From assembly GCA_951406725.2 (NCBI GenBank), contig OX597816.1, positions 132,308,001-132,372,000 on the forward strand: DNA of 64,000 nt, written 5' to 3'. This DNA is from Octopus vulgaris. Lineage: Eukaryota. This document shows, in pieces, positions 1-64,000 of the stretch; position 1 is the first letter of the stretch, and the number at the start of each line of letters is the position of its first letter. The notes below the pieces were generated by a model, which was not told the DNA's origin, searched no databases, and saw nothing but the letters and a program-made list of their open reading frames with translations. The translations under genes and the position numbers were made by a program.

Positions 1-519
1 CCTATCTCCTATCTAGTGTAAACTATGACGTTACTTGTGTTGGTTTCTCTAAAGTTCTTTTGTGACAGGCAGACTAATGAATGATCAGAGTGCAGTTAGT
101 GAATGTTGTGTAGGATTTTACTGAAACCCAGGTGTCTTGTCAGCACACTTTACATATATGTAAAAGTCCTGGAGTCAAAGTTGAGGAGACTAAAGGTCTG
201 TCTTGAAACTAAGTAAACAGCTTTCATAAATAGACATACAGGTGTGTGTTGTGTCTGTGTGAATATAGATAGCATATTCAAATTTGAATATTGTTAAACT
301 TTACCTTTCAAGAATGCCTTTATGCTCAAAATTTTTCATGTGAAAATAGGTCATCATAAGTTTCAATAGTAAGCTACCTCCCACCACCACCAGTTTCCTC
401 CATGTACTGTATATTTCATTTCACTGGTACTTGTGTGACTTTTTATATAAATAATCCATACAAAAGCTTTTTTTTTTATGTTTATTAATTTCTCTTATAA
501 ATATGAAGTAAGAATATTG

Positions 520-731
520 ATTTCACATCTTGGCACAAGGCCAACAAGTTTGGAGTGGGGCTAAGTCAATTACATCTACTCCAGTACTCAACTGGTACTT
601 AATTTATTGACCCCGAAAGGAGGAAAAGCATAGCTGACCCTGGCAGAATTTGAACTCAGAACATAAAGATGAATACAAAGCTGCTAAGCATTTTGCTCAG
701 CATGCTAATGATTCTGCCAGCTCACTAACTT
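520..731 (-). mobile_element. tRNA-derived SINE with Nin/Deu-type central domain (family A)
   Basis: Minus strand reads GTGAGCTGGCAGAATCATTAGCATGCTG...GAGTTCAAATTCTGCC (B-box-like)...CCTTTCGGGGTCAATAAATTAAGTACCAG...GGCCTTGTGCCAAG. The same motif order recurs more than 15 times in the window. Confidence 0.8.
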
Positions 732-1207
732 AATGTGAGGTAAAAATATTGATTCACCAGTTTAATTTTTGTGAAAGTATATGGTTGATTTATTGGTAAA
801 TTGGCTTTTGAGAACAGTATATTACTGGTATTATCTTGCTGGAAGGCTCTCATAATTTCAAAAAAGTAGTCGTCAGTGATCTGCCAGTACTAATGATAAT
901 ATCCTTTCATCTTTTTTTTTTTAAGAAAATGTAAAATATAAAGGTTTATGGTTGCTAATTAAACCAATTATTATTGACATTTTAATGCAAAGAATACATG
1001 TCAGAATAGCTATTATAGTATTTTTCGTAGCTTGTCGCATCAGTTGTTTTGTCTGGCTTATACCTAGTTCCTAGTTAGCATGGGTAGGATATCTCTGCAA
1101 ATTGAAATAATTTGCACAAATAAATGGGAAAGTTCATTTGGTTGGAAACAACTGCAATCACACACACACACACACACACAGCATACCATAATTACACATA
1201 ATTACAC

Positions 1208-1370
1208 ATAGCTATGTGGTTAGTAAGTTTAGTTCACAACCACATGGTTCAGGTTTAGTTCCGATGTGCAGCACTTTAGGCAAGTCTCTGCTGTAGACTT
1301 GTGTCAATCAATGCTTTATGAGTGGGAATTGTGTAAATGGAATCTAGGTAGATACCAGTTATGTGTGTGT
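1208..1370 (+). mobile_element. tRNA-derived SINE head (family B), degenerate
   Basis: GCTATGTGGTTAGTAAG...CAACCACATGGTTCAGGTTTAGTTCC...TTAGGCAAGTCTCTGCT matches the better copies at 46835 and 42252. Confidence 0.6.
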
Positions 1371-2059
1371 AAATCTTTATTTGACACAAGTAAGAGAAGA
1401 CAATTTAAAATAATGGCGTATGTATTTGTCTGTCTCTGCCTTTTGTTTGCTGGTCAGCACTTCAGTGTCAAATTGTATCTTTTTCTATTAACAAGGTATC
1501 TTAGCCATTTGATAAATAGAGATCAGCCAAATATGTACTGCACTGAGGTCAATATGCTTGACTGAAAACCTTGATAGCAGCTGTGATAGACAAGAAATCC
1601 GCATCTAATATATATATTTTTTATACATATGATTTTAGTTTTTAAAATTAAATTTTACTGAAGATTTTAAAAGGACATTAGAAACTCTCTCAAAATTATA
1701 GGTCATACTTTACAATTTCCATTTGGAGAACTTTGTAACCAGAGTTGCTGTAACTCAAGTCTAATCTGTATATTAGATTTGTTTCAGATATAATTATTTT
1801 TTGGATTTTCAAGTTCAGTCTGAAAATGCTGTTTAGACTTCACTTTCACTAACTATTTGTATTGTTTTGCTATTTTCAGTAACCATTGCAAATTGCCATG
1901 ATAAGTTGTTGGAACTTGGCCAAAGGAGCAGATTTAGTTTTGCTTGCTGCTACCTATTATCATTATTCTTCCAAAAGAATGGTGTGTCTTATTAGAAATC
2001 ATCATCACCATCATCATCATCCCTGCTGCTAGAAATTAGGGTTGCAGATTGAGAGAATA

Positions 2060-2730
2060 GTGAGGTATTTAATTGCAGTTCTTTCCAGTCTGAGTTCAAA
2101 TTTTGCTTAGGCCAGTTTGATATTTAATCCCCCAAGAATTGATAAATAGTACCAGTCAGTCATGTACTGGTTTCAGTGCACTTGACTATTTCCTCTCCCT
2201 TAAATTTCAGGCCTTGTGCCTATGTTAGGAAATCATTAGAGTATCAGATAAAATGCCTTGCAATCTTCATTCTAGCTCTTTACATTCTGAATACAAATTC
2301 TGCCAAGATCAACCACCTGGACTCAATAAAATAAATTATCAGCGGAAAAAGATTTTATCGATTAACCTACTACTTTGTGGCCCTGTGCCTATGTTAGGAA
2401 CAATTATTGTTGTTATTTAAACCTGTGGTTTGATTTCAGTAGGCAGTTGGAACTATTTCAGTTTTTCCATGGTGGATGCATGAAAGCCCTCACCTTCCTG
2501 TTATCATCGTAATAACATAAACTCATCCTTTTTGAGAGCGAATAAATAAGGCTGAGACAGTATAGCATGAAACTAAAAGCATCACTAATTAGACTCAATC
2601 TTCAGTTCTGTATTTAAAGTTTGACTTTGCACAGTCAAAAGATGAATAAAGCAATCTCCCCTCTGCCACTGTTTCCTTTACCATAAAAAAAAAAAAAAAA
2701 TATTGGCTTTGTGCCTTATCATAAAAAATC
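2060..2730 (+). mobile_element. Cluster of three degenerate family A SINE copies
   Basis: Repeated TCTGAGTTCAAAT...GATAAATAGTACCAG...GGCCTTGTGCCTATGTTAGGAA modules ending at about 2235, 2405 and 2730. Confidence 0.6.
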
Positions 2731-4349
2731 ATTTATTTATTTAATTTGCTATTCTTAAACACCAAATTAATCTTGAATGCCCCCATACTCCTTCCTTCAA
2801 TCCCCCTACCCTTTGACACCACTACTAAATATGTATGAGTCATATTCACTGTTAATTGTAGTCATAGTTATGTATGGAGTGTGTAGCATGGCTATCTTTG
2901 TTGGTTTTTAATGTTGTTAGTGTTTGTAATCTCTGCAAGGATTCATATGAATCCACTTACTATTTCATTGTCTTGTATAAAGCTCAATATCTATCTATCC
3001 TACTCAAAACTCTGATTTTTCTTTGGATTTCCAATAGCTTCAAAATATAAGTTTGAATTTATCTGTGCATTTATTTATTTATTGGCAATTTATTTATTTA
3101 TTTGTTCATTGAATCCCTCCTAATTATAATTTTTTGTTATTGCTGGTGAATGGCTAAGTTGGTAGTGTGTTGCAGTAATTTTATGACTATATTTCCTATG
3201 AAATACTTTTTTTTTATTTCTGGTTGTTTGTCTTTTTTTTTTTTAATTAATTTTGAAAATAACAAATTGGGGTAGAGGGAGCATTTAGTTATGTATCTCA
3301 AAAGACTGATATTTCATAAAATTATAATGAAAGGTTTTAAAATTAAATATGAATTCTTTAAAACAAGCAGTTCTGTATGAAGGAAGCAAACATGATTTCA
3401 GGCAAGTTTGGTATCAAAAGGATTAAATATTTTGAGGTATTTAGTTATGTACCTCTAGGTTATAGGTTCAAATCCTGCCAAGTTGTCAATCCCATTTGTT
3501 GGGATAGGTGTAATTAACTATATATCCTTATATGTTACTTCAATTATGTTTTGTTTTATTTTTACCATGACTATTATTCATGATGGAATCTCCCACTTCC
3601 TATTTACATCATCTAGATGCTTCAAGTCTATCCGGAAAACAGCAAGTGGCACATACATTGTTTTATTTTTATTTTCATTTTATTCTTGGAAGTGCCTACA
3701 TTCTATTTTAATCTGTGAATATAGTTTCCATTTTAAACATTTCATACAGTTATAAAGAAAAAATGGGTTAGATTATTAACCAAAGGCTGGTTTTTAAAGT
3801 TTTCTAAACAAATCAATTTTTTTTTTCCTGATGATACATTTTTAAACTCTGAAAAAGTAACAATTTGAAAGAGCAAAACCAAGATATAGAGGTTCTCCCA
3901 CTGCTGGTAATCTTTTTTAATTGTTATAAAAATGATGTCATAGTATGATGGACAGTATGACAGTATGTTACCATGGTTAAACCAGAGAGAGTATATGTTT
4001 ATTCTTAGTCATTGTTGGAAGCTTCTAGTTATTGACTACAGTGATTATGTTGTTTAGTTGTAATACTGTTTGAACTATATCATACCAATCTTGTCTTCAA
4101 ATTCCACCAACCAAATCTTTTGGAAATGATTTGTTTTCATAACTCAGGTCCATATACAGAAATCAACAGCTGGCATTCAGCTCTATGGTAAAGTACCTAT
4201 TTTCCATTATCATCTACTAAAAGAGTCCCAAAATAAAAGCTTGGGGTGTGTAAGAATGAAATGCCATTTGGATACAAGTTTTCGTAAATTATTCTATAAC
4301 AACTTGATTAGAGCCCCACTTTCTAGGCATTTTGTTTTAGAAATGTTGG

Positions 4350-4505
4350 TGTTGGTTTTTAGCTGCAGGTCAACCTTTATCCAGTAGATCTATGATCAGA
4401 GGCATTCATGTTCTGATCATCTCATATTATGTTCATATATTTTTTAAGAGTTGAAGTGTGATTTGAAAGAGATTTAACTTCTATTTCTTGCAGGTTTGAG
4501 CAGGA
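4350..4505 (+). repeat. Old interspersed repeat family C (other copies about 6965-7285 -, 10205-10290 +, 31960-32125 -, 32228-32385 +, 45760-45960 +, 57470-57600 +, 62320-62520 -)
   Basis: Shared core CAGGTCAxCCCTGAT...CAGACCTATGATCAAAGGCATTCCA...GTGTGATTTGAxxGAGATTTxGCTxxTATTTCTAGCAxG is visible in each copy. Confidence 0.65.
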
Positions 4506-4938
4506 ACTTCAACATGTATAGCTTATATAAGTTATAGATATTGATGTATGATTGAAGTTGAATGAGTTTCTGCAGCAATTCTTTAGCTTCTTTAACCCTC
4601 AGTCAGCTGCTAATGTAGCAGTTCATTACCAAACACAGTATTCAAAGCATATTGTTTATATCAGACTACATTCATCAACTCTAAACTTATTATAAATATC
4701 TTTATCACTTGCAAACATAATCATAGTTGTTTTGTGTATCTGAACATGTAAGGCACTCTGTGTTTTGTGCTTGAGATGTTCTCTTGATGTTGCACTGTAA
4801 GGTTAATATAAATGGCGACCTGAGGAATTTCCGATGATTTTTTTTTTTTTTAATATAAGATGGATAAATATATAAACTTTCCTCATCTAAAAGAAAAACA
4901 TTAGGATTATAAAACTTAATACTGAAATATAAGTAAAT

Positions 4939-4974
<36 letters not shown>

Positions 4975-6414
4975 TATATATATATTTCCAGTGTATATAT
5001 GCACATACAAGTACACTAGGCTTAGTTTCTTTTCAAAAATTCTTTGCCTTTTAATTCTGTATCATAAAGTTCTACTAGAAATTAAACCTCTTACTGCTTA
5101 CTATATAGCACAAGTTTTTTTTGTTTTTTTATGCTATGCAGAAAACAAAACTTGTTGCAAAATGTAGGCAACTCCTCTTTAAAAATAAAAGTAAAATAAT
5201 CAACTTTTTTATTACTTTTCCTTGTGAAATTATTCAAAAGGTCACCTGCATATACTTCTAATTGTTGCTGTTGTTATTAGAATGAGTTTCAGAAATAGTA
5301 GGGTGTTAGATAGAATGGGGGTGGGGAGGGAGCTTGTATTCCCTGTACATTCTGAGTTCAATTTCCACAAGGTATGACTGGATGATTTAATCGATTGCCT
5401 CTCCCCCTCCTCCTCACTAAAATCTGTGGCCTTCTGCCAAAGTTAGAAACCATTTATATCATTGTTGCTGATGTTGTTGACAATAGAAGGAATAGTAGCA
5501 CATTGGTCTAAATCACTAAGGTCAACTTAGCTTTTAGTCTGTCTGTGGTTGATTATAGAAGCACCTGTTGTGTACTGGATAAATTCTATTGACTTTACCT
5601 ATAAACTACATATTTATGGCCATGTGCTGATAATTGAAATCATTATTATGGATTTCTGAGATACAATTCTAGACATTTTTATGCTGACAATAATTGATTA
5701 AATCAATTCCAATACTTGAGAGGTACTTATTTCATTGCCCCTGGAAGGATGAACGGCATAGTTAGCCGAATTTGAACTAAGAATGTAAATGTGAACAATT
5801 GAATACAGACTGCCATCTACCAATCATACCAAACCAATGGATTTAGCAGGAATTGGTTATTGAATTAAATACTGTAGATTATATGATTTAATGTTACATA
5901 CTCTTTAACTAGTTTCTGCTCAGAAGCTGCAGCCATGCTAGGGCACCACCACATACTCAAAGTTTCAAATTCTTTCAGAAGTGATTTTATCTCTCCTGTC
6001 TTTAGAGTAATTTAAATAAGTAGCATTATATTACTTCCGAGTTCAAATTCTACTGAGGTTGGCTGATAAAATAAACAGTACTCAAATACTGAGGTCAGTA
6101 TTATAATCGATTTTTCGCTTCATTAAAAATGTATGGTGTTTAGCTTTGGTTAGACATTAATGCAGAGTAATTTGCAATCTTTTATTCTGAGAACACCCAA
6201 ATTTTTTAAGTGAGGGAAATGCCACAAATGGAAAATTCCAGAAAGCATTTGAAAGATTCATGTGTGATGTACAGCTGTTGCAATCCTTATGTTGTGCTCT
6301 CAGATGTTGGGAGTGACTAAACCTGCCCTTGTATCATTACCTGTACTAGTATGTGTGCTCATAATTACTTAAAATTTTTATAAATCTAATGTATAGCACA
6401 TAACATTTATATAA

Positions 6415-6532
6415 TACAAAAGTTATCCCATTTTATAGATGCAAATATACATCAACATTCCAAAATCTCGAAAAATCTGAAATCCAAAATACTTCTAGTC
6501 TTGAACATTTCAGTTAAATGATTATCTACTAT
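6415..6532 (+). mobile_element. Tigger/pogo-like (MER46-like) DNA transposon right-end remnant
   Basis: CCAAAATCTCGAAAAATCTGAAATCCAAAATACTTCTAGTCTTGAACATTTCAG resembles the recalled Tigger4/MER46 subterminal sequence. No matching left TIR was found. Confidence 0.4.
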
Positions 6533-9500
6533 AAACAAAGTTAAAAACAGAGATCAATACATTTAGTTATAACTCCATGCATACATACAATTTAAAAATA
6601 CTTTTTCAGCCCTTCAACATATGTTGGAAAATATCCTATTACTGAATTTCAGTCACTGGAGCTAGAGAAAAGGCCTCAGCTTCTTTGAAGAGATATCTAT
6701 ATCACAGGCATGAATGTCACCTATTGTTGTTTCCTCTCTTTTACAAGTCTCTGACTTAAGTAAGACAACAGTTAATTTATGTGAAAATGGATATCTGATC
6801 TAGTACAGCAATGTTGTAAGTTAGACTTATTATTCCAGCTGTTACAATGTGACACACCAGGAAATTTTATGTGTGATTAATTGGATTATTGATAGCAATG
6901 ATAATGGAGACAATTATTTAAAGTTACATCTTACATCAATTAAAATCATACGTATATTGAGCTGACTAGGAAAGCTTCTACACAATTACTCTACTTATTG
7001 GAAATAGCCAAATCTCTCTGCAAACCCTACTGTCTTAAAAATGGAAATACACATTAGACAATATATATGATATACATATACAATTTTGTCATAACTGGGA
7101 CAATTTTCATCATAGATCTATCTGTTTGAATGGGGGACAGCCTGGGTTTAGTGTAGTCACACACTCTGTATGAAATAGTAGCTAAATCTCTTATATCACA
7201 CTCTGCCTCCTTAAACTTAAAAGGACACATTGTATAAATGCATAAAATATTGATGTGGCCATAGCTGACCTGGTGCTAAACAAGAAGTATATGTTAATAC
7301 ATCCTCCTGTAGAGCTAAAGAAGCTCATTGGCTAAGCTATTGGATTACCATCTCAGGAGAAGGAATTCATATTTTCTATTAGAAATTTTTGTCTCTAAAA
7401 AGAGACAATTTTATGGGCCTCTCAGTTTGCCTATTTCTGCAGTATCAGATTTAACGAAAATGTTACATGGATATTTGTATAAATAAAAACCCTTTTTAAG
7501 CTGGTTTATTATTACAGAGATAGATATGTTTATCAGTTTGTTTCAAATGTTTTCTTGCATTCATATACATGCATTATAGGTAACAAATATGAGATATTAA
7601 TGTCAGATAATGCTGACAGAAGCACTCCCTTCAGACACCATCTGAAAGCTGTCACCCTTTTACATACATGGCCTTGAGGAATGAGCAGAAGATATTGGTT
7701 TTTATGTTGATGCCTTAAAGACTAATTGCGTTTGTTATGATGCAGAGGGTTCAATATGTCCAATAAAGCAAAACCCTATAAAATCTGTAGACTCCTTTGT
7801 ATATTTAGGTATTAACATTGCATCCATAGAACTGGGAGTAAAGACACAGACTATTCTTAATAGCCTCATGTGAAAGTCATAGCTGCTTGAGATCTTAAGA
7901 GAAGTTTTTATGTCACTGTAGAATCACTGCTATTCTACAGGTTTCATGTTTGGACACTCACCAAGCATTAGGCTGCAAAGCTTGGTGGTGCTTACACTCG
8001 TGTGTTATGTTCCATTCTGAATATCCCATGGAAAAGCATCCACCCAAACAAAGACCATATACCAATCTTCTTAGTCACTGATCTTTCTCTCTTTCTCTTG
8101 TGTGTGTAAATAGATAGATAGATTTATATATCTAGCATAAGAGAACTGAAACTTATATTGTGTTTATCTTCTATCATGATATCTTTGTGGTTTTATATAT
8201 ATATACTATACACACACAAAAGTATGTTTGTATGTGTATATAAATGCCCCTATTTATAAAAACAAGTATCTTATATTTGGAAATAATTTCTTATCTGTTA
8301 GTTATATTCCTCATCAATTACGTACATACACACACATGCATGCTCATGTGTGCGTGTAGACATACATACAGACAAGAAAGTATTAAAAATAAAAACAAAA
8401 AAAATAAAACACTTCTAAACCACCCTTCTAGACATACAGCACTACCATTGTAAAAAGGCAGCAATGTATAACCATTCTTTCTAGATTCCTCTTATGTGTC
8501 TAGCATGGAGTCTATCTTCCTCAGGCTAATATTAAAAATTAAAAAATAAATACTGTTAGTAGTTTAAAGAATTTATATATGAAGACTTTTCTCTGGTTGT
8601 GAGAACAAAACTTTATTTTTTTTAATGTTCCATGAAATTGCTACTACACAAGAACTAAGTGCTTTTTCAGTTTTATCTCCTGGAAGCTCATAATATGAGG
8701 AATAGAAGCAGTGTGGGGTGAAGAGAGTTTGGCAGGGAAATTATAGCATTTTTAAAATCATTTAAATTTCAAAATTCTGTTCTGTTAATTATTTTTTTGG
8801 CTCTTGCTTTATTTATGTATACAACCGTAAACGATAGCAGGGTAAAACCTATATCCAAGACTTCTCTGTCTCACTCTTGCTTATTCATTCTCTCTCTTTT
8901 TCTCTCATTCTCATACATGTACACACACACATACACACACTCCTTCTTTCCCTCTCTTTTCTCTCTTTTACATGCACACACTATTTCTTTCTCTCTCAAT
9001 CTCACACATACTATCATAATATCATAACACACATAATATCATACACATACTTTCTCATGCACACTGCCAACATGCATACATATGCTTGCATACACATACA
9101 CATTTACACTCCATGCTTACTTACTCATGCATACACATGTACATGATTACTCATACATGCACACACACACACATTGATGCACATGTACAAACACACACAC
9201 ACACAAATCAAACAAAGCTTTATAAAGTCAGACTGTTCTGACTGTCTGTAGTGTTGTCTCTCTTATGTATGTTTTTTTATTCTTGCTGTCACAGAGCTAG
9301 AAGCACCAAAAATAAATCTAGAAAGAATAGCTAGGACACATTACACAATGTAGTTCTGGATACACTATGTCTGAACAAGAGATGTGTTGGTCATGGAAAG
9401 AATGCCTTTGATTGTCAGAACCAGCGTGTGGTTAAATTCCACCATCACTGTGTGTGTGTGTGTGTGCTTGATAAGTGCCAATGCACAAAACTCTCGGGCC

Positions 9501-9589
9501 TTGAGTCACTCTGTTACTTCTGCTAAATATTAATAAAAAATGTATACATATACTCATATTCTAAGTTCTATTTTTCCCTGTTTGCATCA

Positions 9590-9630
9590 ACATATCCATG
9601 TATGTATGTATGTATGTATGTGTGTGTGTT

Positions 9631-9728
<98 letters not shown>

Positions 9729-10095
9729 GGCATATGTGTATTATATATATATGTGTGTATATATAGGATATGTGTTTATATATATGATGCATGTATATGT
9801 GTGTGTGTGTGTGTGTGTGTAGGCATATGTGTATTATATATATATGTGTGTGTGTATATATATGTGTGTGTGTGTATATATATATATGTGTGTATATATA
9901 TTTGTATATGTATATATATATGTATATATATGTGTGTGTGTGGGTCTATATATATATGTATATATGTGTGTGTGTGTATACACACACACACATGCAAATG
10001 CACATTCACACAAACATGTGTATGTGGTTGAATTTACAAATAGGAAGAAAAGTACTCATTGCATATGAATATATATATATATAGAGAGAGAGTAT
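9590..10095. repeat. Compound (TG)n/(TA)n/(GTAT)n microsatellite block of about 500 bp
   Basis: About 80 nt of pure (TG)n at 9637-9719 plus mixed TG/TA tracts. It explains the VCVC/HTHT ORFs at 9540-10084. Confidence 0.97.
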
Positions 10096-13000
10096 ACTTA
10101 TATTTATACAACAGACTTCTTCAAAACACTTCTTTGACAGATTTAATTTATTTTTTATTTAATTCAGTTCTGAAATATATATATCTGTACTTAATGTGAA
10201 TTGCTATTGCTTAATCCCAGGTCAGCACTGATTGGGTGGCTCTACACATGATTAAAGGCATTCCAGCTGTGACCATCCCATCTTTTTTCTTATATCCAGA
10301 AAATCCATGACCACAGTGTCTAACATGTCCTTTTCCCAGACAATAGGGTGGGATTTTGTTGGGTGATTTGACTGCTGGTACTGCAAGCAGCCATCAGGGC
10401 TGATTTACACTCTGTCTCTCTAACATCAGTAGAGCATCTCTGTTCTTTCTTTATAGGAGAGAAAGCAGTATTCATTTCTATATGAGCTATTAACATAGGC
10501 ATGCATGCATACTCACTAACTCGCACACGTCATGTCCTACATATACACCTCAATATAATGTGTATGCTAACAAGGAATTTCACATACATAGAATATACTG
10601 TGTACACACACACGTGCACGCACACACACAGACACACACTCGTGCATACAAATTCCACTAGCTGTTTCTCACAGGCACTTAAAAGAATTTGCATGCATGC
10701 ATACACACACGCAGTAGTTATTAGTGTAGTTATTAAAGACAGTATGTGAGAGAGAGAGAATTACGAGGAGGAGGTGTATGATAAAGGGTAGGTTAGTCAG
10801 TGCTTGCTTTTCAATCTCTCCATATAGTTATAGACCTGTCAGCACTACTGGGCTCTTTTTATGTAGCAGTTTTTGTCTATCACTCTCTATACCTATTATC
10901 TCTCTTCCTGGCAAATATATATATATATATACACACACACATATATATATATATAGGTTATTTTTCTTTGGAGTCTCTATCAATATTATCTTGTACACAT
11001 GGCTACTATATTAAGATATATTAATATTAATGGACAGGTGAGAACAACAACTTGTTTGTAATTTCTACTCAACAACACCCTGTAGCCTCATGCTGACAGA
11101 GCTGATACTATATTAACTTTCTTTCTTAATTTGTTAAATTCCATTCTTTATTCTGGATCAACTGTTAATTCATTAATTTTCTCTGATCTGACTATCTATT
11201 TTGCTGTTTTTGTCATGTTTTTTTTCTTTTTAAATTCTGCTCTACTTTTCCTTTCATTATTATTTACACGTCCTCCTCTCCCATTCTTTTTCCATATTTC
11301 AGTACATTTTTACCAATGGATCTTCAGTTAGGATTTTTTTTTTTTGCCTGTTGGTGCACAGATGCTTTTATCAAACCATGTAACAAAACTGCAACACCCT
11401 ACCATCAGTCTTTATTTATTTATTTATTTATTTTTATGAAGCACCATGCAAGTAGCGAAATGGTTTTGGTGGGCGCTGCCATTAATAGAGAAACACAAAG
11501 GGGAATGTTGAAATGCAAGTGCTTCTCATACACTGTCTTTTTGCGTCCAATTCATCAGAATAATGAAAGCTAACATGGAAAGAGCATTGATCTTTCATTT
11601 CCATTGTTATCAATCAATCCCCCTTTTTGTAGTCATTGATACGGACTCATTGTACTAATGAATGACTGACTGAATGAACATATATGCATGTGTGTGTGAT
11701 GGGAGTTGCACATGTGGCAAACAAAGAAATCACACACACACACACATGTACTATGAATTTGCAACTCTGAGTAGTCATTTTTATAATACCATATAAATTG
11801 AACCATGTTTCTAATGGAAAAAATGAAAACAACGGCCTTGTAATTCAGGTTTTTGCATTGTATATAAACATGAGGTGATGACTTGCCATCAATAACACGC
11901 ACTCAAACACACACACACACTCACAGGCGCACGCGCAGCAATAAAGTATATACAAATTCCATTATTCAGTATTAAAGGAATCTTGACAGGAATCATCATT
12001 ATACTAATGATTTTTTTTCTCCATTATGAGTCTAATTTTAATTGATTAAACAAATTTTTTTTGTTTGCCAGCTTTCACTTAATGATACACAAGTATTATT
12101 GATATATCCACCAGTAAGACTATGCAAATGCCATTGGTATAGCCAGTAACAATAGAATATGAAGGGGAAAAAAAAAAGGAAAAAAAAAAGGAAAATGTAC
12201 CATTAATATCTAAGCATCTTTGAAATATATTTCTTACTTGAAAAATGTCAAGGTTTTTAAAAATTTCACATTTTTATACTCTTTCAAATTTATAGTTTCT
12301 TCAACTTTCATATATACACAAGTTTATACAAATATCCTAGATACTTCTCTACTATATTTCTAGATTATGTCTGTGTATAATGTGCATCAGTATTGTTTGT
12401 ATGTGTACGCCTTATGCATTTTTGTTCTACATACATTTTACTTCTATACTACTACTTTCTGTTTCCATCTCCCATACTTGAAAGATACCAAATAAACCAT
12501 CTTTTCCATATTAAAATTAATTTGCCTTACTGTAAACTATATCATACATTTATATTTCATTTGAAGTATTATCATCCACCTGAGTGTCTGCTGTCATATT
12601 TGAAACCACAACACTTAGTTCAACTTGTAGCAGCTGTGTTAGCTTCTCCATTTAATGGCTGGTAGTTTTCACTACTGCCAAATATTTAATCAATTTCCTA
12701 CTCTTCCCTGGTGAATGCTCAACAGTTTTAACTGATTCATTTGCAATCCATATTTTCTGCTTACTTGAAAGTGGCTGTCTGTCTATCAGTCATCTCTGTC
12801 TATATCCATATCAGTCTATTTACTTTCCATCATCTCTATCTATATCAATCTCCATACTCTCCATTTTCTTTGTCTCTCTTCCCATTCATTATGTCTTTCT
12901 TCACATTCCTCTGATTTCTCTCTCTCATTTGTCTTTCTCTTCTTCCAATGCTTCTTTCTCCACACTTGTCTCACTACTATCTTGCTTCTCTCCCCCTCTT

Positions 13001-13924
13001 CCTCATTTTCCTCTCCTTTTTATTTCCTCTTTTATATTTTTCTTTCTTTTCAAACTCTTTACTTTTTATTCTTCTACTGGCCATGTTCTTTGATTCTTCC
13101 GTCAATCATTGACCAACCCCTGCAACTCTCACTCAAAGGATATCATTCTTTATTTGATCTGATAAGAAATCTGTAAAATCTGATTGAAGTCCAAATTTTC
13201 ACAATGTTGTACCCTTGGGAGCAAAATTGGTTGCAGCAAATTGCATTCACCTTGTAAATAAACTTTTTTTTTTTTTTCTGTCAGTGTAGTAAATGTACTA
13301 ATTTTGGAAATATGTGGACATTTTACTCTGGAGATTAAATACAGGTACAACAATGATTTCCCCAAATCTTTGGTTCCAGAATCTTTCACTTTAGTCAACA
13401 CACTCTATATTAAACAAATATTAGCTTTACTCAAATAATTTAATAAAATACAAGTATCTGTACATTAGTGTAAATGATACAACTTTATTATACTCCACTG
13501 TACAAGAAACTGTGAAACGGGGCTGCCCAGTAAACAAGTTTGGTGACTGCAGGAGTTTGCAATTGCTGCTCATAAATTAGTGCAGATTATAAAAGGTTCC
13601 AGACCATCAGTGTCTGGAAAGTTGATGTTGTACTCATATGAGAATAGTTGAAAAACCCAACCATCCTCTCAAAAATATATTTATGTGCATTGATTAATTT
13701 TTGATGAGACAATCAATAGAAGAGGGACAGGACAAAGTCAGTGTCATTTTGGTGATTTTTCTCGGCCGGAGAGGTTGCTGTTGTTTGTTAATGTTCAGTT
13801 TGAACATTTGTTGGTAATCAGTATTTTGAAGGTTGAGCAATGCCATCTTGGCTTGAAATACTTCTTACAACTACTACTACTGATGCTGATAATGATGATA
13901 ATGATAATATTTAAGTAAATATGT

Positions 13925-14147
13925 TTAGCCCTTAAGCATTCAGATTAATTACTCTTGTCAAATGTGTTGCTCATTTAGCCATATTGCTTTGAATTAATCA
14001 TGTATTAGCTTGTAGTTTTGAAATTTCAATGATGTGATTGTTTAACTTTAGAATGATCTTATAAGGTATATGTCAGGGTGGATCTGACCAGTTTTAACAT
14101 GAAACAGAATATTTATCTGGATATGACCAGTTTAAATTATAAAGGAC
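13925..14147 (+). mobile_element. piggyBac-like MITE, degenerate copy of the 37890 family
   Basis: TTTAGCCCTTAAGCATTCAGAT...TGCTTTGAATTAATCATG...GGATCTGACCAGTTTTAACATGAAACAGAATATTT aligns by eye with 37890-38103. Confidence 0.7.
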
Positions 14148-14544
14148 CTTGAAATAGAGGCCTAAAAAATGTGGCATCTAAGAACAACTGTACCTGTGAT
14201 CATTGAAGCTTTAGAGGCAGTACTAAAATGTACTCTTAAATACTATGGCCAAATAATAGAAAATTCCAAGGCATCAGAATTACAAAAAATTGTTCACCTG
14301 AGTCTGTCCAGATCCTAAAGACAACATTATCAAATTGAAAATGCCTGGTTTTCTTCAAATGTTTCACAACTGAAATATTACGAATTTAACAGAATCTTAG
14401 TTTTCAGAATATGTTCCCTTTTCCCTGCATTATGTCGTTGCTGATAACACCCATAGTAAAACATCCAGCTTGCTGTAACTTGAGGTCTGTGGGTGAGACT
14501 TGGCGGAGTTCATATAAAACAAAGCAACAATAATGTAAATAATA

Positions 14545-15250
14545 ATATCAAAATTGTTGATCCAAGGCCAGCAATTTTAGGGGAGTTAATTGCTTATATC
14601 AACCCCAGTACTGGGCAACTACTTATTTTATCAACCCACCTTCGATAAAAGGCAAAGTTGACCCTAGCAGTATTCGAACTCAGAATGTAAGGAACCAAAA
14701 GAATTGTCACTATGCATTTAGTCCAACATGCTAGTGATTCTTGTTCTTTGCCTCCTTAACAATAGAAATTATAATGATAAAATATGGTTTCTGGTTTAGA
14801 TACAAGGCCAAGAGTTTCAAATGAAAATGACTTATCAATTCCATCGTCCCCACTACTTGACTGGTACTTTATTTTATCAACCCTGAAAGTATGAACAGCA
14901 AGTATGAACTTAGAATGTAAAGTGTAAGGAATAAATATTGCAAAGCACTTTTTTTTACATTAACCGATCCTGCCAGTTCACTGACTTACTATCATTGCTG
15001 CTGCTGCTACTACTACTACAAATGATAATGGTGTTGATAATAGTAATGGTTTCAAATTTAGGCAAAAGATCAGCAAAAGAAGAGAAGGGGTTAATCAAGA
15101 ACCATAAACTTCAGTACTTTACTAGTTCTTTTTAGGCCCCATAAGGATCAAAGGCACAATTGACCTCCACTGGATTTGAACTCAGAATGTACTAGAGATA
15201 CAGCAAAACAATTTTTTCTTATGCTCTAACAATTCTGCCAATACACAGTC
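14545..15250 (-). mobile_element. Three head-to-tail family A SINE copies
   Basis: Three successive modules CAAGGCCA...CAGTACT...TTATTTTATCAACC...GAACT(C/T)AGAATGTA...CTGCCA at about 14545-14760, 14785-14985 and 15045-15250, separated by short AAT/CTA repeats. Confidence 0.7.
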
Positions 15251-15556
15251 TTATTGCAACTACTACTATTACTACTACAACTTCTACTACGAATGATGAT
15301 GATGATGACTAGTAGGACATTCAAAAATTTCACATTTTATATAAATATTCTTATTTCTGTTATTGATGTATGAATTTATAGCCCTTTATAACATTGCTTC
15401 ATGATGTTAAGGACTTTGAATGTGTCTTAATTTCATTCCATAGTTAGATCTGTTTAAAGTGTAACATTGGACACATATTCCAACAAACAGACTACCATTA
15501 TTGGTTAGTTTTTGCTATGATTCTTCTCTTCAGCTGGAATAGGTTGATTGGCTTTA

Positions 15557-15892
15557 TCTCTCTCTCTATATATATATATAAGCAGCAAAATGTCTGTCTG
15601 TGTGTGTATCCTTTATACAAATCCACAATTTTTCAGTTAGAGGGCTCGCACTTTCTATGGTCATTCAAAACCGTCCAAGGGTGGTCGTGCACATCTTTAC
15701 ATTTCCACAGTCACCCCGCAAAGCCATTAAAAAAACCATAGAAGTGACTTTTTTGTGAATTTTCTATCCAAAATCTAATCAAAATGCCTGAAACTTGATA
15801 CGCCAATTAAATGCCAGCTAGCTCTTTGTGATTGGTCGGAGATTTGGACAGTACTCACACTATGACCCAGCAATGCCGGGTCATAGTGCTAG
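15557..15892 (+). mobile_element. Non-autonomous Helitron (336 bp)
   Basis: Starts TC after host A (15556) and ends CTAG (15889-92) before host T. Subterminal hairpin CACTATGACCC-agcaatgcc-GGGTCATAGTG at 15858-15888. No TSD, and CpGs are retained. These are all canonical Helitron hallmarks. Confidence 0.9.
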
Positions 15893-18164
15893 TAGTAAAT
15901 AAAACATTTTACTGTTTTTCTTGATTCTGAATCCTCTCATTTTGTGAGGCTCACCATTTTCAGTACAGATGTCACATCTTCCTGTGCCTTATTTGGTCTG
16001 CCTGAGCTACAAGTTATGATCAGCTTGCTGTTTGTAACACTGCAAAACTTACATGAACCAGTGCCATGAAAAGACTGAGTAGTTAATACTTGTGGTATTG
16101 TCTTCGACCTAAGATTGAATTGTGTAAAGATGGGTATATGTATCAGTTGATTTGGGCCAACATATTACTGATACACCTCCAAAATCTATCTAGTCATGAT
16201 ATAGACTTGGAATTGTGAAAGCCAAAATTAAGAGCAACAAATCCTTCTGACGTGGCCCTGTGCTATTTGTGATAATAAAATTATTGTAATATTTCTATCT
16301 TGTATAATAATTGCACCAATTATTGGCAATTCTTTTGTCATTCCATATTTTTTTTGTTTGTTTTTCAATCTTCTCTTTCGCCTCACCAAATCGATTTTAT
16401 TCATGTATTGGTAAATATTGTAGTAATACTGTTTGGAGCAATGATTTCCAACACAAAGCTTTATAGAGAAATTTTTAAAACACATATCTGAAAAACAGGA
16501 TCAGGACTCTAATACCAATATTATATTCATTATGGGTTTATGTCTGCTTTCCATGTTGGCATTGGTTGAATGGATCCATCACATTCCAAGTCAATTCTTA
16601 GACATCTCACTCACATGTTCCTTTTCTGGCATGGTTTCTGTGGTTGGATATCTTTCCCTATGACCAATCACTTTACAGAGTGTATTGGATGCATTTTATG
16701 TGGTGATATTTAGCTTGATTTACAATTGATTGTTATTGTCTAGCCCTGATTTAACCCTAATTGAGCAGGCTTGTGGCCAAAGTTATAATATCTATAACCA
16801 CCACACTATTATTATTATTATTTAGTGTAGGACATATTTAAGTAGCAATAGAAGAGATGGTAGGAGGGCAAATACAACCATATCAGTGCGGTAGCGGTCA
16901 TTGTATATTTAGAAGTAAAAGTTGACTAACCAGACCAAATAGAAATTTCTATAGATACAGTCTATATGCAAGCGCTCAAGATAGGGTGGATTCATTCAAA
17001 TTCTACCCCAAAATATTGCTAGTGCACATCTTACCAGTCTTGGCCACATAAAGTACTCTGAGCTTGGAATCATAATGCAATCATACCTGTAGTTTGTTTA
17101 CCAAATTTTTGTATCAGCAGTAAAGATTGGATAATAAGGTGTATAGTGTTCGTGGTTATATGCAGGTGTGCTGACATAAACACATGCACATCAGGCTCAA
17201 AATGTTGATTTATTTGTATGTATGTTTCAGCAACCAATTGTTTTCAAAGATATTCTTCATACAAAGCTAAAATATAAATAGCCATGAAATGCTTTTTTCT
17301 TTGTTTCTTTTTTTTTTGCTTTATTTTTTCCATTTTTATTTTATATTTACATCAGGTTCAGCACTATTCTGATATTTTAATGAGTTCTTTTTATGAGTGC
17401 AGTTGGCCTTAGCCCTCTATTACTATAGTAACATAGGCCTACTACACTCAACTGTAGTATGCTGTAGTGTGCTTTTATGCTTGCTACACTTAATTGTAAC
17501 TCGTTGAAGTATATTTTATTTGCTCTACTCAGCTGTGGCTTGATGTGACAGACCTATGTTTTTGTAACAAAATTGTTGCTATAGTCTGAACTATTTTATG
17601 ATCAAGGCCTGCTCAACTTGATCGCTGTAGATGTGCAGGTTTACTATACTTGACATATAAAAGACTAAATGACCATGCAACAGAAATACTGTACATGCTT
17701 AGGTAATATATGGCAAGCTATGTTGCACTTAATTCTTGGAATACATTAGAAACTGTTTTATGATTTGAAGGCTCTAGAAACTGCTTATTAAGAAATATCC
17801 AAGAAAACATAGGTAGAGAATAGCAATGGAGTCAGTGTGGCATCATTCAAGGTGACTTATTTTCTCCTCATTGCTCTGATCCATCTGAACACAGTGCTTC
17901 AGAAAAGATTGCCAATTGAAAAAGAAAAAAAAGAAATGGGACACAACCTTAATTGTCTCTTCTTTAATGGTGATCTTTAAAAAAAAAAATAATTATAATT
18001 TGTGTTGATATCTTTTGAAAAATGTCACAGAACTATTCAAGTTTTGTGATTTGAGTTTGTTGAAGTTGTAAAATTATAAGTAAATGTATGTGAAAAATGT
18101 AACTTGAATCCATTAAAAGTTTTAATACTGTTGGTTATTGAATCATATATCTATTATACACACA

Positions 18165-18469
18165 CAATGGAACCTCATTTTACAAATTTAATCTGTTCCT
18201 GATGGCCAGTCATCACCAGGAATAGTTGTAAGCCAAAACTATTTTGTGTAAAAGTAATTCAAGAAAAGGCACAATGACTTCGAGCAGGGATGTGCACTGT
18301 GCTAAAGTTAGACAGCAACTGACACTCTCTCACTGATAACTTCCAGCTTCTCACCAACCATTGTTGCCAGCTTGCATGTTTGTTACTTGAAACACTGTTC
18401 ATCACCCGAGATGTTTTATGCTCAAAAAATTGTTTGTGATGAGAGCATTTGTAAACTGAGTTTCCACTG
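18165..18469. mobile_element. pogo/Tigger-like MITE
   Basis: 23-bp imperfect TIRs: CAATGGAACCTCATTTTACAAAT versus reverse complement of the right end CAGTGGAAACTCAGTTTACAAAT (3 mismatches). Confidence 0.75.
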
Positions 18470-18832
18470 TGTGTGTTCTTAAAACAGTATTCTCCAAATT
18501 AGGATGTGTATCAGGGTGTATTCCACAACACAGTCTAATATTGCTTTTGTTGTATGATAGAAAACTGTCTTTGGATTTCTTTATTTTGCATTCAAGCCTT
18601 ACTCATCAACATACCACCATACCATAATCATTATCATTTTCACTCTCATCAGCATCCCCATCACCACATTCCCTTTTCATTATCCATTACCAATCTCATC
18701 CTCACCACCATTCCTATCTTCATTACCAACATAAAAAAAATTATCATCGTGAATTATGTTTGCATGTTCCTGTCTGTAGTAAATTAATTATAGGATATTT
18801 TCTGACCTTGTCTTTTTTCTTTTTTCTTGTAG

Positions 18833-18959
18833 GGAGATTCCAGTGAATACTAGGCCTGTGATGAGTTCAAAAAATGGAACTAAAGCCCCCCTCTGTAAAG
18901 TCTGCGGGGATGAGTCATCGGGCTTCCATTATGGAGTTGATTCCTGTGAAGGATGTAAG
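18833..18959 (+). CDS. Nuclear receptor (NR1 subfamily) exon encoding the first zinc finger
   Basis: Polypyrimidine tract plus AG at 18831-32. Frame from 18834 reads [42 protein letters not shown], with an in-frame ATG at 18861. GT donor at 18960 is phase 0 right after CEGCK, the conserved NR1 intron position. This exon is not in the ORF track. Confidence 0.95.
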
Positions 18960-19224
18960 GTAGGAAGTTCGGTTTATATTTTTATGGGTTTTTTTTTCTT
19001 TATTTATAATACATAGAAAAGGGGTAAAAAAAATAATTCCATATATATTCTTAAATACCCTTTTACTAGTTTCAGGTTTTAGCTGGTCATGCTGGTCATG
19101 CTGGGGTGCCAACATCTAAACATATATATATGAGTAAAGGCATGGAAATGAGTGAAGCTAAGAGTAGCTTCCAATTCAAATGAATGAATATATAGTAGCA
19201 TTTCAAAATAAAGCACAAATATAT

Positions 19225-19421
19225 TGGTTTATAATTTTGGCAGAAGGCCAGCTGTTTCAGGAGAGGGGATAAGTTGATTACAGCAATCACAGTGTTCAAC
19301 TGGTACTTATTTAAGCGACCCTAAAGATGAAAGACAAAGTAGACCTTGGCTGAATTTGAAGTCAGTACATGGAAACAGATGAAATGCCACTCAGCATTTC
19401 ATTCTGCCAGCTTGCCACCTT
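19225..19421 (-). mobile_element. Family A SINE
   Basis: TTTGGCAGAAGGCCAGC...CAACTGGTACTTATTT...GATGAAAGACAAAGTAGACCTTGGCTGAATTTGAA...TTCTGCCAGCTTGCCACCTT. Confidence 0.75.
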
Positions 19422-19955
19422 AAACACAAGTAAATATGATAGTATATTTATGATGCATTTTTATTTAAATAGGTATCGTGACACTAATACTATAGATCAT
19501 CATCATCATCATTTAATGTCTGTTTTCTATGTAAGCATGGGTTGGACAGTTTGGCAGGATCTGACCAGCAGGATCAGGTCCCACATGGTTTTTGTAGCTG
19601 GGTACTCTTCCTAATGCCTACCACTTCACAGTGTGTACTGGGTACTTTTTCCATGACACTGCTATGAAAAGAAAGGAAAAGGGAAAAGCTGCCTTGATTG
19701 AGTTGAAGTGTATTTAAAGGAGGGTAAGGTAGATTTAGGCTAGGAGTGGTGTTGATGGCTAAAGTATGATAGAGAGACGAGCACAGGTGTCTTGCTATAG
19801 AGGTGACACATGGATACCGTGTATTTATGTAAAGGTAAGTGAAGGGAGATAAAGATATTGGTAACTAGGTGCCAGATATTACTCTCCAGGTACAAGAAGA
19901 TGAATATAAGGAGAATATAAACAGTGGTGAATCAGAAGGAAAGGAGAGGATGGAT

Positions 19956-19989
<34 letters not shown>

Positions 19990-20547
19990 CATCATCATCG
20001 TCATTTAACATCCACTTTCCATACTGGCATAGGTTGAATGGTTTGACCAGAGCTGGTAAGCAGGAGAGCTGCGCCAGCTTCGGGTCTGATTTGGCTTGGT
20101 TTCTGTAGCTGGATGGTTTTTTTTACTTGGCACTGGCACAGGTGCTACATAACGTAGTGCCATCAGGTGAATTACTAGAATTAGCAGGCTGTTGGATAAA
20201 GCACCTTGTTATGCTTGGTTTTGTTGCTTTATGTTCTCAGTTCAAATCCAACTCCATCCCACTTTGCTTTTCATCCTTCTGGGGTTGATAAAGTAAACAC
20301 CAAGTGATAAAATAAGTGCTGAAGTTGATGTAACTGACTATAGTATAGTAGGCAGCAAGTAACCCAGCTTAGCCTCAGGTCAATGACTGAAAGTAGTGAA
20401 AGTATGTACTGTGTGTGTGTGTGCGCGCACGCTATTAAACTTTATAAACACAAATTTGAGACAGAAAAGAGTAACAAGCTGAATGATAGGTCTCAAGCCA
20501 TCTATCTTTCAGTAGATGCCTAGGCCCATAAAAACTTATTTTTATAA

Positions 20548-20548
<1 letters not shown>

Positions 20549-20638
<90 letters not shown>

Positions 20639-20644
20639 CTCTCT
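20549..20644. repeat. (CT)n microsatellite
   Basis: More than 40 CT units. Similar tracts lie at about 25200, 48525-48600, 48915-48955 and 62648-62682. Confidence 0.97.
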
Positions 20645-21442
20645 TGTTCTCTTGTTGTTCTCATTTATCTTTTATTTACAGTTAATTGTTTTTGTATCAT
20701 ATCACTTTATACCAAAGTAGTTTTCCTCTCACTTTTTCTTCCTTTTCTCTCTCCCTTTCTCTTGCCTCCACCTCTTTTCCCTGTATCTTTCTCCCCTAAC
20801 TCTTCCTGCCACCTCACTCTGTACTTTTGACCATTTACATCTTAATCCGTAATTTTATACATTAACTGAACTGACATTTTCTAATCTGATTCATTACATT
20901 TTAGATTAAAATTACATTGTTGCCATTTTTGTTGTTGTGCTGAGGAATGCAAGATGAGTGGCAAAAAAACACTAGAATGCCAAAACACATAGATCAAAAT
21001 AGTTAAGCCACTTCGCATTGTGAGTTCAATTCCCAGTCCATTCTACTTAGCATTCCATTTTGTAAAATTGATATTGTAGGCACAAGAAATACAAGATGGG
21101 GAAGAGAGGAATGGCCAGCAATCAGTTCATATCAACTGTATCCTTACTCTGAATTAAAGTGTGACTTTATTCCAATGGAAGAAGTTGTTGCTGCTGCAAT
21201 TAAGTGACAGAATCAATAACAAGACCTTGTCTTACAGTGATATCTAAGTTGCTTCATGCTCTGAGTGCAAAAACGTCCTGGCTAAGCTTTTCCCTTACTT
21301 ACTTTAACCCTGTGGTATCCTAATCAGCCTTATCCGGCCCAGATATTCTACCTGTTTTATGTTCAAACTGACCAGATCAGGCCTCTCACACTTACCTAAC
21401 AAGGTCATTCTAAAAATAGACAATCACAAAGCTACAAAATAA

Positions 21443-21748
21443 CTGGCACTCTGTCAGTTACAACAACAAGAGTTCCAGTTGATCCAATTGACGGAACAGC
21501 CTGTTTGTGAAATTAATGTGCAAGTGACTGAGCACTCTAGAGACATGTTCTCAGAGAGATTCAGCATAACACAGAATGTGACAATGCTGGCCCTTTGAAA
21601 TACAGGTACTACTCATTTTTGCCAGTTGAGTGAACTGGAGCAACATGAAATAAAGTATCTTGCTCAAGAATACATGTCACCAGGGATTGAACTCACAACC
21701 TTACAATTGTGAATCAAATACCCTAACCACTAAGCCATGTGCCTTCAT
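21443..21748 (-). mobile_element. tRNA-derived SINE (family D, Meta/V-type core) with 12-bp TSD
   Basis: Minus head GAAGGCACATGGCTTAGTGGTTAGGG (A box)...GAGTTCAATCCC (B box)...CTTGAGCAAGATACTTTATTTC. Flanked by GCTACAAAATAA at 21431-42 and 21749-60. Confidence 0.9.
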
Positions 21749-21769
21749 GCTACAAAATAATGTATGATA

Positions 21770-22133
21770 AATTGAGCACTCAGAGAGTGCAAACTGCCAC
21801 CAAGGCATCACCAATGTCCTCTCAACGATTAGCCAGAGATGATTTTTAAAATATCTGAAATAAACTTGACTCTTCTCACAAACAAGAATACTAAAAATGA
21901 ACCCAACTGCTCTCAAAAATTAAGTAAAAACACAGGAAAAATAATTCAAAATTCTTGTCTAGTGCCTGATCAATCCCAAAATCTAATCAGTTCATGCCAG
22001 TCATGAAGCCAAACATCCCTGAAAGTTTCATCGAAATCCATTTAGCAGTTCTTGTGATATCTTGTCCACAGACAAACAAACAAACAAACATGACTGAAAA
22101 CAATACCTCTGCCTTTGCTAAGGTGGAGGTAAT
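21770..22133 (-). mobile_element. Non-autonomous Helentron / DINE-1-like element (HINE)
   Basis: Minus strand begins ATTACCTCCACCTTAGCAAAGGCAGAGGT (terminal stem-loop), then (GTTT)n, and ends GCACTCTCTGAGTGCTC (hairpin). A second copy lies at 59531-59880. Confidence 0.85.
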
Positions 22134-23732
22134 AAATAAATATTACGTTTTATATAAAGTAATCTAAATGCTAAAGGATTAAAGCTACTAAAATTATAAC
22201 CAGTGAAATACTAGTTCCTCTAATTGGCTATACCATCATCATAACACTTTTAACATCCACTTTTTCCTTGTTTGCATAAGTTAGATGGAATTCATAAGAT
22301 TTTCTATGACCAGGTACCCTTCTTACCCAACCCTCATCTGTCCGAAATGAAGTAGATTTTCTCTATGACCAAACATGTTTTTATGGAAGATTGGAGAATG
22401 AAAGACACCACCAGTATGATGGTGGTGCTTATTTGCAACTGTTATGTGATAAACAAAATAGGCTTCTTCCAATTTCCTTCTACCAGATCTCACATGGCTT
22501 TGGTTATCTGTGACTATTGTAGAGGGGCCACACAGTTGGATTGAACCCAATGCGATGTGTTTAGGAAGTAAACATCATAGCCTTCTACTAAAGAAGGCTG
22601 GAGTTTTAATATTAAGATACACAATCAGTATTTATCACTATCCAGGCTAGAACCTTTGCCATTACTACTGTCATACTATGCACCACTGTGCTGTGCATGT
22701 TGTCTTCAAAATCAGCTTTGGTCTAGGTTAGAAATTGTATTACCACAAAAATTTGTATCACTAGGTGCTTCTTTACACCATTCCCTTGTGCAGCTGTTAG
22801 ATATGGCCAATGAGAGTGGCAGACTTACAAATACTGGAACAATTTGCTCACTCTTACGATTGCCAAATGCTCTGGTATCAAACTTCAAAGTTCATCTGCA
22901 CAAAAAGCATCTCAATTGGTTCGGTCACACACTCCATCATCCACAAGATGAACTTGTCCTTGCACCAGAACTTATACAGGGACAGTGTAAACCATTATTA
23001 GGTGGACAGTCAATTTTTGAATCTAGCTAGTCATTGTGCATACACTCATAACTAGTTGATGATTGCTATGTGATCACCAGGCACAATTAACTTCAATTTG
23101 TGGTGATACTGTGAATTCATTGTTTCAGGTCTGGTCAACTCATTCTGGGGAAAGATACAAGCACAGGTACTATTGTGAAGGCTATCACAGTAGATTCTAA
23201 GTGATTAGATGTAGCAGTCTGGATTTAATTTATGTTTGGAATTATTTCATAGCACAAATCTTCTGGGGAGAGGCATAAATGCCACCCCTTCCCATTTCTA
23301 TTTTTACCTATTTCTGACTTAGAATTAAAATGTCCAAGTGGATGATGTGTATGGGCATCTTCAGTACAAACTTGTTGTGTACCTAAATTAACTTTAAGTC
23401 TGTCCACCTGGTTGTGAATGTTACTTGTTATAGGTTAGCATGCTATCCCTGGGAATTTTCCCTGCATCAGCTTAATGCTCCATGGAGGCAGCTAATTATA
23501 TACTATTTTAAAAGTTGTTAGAAAACTATGAGAAGCAACCACGTATTTACATTTAGTTCTGATTCCATGTTTTCTGTTGTATGATTTTACAAAATCCACC
23601 ATTAATGCAGAGGAATACATGCACATGTGCACACAACACACTTCCTGTCTACCAAATTTTGCTTGTGGCTATTGTAGAAGAAAGACATCAGTCAACAGTG
23701 TCTGTAGTATAATCAATGGGAACAAGCCCTAA

Positions 23733-23779
<47 letters not shown>

Positions 23780-24317
23780 TGACCTATAATAATTTCATTC
23801 ACCATTGACCTTACCTCATCCCCTGTTTGCCGTTCATTGCATTCATCTATATCTCCTCACACTGTCAAGAACTTACCACTCTTGTTTTTTCTGTCTCTAT
23901 CCCCCTCATTTGTGGGTATGGCCTTACACCTCATCATTACCACCTCTCTCTCTCCAGTTGGTTTAGCCATATATCTCCTCTACTGCAAAACACTTGTTTT
24001 TATCCCTTTATCATACACCTGGCATCTAGCTGTCTCTTTCAGTACTACACCATCACTCAGTTATAGAGTCTTGTGAGTTACTGAGTGACCTTAATAGTTC
24101 CAGTGACACAAAAAGCAGTTGGTACGCATCGTAAAGTGGTTGGCATTAGGAAAGGCATCCAGCTTTAGGAACCATGTCAAAGCAGACATTGGAGCATGAT
24201 TCAGTCCTCTTGCTTGTCAGATCCTGTCAAACCATCCAACCCTTGGCAGCATGGAGTATGGATGTTAAATGATGATGAGAGCAATATGTAATTAAAAAAA
24301 AAAATAACAACAATAAA

Positions 24318-24629
24318 AACTGGCAGTCCCTCAGTTACAATGATGAGGGTTCCAGTTGATCCAATCAACTGAACAGCCTGCTCATGAAATTAACATGCAA
24401 GTGGCCTAGCTCTTCACAGACACGCATACCCTTAACATAATTCTCAAGCAGATTCACCGTGACACAGAATATGGTAAGGCTGGCCCTTTGAAATACAGGT
24501 ACAACCCATTTTTGCTAGCAACATGAAATAAAGTGTCTAGCTCAAAAGCACAATGCACCACTGGAAATTAAATTCACGACCTAACAATTGTGAGTTGAAT
24601 ACCCGAACCACTAAGCCATGCGCCTTCAC
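24318..24629 (-). mobile_element. tRNA-derived SINE (family D), second copy
   Basis: Colinear with 21443-21748: AACTGGCA...GTTCCAGTTGATCCAAT...GCTGGCCCTTTGAAATACAGGTAC...AACCACTAAGCCATGCGCCTTCAC. Confidence 0.9.
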
Positions 24630-25197
24630 AAACGATATATATAAATACATACATGCACATTATTGCCCATTTACCAAATGAATTAATTTTTTTAAGATAG
24701 TTTCAAAAAAACTTCTACATTATTCAGTGTATCCATAGCAAAAATTAACTCCCATTACTTTAAGTATCTTTGTAAGAGGCAGCCATTAAATGGTATATTG
24801 ATGAAGAAATATTTTTTTAGGATTGCTTCTTCAGCAAGAAATTTGAAGTAATAGAAATGTAGACAGTCTTAATTATAACGTAATTGTATAATTACACAGC
24901 TAGACATATTGTTTACTCTTTGCTTTGTTCATACTATTACTTGAAAACACACACACCATCATCATTATCATCATCATTGCATTTTAACATCCACTTTTCC
25001 TAGCTGGCATGGATCTGGCCATAATTTTAGTGAAGCAGATTTTTCTACAGTTTGGGCATTTCCCCATGTCTAACAAACTAGGAGCAGCCCAGATATTTCT
25101 GAACAGAGGATTGCAAACAAATGAAACCATTTGTGTGAATGGTGATTCTCTGTTTACAATCTACATATACATGGACACAACATGGAGAATTCATACT

Positions 25198-25251
<54 letters not shown>

Positions 25252-26041
25252 TGCATATGATTGGCTTCTCCCCATTCATGTCCACCAAATTTCATTCACA
25301 AGGCATTGGTTAACTTGCAGCTGTAGTAGAAGACACTAGCCAACACCATCTGCACAATAGGTACAAACCTTAAACCACATACACACACATGTGTGTGTTT
25401 GTTAACAGTTATGTTTTTTTCTTTATGTTGTTTCATTTCTAGGACTGTAATTATATCATATATCTGTGTAAATAGGTAACAAGTTTTCCATTAAGATATG
25501 TTATATTGAAGAGAAAACATGACTAATGATTGTATTTATAGTGTGTTTGTGTTTGCATATGTATGTATGTTTATTACATCAAAAGTTAAGTCTACTCTGA
25601 GTTTTGCCTTCGGCTGGGCTGGGCTGTCAGTTTTTGATGTTATAAACATACATTTCTCTCCATGCTGCCCAACATATTGAGTTCAGTAGCAGATAATGTT
25701 TATACTATGTAAAATAAAAAAAGTCTATTTTTTAATATAATTTACAACTCGTACATTATGATGTGTGCGTGTATGTATGCATGTATGTGTGTATACATTG
25801 CGTACATACATATGTAGGTATGTGTATGTATGTGTACATTGTGGCCAAATGATTAGCAACTAAATCACCGCACCTATCCAGTTTATATGGGGAGGAGTAC
25901 TTCACAGGATTAAAAACAAAATCTGGAGAGGAGATAGGCACCACCAGTTCAGCTGCCTATTGAAATACACACTGTTGTGCATCTACAACTCCTTCAGGCT
26001 ATGGATTTAGGTTAAATGAATAATGTGTGTTTGTGTGTGTG

Positions 26042-26071
<30 letters not shown>

Positions 26072-26075
<4 letters not shown>

Positions 26076-26280
26076 CTGTGCCGGTTTGGTCATGTGGTGG
26101 GTGTGGATGAGGACAGCTGCATAAAGAAGTGCTGAGCTCTGGTTGTGGAAAGAAGCTATGGAAGGGGTATACCCAAGGAGACGTGGGACGAAGTGGTGAG
26201 AAAAAGGGTCTTCAGTCACTAGGCCTCACTGAGGAAATGGACAAGGGACAGGGAGATGTGATATGCTGTATTTGAAAAGA
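26072..26280 (+). mobile_element. RTE-clade LINE remnant (post-RT C-terminus, pseudogenised)
   Basis: Translates KLCRFGHVVGVDEDSCIKKC*ALVVERSYGRGIPKETWDEVVRK, matching the RTE motif RLRWFGHV...GRGRPxKTW. Confidence 0.8.
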
Positions 26281-27639
26281 TGTGTCGATCCTCAGGAAAA
26301 TCGCTGGCATCCATACCTACAGGCCCATCCTTTGCAGGTGCCGGTACCACATGAAATACACTTGTGCCAGTGCTGTGTAGATGCACCCATGCCAGTAACT
26401 TATGAAAGTCTTCCAGCTCATTCTATAGAGTGATTGGTGTTAGAAAGGGCATCCAGCTGTAGAGACCATATCACAACAGACAATTGGAATCTTGACAGCT
26501 CTCTGAGTGGCCAGCTACACTTTTCTAAAAATTCTAGTCACTGCATTGAGGTTCTTTTGATGGTGTGTGTGTGTGTGTAGGTAGGTTGTATGTGTGCAGA
26601 GTTCTGTACATATCTGTATTTTGATGCTGGCTATGATATCTGCTTGGTTTCTAAAATTAATTTTTCTCAAGTCGTTGACTCCACAAACACTCGCCCCTGT
26701 CCCCACTTCCATCTCATCCCCATAATACTATTAATCTTACTCTTACTTTATAATTCTTTCTGAGTGTTGAGTATGAAGTAAGTTGTCCTACATTAACATA
26801 CCTTTAGCAAGTGTTCCATGAACCACCAAGGAATGCCATGTTAACACAACATAGTGCTTACTTTCTCTCTCTCTCTCTTTAGCATCAGATAAATCATGTG
26901 ACTTACACAACATATGTTAGTCAAGACCTTACACTATTATCCTTCAAATAGGACAAAAAGTTAGCATACCACTCCTCCCTCCCCCACGAACACACAAGCA
27001 CACACACACACACACACACACTTTTCTTAACCGTTCTTTTTGCTGTCTTTGAAATTGTCAGTCAATGAATTTACCAATGGGTGCCACCAGCTGCTCTTCA
27101 GCATTTTTCTTTCTTCAATTATTCCCCAAACAGTATTCACATCTGTATGTTTATTTTCTTTATATACTTTTATTTTTCATTGCTGTTTTAACTGTAATTC
27201 TATTCTTAAGCCTAACCTTTGTGCTTAATTTTCTTTCTTTCTTTTTCTCCTTTCAATTATTTTGTGAAATTCTTCAAACTTTCAGTTGTGTTTAAGAATT
27301 AAGATATTTTGCGATGAAATGGCAAATTTTTAGGCAGCATCGGCGGCTACAACAGGAGCAGCAACTTTAAAGAATATTGCAAAATTGATCATAATTCACT
27401 CAGTTACATAATCCTTCCTTTCATAACTTCTATCTTTTACTCATTTGTCTTCAACTCTTATGTCAGTTTTTAGCTTTCTTATATCATGTGTGACAGTTAG
27501 TCAGAATCATGTACTGGGCACTTTTTTGTGGTATACATTCAGATATCCGGAAAGAATAGAAGATAGAATGTTGCATTGAGTTAGTGGTTGTAGTATTTTG
27601 ATGATTGAGGGTTTACCAATGAAGAAGATAGTCCCATAG

Positions 27640-28040
27640 GTGTAGGTATGGCTGTGAGGTAAGAAGTTCACTTCGCATCCACATGATTCTGGGGTCAGTC
27701 CCACTGCATGGCACCTTGGACAAGTGCCCTCTGCTGTAACCTTGTGAGTGGATTTGGTTGATGAAAACTGAAAGAAACTTTTTGTGTGTGTATATATGTG
27801 TGTGTATCTTTTACCATCTCCTTGTCTTGACATCGCATGGTAGTTGTAAATGAGTATCATTGTCAAGCAAGCAGTGTCTTTCATTTCCAGTCTTCCATGG
27901 AAACATGTCTGGTCATAGGGAAATATTACTTTGCATGAAAGAAGTGAGGGTCAGTGGCAAGGAGGGCATCCAACAGTAGAAAATTCACATCAACATATTC
28001 TGTCCATCTTATGCAAGTATGGAAAAACCATAATGATGAC
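27640..28040 (+). mobile_element. Family B SINE with RTE-like 3' tail
   Basis: ATGGCTGTGAGGTAAGAAG...GGGGTCAGTCCCACTGCATGGCACCTTGGACAAGTG...GAGGGCATCCAACAGTAGAAAA...ATGATGACGA. Similar copies at 60232-60600 and 63505-63840. Confidence 0.75.
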
Positions 28041-30374
28041 GAATTACAAATTGTACCATTGTGAATGTTGAGGTAATGCTGGGCTAGCTCTTGTTCAGGA
28101 GTGAAATATTTTCTGACTCTCAAAATGAATATTAACCTCTGAATTGAATGTTACTAATATGAGAAAAGAGAAAAACATTGCTGATCATAAGGCCAAGCAT
28201 TTGTTGGGCAAGTAAATATTTCAGTTATATATATTATTAATGAGTAGTGAACGTGTTCTGTTGTGTATATTTACTTGATATGTGTAGTATTTGTTAACTT
28301 GATACTGGTGAATGATAACAAGAGTTGTGTTTCTCCTTGGAAGACATTTTTTAAATTTCTGTTTTGTGGACGTTATATTTTACATACTTGGTAGGTAGTG
28401 TTCAAGGTTAGTGTGAATGAAACCTACGCACTGAAGGTTTTGGTAGGTGGAGATTCCATCATCTGGTTTGGAATTGGAATGTTTGCATGTGTGGTTAGAG
28501 GTGAAAACAAGCAACTCATCAGTGTAAAGGAAGAAAAATATTTGATCTATTTTACTATAGTCACATATGAAAATAATCTCTCTCTTTCACACACAATCTT
28601 CCTTGTAGCAGAGTAAATGCAGTAACAAGAGCTCAGTTTTTTGTTTAAGTCAGATTCCAGAAGCAGTTATGATGCGACTGAAACTAACTTGGTCATTGTG
28701 ACTTTACATACAGTATGATGAATACAATTTTTATACACATTAAAAAAGAAAGTGGCGTTGTAGTTATTGAACCAAAGTAATTGAGATGTGTTTTAATAAA
28801 TATTTCTTACACTTGTAGAAGACTGCAAACCTAATCATTTAGCATCAATCCAAAGACATGACTGCATAAGAATGAAAGTCAATGTTTTTAACAGCCTGAC
28901 GGTATTTGAACTCCCAGTATAAAGGGACATAACTAAATACTACAAGGCAGTCTAGTGTTGTACTGTCCTTGACACTCAGCCACAATTAGAGAACTGCTCT
29001 TAAATATAACTGCAAATATTTTGTGACTAATTAAATAATTGTTAAATATAATAAATATTGTAATTTTAAAAAGCATTGAACAATTTATATTGTGTTTTAG
29101 GTGTGAAAGAATGCACTTTGCATTGCAGATGTTTCTTTTTGGTCTTCTTTTAATATATGGATAAAATATCCACTTATACCCTTATAGCAACTTCCATTTT
29201 ACACACACACACACACACACTTTTTCTCTCTCCCCCCTTGTCTTTCTTTCTCATGTTTTTCAATTTATTCTCAATTATTTTTTCATGATTTTCTCCTGCT
29301 CTCCACTATTCCTCCTTCTATCTCACATCCCTCCTTCCTTGCCTCTGTTTGTTCAATTCACTCATATCTCTCCCTTCCTACATCTCCAATTCTATTAAAT
29401 CTCTGCTATTTTCTTCCTTTTAAACCACAATAGATTTTAAACTGTTCAATATCTTTTCTCAATTTTCTTATTTTCATTCACAATTTATCTTCATATTGTC
29501 TAACTTGGTTTTTCTATCTTTCATTTTTATCAATCTTATTCCAATATTTTTAATATTTTTTTCTTCTAGTTCAATCTTTCCTAGCTCTCTGCTTCTTTTT
29601 CTTTCTCCCTCTCCCCCCCATTTCTTTTTTGTTTTTTTTTTCCTCCTTAGCTCTGCCTTCAATTACAATTTTCCTCCATATTTCATCCAATAAAAGTAAA
29701 GATGCTGATGATGATATTAATAAGAATTCAGATATTTTCTTTCTTCTTTCATTCATTATTTTTAACATATTCCCTCTACCATTTTACCTCCTTTTCCCCA
29801 TTGCTAAATTCTGAAGCAGATAGATCACTAGTATTACAAGAATGGCAGCCATTTTGTACTGGCTAGATAGATAATAATCAGTTTGATTAATTGCTAGGCT
29901 TTTTTTGACCAGACTGACATGTCCAAAACTCTTTCCTCTATGTAATATTGAAGTAACTTCAAACAGCTGTCTTTGGGCTTGATAGGAGAAGAATTTAAGA
30001 AGAAAATAAATGAATAAAAAATATAAGCAAAAAGAAAACCTTACTAAATATTTAATTTTGTAATGATTTGGTCAGCATTGTGTAATTTTGTTCACTATAA
30101 GATTGCTTTGATGGTGTTTTTCGCAATAGTTAACAAAAAAAAAAAAAAGAAACATTTTAATATTTATGTCATTGAAATTTTTATTTACTACTATTACTAC
30201 CACTACTGCTGCTACTTCTACTATCATCATTATTAGGTACAAGAATTCAAATTCCACCAAGGTCAACTTTGCCTCTCATCTTTTCAGTAGTAGTTTAACA
30301 CTGGGGCCAATGTAATCAACTAGCTCCTCCCTTAAAATTTCAGGCCTTGTGTCTGTAGTAGAAAGAATTATTAT

Positions 30375-30945
30375 TGAGTAAAAGAGAAGCACATTCCATC
30401 AAAGTGACACTGGGATACAAATATACAATGCTCAATAAATCCCTCATGACTACCTGTCTAGTAAGGGTACACCAGGCACATGCATCACAATCATATGTAC
30501 ACAACATGGTGACCTTGCAACATATATGCAACATGGTGACACAGCACTTGACCTTGCAGGTGGGGCCCAGTTAGAATTTTCCTCAGGTTGAGTAGCTCAT
30601 CCCACTCAAAAGGTCCCTGTATAAGAGTTGTTTAATGATGATGAACGAAACATTCATGTTTCCAAACACAAATTATTCAAACACCAAAGAATTCCTCTCA
30701 ACACATAGCTTTGATGCTCCCCCACTTATCTTGCTCGTGATCAGAGATACATATATCGTCAGCCGCCAAGGGACATGCTCAACTGGTTATGGTCAAACAA
30801 CTGACAAGCATATCTGTGATATTGAGTAGAATATTTGTCGTAGCCTATCTTTTACACCGAGGCAAATCATGTACATGTTAACATTTCTAATTAGTTAAGA
30901 TCAGAAGTTATGAGAGCCACTGCTTGGTACTGCATCAGGATGTTT
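30375..30945 (-). mobile_element. Unclassified interspersed repeat of about 570 bp between (ATT)n-like tracts
   Basis: Block of higher GC with CpGs, bounded by ATTATTATT and TTTATTATTTATT. I recall it as an abundant octopus repeat but did not determine its class. Confidence 0.45.
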
Positions 30946-30959
30946 ATTATTTATTCATT

Positions 30960-31185
30960 TAAGGCAAGAAGCTGGCAGAATTGTTTGAGCATTAGTAAAA
31001 AAATTCTTTGTAGTATTTCTTCTTAATTATTATGTTCTGAGTTCATATTCCACCAAGGTTAACTGCCTTTCATCCTTTTACAGGACCGATAAAATAAACA
31101 CCAGTCAAGCATTGGGGTCAATATAATCAACTAAATCCCCTTCTCTATTAAAATTACTGGCATAGTGCCAAAATTTGAAACAATG
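30960..31185 (+). mobile_element. Family A SINE, near full length
   Basis: AAGCTGGCAGAATTG...GTTCTGAGTTCATATTCCACCAAGG...GCCTTTCATCCTTT...GATAAAATAAACACCAG...GTGCCAAAATTTGAAAC. Confidence 0.8.
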
Positions 31186-31333
31186 ATTATATTTATTTAA
31201 TTTTTGTTTTTTATTTACATATACTGGCATGCTTGCATGTATCAGATAGTTATTTCTTAGAGCAGTTGCTTTTATTGTGAAGTAGGAGAAGAACTTCATT
31301 TATCAGATAGGCAAACTTGGAACAGTTGAATTA

Positions 31334-31495
31334 CTGTATTTTAACGTGTATAAGGAACCTCTTAGTTTTGGGGGCTTAAAATTTGGAAAAAAGGTTTTGT
31401 AAGAGATTATAATACTATCCATGTATAAGAAACTCCCATATATTTTTAGCCTAATTTTTGACAAAAATGGGTTCCTTATACATGTTAAAATATGG
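31334..31495. mobile_element. Tc2/pogo-like MITE (162 bp) with TA target duplication
   Basis: TA|CTGTATTTTAACGTGTATAAGGAACC ... GGTTCCTTATACATGTTAAAATATGG|TA: 26-bp TIR with 3 mismatches, all CpG-decay type. Confidence 0.88.
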
Positions 31496-31635
31496 TATGT
31501 GCCTTGTCAGGATCACATTATCACTGTTGTAAAGCTAGAACTAATGTCCATCTAGTCAGTTGTCCAGGAAGTTAATATTAGAATTATCTTTCTTTCTTTC
31601 TTTTTTTGAGAACAGAGAAATAGTGGAGAGAATTT

Positions 31636-31693
31636 ATGAGCTGGATGTATTATTGGAGAGTCTAATGAGCTGAATGTATTATTGGAGAGTCTA
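31636..31693. repeat. Two-copy 29-bp tandem duplication
   Basis: ATGAGCTG(G/A)ATGTATTATTGGAGAGTCTA twice. Confidence 0.9.
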
Positions 31694-33019
31694 GTTTAGT
31701 GTCTGAGATATGTTAATTTGTGGTGTCTACTTTTTATCCTTCTGTTATCTTTCCAATAAAGGTTAGTTAGGACATAAATTCTTTTACTAAAGAACACCAC
31801 TAACCATTTTAATGTAATAAAAATTGATTGCTTGAATTAGTTCTGGATCACAAATTGAAAATGGGATGAAGGTGGGATTTAAATGATTTAATTAATCTCA
31901 TTGCCTGATTAGTGTGTGACCAACCACATCAGGGTCGTGTCAGTAAGGGATTCTCTGTTTAATAGAAATAGCAACCAAAAATCTCCTTCAAATTACATCC
32001 TACCATCTTTACTAAAAAAAGGGCACTTTAGATAATATAGATGTGTGTACCTTTAAAAATGATTATGGATGGAATACCTTTGATCAAAGATCCATTTCAT
32101 CAGGACTGACCTTAAAATAAACAACCACCCTGGAATGGTTGAAGAAGAAAAAAAGTTCATTACAGGAAAATTTTATTGCTTCTGCAACCATCACAGAGGG
32201 TTTTAATGTGTTAATCTTAAATGGTGTGTTGTTGATCCCTAGGTCAATCCTGATGGAGCAGACATATGATCATAAGCATTCCAACCATGACACTTCTGTC
32301 TGTTTTCTTTTTTAAAAAATGATGTGATTTAAAGGAGATTTGTCTATTATGTGTAGGCAGGTTGAGTGATAATACTGAGTTTCTGTCATTGACTTGTGCT
32401 CTCTTTCTGGAATGGTTTATAGAAGTCAAAATAAATGAAGTTATTTCTGCAGGATTTGTGTTTTGAAAATCATAAGAATGTTACCAAGTCGAACAGAGAT
32501 GAATATTCAGTCAATTCAATAACTTGCTCGATTTCTCTTTAACCATTCAGTTACCAACCAGCATGGGACTGCCTACAAGCTTCCTGTTTTAAAGTGACTT
32601 ATATTAAACATTCTACCAAATGTGTCATGTTAATTTTTGTTCCAAACGCCAGTTTAACAGTAATGAAGTTATTTTACTAAATCCTTCATTATTTTCAAAA
32701 TTTATTGAAGTAAAGGCAACATATTCTGGCAAATGTGGTTTAAAAAAAATGTGGAGATGAAGAGATAATTATATATTGACCAGTAGCTGTTGACATGGTA
32801 TTGGTATGACACAAGATTGGTTTGATTAAAATCAATGAACCAGTTATAAACTATGCAATAAATGCAATTTGTTAACTCCATCATTTGATAGTCTTTTAGT
32901 GTGTGTGTGTGTGTGTATGTATTTACAGAAAATAAAGTAAATTTCAAATGCAGTATAGCTGTAAAAACAGCAGAAAGATTGAGTATTTTACCCTTATAAG
33001 ACAGAAAAGACTATCAGCA

Positions 33020-33089
33020 GATAGCTACAGGACTTGAACTTGTATCCCTCAGGTACTGGTTGAGTACTCTACCATTAAGCTAAATGGCC
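33020..33089 (-). pseudogene. tRNA-like relic (Thr-AGT-like) or tRNA-derived repeat head
   Basis: Minus: GGCCATTTAGCTTAATGGTAGAGTACTCAACCAGTACCTGAGGGATACAAGTTCAAGTCCTGTAGCTATC. It has an A box, an anticodon arm CTCAa-CCAGTAC-cTGAG and a B box GTTCAAGTCC, but the acceptor stem does not pair. Confidence 0.55.
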
Positions 33090-34458
33090 TATTGACATCA
33101 ATCACCATCAAATTAAACGCGAAGTAATAATAGTTTGTGGAATATATATATATGAATACTGCAGTATATATGCCGTTTAGTGATAGATACATGTGTAGTA
33201 AATGTGTACATACTTTGTGTGTATAACAAATGCCATGTATGAATTTTTACATTTGTGTATATGTACTTGTCCCAAATGTTATGCTGTATGACCAGACCTA
33301 GAGCCATCATGATGCAACTCATATAGAGAGAAATTATTTAGTGTATGTTTCATGGGAAGAAAGGAGTAAATGATAGAGGAAGGATTGAGAATCGTGGTTG
33401 TAGCGGATTCCTCATTGGCTAGAAACATATTTGTTGTTTGGTTTCAGGTCTCTTCTGATTTAATAAATTTTTGATGAAGGCCTTCATGACCATCTTTCTT
33501 TATGTATATTAGGGATTATGGAACTGGGTTGTCTTATTCTGTATTACTCTTTCCTTAACAGTCTACTAATTTCTTTTTCTCTCTCCCTCCTTTTGTACTC
33601 TATTTTGCTTATTTCTTTTATATTCTGTCGGTCTCCTTTGTGTGTGTAAATATATGTACATATAAGTTTGTGTATGTATATAAATATAGCTGTGTTTATG
33701 TATATAGTTGTGTATGTGTGTAAAAAAGAACAAAAGACTATGTACTATCTAGGTAGGTACATTTGAAAAGCAGTTGAATATGGACATTATTGAGAGATAC
33801 TGAGAGAGAGATATATAGTATGAGTATCATGTCAGAAAGAGTGATAGAAAGAAGACCAAAAAAAAAAAAAACAATGATCAATCAGTGCAGACAAGCATGT
33901 GTGTGCACACAACATACACACACTTGCAAACAAACACACAAATACATGCACTCCATATGGCTTCTAAGGTGTAAAAATAACTCAGACAGACAGGAAAATT
34001 ATTTTAATAATAATATAGATATGTAAAAACAGTTCTATTTTACTATGTGAACCAGCGTATGTTCTTGTACATTTGCTTATGTACATTCTCACCAAACTAC
34101 TTTGGCAAGTATACATTGTTGATGAGGTTGTAATAAGGTAGAACATGTCCAAATTTTCTGTTGTGCTTGCTGAAATAATTGAAATTATAACTAAATTTGA
34201 ATTAATTACTGATTTTTCTAACATAGCTAAAATAGTCTGCTATTGTTTTTCTCCTCATTGAATAATTATTTTGAATTTGCATTAAATATATCTATGGTGG
34301 TTTAACTGAATTATTCCTTCTGTACAAATATAGACTCATGGCTGATAGTTTTGTTTAGGACATTGTTTCATATATGAAGATATTAAAATTTTAAAAATCA
34401 ATTGATACATTTCTTCTTTGATTTGCTACATTTTTTTTCCATTTTTGTCTGTCTTTAG

Positions 34459-34600
34459 GGATTCTTCCGGCGCTGTATAACACAAGGGATGTCCCACAAA
34501 TGTGCTAATGAAGAGAAATGTGAGATCACTCCATTCACAAGAAATAGCTGTCAGTATTGTCGCCTTAAGAAATGTTTTGCAGTTGGAATGTCAAGAGAAG
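34459..34600 (+). CDS. Nuclear receptor (NR1 subfamily) exon encoding the recognition helix end, second zinc finger and start of the CTE
   Basis: Acceptor tttgtctgtctttAG (34457-58). Phase 0 start continues from 18959: GFFRRCITQGMSHKCANEEKCEITPFTRNSCQYCRLKKCFAVGMSRE. Donor AG|GTATGT at 34601 is phase 1, the conserved position after GMSRD/E. Confidence 0.96.
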
Positions 34601-37600
34601 GTATGTTTACCATAAACCATTGCCTAAAATTTTCTTTCTTTCAGTGCATATCTGCGTGTGGCAGTAGAGAGTGCAAGAGCGAGAGAAAGTTATTATAAAT
34701 GCAATCCATCAAGAAGTGAAGTGACGTTGCTGTGAAGACTTAAACTGACAAAATTGTTTTAACAGGAGTTTTGAGGAGGATAAAGATATGCTAGAATAAA
34801 GCCAGTTTTTCAAATGGATCACGTTATTAATAAATCTTTTTGTAGCTCGAGGCAATCTGAATGTTTAAAATAATATGTGACACACACCTTGATTTCATAT
34901 AAACATCTGATTGTCATGAGGTTGTAAATTTACATATATTGTCATTATCTTTTAGTAGATTATTTCTATTCTAACATCACTTGTTAAGTACTTATACAGT
35001 CTGAAACATTCTGCTTTCCGGATTGCAAAGTTCTGCACATATCTCTAGTCTATTGATTTCAGTGTAACCTCATCATTCAATTGAAGTTGTTTGCTATAAC
35101 CATTATTGTCTTGGATATAATACATACTGTCCTGACATTTAAGACATAGGATATCATTGCCATTTTAAGATAGCAAGTTTGTTCAAGGAAATTTGGCTGT
35201 AGAAGCTTGTATTTTAGCTTAGTTTCATACACTTTAGTGTTTACATAGTGATGTGTTTTATCAATTATTTTCTATTTGATTGTCTCTACAGATTCATATT
35301 GTTTGCCATGAAGTTCTGTTGTTTCTATGAATTAACTGGGTTATCTTAAAATTGTCTGCCTACAAAACCTAAAGATAGCTACCTTACACTTAAATATAGA
35401 TTGATAAAAGGAAAATTTTGATATTTCCAGTAAATTACTTTGTGAATAGTTGTTAATATAACTTACTTGAAAACCATCTTGGTAATATTTTAGCTTCTAT
35501 TATGAAAACTTAGAGATTCCCCAAAATTTAATTAGTTTAAACTGAATTGTGTATTTTATAAGTTTTAGTGAGTTGTTTCATTGTTTTTCAATCATTTAAA
35601 GCATCAAAGGACTGGAAATTATTGCATTATAGTCTCTGAAATATAGATAAGATGTTTTAGGATATTTAATCGTTGTTATAAAATGCTCAGACCATTTCAG
35701 ATTTCATGCTTGGAACAATTTTGTAGTTTTGATGTTAGTGAAAACAAATACCAATTAGAGTCTTTAATATGGGTAAATATAGGCTGAAATGTTAGGCCTG
35801 CCATCTTGCAAGTGTTCCTGATTGGGAAGCATTCTTGTTGTTTATTTGTTAATGATGTTTATATCATTTTTGATTTTCTTACCTAGAACTTTACAGTTTA
35901 TGAATGTAGTTTATAACTGGGGTTTCACAACAACATGTTAGAAAATGTTTTAATTCTTTTAACCTGTTGATTTGCCAAACACTCATCTCAGGTGTTTAAA
36001 ATCTGATTGATAAACATCTATAAACTTAGCATAAGCTTAGAGATTTAATGGCAACATTATAATCTTTGCCATTTCAATAGATTCGCTATAATCCTAATAG
36101 TAATTTTAAATAGTTTCAAATCCAAAAGCTTTCTCATATTTTTATGGTTCCATTCACGTTTATGGTAATGTTAAATAAGTTATGTAGTTATCATTTATTA
36201 CTTTAAGTGAACATTAACCTTCATATCTTTTCAGACATCATATTTAGGTTACTTTGCATCTGTAAAATCTGTCCCCTAAAATATATCTGGTATAATGCAA
36301 TATTAAAAATATTACTTGTAACATGTGGATCAATACCTAATTTCAGTTGTTTAGCCCAAAATCAAACCTGATCAAGCATTTATTTCTTCATTTATTTATT
36401 ATTCTGTTTGAAAAATTAGGTTTCTATTCCAAGTGAGTCAGGTAAAGAAATACTCATTGGTTTACATCTATGTATGTCTTTAATTTAATTCTATCATTAA
36501 ATTTTCTTTCCCCCATGGCAATTTGCAAATTGTAACCACTTTATTTGCATATTGTACTTAACTATTGTGTTTGGTTGTACATCAACCAACTGGAATGTTT
36601 TAAATGCAAGCCATTCTGATACTTAACTGTTCAATAGCTTCTTAATGAAAGCCAAAACCTTTTATATGAAATAACAGTAGAATTCATGAATAAATGTTTA
36701 TAGATTAGTAAATGTATGTGTTTGTATGCATCAAAATGTAAAAGGTATTGACTTCATTCTTCATAAATTAATAGCTACTTCTGTTGAGTTGTTCCTTTCT
36801 TGTTCATATTAGTACTAGATTCTGTTTTCTGACTTTAAAAGCCTCTGTAAATTCGTTTACTTCATTGTTCATTGCTACACAGTTGAACCTGAGACAGGTT
36901 TTAAGAGGAACATCTCGGACCTGTTTTGTAAGGAGTCAAAGATTGTTTCTTGACACTTGATAAATATTGATACATGAAATAAACTGCCGTCTCACCATCC
37001 AAACATGAGTGGTGTGGTTTGAAAACTCTACCATGAACTCTTATGTTTTTACAACGCAGATGCATAGTTCTTCAGTATGTACCAACTGTTAAGTAAACCT
37101 TACAGGTATGTACATAGAGGAGTGGAGCAGGACACTCATTAGAAACATTTCAAACTTGCCTTTATCACATTAATTACTTTGATTCTCCTCCTCCAACCGT
37201 TTCTGTTTTTCCCCTTTTTTTTTGTTTCTTTATAAAATTCAAAGGATAGAAATAATTGAATATATTAATGGTGCTTTCACCTTTGGTAAGATTTGCATTC
37301 AGAACCAGGAGTGGTTTGGATACACCACATTATATATCTTGTTCAACTATCACTTAAAAGATTACTAGTTTGTATTACATCATATATAAATATACATATA
37401 CATCTGCAATAGAACAGGTGTAATTTATATTAACATAATGATGAATGCAATATATATATTTCTAATTAATGGACATGTACAAACTTTGAGATAATTTGTT
37501 CCAAGTTGTGGTGTAATGCTTATAGTGATGTGAACAGAATACTGTGGATTTCCAAAATTAGGCAGAATAATCCATAAATTGTGGAGCCCTTTCACAAAGT

Positions 37601-37889
37601 TATAATGTTATATTTGACTCAAGTTTACTTTTAAAGAAATAAAGTTTGGTGATGAGTAAAAGAACAGTAAGTTTGAAAGTAGCCATTCTGATAGCTCAGT
37701 GTGATACAGGAAGAAAGGTACATCAAAAATATCTCAAGTACTTTGCTTTGATTGAGTTTAGGTTGGAATATACAAGTTGAAAGCAGTAGAAATATGAAAA
37801 GAGTTTCTGGAGATAAGAGATTGTTTTAAAAAAAAAAAACAATCTTCCTACCAGACTGGCTAACTTTATCATGTCTAATTAACTTAAAA

Positions 37890-38103
37890 CCCTTTAGCAT
37901 TCAAATTATTGTTAAATGTAATGCTTATTTATTCATATTGCTTTGAATTAATCATGAATTATCCCATGGTTTTGAAATCCCAATGGCATGATTGTTTATT
38001 TTTAGAATGACAGTGACGGGCAGGTGTGAGAGGTTGGACCTGACCAGTTTGAACAAAAAACAGAATATTTGGGTTGGATATAGCCAGTTTGAATGCTAAA
38101 GGG
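37890..38103 (+). mobile_element. piggyBac-like MITE (about 215 bp), intact
   Basis: Perfect TIRs CCCTTTAGCATTCAAA / TTTGAATGCTAAAGGG with CCC...GGG ends and TTAA-like flanks (TTAAAA / TTTAA). Confidence 0.85.
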
Positions 38104-39599
38104 TTTAAGAAACTGCCTAGAGACCTTTTAGGTATGCTAATTAATACTTTAGCATATTCATTTGGTCATAAAATTTTTTTTTAAATTTATCTTACAAAAT
38201 TAAATTTGTATATATTTTTTTTAAATGTTTAACAATCAGCATTCTTTTGCTTTCACTTTTCACTTATTGATGACTAATATACTGAGGTGGATTAAATAGA
38301 AAGGCGACAATTGATTTTATTTGAACATTATTTATCAAATATAAGGGGGAAAATGGATTTATTTTTTTAAGATTTTCACAAAATATTTATGGAACATATG
38401 TGCTTCTTGTTTTGCTATCAAGATACTTTCAAATAACCTGTAAATGCTCTGTCAAAAGGTTGCAGTGAATCTCAAGAGAGTAAGACCAGTGTGCATCAAT
38501 TGCTTATTTTTGTTATGGCTCCTGTGAAATCCTCGAGTTTATATTTCATAATAACAATAGTAATAATGATGATGATGATGATAAATTCAAGTAACAAAAT
38601 AAGACACAACAGGTTTTGAATGCACCTGACATGATTAACGTTGCATACTGGGTAGAATGAAGTATGAACATTTTTTAAACTTTATTCATTGACTACTTCT
38701 TAACTACACTATCTTAATTTCCCTGTCATTTTGACAAGTTATTGCTAAGTTTATACTAATTATAGTTTTTAAAATAAATTATGGAACTTGCCCCTGTCTC
38801 TATCAGCGATTTGTGTAGGCATATAATTTTGTATGTTTCAATAATTACAAATGTGGGCTGAGCGACCCACTTTGCCCAAGGGAAATAATTGTGTATAACA
38901 TTAACTGATGGAAGGGGAATAACTACGAACTTCTTAAACTAGGCTTTTCGTTAATGGGATTATTTTCTTTTTATTATTTGTCGATTTATTTATTCCCCGT
39001 GTAATTGCATCATTAAATATTCAGTAGTCTTGTTTCAATGTTATCGCTGTAATTTCAGCTATAAAACAAATTTTTGCTTAGAGGAGTGTGGCCATTTCTT
39101 CAGCTTAGAACAGAAATAAGTGAATTACTTTGTATTTGTTTTGATAATCATTTTTCTAAAATAGAATTGGCATTTCATACAATGAACATTGCAATGCCTG
39201 TGAAGATAGGATTATTAACTGAAACTTTATAACAGGCATGGTACTGTGCCAGTTCCAAATCACGGCACATTACTCCACTTGCTTCACTTAATGACGCTAT
39301 CACTTTTCACATTTGGAATAGTTTGTGGTGGAAAGATGATCCACTGCTTGTTCCAATAACAACAATTATTTTCTGACAGTAATAAGTTGGTAGAAATATT
39401 AGAATGCCAGGCTATAATTCCTTAAAATAAAGCCTGACAAGATTGTTGTCATTTCCCTCTCTCTCACTCTCCCTCTTAATTCCTGTACGGCTCAGATTAT
39501 TTACCAGTAATATATTGAGGTCATTTAGCTGTTCTTGTTCCCTGTAAAATTTTGCCTTTTGTAATATCAAAAATAAAAAAGAAAGAAAGAAAGAAGAGC

Positions 39600-41990
39600 A
39601 TATCTCTTTATATACCGTTATTAAAACACTTCCTATCTGTGATTAGCTTATGCTACGGTATAAATGCCGGCAATCGTAAAGTAAAGCTCCACTGTTAGCC
39701 TTAATTAAATTCACCAATTAATATAATTGTATTTACTTGTAAATTGTTTATTCCATAATATCAACTGCGTCATATGACTAATATAAGTTGGGTTCATTTA
39801 ATTTACTGTAACTTATCTGAGATTAATTTAATTTACTTTTGATCCCTATGAAAAAATAAAGTGCAGCTTTGTGCCAGTATAAAACTTGTTTATAATTACC
39901 AATAACTGAAGGTTCTGAGATGATGCTGTATAGATAATATTGTAGGTAGTCAAAGAAAGCTTAGAATGTAACAGTGGCTCTTCTCACGTTTATAATTTGA
40001 ATCACGCGTGGCTTTTAATAACCTGAATTATCATATTATATGTATGTATTATTATATGATAATAATTACAAGAACTATGGAATATTTTGAGGACTCCCCC
40101 TACTATCCAGATGTAATGTTCATGGAATATTTTGGAAACACTCCACTTCATTGGTGGATATTTAAAGAATGAAGAAGGATGCATATTTAGCATCAACTAG
40201 TTTATTGTAGATATTTTGATGGATGCTATGCTATTACCATTGATTTTTGTCAGCTTTATCAATCTGTCTTCAAAATAGTTAAGCAGCATGTTGTGTATCT
40301 TGGCTAAATTCCTTTTTGTAGCTACCATATTGCTTCATTGTTTTGTTGGGGGTAGGTCCTCCTCCCAATTATCACTTAAATCACGTAACTTGTAGTGTTT
40401 TTGTGTCTGGGGATGATGCTGATTGCATTAATTACTCCAAATTTAGTTATTCGTGCTCAGGGAAATATTTTGGCTGGCACCTTGATAGTACGTGTGTATG
40501 ACATAACATTCCTTATAGTTATAACAGGAATAATAGCGCGCGTGTCTGTGTGTATATGTGTCTGTTTACATGCTAAACGCGAAGTATCGAATACAAACCT
40601 TAGTTAGAAATGTAGTCTTTTATAATTGTGTGTTGATAAACAAAATTATTTACTCATACCAAAAGTTTTTGAGCTGTTAGATGTTAATTTAACCATACTT
40701 GTTGGGTAAGTCTGACTCACCCATGATTATGGTTCATTTCCTTCAAAGTTGAAATACCTTGTACCTACGTTAGAAATCAATACTATTTGTTTTATGTTAA
40801 ATTATATTCTAGAACGTACTTCTCATTTTAATAATATAGATTCTAGTCTATTAATATTGATGCACAAAATAATACCTTGATAACTCGTGCACTTCTTCAA
40901 TATCACGACTAAATAATAAAACAACAGTAACAAACACGTTCTGTGTTTTTGCACATTCCATTTTCTATCTTTGATGTTCTACCGACATCTTTTGTTCTTA
41001 TTTTAAGAAACTTTTTCCCCTTTTGTTTTGCTTCTCTTATTTTATACAAAACAAAACAAAAAAAACGTTTGTTTTTGTTCGTTTTTCCTCCCACCTTTTT
41101 TATCAGTGGCATGTGCATGAGAAAAGAAATATACAATCTTAACCTTGTTCTAAAAAAAAATATTTATAACTTAGTATTTATAGCTAACCTCTGCCTGTGG
41201 TAGCACTGGCCTAGGTTAGTTTTCTATCTGAATGTTATTCTCAACAGGTACAGGAAATTCTTGTAGTACTAACAGCCAGTAGTAACATTAACATTGCCTC
41301 AGAATTTATACTAGTTCTTAACCAATGACAACTTCAGTACCTGATTTTCAACCAATCACAGCCTCAAAAGTCAGTGGTTAAGACTGATCTGCCTATCTCT
41401 TAATATTCACCAGTTTGACAGTCAGTGAAACATAAAGCTTACTAGCTCAGACCACCTTCCTTTTTCTTTTTCTACTTGCAAACCTTCAGTACTTCCCCCT
41501 AACTCAATGTTTTATTATTTCGAGAGAGAGATGATGATGATGATGGCGGTGGCGGCTGTGTGTGTGTGGCTATACACAAACCCGCGTACTAACACCTATT
41601 TTTATCCGAGTTTGTTTGGAGCTTTTGTTTGTTTGTTGGGGGAGTGTGTGTGGGGGGGGGGGCTGATTTTACAATAATTTTAGTCTTTATTTTATTCATT
41701 GTGTATATTTTGAAATCTTTCTTCTTTATTTGTTACAAAGCAAAGACTGTTGCAACATGTAAACAGATGTGGAAATATTGATGCTTAGATATTGTTCATT
41801 TCATAAAGTGTGAGTGTGTATGTGTGTCTGTCATTCTTTCCGCGCACGATAATGTGAAGGACCTTAACTCGCATGCCTGTCGATTTGTTTACAAGGAAAT
41901 ACAAGTGTTGAAAAAAAGTTGATTCGTAACAGACAGAAATATTAAATAAAGAACATTTAATTTCTAAATAATTATTTGGCCCTCTACGTG
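39600..41990. promoter_or_regulatory. CpG-retaining, promoter/enhancer-like intronic region
   Basis: Many CpGs in non-repeat sequence, unlike the rest of the window. Contains CACGTT (39985, 40935), CACGCGTG (40003), TCACGTAA (40381), twin CCAAT boxes (41322, 41352) and Inr-like TCAGT (41371). Confidence 0.45.
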
Positions 41991-42059
41991 TTTGTTAATT
42001 TCAAAACAATTTTTATCCCTTGTGAATTTAATGGACCGATTTGCTGTTCTTTGATTCCT

Positions 42060-42239
42060 ATTTCATTCAACTGGACCCCTATAGCCATTTGATGTTTTAG
42101 AAAATCCTATTTATATTTTTTTTAAATGTTAAAATATTTTGTGCATTGCAGAAGTATAATCATAAACTTTGACCACAAAATCTTATAGGGACCGCCCCGC
42201 CCACCTAGGGTCATGTAGACCCTGGTTGAGAAACCACTG
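42060..42239. mobile_element. hAT/Charlie-like MITE end fragment
   Basis: Ends GGTTGAGAAACCACTG followed by TTCTAGAA (NTCTAGAN Charlie target). Internal GGACCCCTATAGCCATT resembles the reverse complement of part of the 49416 element. Confidence 0.6.
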
Positions 42240-42251
42240 TTCTAGAATATT

Positions 42252-42464
42252 CTTTTTCTTGTTTCAGTCATTTGACTGCGGCCATGCTGGAGCACCGTCT
42301 TTAGCTGAACAAATTGATCCCAGGACTTATTCTTTGTAAGCCTAGTGCTTATTCTATCGGACCCTTTTGCCGAACCGCTAAGTTACGAGGGTGTAAACAC
42401 ACTAACATCGGTTGTCAAGCGATGCGGGGGGGGGGGACGAACACAGACACACAAAAAAAAATAA

Positions 42465-42510
<46 letters not shown>

Positions 42511-42641
42511 CGGACTTCTTTCAGTTTCCGTCTACCAAATCCACTCACAAGGCTTTGGTCGACCTGAGGCTAGAGCAGGAAACACTTGTCCAAGGTGTCA
42601 CACAGTGGGACTGAACCCGGAACCATGTGGTTGGGAAGCAA
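42252..42641 (-). mobile_element. Young family B SINE (CpG-rich) with internal (TA)n
   Basis: Minus: GCTTCCCAACCACATGGTTCCGGGTTCAGTCCC (B box)...CCTTGGACAAGTG...GTGAGTGGATTTGGTAGACGGAAACTGAAAGAAG...CTCCAGCATGGCCGCAGTCAAATGACTGAAACAAG. Confidence 0.9.
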
Positions 42642-42859
42642 ATATGAAAGTTGCAATGAACCTGGTCAAGATTTGAACTCAGAATGGATGAGGAATTAAC
42701 CAAATACTATATATCCAGTCTGCTACCAATTGATCATTCACCCATCTGTGTGTGTTATCAATATTCAATTTCTTTAGCTTTTTATTTTATGGGAGAAGGT
42801 TCTTATCAATCTCTTTTTTCATGCCTGCATGAGTTAGATGTGTCTTTTTGTGTTCAGTA

Positions 42860-43215
42860 TCTTGCCACTTGTCCTGATCATCTCCTTCATGATGTTCAAT
42901 CTCTTCAGATCAGCCTTTGCCACTTCTTTCCTATGTCGTCCTCCATTTTCATTCATGGGTTCCTTCCACTCGGATTGCTTGACACTTCTTAACCCAGTTG
43001 CCATCCACCGTACACATCACATGTCCATACCAGCATGATTTCCGTTGTGCACTACATCTGATTCCTCTGACATCCAATTGTTGCTTCAGCTCGTTGTGTT
43101 CTGCTGTTACACTATCAAAGCTTATCCAGCAGAGCATGCTCACGTCATTTCTTTGCAGCTTTTGCATTCAATATCTGTTATTTGCTGCAATGCAACATAT
43201 GCATTTCTCACACAG
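42860..43215 (-). mobile_element. RTE-clade LINE remnant
   Basis: ORF 42949-43167 (-) QKLQRNDVSMLCWI...LDVRGIRCSAQRKSCWYGHVMC...WVKKC...VEG matches the RTE post-RT motif (EMxMLRW...LRWYGHV). Confidence 0.85.
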
Positions 43216-46200
43216 GAAGGCTGTGATAATTAACTACCAGTCAAGTAATGGAGTTGAATACTACCCTCCCATAAAATGTGTGACATTGTGCCTATATTCA
43301 AAAACTATTGTTATGATCTAACCAAGGTAGTATAAAATGCCTTGTTTGTGTTTAGTGATAGCCCTTTAGATTTTGAGTTCAGATCCTTCCGAGACTGACA
43401 TTTCATCATGCTGGGATCAATAAAATAAGTAGCATTCAAGTCCTGGCGTTGGTATAATTGACTGTTCTCTCATACCAAGATTTTTGGCTTTATGCTTATG
43501 TAAGGAATTATTATTACTACTATTTGTTTGCAGTAATTTTCATGTGATTTTTTTCACTACACTACCAGGTAGATTTCATGGTTTCAATCTGTGTTATTAT
43601 ATCAAAGTTGATGTTTTTTGTTTTACTTTATTGTGAAAGCTCTTATAGCATTGGGAGTTGATTGGGTAAAATATAGGGTATGTGAGTTGTATTATGTATT
43701 GGTATGTGAGTTGTGATTTTTTTCTTCTCAAGGCTGGATTTTCATTAAAAATTTCTATGCCAAAGAATTCTGTCCTTTCATTTAACATCAAAGACTCAAA
43801 CATGACATAATGCTGCAGCTGATTCTTATAAAAAAATATTGACGTTACACTTTGCTCCAATTCTCTCCATTCCCTAACAATGTCTCAATCCTCTCTCAAC
43901 ATAAACATGTTAACTCCAGTAAGAACTTTAATCTTGTTACTGGCAAGGTAATCTTTATAGTGCTAATGCCATGCCAAAAACAAAAATCACAATGATGTTT
44001 TTAATCAGGTAGTTAACAAGATGAATTTACTCCCAAGCATTTGAAATAAAGAAAAAGGGAATGTGTGCAAGATCAATTGGAAGAAGTCTTTAAAATTAAG
44101 ATAGCAAGCAGAAACAATTACAAAATCATTTTAGGCTTTAATGCTGAAAATATCTGCGAACCTTTAAAAAAGACACAAATTTATTTTGTGCCTGTATGAT
44201 TTTGTATTTCTAGCAGATATTTACCGAATGTGTATGCAATATCCCCCATCCCCCTGCCATCATCATCATCATTTTAATTATCTATTTTCCAAGCTGGCAT
44301 GAGTTGGATGTGTCTCAATGCATCTCATTGCTGTCCATGTCATGTCATTTGGCCGACACCTCCACAAAGCCAGCAATCTTTGTTGCTGCATGTCTCACAG
44401 CTTAGGTTGGACATATTTTATCATGCTATCAACACCAAGCAGTTATCTATGGCTAGACTAAAAAGTTTGTTCTATCTTGTACTAGTTTCCATTCAAAGAT
44501 ACTGCTCTTCTAAATAAATAGCCTCTGGTGTGACTTGCAGAATCCACCTCTCGTTGCATACATTTTGGGTGTGGTTTTATGACTAGCTGCCCTTCCTAAC
44601 ACCAACTAATTTACTGGGTGCATTTCATCATGCTACTTGTCAACTATAAAAATATTCTGATAAGTTTTTTTACTGAGTTGCTATTTTACAAGTCCGTGAT
44701 ATGGCTTTGCAGAGTCTATGTACACAGGCATACACATTGAAAAGTCCTTAATTCTATGATATTCATTTATAAATTCTGTCACATTTCAGAAGGTACTTAC
44801 TTACCTTCTCCTTTGCTCTCTTGCTTTAAGGTTACTTTTTGCAAACTGTTTTCTTTTAACTTATTCTTCCTCCTTTGTAACTTGCATAAATCACCAAATC
44901 CTACTTATTCACTCTTTATATAATCATACTTTTTCAGTTTTTGTTGCTGTTGTTTAAGTTCAGCTCATCTCTGACAGCTGTTTCTCAATGTGGACAATAA
45001 CCAAGTAATTTCATTTTGCAAATTTATGGATTAGTAGAACCAATAGAGCACCAGACAAAATGCTTTTGCTATCTAGTTAGGACTCTTTGCATTCTGATTT
45101 CAAATCCAGCTGAGGTCAGCTTTGCATTTCCTCTATCTTTTAGTCAATGAAATAAGTACTGGTGTTGGTATAATATTACTATAAAGCATCCTAGTTGTGA
45201 ATGAAATTATTATGAAAAAAATTCTCGTTATTCATCATTCATCCAGTGCTTGGTTACTCTCTTGCACTCTCTAAGCATATCTTATTTTACTGCCCACATT
45301 TCATTATTATCTAAAACATTAGTGTATATTATTAAAAGGAAGTGGTTGGCGTTTACCCCTGATACATGCATCAAACTGTCTCATCAGTGAAGTTAGTTTG
45401 CAGATGTTCATCTTCCAAACTCTGCAATTATTTGATAATATGTTCTTGTCTTGAGCCTAGAAGTAGTGTTTCACACACTGTCATGTTATTTAATAGGCAT
45501 TTTGATGCTACTGTTTAAGTCACTTTCAGTTATTTTTCATACAGTTCTTTAACTTATCACGGGGCAATTGCTGAAGCTTCTATTGCAATTGAGTTGAGTT
45601 ACATATTTGATGCAGGTATAATTTTGTAATGTTTTTATATAGTCTGTGTACTGAAACTCTAATTCAAAGAAATACTTAAAATAATATTGGAGCAGAATGC
45701 ACTGAATGAATGTTTAACACTTGTTGCCAATGGGCTGCAATAACAGGGGACAAATCAAATGAGCTCTTTGGCTCCAGATTGGCCCTGATCATGCAGACTT
45801 ATAATTAAAAGCATTCTGTAACATATCTTTTATCCAGACACACTGCATGTATCTAGGACTACATTATTCAATATGTCCTTTTTAGAAAGACTGTAGGGTG
45901 TAATTTGAGAAAGATTTGGTTGATATTTCTAGCAAGCTTAGTGAACATGTAGAGGCACATTTGTTAACTTGAGTACATTCTCATACATCTCGTCAGTGAT
46001 TGGTGATCCCTCTCACACATACATTTTTCTATGGTTAAACAACAGCATAGAAGCTTTCTCATTGTCTAAAAAAAATTGTTGTACAGATTGTTGTCTGAAT
46101 TCTCAGACAGATTGTGAAAGTATTATATAATTCTAGAGTGAAAAATCAAGAATTATTTTAAGAATTTACTGTACAAGCTAGAAAGGAAGAAGCAGATCTC

Positions 46201-46834
46201 TTTTTTCTTTGTGTATACATGTTTCTCTAAACACATATGTATTGGGTATTCAATGAGATGTAAACTTAATAGTTGGCAATGAGATGTTTTATCAACTTTC
46301 ACAGTACTAAATTAAAGACTTCTTTATTCTTGAAATATTTCAGCTTTTCAGTAATGTGTAATGTATATCATTTTCTTTTTGTGCCTCTGTTACTTACAAG
46401 AATGCTATATTTCAAAATTTGGGGTTTTTTGCTTGTTTGATTTTTTTTTAGGCTTTTTTTTTTGGTTGGAGGGGTGCAGTTTGTATATATTCTATAGTTG
46501 TTACCAAATTGTCATTTCTAATCTAAATATTTATTTCACTTTTTGTTTAGTTCTACTTCCCCTCAAATGTTTTTTACTTCACCATTTAAACATTTAACGA
46601 TTGATTCATTTTGATGACAGGAGATGGAAGATTTGTTTTGAATTAAAATTTCTACCTCCAAAATGTTTTACAGATATTGGATTCAGGAATTTTCCATTAG
46701 ATTTTAACCATTATTGATCCAAAATATCATCTAAGTGTTTGTTTCATTACTTTAAGTATTTATTATGTCATTTCTTTATATGTAGTTCATTGCAATATAT
46801 ATATATATATAGGTACAGGCGTGGCTTTGTTATA

Positions 46835-47190
46835 GGTATAGGCTGTGTGGTAAGAAGCTTCCTTCCCAACCACATGGTTCTAGGTTCAGTCCAACTGTGT
46901 GGCACCTTGGGCAAGTATCTTCAACTATAGCACCAGGCTGGCCAAAGTCTTGTAAGTGGATGTGTGTGCATGTATCTTTGTGTCTGTGTTTATCCCCCAC
47001 CACCATTTGACATCTGGTCTTGGTGAGTTTATGTCCCCATAGCTTAGCAGTTCAGAAAAAAGAGATCAATAGAATAAGTATCAGACTTTATAAAAAATTA
47101 AGGTACTGAGTCAATTCAATCAACTAAAAAATTTTCAAGGCGGTGCCCCGGCATGACACAGTCTAATGACTGAAACAAGTAAAAGATAAA
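46835..47190 (+). mobile_element. Family B SINE, near full length
   Basis: GGCTGTGTGGTAAGAAGCTTCCTTCCCAACCACATGGTTCTAGGTTCAGTCC...GGCACCTTGGGCAAGT...ATGACTGAAACAAGTAAAAGATAAAA. Confidence 0.88.
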
Positions 47191-47524
47191 ATATATATGA
47201 CACTGATTCTGTCAAAGAAGCAGCATCCTTCATTTCCAATCTTCCATGGAAACATGTCCAGCCATGAGGAAATATTATCTTGCTTGGGAATAGGTAGGAG
47301 TTGGTGACTGGAAGGGCACCTGGCTATAGAAAAACTGCCTCAGCAAATTCCATTTGATCCATTGATAATGATGTCAGTGACAGTGATGGTACTGTGGTTA
47401 TGAAGATTGCTTTCCAACTGCATAGTTTCGATTTCAATTCCACTGTGTAGGCCCCTGGTCAAGTGCCTTCTTGTAAGTAGATTTGTTTGACAAAAACTGA
47501 AACAAGACTGTTGTGTGTGTGTGT

Positions 47525-47855
47525 GTATCTTTTTATCTTGTTTTATTAGGGTGAAGCCATGTTGAGACACTGCCTAGAAGATTTTTTAATTTTTTTTGAA
47601 TGAATTGACCCCAGTACTATTTTTTTTAAGCCTGATGTTTTTCTGTCAGTCTCTTTTGCTGAATCACTAAGTTACAGGGATGACAAACACCAACACAGAG
47701 ATACAAACACATAAATATATATACATATCGATACATATACATTTGATGGGCTTCTTTCAGTTTCTGTCTACCACATCCACTCACAAGGCTTTTTGTCAGC
47801 TCAAGGCTATAGTAGAAGACACTTGCCCAAAGTGTCACGCAGTGGGACTGAACTC
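47525..47855 (-). mobile_element. Family B SINE, inverted relative to the 46835 copy
   Basis: Plus strand shows CTTCTTTCAGTTTCTGTCTACC...TAGTAGAAGACACTTGCCCAAAGTGTCACGCAGTGGGACTGAAC. Confidence 0.85.
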
Positions 47856-48410
47856 ACTTTTCCAAAGTGGACATATTAAATAATTTAGTTCTAGATAAAA
47901 GCAGTGTCTGAATAAAGATATGCCAGAGTGCTTTTCATTATAAGTCTACTTGATCAGGACCAGTTTTTTTTATCCATTCTGCAGTTTATAGATCCATTTC
48001 AACCAAGAGAGTTTTGGGTTTTCTGACGAGCACCAGAATTGTTTTGTTTTTTTTTCTTTTTGAGTCTCCTGTGTGAAACCTATTGATAAAATCAGCTGAA
48101 ATGGATCTATAAAACTGCATTGTATAAACATTAACATATATTCATATGCCTCATCATCATATTCATTTTTTCCATGTTTACATCAAGCAGAATTCATTGA
48201 AGCAGATTTTCTACATCCAGGTGCCTTTCCAAGCAAGGCAGCATTTCCTCCATGGCTAGACATGTTTTTTTTTCACGAAAGAGTGGAAATGATTGATGTT
48301 CATTCACAACCATCATGTAGTGCATATAACACCATTACACACACACAAATACATATAGACATACACGTATACATATAGCTTGATAGTTGTGTGTGTGTGA
48401 GTATATGTGC

Positions 48411-48467
<57 letters not shown>

Positions 48468-48537
48468 TATATATATATAGCTTTATGTTGAAATATAAAG
48501 TTAGCTTTGTTGTCTGGTCTCCTCTTTCTCTCTCTCT

Positions 48538-48605
<68 letters not shown>

Positions 48606-48912
48606 ATCAAATTTCATCAGCACAGACTGTTATTGCCTTAAGTCATGTTGAGTGGAGTGGGTAGGGTGGTGGTGGGGAGGACTTAATTTAATATATCAGA
48701 AATAGACTGTGAGATATGCTTGTCTTAGCATTTCTTCAATTCGTTATGTAAAAACAAACGAACGAAAAATTTGAATTAAGATTGTTGTGTATAATAAGTA
48801 TATGGTCATAGAGTTCATTGATGTCTGGATTATTACTGCTGTCTGGCAATATAGATAGCATACTTGATAAAAGTCTCGAAAATATTTTGATAAGTTCTCC
48901 TGACACTCATGT

Positions 48913-48957
<45 letters not shown>

Positions 48958-49415
48958 ACTAATCCCTGTCATGAACATATCTAATTTATGTACTTTTCAT
49001 CTATTATGAAGTTAATAAGTTTTAGATTAAACCAAATTTAGCATTCATTCAAATACAGTTTTAGCTCTGTGTCTGACTTATATAACTTAGTAAAAATACG
49101 TGGCCCTTTGTTTAAGCTGTAAGTATTTGATAACCTATAAATAGGTCCAGGCATGGTTGTGTAACTTTTTTTAACAGCTTGCAACCATGTGGTTTTCAGG
49201 TTCAAGTTACAACTGCATGACTTGGGCAAGTGTCTTCTACTAAAGCCCAGACCAATCAATGTCTTGTAAGTGAATTTGGTAGACAGTAACTATGTGGAAG
49301 CCCATTGTGTGTGTGTGTGTTTATGCTTGTTTTAAACCCCTCTGTCTCTTGATAACCAGTAGAATAAGTACTAGACTTGAAAAATAAGTTCTGGAATCAA
49401 TTTGTTCAATTAAAT

Positions 49416-49713
49416 CAGTGGTTCTCAACCTGTGACTGGGGACCATGCAAGCAAAATGGTAAATTGGTTGCCCACAGTAGTATTTTTAAGGGTCAATGAA
49501 AACATTTTGTATTTATTGTAAGAAAACACAGAGATTTCTTTGTTTGATGTTTTACATAGTTCAACCTACGCAAGTTCATGTGTAAACAGCAAGATAGAAA
49601 TTTTGAAAGTACTGCTAAAACTAGTTTTTTAACATAGAATGGCTATGGGGGCCCACCAGGGTAAAATAATAATGAAAGGGGTCCATTGGTAAAAAAACAG
49701 TTGAGTACCACTA
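49416..49713. mobile_element. hAT/Charlie-like MITE inserted into a family B SINE (about 49145-49745)
   Basis: TIRs CAGTGGTTCTCAAC / GTTGAGTACCACTA. 8-bp TSD AATTAAAT (49408-15) / AATTAAAC (49714-21). The SINE tail resumes after it (CCCTTCAAG...AAAAGATAAA). Confidence 0.85.
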
Positions 49714-51200
49714 AATTAAACCCTTCAAGATGAAAAAGATAAACAATCAATGCCTACAGTATAATAGTTCTGAATTTACAAACTTCTAAGTTTTTGCTTA
49801 TAAATTATTATTACTATTTTAAAGTCTGTTCTATTCTCTTATAATAATTGGAAATGTATCTGTGTTTACATAGGACATTAAGTCTATAAACCATATCTTC
49901 ATTATAAACTTATCCATTTAAGTTCTACATTCAAATCCTACTGCAGCTCACATCTATTTCATCTTTTTTTTGGATCAGTAAAATAAAAATGCATCAATAT
50001 ACTGCAGACCCACGGTATTGACTATAGCTTCTCATTTATGAATTTGAACTATAGTACCAATTTCAGAGATTATCAAGAGCATAATGTAACGTATGCTAAA
50101 AATGGTAGAATACTGAATCTGGTATTCTACCATTTTTTAGCATGCCTTTCTTTTGAGATTCTATAAATTATGTATTAGTTATATACTGCTGTCAGTTTAG
50201 CCAAATATAAATTTCCAGCCTTGATTTCCTTCAATTACATAAACTGGGAAATAAATGCAGTGTATTCTTTGGTTTGGTAACAAAATCTACAGTTGTAATT
50301 ACTATTATATACTGCTATTTATCTTTATATATGGCTTGAATTAATTGGCTGGACATGTTGAGGTGTTGTGTTTATAGCTGGATGCCTTTCTTGAGGCAAA
50401 TCTGTTTTCCACATAAGAGATGTCATTTTTTATGGCTTCAAAGGCATGAAATGACCAAATGATTTGTTAACAGGAGAAACTGATGACACCTACCACCAAA
50501 CTTTAGTACAAAGCAAATGCAGATGTAAACACATTCATGTTCATACTTGCATACACACACACGCACACACACTCTCTCTCACACACACACACACACACAA
50601 AATGGTCTTTTAATTTCATAACTAATCTACTCAAAAAGCTTTGGTCAGGCCAAGACTATAGAATACAGCCTAAAATGCTGAATGGTGGGACTGAACTCAA
50701 AACCACATGTTTGGGAAGCTAACTTTTGAATCACACAACTATGAGTGTGTGTGTGTGTGCATGGTAGCTTATATAATTAGCATTTAATTGCTGAGAATTA
50801 AGTCTTCAGGTTATTTGGGAATATGAACTTATATATTGTGGGAATCAGACTTACTGGAACTGACCCTTGTCTTGTTAAAGTCAGCACAGTTTAAGACAAA
50901 TTACAGTGTCAGCTATTACGCAAATGTTAGGATTGCTCTCTTCACTTCCTCTGGAACATGTCCGATCTGGATTCTTGCCAAAAGAAATTTGGTTGGGATA
51001 TATTCTCACAGAAATACAGTGAAAACTTTATCCATGTTTATTTATTTGTTTATTTAAATAGCAATTCGGGAAGTTTTCCTTTTCTCTTTATTTTTGTTAA
51101 TAACTTTCATTATAATGTCATTGTGATGGAACATAGTTAAAAGACAGTTGGTCATTTACTACTTGTTACAATATTAGTAATATAGTTTGGTGATGATGAT

Positions 51201-51410
51201 GATTTTAAATTTTGGCACAAGGCCAGCAAGTTCAAGGGAGTGAGTAATTTGATAACATCAACTCTAGTGCTCAGCTGGTACTTATTTTATCAATTGTGGG
51301 AGGATGAAAGGCAAAATCAACCTCAGCAGAATTTGAACTCGGAACATAAAGACAGGTGAAATGCTGCTAAGCATCTTGCCCAGTATGCTAACGATTCTGC
51401 CAGCTCACTC
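51201..51410 (-). mobile_element. Family A SINE, well-preserved copy
   Basis: TTTTGGCACAAGGCCAGCAAG...CTGGTACTTATTTTATC...GGATGAAAGGCAAA...GAATTTGAACTCGGAAC...GCTAACGATTCTGCCAGCTCAC. Confidence 0.9.
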
Positions 51411-52326
51411 TTTTACTCTTTTACTTGTTTCAGTCATTTGTCTGTGGCCATGCTGGAGCACTGCCTTTTTAGTCAAGCAAATCGACCCCAGGACTTATTC
51501 TTTATAAGCCTAGTACTTCAGCAGAGTCTGTTCTGTTTTAAGCATTTGGCTCAAGTCTCTGGTTTGACAATGCCTTCATCCCACCCTGCTTCATTACTTT
51601 CCCTTCCATTAGCCTTGGAGGTCTTTTGAAATATTAATGGCACTGCTTTTTCTCTTGACTAAAAAAAAGGTAAATAAAAATACCAAAATATCACAAGGTT
51701 CCATGCCTAAGTAAGAAAGGAATACAAGTAATTTTATAAGTAATCAAATAGCCTGGGTTTATATGACGGTCTATGGTATTGTGACAATACTTGGTATGTT
51801 GTTTGGGTGTGTTTGTTGATAGTTATTATTGATATGGTGTATTATATTACTTGCTAAATTTGTGTGTGTGTGTGTGTGTATGTTTCTATGCTGTAGAGAT
51901 CAGATTTCCTTATTTTCAACAAATGTAAATTTAGCTGGCTTCAAAATATTGGATCTTGTTCACCACCACCATCGTCTTCACTGCCATCGTCTCCTTCTCC
52001 ATCTTTCACGATAGGTTAAATTTTCAAATCATATTTACTGACATTTGCTAACCATTAACTTCCATATTGCTATTTTGGCTGTCAATTCAGCAAATTGCTC
52101 TGGGTTTTTTTCCCATGATTCACAAATTACAAATCATTTTGTTTGTTGTTTGTTGTTTGTTTTAGCATAAACTGGAGTACCTGATACGTAGCAGGATGAA
52201 GTAGAAACTTTAAACTTTTAGTTATCAAAAGTCACTGACCTGTGGAAGATTTGTTGGATGTGAATGGTATATATATCATCATCATCATCATCATCGTTTA
52301 ATGTCGGCTTTCCATGCTAGCATGGG

Positions 52327-52358
<32 letters not shown>

Positions 52359-54644
52359 AGAAAATGAGAGAGACAGACAACACTGAATTGTAAATGTGTA
52401 ATACAATGCTAAATTCGATTGACTTATTCTTAAAATATTCCTTTAAAGAAGTGATGTTTATTGGTGTTTACTATTTTCTGCCTTCTTTGTTATTTACTGG
52501 TCTTTTTTTTTTCCATTAAATCTAAAGTAGTTTTTATTTTATGAAGCAATAATGCCATCCTTGCAAATCTAATTGATGTTTTTCTCTGATATCACTGGAA
52601 AGGTTATTGAAATTTATTTAAGCTGTTCTGAAACTTGATTTAATATCCATGCAGCATTAATCCCTACTTTCTCTCCTAAATCATCTCTTTACTCTTTTTG
52701 TGAAATATTCAGAGGATTTTTTCTTTTTTTTTTTAGATTAATTTGTATATCTCTTTAGTGGGTTTTGTTGAGTATTTGGATAATTTTAAATGTTATTTTC
52801 TAAATCTCTAGTCTCATCCTCTTCTGGTATTGATCTAGATATAATGCACTGTGAACCATAAACTATTGCTCAGTAATGCCATTTAACTGATTTCTCCTTC
52901 ACTTCTTTTTCTCGTGTCAAGGATCAGATTACTGACTGGAATGCAATGGATTCATAACGTACAGAATATTTCATTTAAACTCAACAAACCATTATTGAAA
53001 TCTTCGTTTTTGTATCTGGTTTGCAAGATTCTTTATGTGAATTTGCATACTGAAGCAAATTTTGTTTTGCCTGGGGAGAGTCATACTGTCTTAATGCCTT
53101 AACACACTGGTTCAATTTTCCCTCATTATTTATATATTTATTTATTTTCAAATATGAATAATAAATGAATGGAAATTGAATCAGTGAGTATGTTAAATAA
53201 TAAGGCAGTATGTCTCTTCCCAGACACCACATTATTGAAATGTTTTGATGTTTAGTCTAGTAATTCTCAAATTGACAAATTCCAGGCATCCCAACCAAAA
53301 TTGTAGGGAAATTTTTTCCCCCTCTCTAACTTCATCTTTTTGTTGATGAGAGGTAAAATAGAAATTACATCCTTATATTTATTCTTTGTCCAGTATGGTG
53401 CTGGACAAATTGTGATTTATTGAGCTGTGTCTTGCTCCTGTAGTAATAGATTATGTATTTAAATAAAACAAATAACTATTGGCAATTGAGTCATTTTATC
53501 ATGTTATTTATGTAACACAAATTCACTGTTGAAACAGTTGGATGTAGATAAGATTACCCCTTCCCTTTGACCTTAGCAACCCAGTAAAGGATTATCTGCA
53601 TATAAGTGCATATATGCCATTATGTATGCACTATTTATTGGTGGACACAGAATATACTAGCAGTACTTTGAGCTAATGTTGTAATTGTCATAGCCTTTTT
53701 AGACTGTGGAGATAATTAGTTGAAATAAATCAGGTGAATGTTTAATGAGAATTGTTGTAAGCTGCTGCTCACTATGAAATAGTAGGCAAAAGTGTACTTT
53801 TAGAGAGATGAGGTTCTAGAGGGTAATAATAGGTCAAAGAGTTTAGTAACGCCTCTAAGTGATGAAGTTAAAAGTCAGTAAGAATAGAGGGAAAGAGGAA
53901 AGATATGTTCTGGTTTCAAATCCTGCTGATGTCACCTTTGCCTTTTATCCTCCCTGGGTTAATAAATAAAGTACCAGTCTAAGATACTAGACTGGTAGAA
54001 CCATTACAGAATCAGATGAATACCTTGCAGTATTTGTTCCAGCTCCATGCATTCATTATCATCATCATCATTTAACATCTGCCTTCCATGCTGGCATGGG
54101 TTGGACGGTTTGACAGGAGCCTGCACCAGATTTCTGTGTCTCTTTTGGCATGGTTTTTATGGCTGGGTGCCCTTCCTAACACCAACAACCCAGCATTCTA
54201 AGTTCAAATCCTGCCATTGCCTTGTTTTACACCATTACCTGGTCCTTAGGTTCCTTTTGTGGAGTTTACTCTGTAGCAAATATTCAGGCCATGTTTGTGG
54301 CTTGAGGATACCTTTCTCCTGAATTAGTACTAAGATAATGTATATATGTATATAACCAGTAAATTTAAATTGAAGTCCATTGTAATAGCCAGTGCCATCG
54401 TAAGATATAGACACACTGGGTTGTTACCTGGATCTCACATGTCTGGAGGGGTTCAGTCCTAATCTACGCACACTTTTGAATACATGTTGATTACATATGT
54501 AGTGGTCCCAGTGCATTACTTTGCCCAAGGGCCTAGAAAGCTATTAAGACAATTCTGGTAGTTGCAGCTACAAATTAAGCAAACAGGACAGGCTTGCCAT
54601 AACTAACAAATAATGGGTGACTGAAGGGTTTATATATGCATGCA

Positions 54645-54940
54645 CAGGCATAGTCGTGTGGTAAGAAGCTTGCTTCCCAACGACATGGTTTCGGATTCAA
54701 TCCCATTGTGTGGCACCTTGGGCAAGTGTCTTCTACTTATAGCCTCAGGCCAGCTGAAGCCTTGTGAGTGGATTTGGTACACAGAAACAAAAAGCAACCC
54801 ATCATGTATGTGTGTGTCTCTTTATGTCTGTGTTTGTCCACCCCAACATATCACCACTTGACAACCACTGATGGTGTGTGTACATTATTGTAACAGAGCG
54901 GTTCAGCAAAAAGACTGCTAGAAAAAATACCAGATTTAAA
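54645..54940 (+). mobile_element. Family B SINE
   Basis: GTGTGGTAAGAAGCTTGCTTCCCAACGACATGGTTTCGGATTCAATCCC...GGCACCTTGGGCAAGTGTCTTCT. Confidence 0.85.
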
Positions 54941-54941
54941 A

Positions 54942-54983
<42 letters not shown>

Positions 54984-55180
54984 CATACTTCATCATCATC
55001 ATTTAGCGTCCGTTTTCCATGCTAGCATGGGTTGGACGGTTCAACTGGGGTCTGGGGAGCCCGAAGGCTGCACCAGGCCAGTCAGATCTGATATATATGT
55101 GTATGTATGTGTGTATATATATGTATGTGTGTATGTATGTATGTATATGTGTATGTGTGTGTATATATATATATATATAT

Positions 55181-56165
55181 CTGTAAATGTAATAGTTGAC
55201 AATTATTCGGTAGCCATGATAAAACCCCGAGTTTCGGATACTGAGGTGGAAATCCACACCACCATCTCTTCAATTATCCGGCCATCGGAAAAATGCTATG
55301 AAAAATGACCATTATAGAAAGGGAAATTACTCTGTGATTAACCGTTATTAAGACAAAAGAGCTATTCGAATGACCACTGAGTAAGGAGAGGAAGTAAAGT
55401 AAGGGGGTAAAAGGTTCATAGTATTCGCGTAAGCACGCCTGTTCATATCTACACATGTGCGCCCGCACACCCACGTGCGTGCGCCTAGAGGTATACATTC
55501 ATCTACACTCACTTGAAAACGTACACATCCTTCACCAAATGTATATGCATATACATACAAACCCACATACACACACGCGCACCATAAAGGTTCATACATG
55601 TGTCTATATATGCACTAGCAAAAACAGAGCTAAGGGTAACAATACAGAAAAAAGGTGTAAGGGAGTATGCAAAGAGTAAACTACATCTATATATGCACAT
55701 ACTCATGCACGCACGCCTATATACATGCATACCCGCACATGTCTATATATGCACGCACACATACGCACACAAAAAAGTTCATACACGTCTATATGCGCAC
55801 ATACACAAAGCAGAGCTAAAGGCAAAAATACAAGAAAATGTGTAAACAAACAATGAGTAAAACATGTCTATATATGTACATACTCGCATGCATGCATACA
55901 CACACATCTATATACGCGCACACACGCACACAAAAATATATATACGCACAGGGAAAATGCAGGGTGCTATACACCAATATCTCTATAAATATGTGGCAAA
56001 TATATATATAAAAATATATATAAATAAAAGTATATATGTAAAAGGTATAAAGAGATATAAAGCTTGTACATGGACACAATATAGAAGGCAAGTCCTATCT
56101 GTAATCTGCGGGGGGACCAAAAACATAACAAATATTTGGCCACATGCAAATAGTTACAATTTTTT
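55181..56165 (-). mobile_element. Probable 5'-truncated Penelope-like retroelement (Neptune-like) 3' fragment
   Basis: CpG-rich block ending in (TA)n. Its minus-strand start encodes frameshifted KIVTIC/HVAKYLL, resembling the PLE C-terminal motif (E)IVSxCxHxxK(F/Y)LL. It has an internal CA-rich tandem of about 185 bp and a hammerhead motif near the 3' end. Confidence 0.6.
55206..55290 (-). ncRNA. Type-I hammerhead ribozyme motif (C3U variant)
   Basis: Minus RNA: GAUAA-UUGAAGA-[31-nt stem II]-GAAAC-UCGGG-GUU^UUAUC. Stem I GAUAA/UUAUC extends through UGGCCG/UGGCUA. Stem II is capped by GUGG-AUUU-CCAC. Confidence 0.7.
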
Positions 56166-57282
56166 TGACTGACTTTTGTCAATGTTATGATTTTTTTTTT
56201 CCCTTTTGACATTTGATAGCCATTACTTTTAGCTTATTTTAGAAGCAAATTGCATGTAATTTTGTTTACAGCTGTTAGTTCAGTGTCAATTTTAACATGG
56301 AGTGCAAAAACAAACATTTTCACCATATTTTGCTTTTTTATTTCCATAAAGAAAGCAAGAAAGCTGCTGAGGCTCACAAAGAAATATGTGAAGTTTATGG
56401 TGTTGATTGCTTAACAGAATGCAGAGATGGTTTTAAAAAGTCCATCCTGGAGATTTTTCACTCAGACCAATGTTCTGATTGACTTACTGAAGTTGATGAT
56501 GACCAAATCAAAGCCAAACTGAATCTGGTTGTCATATAACTGCACGAGAGATTGCAGAAAGGTTAAATTTATCACATGCAATTGAAAATCACTCATTATG
56601 GGTTCCACATAAATTGTAAGAGATTCACTTATGACAATGAATCAATATTTGCGATATGCATCTCAAACAATAAAATTGACCTTTTTTTAAGCAAATCATC
56701 ACTGGTGATGAAGAAAGAGATTGTCTACAATAACATCAATCAAAAACGATCATGGTCCAAATGCAATGAACCAGCGCAAACCACATCGAAAGCTGAATTG
56801 CGTTAAAAAAAGGTCATGTTGTCAATTTGGTGGGATTATAAAGGTGTTGTGTATTTTAAGCTGCTTCCATGGAATCTAACAATCAATTCAGATGTTTACT
56901 GTCAACAACTAATGAAACTGGAGTAAGCAATCAAAGAAAAATGACCAGAATTATTGGAGCTTGGTTGGGAAGTGATGTCACATCAACCATGTAGCCCAGA
57001 CCTTGCACCATCAGATTACCATTTATTTCGAAGTTTGCAAAATTCTTTGAATGGTAAAACTTTCAATAATAATGATGATGACCTGAAGTTACTCTTATTT
57101 CAGTTTTTGGTTGATAAGGATCAGAAGTTCTATGACCACAGAATCATAAGTTGCCAGAAAGATGGCAAAATATCATAAAACAAAATGGAAAATATATAAA
57201 TGATGAAAGTTCATTCTTTGTCTGAAAAAAAAATGCCTTTTATTTCACACTAAAAAACCGAAATTACTTTCTTGCCTACCTA

Positions 57283-57283
<1 letters not shown>
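56166..57283 (+). mobile_element. Decayed mariner (mellifera-subfamily-like) transposon
   Basis: Right TIR reverse complement TTAGGTAGGCAAGAAAGTAATTTCGGTTTTT, followed by TA at 57284. The left TIR is absent. A transposase relic lies inside. Confidence 0.92.
56297..57200 (+). pseudogene. Mariner DD34D transposase pseudogene
   Basis: MECKNKHFHHILLFYFHK..AAEAHKEICEVYG (HTH), WVPH (about 56600), IITGDE, KVMLSIWWDYKGVVYFKLL, TINSDVYCQQL and [21 protein letters not shown]. Multiple stops and frameshifts. Confidence 0.95.
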
Positions 57284-57333
<50 letters not shown>

Positions 57334-57982
57334 CGTGTGTGTGTTTACATCTTCCAAATCTACTCAAAAGGCTTTGATCAGCCCGAGGCTATAGTAGAAG
57401 ACACTTGCCCAAGGTGCCATGTATTGGGACTGAACCTGGAGCTGTATGGCCAAGAAGCAAATGGAGCACCAAGTTAGCCTTTCTTAAAGAGACCTGTGGT
57501 TAAAGGTATTCTAAGCATATCCAGCCTTTCTAAGACAGTAGGGTTGGGATTTGAGGAAGATTTGTTAGCTATCTCTTCTCGTTGTTTGAACATGTAGAAC
57601 TACCTTTGACTTGAATACATTCTAGGATGTCTCTTTGATGGGTTGGTGGATCCCTCTCAGACACATCATCAATTTTGAACCCTGTTTAATTGGACTATTA
57701 GTATTTAACCCTTCTGAATTAGTGTGAAAGTTTGAGTATTTTGGTATGTGTAGCCCAAAGATGATCTCTGATTAACTGTTACAATTCAAAGCCGACTGTT
57801 CACATTTGCTCCATCAATGGATCTGCCTGAAAGTCCTTTCAGTTTGTATCACTTGGACTGATCAATCGACCTGGATGTCCCAAGTGGGTTAATCTACTGA
57901 GCTATCAACCTATTCATTGAATTGGGGTCTTTCGATTACAAAATAAGCTTTTTAACCATTTGGCCATGCTCTCCCCTTCTCG

Positions 57983-58018
<36 letters not shown>

Positions 58019-58527
58019 GTTTCTCCCTTTCTTGCCCAGCTCCCTTTCTCTCTCCCTCTTCCCCCTTCTGTGTCTCTTCCTTTCTATCTCTGTCACTGTT
58101 TATGTGTGTGTAACAATGCATCCACACACATTCATACATACACTTGTACAAACACATTCATACACCATGCACATACATGCTCCTATGTATCTGGTATATT
58201 TATGTGTGTGTGTGTGTGTGTAAGCAGAAAAATGGCAGGCCATTGATAAGAAATCATATGGTCTGTTAAACAAGAGCTTCTGACTAAAAATAAGCTGTAT
58301 CTTCCAACTTGTTGCTATAGGGTTGGAATTTAACTGAGGTGGCTGCGTAAGGCGGGGGGGGGGTAATAGCTCAGCAGCCAAGCAGAGGTGGAGAGGGAGT
58401 ACTGTGACCTGGTTATTCTTTTATTTTCCTTTGGGATCTGCTATATCACTGTAGGTATTTTGTTTGACAAGTCAGTGTGTGTGTTGGAAGAGTGAGAGAG
58501 ATAAGAAGAGAGAGAAGTGCTTAGTTC

Positions 58528-58558
<31 letters not shown>

Positions 58559-59072
58559 AAGTTGTTTCAAATTTCTTTACCCACTAATCTACTTTTGACC
58601 AATCACAGCTACTCTGCTCTGCTTTCTGGCTTATCATACAAGCTCTTTAGAGATTTTTATACTCCACTCACTCTGCTAAACTGTCATTCTCTAATACTTT
58701 GTTTAATAAGTCTGTGTGTGCATATATGTGTGTATAAGTGCACATGTGTGTGAATATGTATGTATGTGTACTAATGACAAGCTTTAACTTTATATACTTT
58801 TATATACTGTTATCTCACAATACAGCAGATTTAATAGTGTGTAGCCTAAAGGTTGGGAATATTGGCTAATTTTGGTGGGAAAAAAGGTTTTTGTGTAATG
58901 TGTGTGTGTGTGTGCTTGTGCGTGTATGTTTATGTGTCCATACATGTATGTTTGTGTGTGTGTGTGTGTGTGTAGATTTACACATGTACACATACATGCA
59001 TACATACATACATGTCATTTTCATATCAGCTTTTCCGTGATATCATAGGTTGGTTGAGATTTCATGAGGTAG

Positions 59073-59920
59073 TATTCTACAGCTAGATACCCTTCCTGAC
59101 ACTAACTCTTGCTTGTTTTCAACTGAGATATTTGAATTCACAGATCTACTGTGAATATATCGGCTTTATGATGCAAACAGGAAAATTTTATTTATATAGA
59201 AGTGTAATTAAAAAAAAATAAATAAAAATGGATAATTCCTACCATGTGGATAAGTCATGATTTAGTATGCATGGGCAACCACTTGTCTTTCATAAACAAC
59301 TTTGTGCAGACTTGTGCCTTGAAGGTAACTTTCTAGGTGCAATCCTATGGTCATTCATTACCAAAGGGGGTCTTTACCCATTATCCTATTCTGCAGCTGG
59401 ATACCCTTCCTAGCACTGACCCTTGCTTGTTTTCAACTGAGATACTTGAATTCACAGATCTATTGTAAATATATCGGCTGTATGATGCAAACAAGAAAAC
59501 GTTATTGATGTAGAAGTGTAATAATAAAAAAGAGAGCACAAAACTCCACCAAGGCAACACCAATGTCTTCTCAACAATTAGCCAGAGATGATTTTTTAAA
59601 TGAGAATATCTGAAATAAACTCAACTGCTCTCACAAACGAGAATACTAAAAATGAACCCAACCACTCTCAAAAATTAAGTAAAGAAAAAAAAATGGAAAA
59701 ATAATCCAGAATCCTGGTACCAGATCAATCCCAAAATCTAATCATTTTGCGCCAGTCATGAGGCCAACCATCTCTGAAAGTTTCATCCAAATCCATCCAG
59801 CGGTTCTTGAGTTATCTTGTCCATAGACAAACAAATGCAACTCAAAATAATACCTCTGCCTTTGCTAAGGTGGAGGTAATAATGGATAATTCATAACAAG
59901 TGGATATGGGTTATGATTTG
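59073..59920. repeat. Local direct duplication of about 190 bp (59073-59265; 59387-59530 plus 59881-59920)
   Basis: TATTCT(A/G)CAGCT(A/G)GATACCCTTCCT...CTTGCTTGTTTTCAACTGAGATA...GAATTCACAGATCTA...TATGATGCAAACA...AGAAGTGTAAT...AATGGATAATTC occurs twice. Confidence 0.9.
59531..59880 (-). mobile_element. Non-autonomous Helentron / DINE-like element, second copy
   Basis: Colinear with 21770-22133, with identical terminus AATACCTCTGCCTTTGCTAAGGTGGAGGTAAT. Confidence 0.88.
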
Positions 59921-60231
59921 CTAATAGACAGTACCCATGACTTAGAGCAGAAATATTCAAAGTTCCAAGTCACATTCCTTCCTTTATAATCTCAGATAAT
60001 GTTAAAAATAATTTACTCTGAACAGTTCAGGTACACTATCTGAAATTCCTACTTTCTTCTCTATATTTTAAGTTAGGATGTGGGCCTGAGGTTGTTTAAT
60101 TTCAGGTTTTGCTTCTGTACCTGGAATTTCTTCTATCATCCCACTACAAATTCAGTTATGAGAACGAGATCATCAGTATATAGGAGTTCCCATGGGTATC
60201 TGATCTTAAACTCTTCTGTTATGGATATGGA

Positions 60232-60910
60232 ACAGGTGTGGCTGTGTGGCTGACAAGCTTGCTTCCTAATCATATGGTCTTAGGTTCAGTCAAACTGTGA
60301 TGAACCTTGGGCAAGTGCCTTCTGCTAATGTCTCTTACCAAATAAAAGTGTTGTGAGTTGATATGTACCCTTGTCTTGACATCACATGGTAATTGTAAAT
60401 GAACATCAACATCATGCAAGTAACATTGTATGTTTCCGTTCTTCTCTTAAAAAACATGTTTATCTATGGGAAAATATTACTTTGCTTGGAAATAGGTGAG
60501 GGTTGGTAACAGGAAGGTCATCTGGCCATCGAAAATCTGTCTCAACAAATTCCGACAGGCTCATGTAAGCATGGAAAAGTGGACAGTAAATTATGAGGAT
60601 GATATCTTTTATCTTTTACTTGTTTCAGTCATTAGACTTTGGCCATGCTGGGGCACAGCCTTGAAGAATTTTTTGCTGAATATATTATCAACCCCAGTAC
60701 TTGTTTTCCATAAGCCTGGTACTTATTCTACCACTTTCTTTTGCTGAACCGCTCTTACATGCACAGACACATGATAGGATCGTCCACAGTTCCCATCTTT
60801 GAAATTTCACAGACAAGGTTTTGGTTCTTATAGAAGACAGTTGTCCAAGTTGATGGGCAGTGGAATCTAACCAAGACCACATGGCTATAAAACAAACTTT
60901 TAAACTATAC
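60232..60910. mobile_element. Two family B SINEs tail-to-tail (+ 60232-60600; - 60605-60910)
   Basis: The + head GTGTGGCTGTGTGG...GGTTCAGTC...CCTTGGGCAAGTG is followed by the reverse tail TCTTTTACTTGTTTCAGTCATT...GCCATGCTGGGGCAC and reverse head remnants. Confidence 0.75.
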
Positions 60911-61599
60911 ACTCAGTCAATTATTTTGATATTCCTTCTTTTTTGTTGGGAAAGGGTTGTATGGAGATTGTTGACTGGAAGTTTTCAAATGATCCATCTT
61001 ATAACTAGATTAGAGTTTAGGAAAATTGGTTAAAATCTATTATTCTGATTATCTATCTGGTCATTATGCCTTAACACTATCTCTGAGTACAGTATGTTTC
61101 CAGCTGGGTCCATAATATTTTATTTTCTTACTACCTCATTAAAAAATGTAAATAAAATATTAATTAAACTACCTGCTCATGGGTACTGGGTTCAGATCCA
61201 CAATAGACAATCTGTTCTCTTTCAGAGTAGAATGTGTTAATCTATATGCCTTCAGTTTCTCTAACTGTTGAAAACAAGCACAGTGTTATCTGGGAAGTTT
61301 TACTTTCAGTAGACTGACATACTATCCAGGAGAGAGATTTATCTCTCATCCACTTAACACCATTAAGTCAAAGCTTAAATAGTTGGGAGGTGTTAAAAAC
61401 ATTCATTGATAAAATAACATCCAGTAAGTGTTTTTTGTTTTGTTTTATTTTTGCATTTTTTTTTTTTACCTTTTCCAAATTTTTGCCAACAAAACAGCAT
61501 CACGGTCATCACCACAATAATCAGAATCATGCTTTCTGCCACTAACACCAAGTACAGTAATGTCTAGACTAGCAGTTCTTTTAAATATGGAATATATAC

Positions 61600-61880
61600 T
61601 ACTTTTACTTTTATTTGTTTCAGTCATTAGGTTGCTGCCATGCTGGGGCAATGCATTGAAGAATTTTAGTCAAACTGTTCAACTCCAGTACTTACCTTTT
61701 TAAGCCTGTCACTTATTCTATCAGCCTCTTATGCTGAACTGCTAAGCTATAGTGATGTAAACACACCAACATTGTTTGTCAAGTAGTGGCGGGAGACAAA
61801 CACACGCATGCATGCGTAGATATATATATATATATAAATAAACGATGGGCTTCTTTCCACCCACATGGCTTTGGTTGGCC
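61600..61880 (-). mobile_element. Family B SINE 3' part
   Basis: TTGTTTCAGTCATTAGG...GCCATGCTGGGGCA...TAAGCCTG...GCTGAACTGCTAAG...GATGGGCTTCTTTC. Confidence 0.8.
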
Positions 61881-61984
61881 TGCTCGCTTAGCTAGCGGTT
61901 AGCCTTCATTCGAAGGCTAAAACAATGCAAACGCATTGTGACCAGCGATGTGTAACAACATCTGATGGTCTGGTCGGTCACGTG

Positions 61985-62022
<38 letters not shown>

Positions 62023-62254
62023 CAGAGAGAGAGAGAGAGCGCATTGTATCTTTGTTGAATCTATTTTGTATTTTATAATTTTACAACACTAAAATATGTA
62101 ACAAAATTGTGTGAAGTTATCAAAATCACATCTCTCAGCAGTTTCAAAACAAACTTGATGATACGGATAATGCTGTACATAATGATTAAAAACTTCCGTA
62201 ATCAAAACAACTTCTGTTCACTAAAGAATTGCTACTACTCTCTCTCTCTCTCTG

Positions 62255-62286
<32 letters not shown>

Positions 62287-62646
62287 CCTTGAATTACTAA
62301 TTTAGGTGGAGCTTTGGGTAGAACTTTTATGTAGTTGCTTGACTTGCTAGAAATAGCAAGAAAACTCCTTCAAATAACAGTGTACCATCTAGAAAAATGA
62401 GGAGGGATACACTGAATCATGTGGGACATAAGTATACACAACAGAAGAGATGGTTACTTCTGGATTGCCTTTGATCATAGATCTGCTTGTTCAGGACTGA
62501 CCTGAGGATTAAATGATATCAACAATAATTAATTGACTCTAGATAACAGCACAGCCATGTAGTTTAACCACTTAGATAATGAGAAACAGGTCATACTTGT
62601 AAAAGAAGAGTAAAAAGAAATGCAATGCTTATTCTTGTTATTTAAT

Positions 62647-62688
<42 letters not shown>

Positions 62689-63864
62689 CCCCCCCACTGT
62701 TATAAAGGTGTGAAGTGGATCAGAAGATAGATAATTGATGACAGTCAAAACTACTATATGTTTGTTTGGCTGTCTCCCTGGAGTCTTGTAGGCTGGGGCC
62801 TGGTGAGCTTTAAACCTTTATTGTGTTGCAGCTATTATGATGTTCAGTTGAAATTCTAGTAGCTTTCCCAAGTCATTATCTTTTATATTGTTGTTGTAGC
62901 CAATCTCAGCAGCTTTATCAGACAGAGGATTAGTTAACAACAACACCACCACCACCACCATCACCACTCTCGGATATGATGTGGTGTTTTGTTTGACTCT
63001 CTGTTTCGACAACACTGTAAGGGAATGTTCCCACACTCCAGCTAACTTTACTGCACATGAGAAATCTTTTTAGCTATCAACTCACTTTTACCTCTCTGTC
63101 TTCTTCATTTGTTGGTTGGAGCAAATCACACACACACACACACATACACCTCTGTGATCATGGAACTAAAATATATTTAATGAGAAAGGAAAGGGTCCTC
63201 ATGAGATGTATATATGATGGTGAGTGTGTAAGTGAATGAGTGAAACCAAATCACGTGTTTTACCAATGTTTTTTTTTTCTTTTCATTTGCTGTCAGTTTA
63301 GCTGTTGTTCTATGATTTACGTAGATGGTTTTCTGTCATTTGACTGGTTTAGAGTTAAAAATACATTATAAAATATTTAAAGAAAACATAAAAGCAATAC
63401 TTTTATGATATTTTTTTTACAGAAATCATTGTAAATGCTTAATTGAATTGGCCAGTGACTGAAAGGAATTTAAACTACATATGTACAAACACACACACAC
63501 ACAGGGAGCAGGCATAGTTGTGTTGTGAAGAAGTTCATAGGGTTTTGGGCTCAATCCCATTGCATGCTCGGCAAGTGTCTTCTACAACAGACCCAACCTT
63601 GTGAGGGGATTTTATAGATGGAAACTAACAGAAGCCTTTTGTGTGTGTGTATACATGGCTGTGTATGTGTTAGTTTCTCTTTGTCTTGACATCACATAAC
63701 AGTTGTAAATGAGTGTCACAAATCTACCAGAATAGTCTTTCATGTTCAACCTTCTACAGAAATATGTCTGGCTTGCTTAGAAACAAGTGGCAACTGGAAG
63801 GGCATCCAGCTGTAGAAAACCTGCCTCAGTAAATTCCATTTCACACACACGCACACATATCTAA

Positions 63865-64000
63865 GATTAGCACACCAGGCAAAATGCTTGGTGATATTTT
63901 GTTCATCGTTGTGTTCTCTGAATTCATATTCCTCTGAGGCTAACTTTGCCTTTCATCCTTTTGATGTTGATAAAATAAGTACCTTTTGAGCACTGGGGTT
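63865..64000 (+). mobile_element. Family A SINE, cut by the window end
   Basis: TTAGCACACCAGGCAAAATGCTT...CTTTGCCTTTCATCCTTT...GATAAAATAAGTACC...GCACTGGGGT. Confidence 0.8.

What the first reader, a model, noticed from the sequence alone, without database searches (positions are those of the whole stretch)
55206..55290. Hammerhead ribozyme antisense to the nuclear receptor intron
Seen, minus strand 5'->3': UUCCGAUGGCCGGAUAA | UUGAAGA (55273-67) | GAUGGUGGUGUGG-AUUU-CCACCUCAGUAUCC (stem II) | GAAA C UCGGG GUU^ | UUAUCAUGGCUACCGAA. Stem I pairs GAUAA/UUAUC flush against the core and extends about 8 more bp past a bulged A. Stem III is minimal and quasi-palindromic (ACUCGGGGU). Predicted cleavage falls between 55223 and 55222. 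Established: this is type-I hammerhead topology (CUGANGA...GAAA...NUH), and minimal stem III forms occur in Penelope-like elements and retrozymes and can act as dimers. Unusual: the long stem II and U at position 3 (U3-G8 wobble), which strict CUGANGA searches would miss. Inference: a cephalopod PLE-borne ribozyme family; this copy may be attenuated.
Basis: partly seen in the sequence, partly recalled or inferred. Interest (0 to 1): 0.8.

Follow-up and report, generated by a model that had tools for sequence, protein, structure and literature searches.

The report
Decayed Penelope-type hammerhead in octopus intron
This is one worn copy of a very common octopus repeat carrying a hammerhead (self-cutting RNA) motif of a known kind, likely the tail end of a Penelope-like jumping gene; its odd catalytic base is a private mutation, and because it points backwards it cannot cut the likely host gene's own transcript.

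Summary
The motif is at the stated coordinates and is not chance. In four DNA runs from three species labels, 1,664-4,321 contigs per run align to the stretch, so it is a high-copy repeat. The family has the canonical C at core position 3 (98.6-99.6% by depth) and a stem III that is palindromic around one central base. U3 and the broken palindrome belong to this copy alone. A second sub-lineage differs at 9 of 30 stem II positions and keeps every pair. The repeat ends about 40 nt past the predicted cut site in a (TA)n tract and thins out 5'-wards, with no recurrent tandem joint. That fits a truncated Penelope-like element (PLE) end; no RT/endonuclease ORF could be linked, so the carrier is inferred. 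It lies antisense in a probable nuclear-receptor intron. Long helix II, palindromic helix III, U3-G8 and an extra base before GAAA all have precedent in Cervera and de la Pena 2014. Cleavage is untested. The scan has noted this kind elsewhere in this genome. Verdict: new member of a known kind; low interest.

The parts
55206..55290 (-). Whole type I hammerhead motif (decayed copy)
55274..55287 (-). Stem I, 5' strand (pairs with 55208-55222; 13 bp, bulged A55217, one A.C mismatch)
   Evidence: pair probabilities 0.63-0.95
55267..55273 (-). Core 3-9, UUGAAGA; position 3 (55273) is C in 98.6-99.6% of family depth
55237..55266 (-). Stem II: 4 bp, 1x1 mismatch, 3 bp, 1x1 mismatch, 4 bp, 4-nt loop (55250-55253)
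   Evidence: pairing kept in a second sub-lineage (table 7)
55236..55236 (-). Unpaired C between stem II and G12 (family trait; C to U in 7-11% of depth, a CpG site)
   Evidence: no indel listed here; also present in the single-contig loose ends at 55247
55232..55235 (-). Core G12 A13 A14 and A15.1
55224..55232 (-). Stem III, 3 bp plus 3-nt loop; 55226 is A in over 99% of family depth, making the 9-mer palindromic around its central base
55222..55223 (-). Predicted cleavage site after U17 (GUU triplet); not tested
   Evidence: hammerhead numbering applied
55208..55222 (-). Stem I, 3' strand
55181..55380 (-). High-copy 3'-terminal part of the repeat (about 200 nt, putative pLTR-type end); stops about 40 nt past the cut site
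   Evidence: depth profile and loose ends; depth about 9-11 times higher at 55347-55364 than at 55410-55427
55281..55378 (-). Three degenerate 32-33-nt units, each starting with a GGTCA-type word
55381..55950 (-). Lower-copy upstream part of the repeat, with degenerate units about 180 nt apart and simple repeats; 5' limit uncertain (clear to about 55530)
55092..55180 (.). (TA)n/(CA)n microsatellite abutting the repeat's 3' end (likely insertion target)
18834..18995 (+). Host nuclear receptor gene, first zinc-finger exon region (approximate tblastn limits)
34459..34602 (+). Host nuclear receptor gene, second zinc-finger exon; last exon found in the window
   Evidence: 47 aa 100% identical to octopod proteins; tblastn

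Best explanation
The 85 bases are one mutated copy of a type I hammerhead motif carried by a high-copy octopus repeat, likely the 5'-truncated 3' end (pseudo-LTR) of a Penelope-like retroelement inserted into a (TA)n tract, and this copy is likely inert. Shown: the repeat is abundant. Its majority state has C3, a palindromic stem III and a stem II whose pairing survives sequence change. This copy has U3 and a U-G in stem III. It points opposite to the nuclear receptor gene. Inferred: in an intact element, two motifs from tandem ends would pair through the palindrome (8 intermolecular bp around one mismatch) and cut slowly after GUU. Copies were reverse-transcribed from RNA that still spanned the cut site, because genomic copies run about 40 nt beyond it. 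After insertion this copy drifted. The receptor pre-mRNA carries the complement, which has no hammerhead, so it cannot be cut in cis.
For: (4 of 4 DNA runs, species labels A, B, C): 1,671, 4,321, 2,688 and 1,664 contigs laid, mostly 90-95% alike. C at 55273 in 98.6-99.6%, A at 55226 in 99.3-99.7%, C at 55240 (G-U to G-C) in 96.8-99.6% of depth. The loose-end consensus at 55239 (29-63 contigs per run, agreement 0.69-0.77) differs at 9 of 30 positions without gaps. All 5 differences at paired positions keep pairing, one as a double U-A to C-G change, and the other 4 fall in the two mismatches and the loop (hand comparison). The 3' loose ends at 55197 are AT-rich with low agreement (0.53-0.61), which points to dispersed flanks. 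Depth falls 5'-wards. The architecture matches PLE variants with small palindromic helix III and long helix II (PMC4209133). O. vulgaris has 31 recently active Penelope-like families (PMC13282606). In an Anolis PLE, uncut RNA is the main insertion template (PMC11167929). Host gene on the + strand.
Against: No RT or GIY-YIG ORF is linked: none is recognisable in 55183-56140 (by eye), no genome is held, and the collection searches gave no true copy. Rfam gives no hammerhead hit. The family lacks the extra base between positions 9 and 10.1 that the PLE consensus has, and instead has one before G12. Variant frequencies come from unphased contigs. Eight of the 9 sub-lineage differences are transitions, which often keep G-U or G-C pairing by chance. 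Several minor variants (55228, 55235, 55236, 55279, 55280) are CpG transitions and say nothing about selection. Depth also depends on likeness to this copy, so the 5' fall is not a copy number.
Confidence: 0.75

Rival explanations
1. The motif is a solo monomer of a non-autonomous element: a non-LTR retrozyme or a SINE-like unit of about 200 nt or more with its own promoter. It would be copied by PLE enzymes but would not be the end of a coding PLE.
For: No coding sequence upstream. Depth steps about ninefold near 55380, as if many copies were a short unit. Stem I is long. Retrozyme monomers are common and dispersed (bioRxiv 10.64898/2026.07.22.740005, passages). Earlier AI notes report retrozyme arrays in this genome (not checked here).
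Against: No recurrent fixed-period 'goes back' joint: 1 of 15 joints shown and 2 of 15, each a single contig (4 and 10 more not shown). The 3' loose ends do not continue into a common next unit. Homology continues 5'-wards at lower depth to at least 55530.
Confidence: 0.17
2. This copy is a functional, possibly domesticated U3-G8 ribozyme that regulates the nuclear receptor gene through an antisense RNA.
For: All three stems can still form. A U3-G8 core is listed for one PLE-linked motif. Conserved intronic hammerheads exist in amniotes (PMC3088659 passages).
Against: It is on the strand opposite to the gene. U3 is found in at most 1.4% of family depth. This copy departs from the majority state at many positions, inside and outside the motif. 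It is the only copy in the window, so it has no tandem partner. The catalytic fold is 1.9 kcal/mol above the MFE.
Confidence: 0.04
3. The repeat family is real, but its hammerhead shape is coincidental or long dead: the extra C before GAAA disables all copies.
For: No Rfam hit. Folding z-score -0.42. A flush stem II descriptor fails. No pile-up of contig ends at the cut site (table 6), though contigs cannot show RNA ends.
Against: The family majority restores the canonical core, a palindromic stem III and stronger stem II pairs at exactly the positions where this copy deviates. A second sub-lineage keeps the pairing. One published PLE motif has AGAAA in the GAAA column.
Confidence: 0.04

Closest known systems
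Type I hammerheads in the pLTRs of metazoan Penelope-like elements, variant with small palindromic helix III (mosquito, shrimp, Drosophila, rotifer; Cervera and de la Pena 2014, PMC4209133; read: main text parts 1-2 of 4, supplement file 2 part 2 of 3, figures not seen)
   Same: Type I order, CUGAAGA core, G10.1-C11.1, long helix II, short palindromic helix III, U17, mostly dispersed single copies in truncated elements. U3-G8 is listed once (Saccoglossus 1) and one GAAA-column entry reads AGAAA.
   Different: Helix II is 11 bp with two conserved 1x1 mismatches; stem I is 13 bp. There is no extra base between 9 and 10.1, but one before G12. No cephalopod row appears in the part of the alignment read. 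No PLE ORF is linked here.
Anolis Poseidon element PAc (PMC11167929; passages read)
   Same: Hammerhead inside the pLTR, with copies extending past the cut site. In PAc the ORF starts at the start of stem II; here an ATG also sits at the start of stem II (55265).
   Different: Here that ATG opens only 20 codons before a stop. PAc cleavage was shown in vitro and depends on C3-G8; nothing was assayed here.
Metazoan non-LTR retrozymes (PMC7229834, passages; bioRxiv 10.64898/2026.07.22.740005, part 1 of 5 and passages)
   Same: Non-coding, type I hammerhead, low GC, can occur as dispersed monomers, PLE-related.
   Different: No tandem unit seen in the window or in the joints shown; no canonical 4-bp helix II with a terminal loop for the loop I-II contact.
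Conserved amniote intronic hammerheads (RECK, C10orf118; PMC3088659, passages and section 8)
   Same: Intronic position.
   Different: Those are conserved, self-cleaving motifs; this is an antisense, diverged member of a high-copy repeat.

Membership tests
Type I hammerhead ribozyme | Core C3 U4 G5 A6 N7 G8 A9, G12 A13 A14, A15.1-U16.1, H17 | tested here: met
   Met by the family majority. This copy has U3 instead of C3.
Type I hammerhead ribozyme | Three helices in type I order, open end in stem I | tested here: met
Type I hammerhead ribozyme | Stem II flush against G12 | tested here: not met
   One extra C at 55236/55237, family-wide. Core insertions are tolerated elsewhere (PMC3088659 section 8), and one AGAAA entry is.
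Type I hammerhead ribozyme | Covariation in the stems | tested here: inconclusive
   5 of 5 paired-position differences in a sub-lineage keep pairing, one of them double. Unphased, mostly transitions, no phylogeny-aware test.
Type I hammerhead ribozyme | Site-specific self-cleavage | not testable with these tools
   Needs a bench assay.
Rfam hammerhead families | Match to a covariance model | tested here: not met
   No hammerhead hit at E up to 10 or at gathering score.
PLE pLTR hammerhead | Long helix II and short palindromic helix III | tested here: met
   against PMC4209133.
PLE pLTR hammerhead | [quoted passage not shown] | tested here: not met
   Absent here and no insertion listed. Two rows of the published alignment also lack it.
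PLE pLTR hammerhead | Lies in a repeat flanking an RT plus GIY-YIG ORF | tested here: inconclusive
   No such ORF recognisable in 55183-56140; no genome held; contigs too short.
PLE pLTR hammerhead | Dispersed, 5'-truncated copies ending in AT-rich or microsatellite targets | tested here: met
   3' end at a (TA)n tract, heterogeneous AT-rich 3' loose ends and 5'-wards falling depth. Depth is only a rough guide.
Non-LTR retrozyme | Head-to-tail units of 150-450 bp, each with a hammerhead | tested here: not met
   One motif in the window; no recurrent tandem joint among the joints shown. Arrays elsewhere in the genome are not excluded.
Non-LTR retrozyme | Abundant circular RNA of unit length | not testable with these tools
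   Only contigs, and RNA status of the runs is a guess.
Non-circularly permuted hammerhead | Core strands out of circular order, pseudoknotted wiring | tested here: not met
   The standard type I order accounts for all strands.

The most novel reading that the evidence does not exclude
The octopus family is a working hammerhead variant with a conserved C looped out between helix II and G12. That is the mirror image of the usual PLE extra base at 9/10.1. Together with an 11-bp helix II with two fixed mismatches, it would be carried on a short mobile unit of about 200 nt whose three GGTCA-type boxes act as an internal promoter.
Probability: 0.2. Interest if true: 0.4.

Novelty: new member of a known kind. 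Interest (0 to 1): 0.17.

Why it matters
As a locus it matters little: it is one diverged, antisense copy of an abundant repeat. The family adds a cephalopod example to PLE-type hammerheads and shows why strict descriptors and Rfam miss them (extra base before GAAA, long helix II). If natural C3 copies cleave, the family offers a natural test of an insertion at the 11.1/12 junction, and of whether PLE hammerheads act only as dimers. It gives no evidence for ribozyme control of the nuclear receptor gene.

Tried and rejected
Own-genome search: no genome is held. Rfam: no hammerhead model matched in 3 of 3 scans; the miRNA and snoRNA hits were below gathering score and mostly over simple repeats. 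Metagenome pattern scan: 4 loci, all 4 dropped as chance, since on inspection they lack the stems and have no BLAST match to the window. Viral pattern scan: 0. Phage blastn: 0. No second copy in the window. Expression: no RNA holder listed. Three runs guessed to be RNA hold family contigs (233, 1,228 and 153 laid), but contigs show neither strand, ends nor level, so I draw nothing from them. No pile-up of ends at the cut site (table 6), which is uninformative for contigs. Opposite-strand joints (9 of 15 shown) would fit PLE inverted ends, but they rest on 1-2 contigs per run and several sit where the sub-lineage diverges, so they are not counted as support. Stem I and loop variants at CpG sites were rejected as covariation. 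Alternative core registers (G55266 as the extra base, or a longer N7) leave stem II without a closing pair; rejected by hand. Rewired topology, prompted by earlier notes, is not needed. A long ORF from the ATG at 55265 is rejected (stop after 20 codons). Literature: 8 counted searches found no description of this octopus family and no C3U kinetic data that I could read. Lunse et al. (RNA Biol 14:1499) is not held. File 1 of the PMC4209133 supplements, the paper's figures and repeat libraries were not visible and may already hold this family or this variant.

Full report
OBSERVATION. The core word is at 55273-55267, GAAA at 55235-55232, the GUU triplet at 55225-55223 and the predicted cut between 55223 and 55222. 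Stem I has 13 bp with a bulged A (55217) and one mismatch, with pair probabilities of 0.63-0.95. Stem II is 4 bp, a 1x1 mismatch, 3 bp, a 1x1 mismatch, 4 bp and a 4-nt loop. A type I descriptor that allows this extra base finds this one site in the window, against 0.07-0.17 per shuffled window (30 shuffles per setting); the flush version finds none. Against the motif: the MFE (-24.2) uses a non-catalytic register, the z-score is -0.42, and Rfam has no hammerhead hit in three scans.

THE FAMILY. No genome is held, so I used public runs. At 80% likeness, 4 of 4 DNA runs from three species labels gave 1,671, 4,321, 2,688 and 1,664 aligned contigs over 55185-55450. This is a high-copy repeat; the tool's depth is not a copy number. 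By depth the family has C at core position 3 in 98.6-99.6% and A at 55226 in 99.3-99.7%. The latter makes stem III palindromic around one central base. It has C at 55240 in 96.8-99.6%, turning G-U into G-C. The pair 55261/55242 is U-A here; the family has G at 55242 in 73-87% and C at 55261 in 20-44%. A loose-end consensus at 55239, identical in all four runs (29-63 contigs each), is a second stem II lineage. Compared by hand it differs at 9 of 30 positions without gaps: five at paired positions, all keeping the pair (one double change), and four in the two mismatches and the loop. No indel is listed at either side of the stem II base, so the extra C is a family trait. Caveats: the data are unphased, 8 of the 9 differences are transitions, and the minor variants at 55228, 55235, 55236, 55279 and 55280 are CpG transitions that carry no signal of selection. 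The three runs guessed to be RNA show the same majority letters but cannot show expression.

THE CARRIER. The repeat ends near 55181, about 40 nt past the cut site, against a (TA)n/(CA)n tract. The 3' loose ends at 55197 (13-25 contigs in three runs) are AT-rich with agreement of only 0.53-0.61, as expected of dispersed insertions. Depth is 8.7-10.6 times higher at 55347-55364 than at 55410-55427 and declines further to about 55530, with patchy cover beyond; divergence of this copy contributes to that fall. There is no second copy in the window and no recurrent fixed-period joint (1 of 15 and 2 of 15 joints shown go back, each a single contig; 4 and 10 not shown). No RT or GIY-YIG frame is recognisable in 55183-56140 (by eye). 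Pattern and BLAST searches of metagenome, viral and phage collections gave no true copy (4 of 4 metagenome hits dropped). A truncated PLE end is therefore the best fit but is inferred; a non-autonomous unit remains possible.

THE HOST GENE. The exon at 34459-34599 is 100% identical over 47 aa to Octopus sinensis and Argonauta nuclear receptors of about 1,050 aa. tblastn with three such proteins finds only the two zinc-finger exons, both on the + strand, covering aa 338-427 of 1,041; nothing later was found up to 64000 at over 50% identity. The motif thus probably lies in a long intron, antisense. The + strand has no descriptor hit, so the pre-mRNA cannot self-cleave here.

MECHANISM. Shown: family, majority core, palindrome, orientation, position. 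From established work: metazoan PLE hammerheads have long helix II and short or absent palindromic helix III, cut weakly and only as dimers or with a lengthened helix III, and mostly survive as dispersed single motifs (PMC4209133, parts 1-2; review PMC6765202, passages). In the Anolis PLE, C3G or G8C abolishes cleavage, cleavage is not needed for insertion in vitro, and uncut RNA is the main template (PMC11167929, passages). Inferred: intact elements pair two motifs through the palindrome and cut slowly after GUU; copies were made from RNA spanning the site; this copy then lost C3 and one palindrome pair. Its own 9-mer still self-pairs weakly (-8.7 kcal/mol). I could not read kinetic data for a single C3U change, so 'attenuated' rests on the C3-G8 pair being important and on U3 being near-absent from the family.

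COMPARISON. It works like a PLE type I hammerhead with palindromic helix III. The published alignment (supplement file 2, part 2 of 3) has mosquito motifs with 3-bp palindromic helix III, a PLE-linked Saccoglossus motif with a U3-G8 core, two rows without the 9/10.1 extra base, and one AGAAA entry whose row I cannot assign from the PDF text. Membership in a PLE is unproven (no ORF). Flush stem II and Rfam tests are not met. Retrozyme tandem structure is not met here. O. vulgaris has 31 recently active Penelope-like families (PMC13282606, passages), the giant squid genome paper counts 235 hammerhead 1 loci (PMC6962438, passage), and PLEs often target (TA)n (PMC8557442, passages). Eight literature searches found no description of this family; one key paper, figures and some supplements were not visible. 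Earlier AI notes describe dispersed type I hammerheads in (TA)n tracts and a decayed antisense intronic copy elsewhere in this genome, as well as retrozyme arrays and rewired hammerheads. They are leads, not support; no look-alike of this sequence was indexed.

VERDICT. A real motif and family, an ordinary locus. New member of a known kind, interest 0.17. The most novel reading not excluded is a functional core variant with a C looped out before G12 on a short self-promoting unit (probability 0.2, interest 0.4).

Noticed in passing
window 55281-55378 (-): Three degenerate 32-33-nt units. At 55376, 55340 and 55311 the family majority (87-99.7%) restores the same CGGTCA word in each. Candidate protein-binding or promoter array just upstream of the hammerhead; untested.
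   Followed up: partly
window 55228: The central base of the stem III palindrome is A instead of G in 52% and 59% of depth in two runs guessed to be RNA (X8, X20), against 13-18% in DNA runs and 9% in X9. Possibly a sub-lineage bias among transcribed copies; weak, contig-based.
   Followed up: no
window 55296-55305 and 55181-55190 (-): Pyrimidine runs ending in AG just 5' of stem I and at the repeat's 3' end resemble splice acceptors. In D. virilis Penelope an intron ends at helix I. Sequence impression only.
   Followed up: no
window 55400-55950: Degenerate units about 180 nt apart (spacings 181 and 186), interleaved with CA/TA-rich sequence, form the repeat's upstream part.
   Followed up: partly
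window about 56130-57285 (+): Decayed Tc1/mariner-like element: the ORF piece 56945-57178 and terminal inverted-repeat-like ends. The label is recalled and comes from no call.
   Followed up: no
window about 54960-55076: Another repeat with at least six partial copies in the window, ending in ATG triplet repeats; looks like a SINE 3' end (label recalled).
   Followed up: no
window 33019-33089 (-): Weak Rfam tRNA hit (30.4 bits, gathering score 29), probably a tRNA-derived SINE head.
   Followed up: no
window 18834-34602 (+): Nuclear receptor with NR1-like names among its hits (E75/NR1D/ROR; 'nhr-48' in Octopus sinensis and Argonauta). The DNA-binding domain is split by a 15-kb intron and followed by at least 29 kb without a detected exon.
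   Followed up: partly
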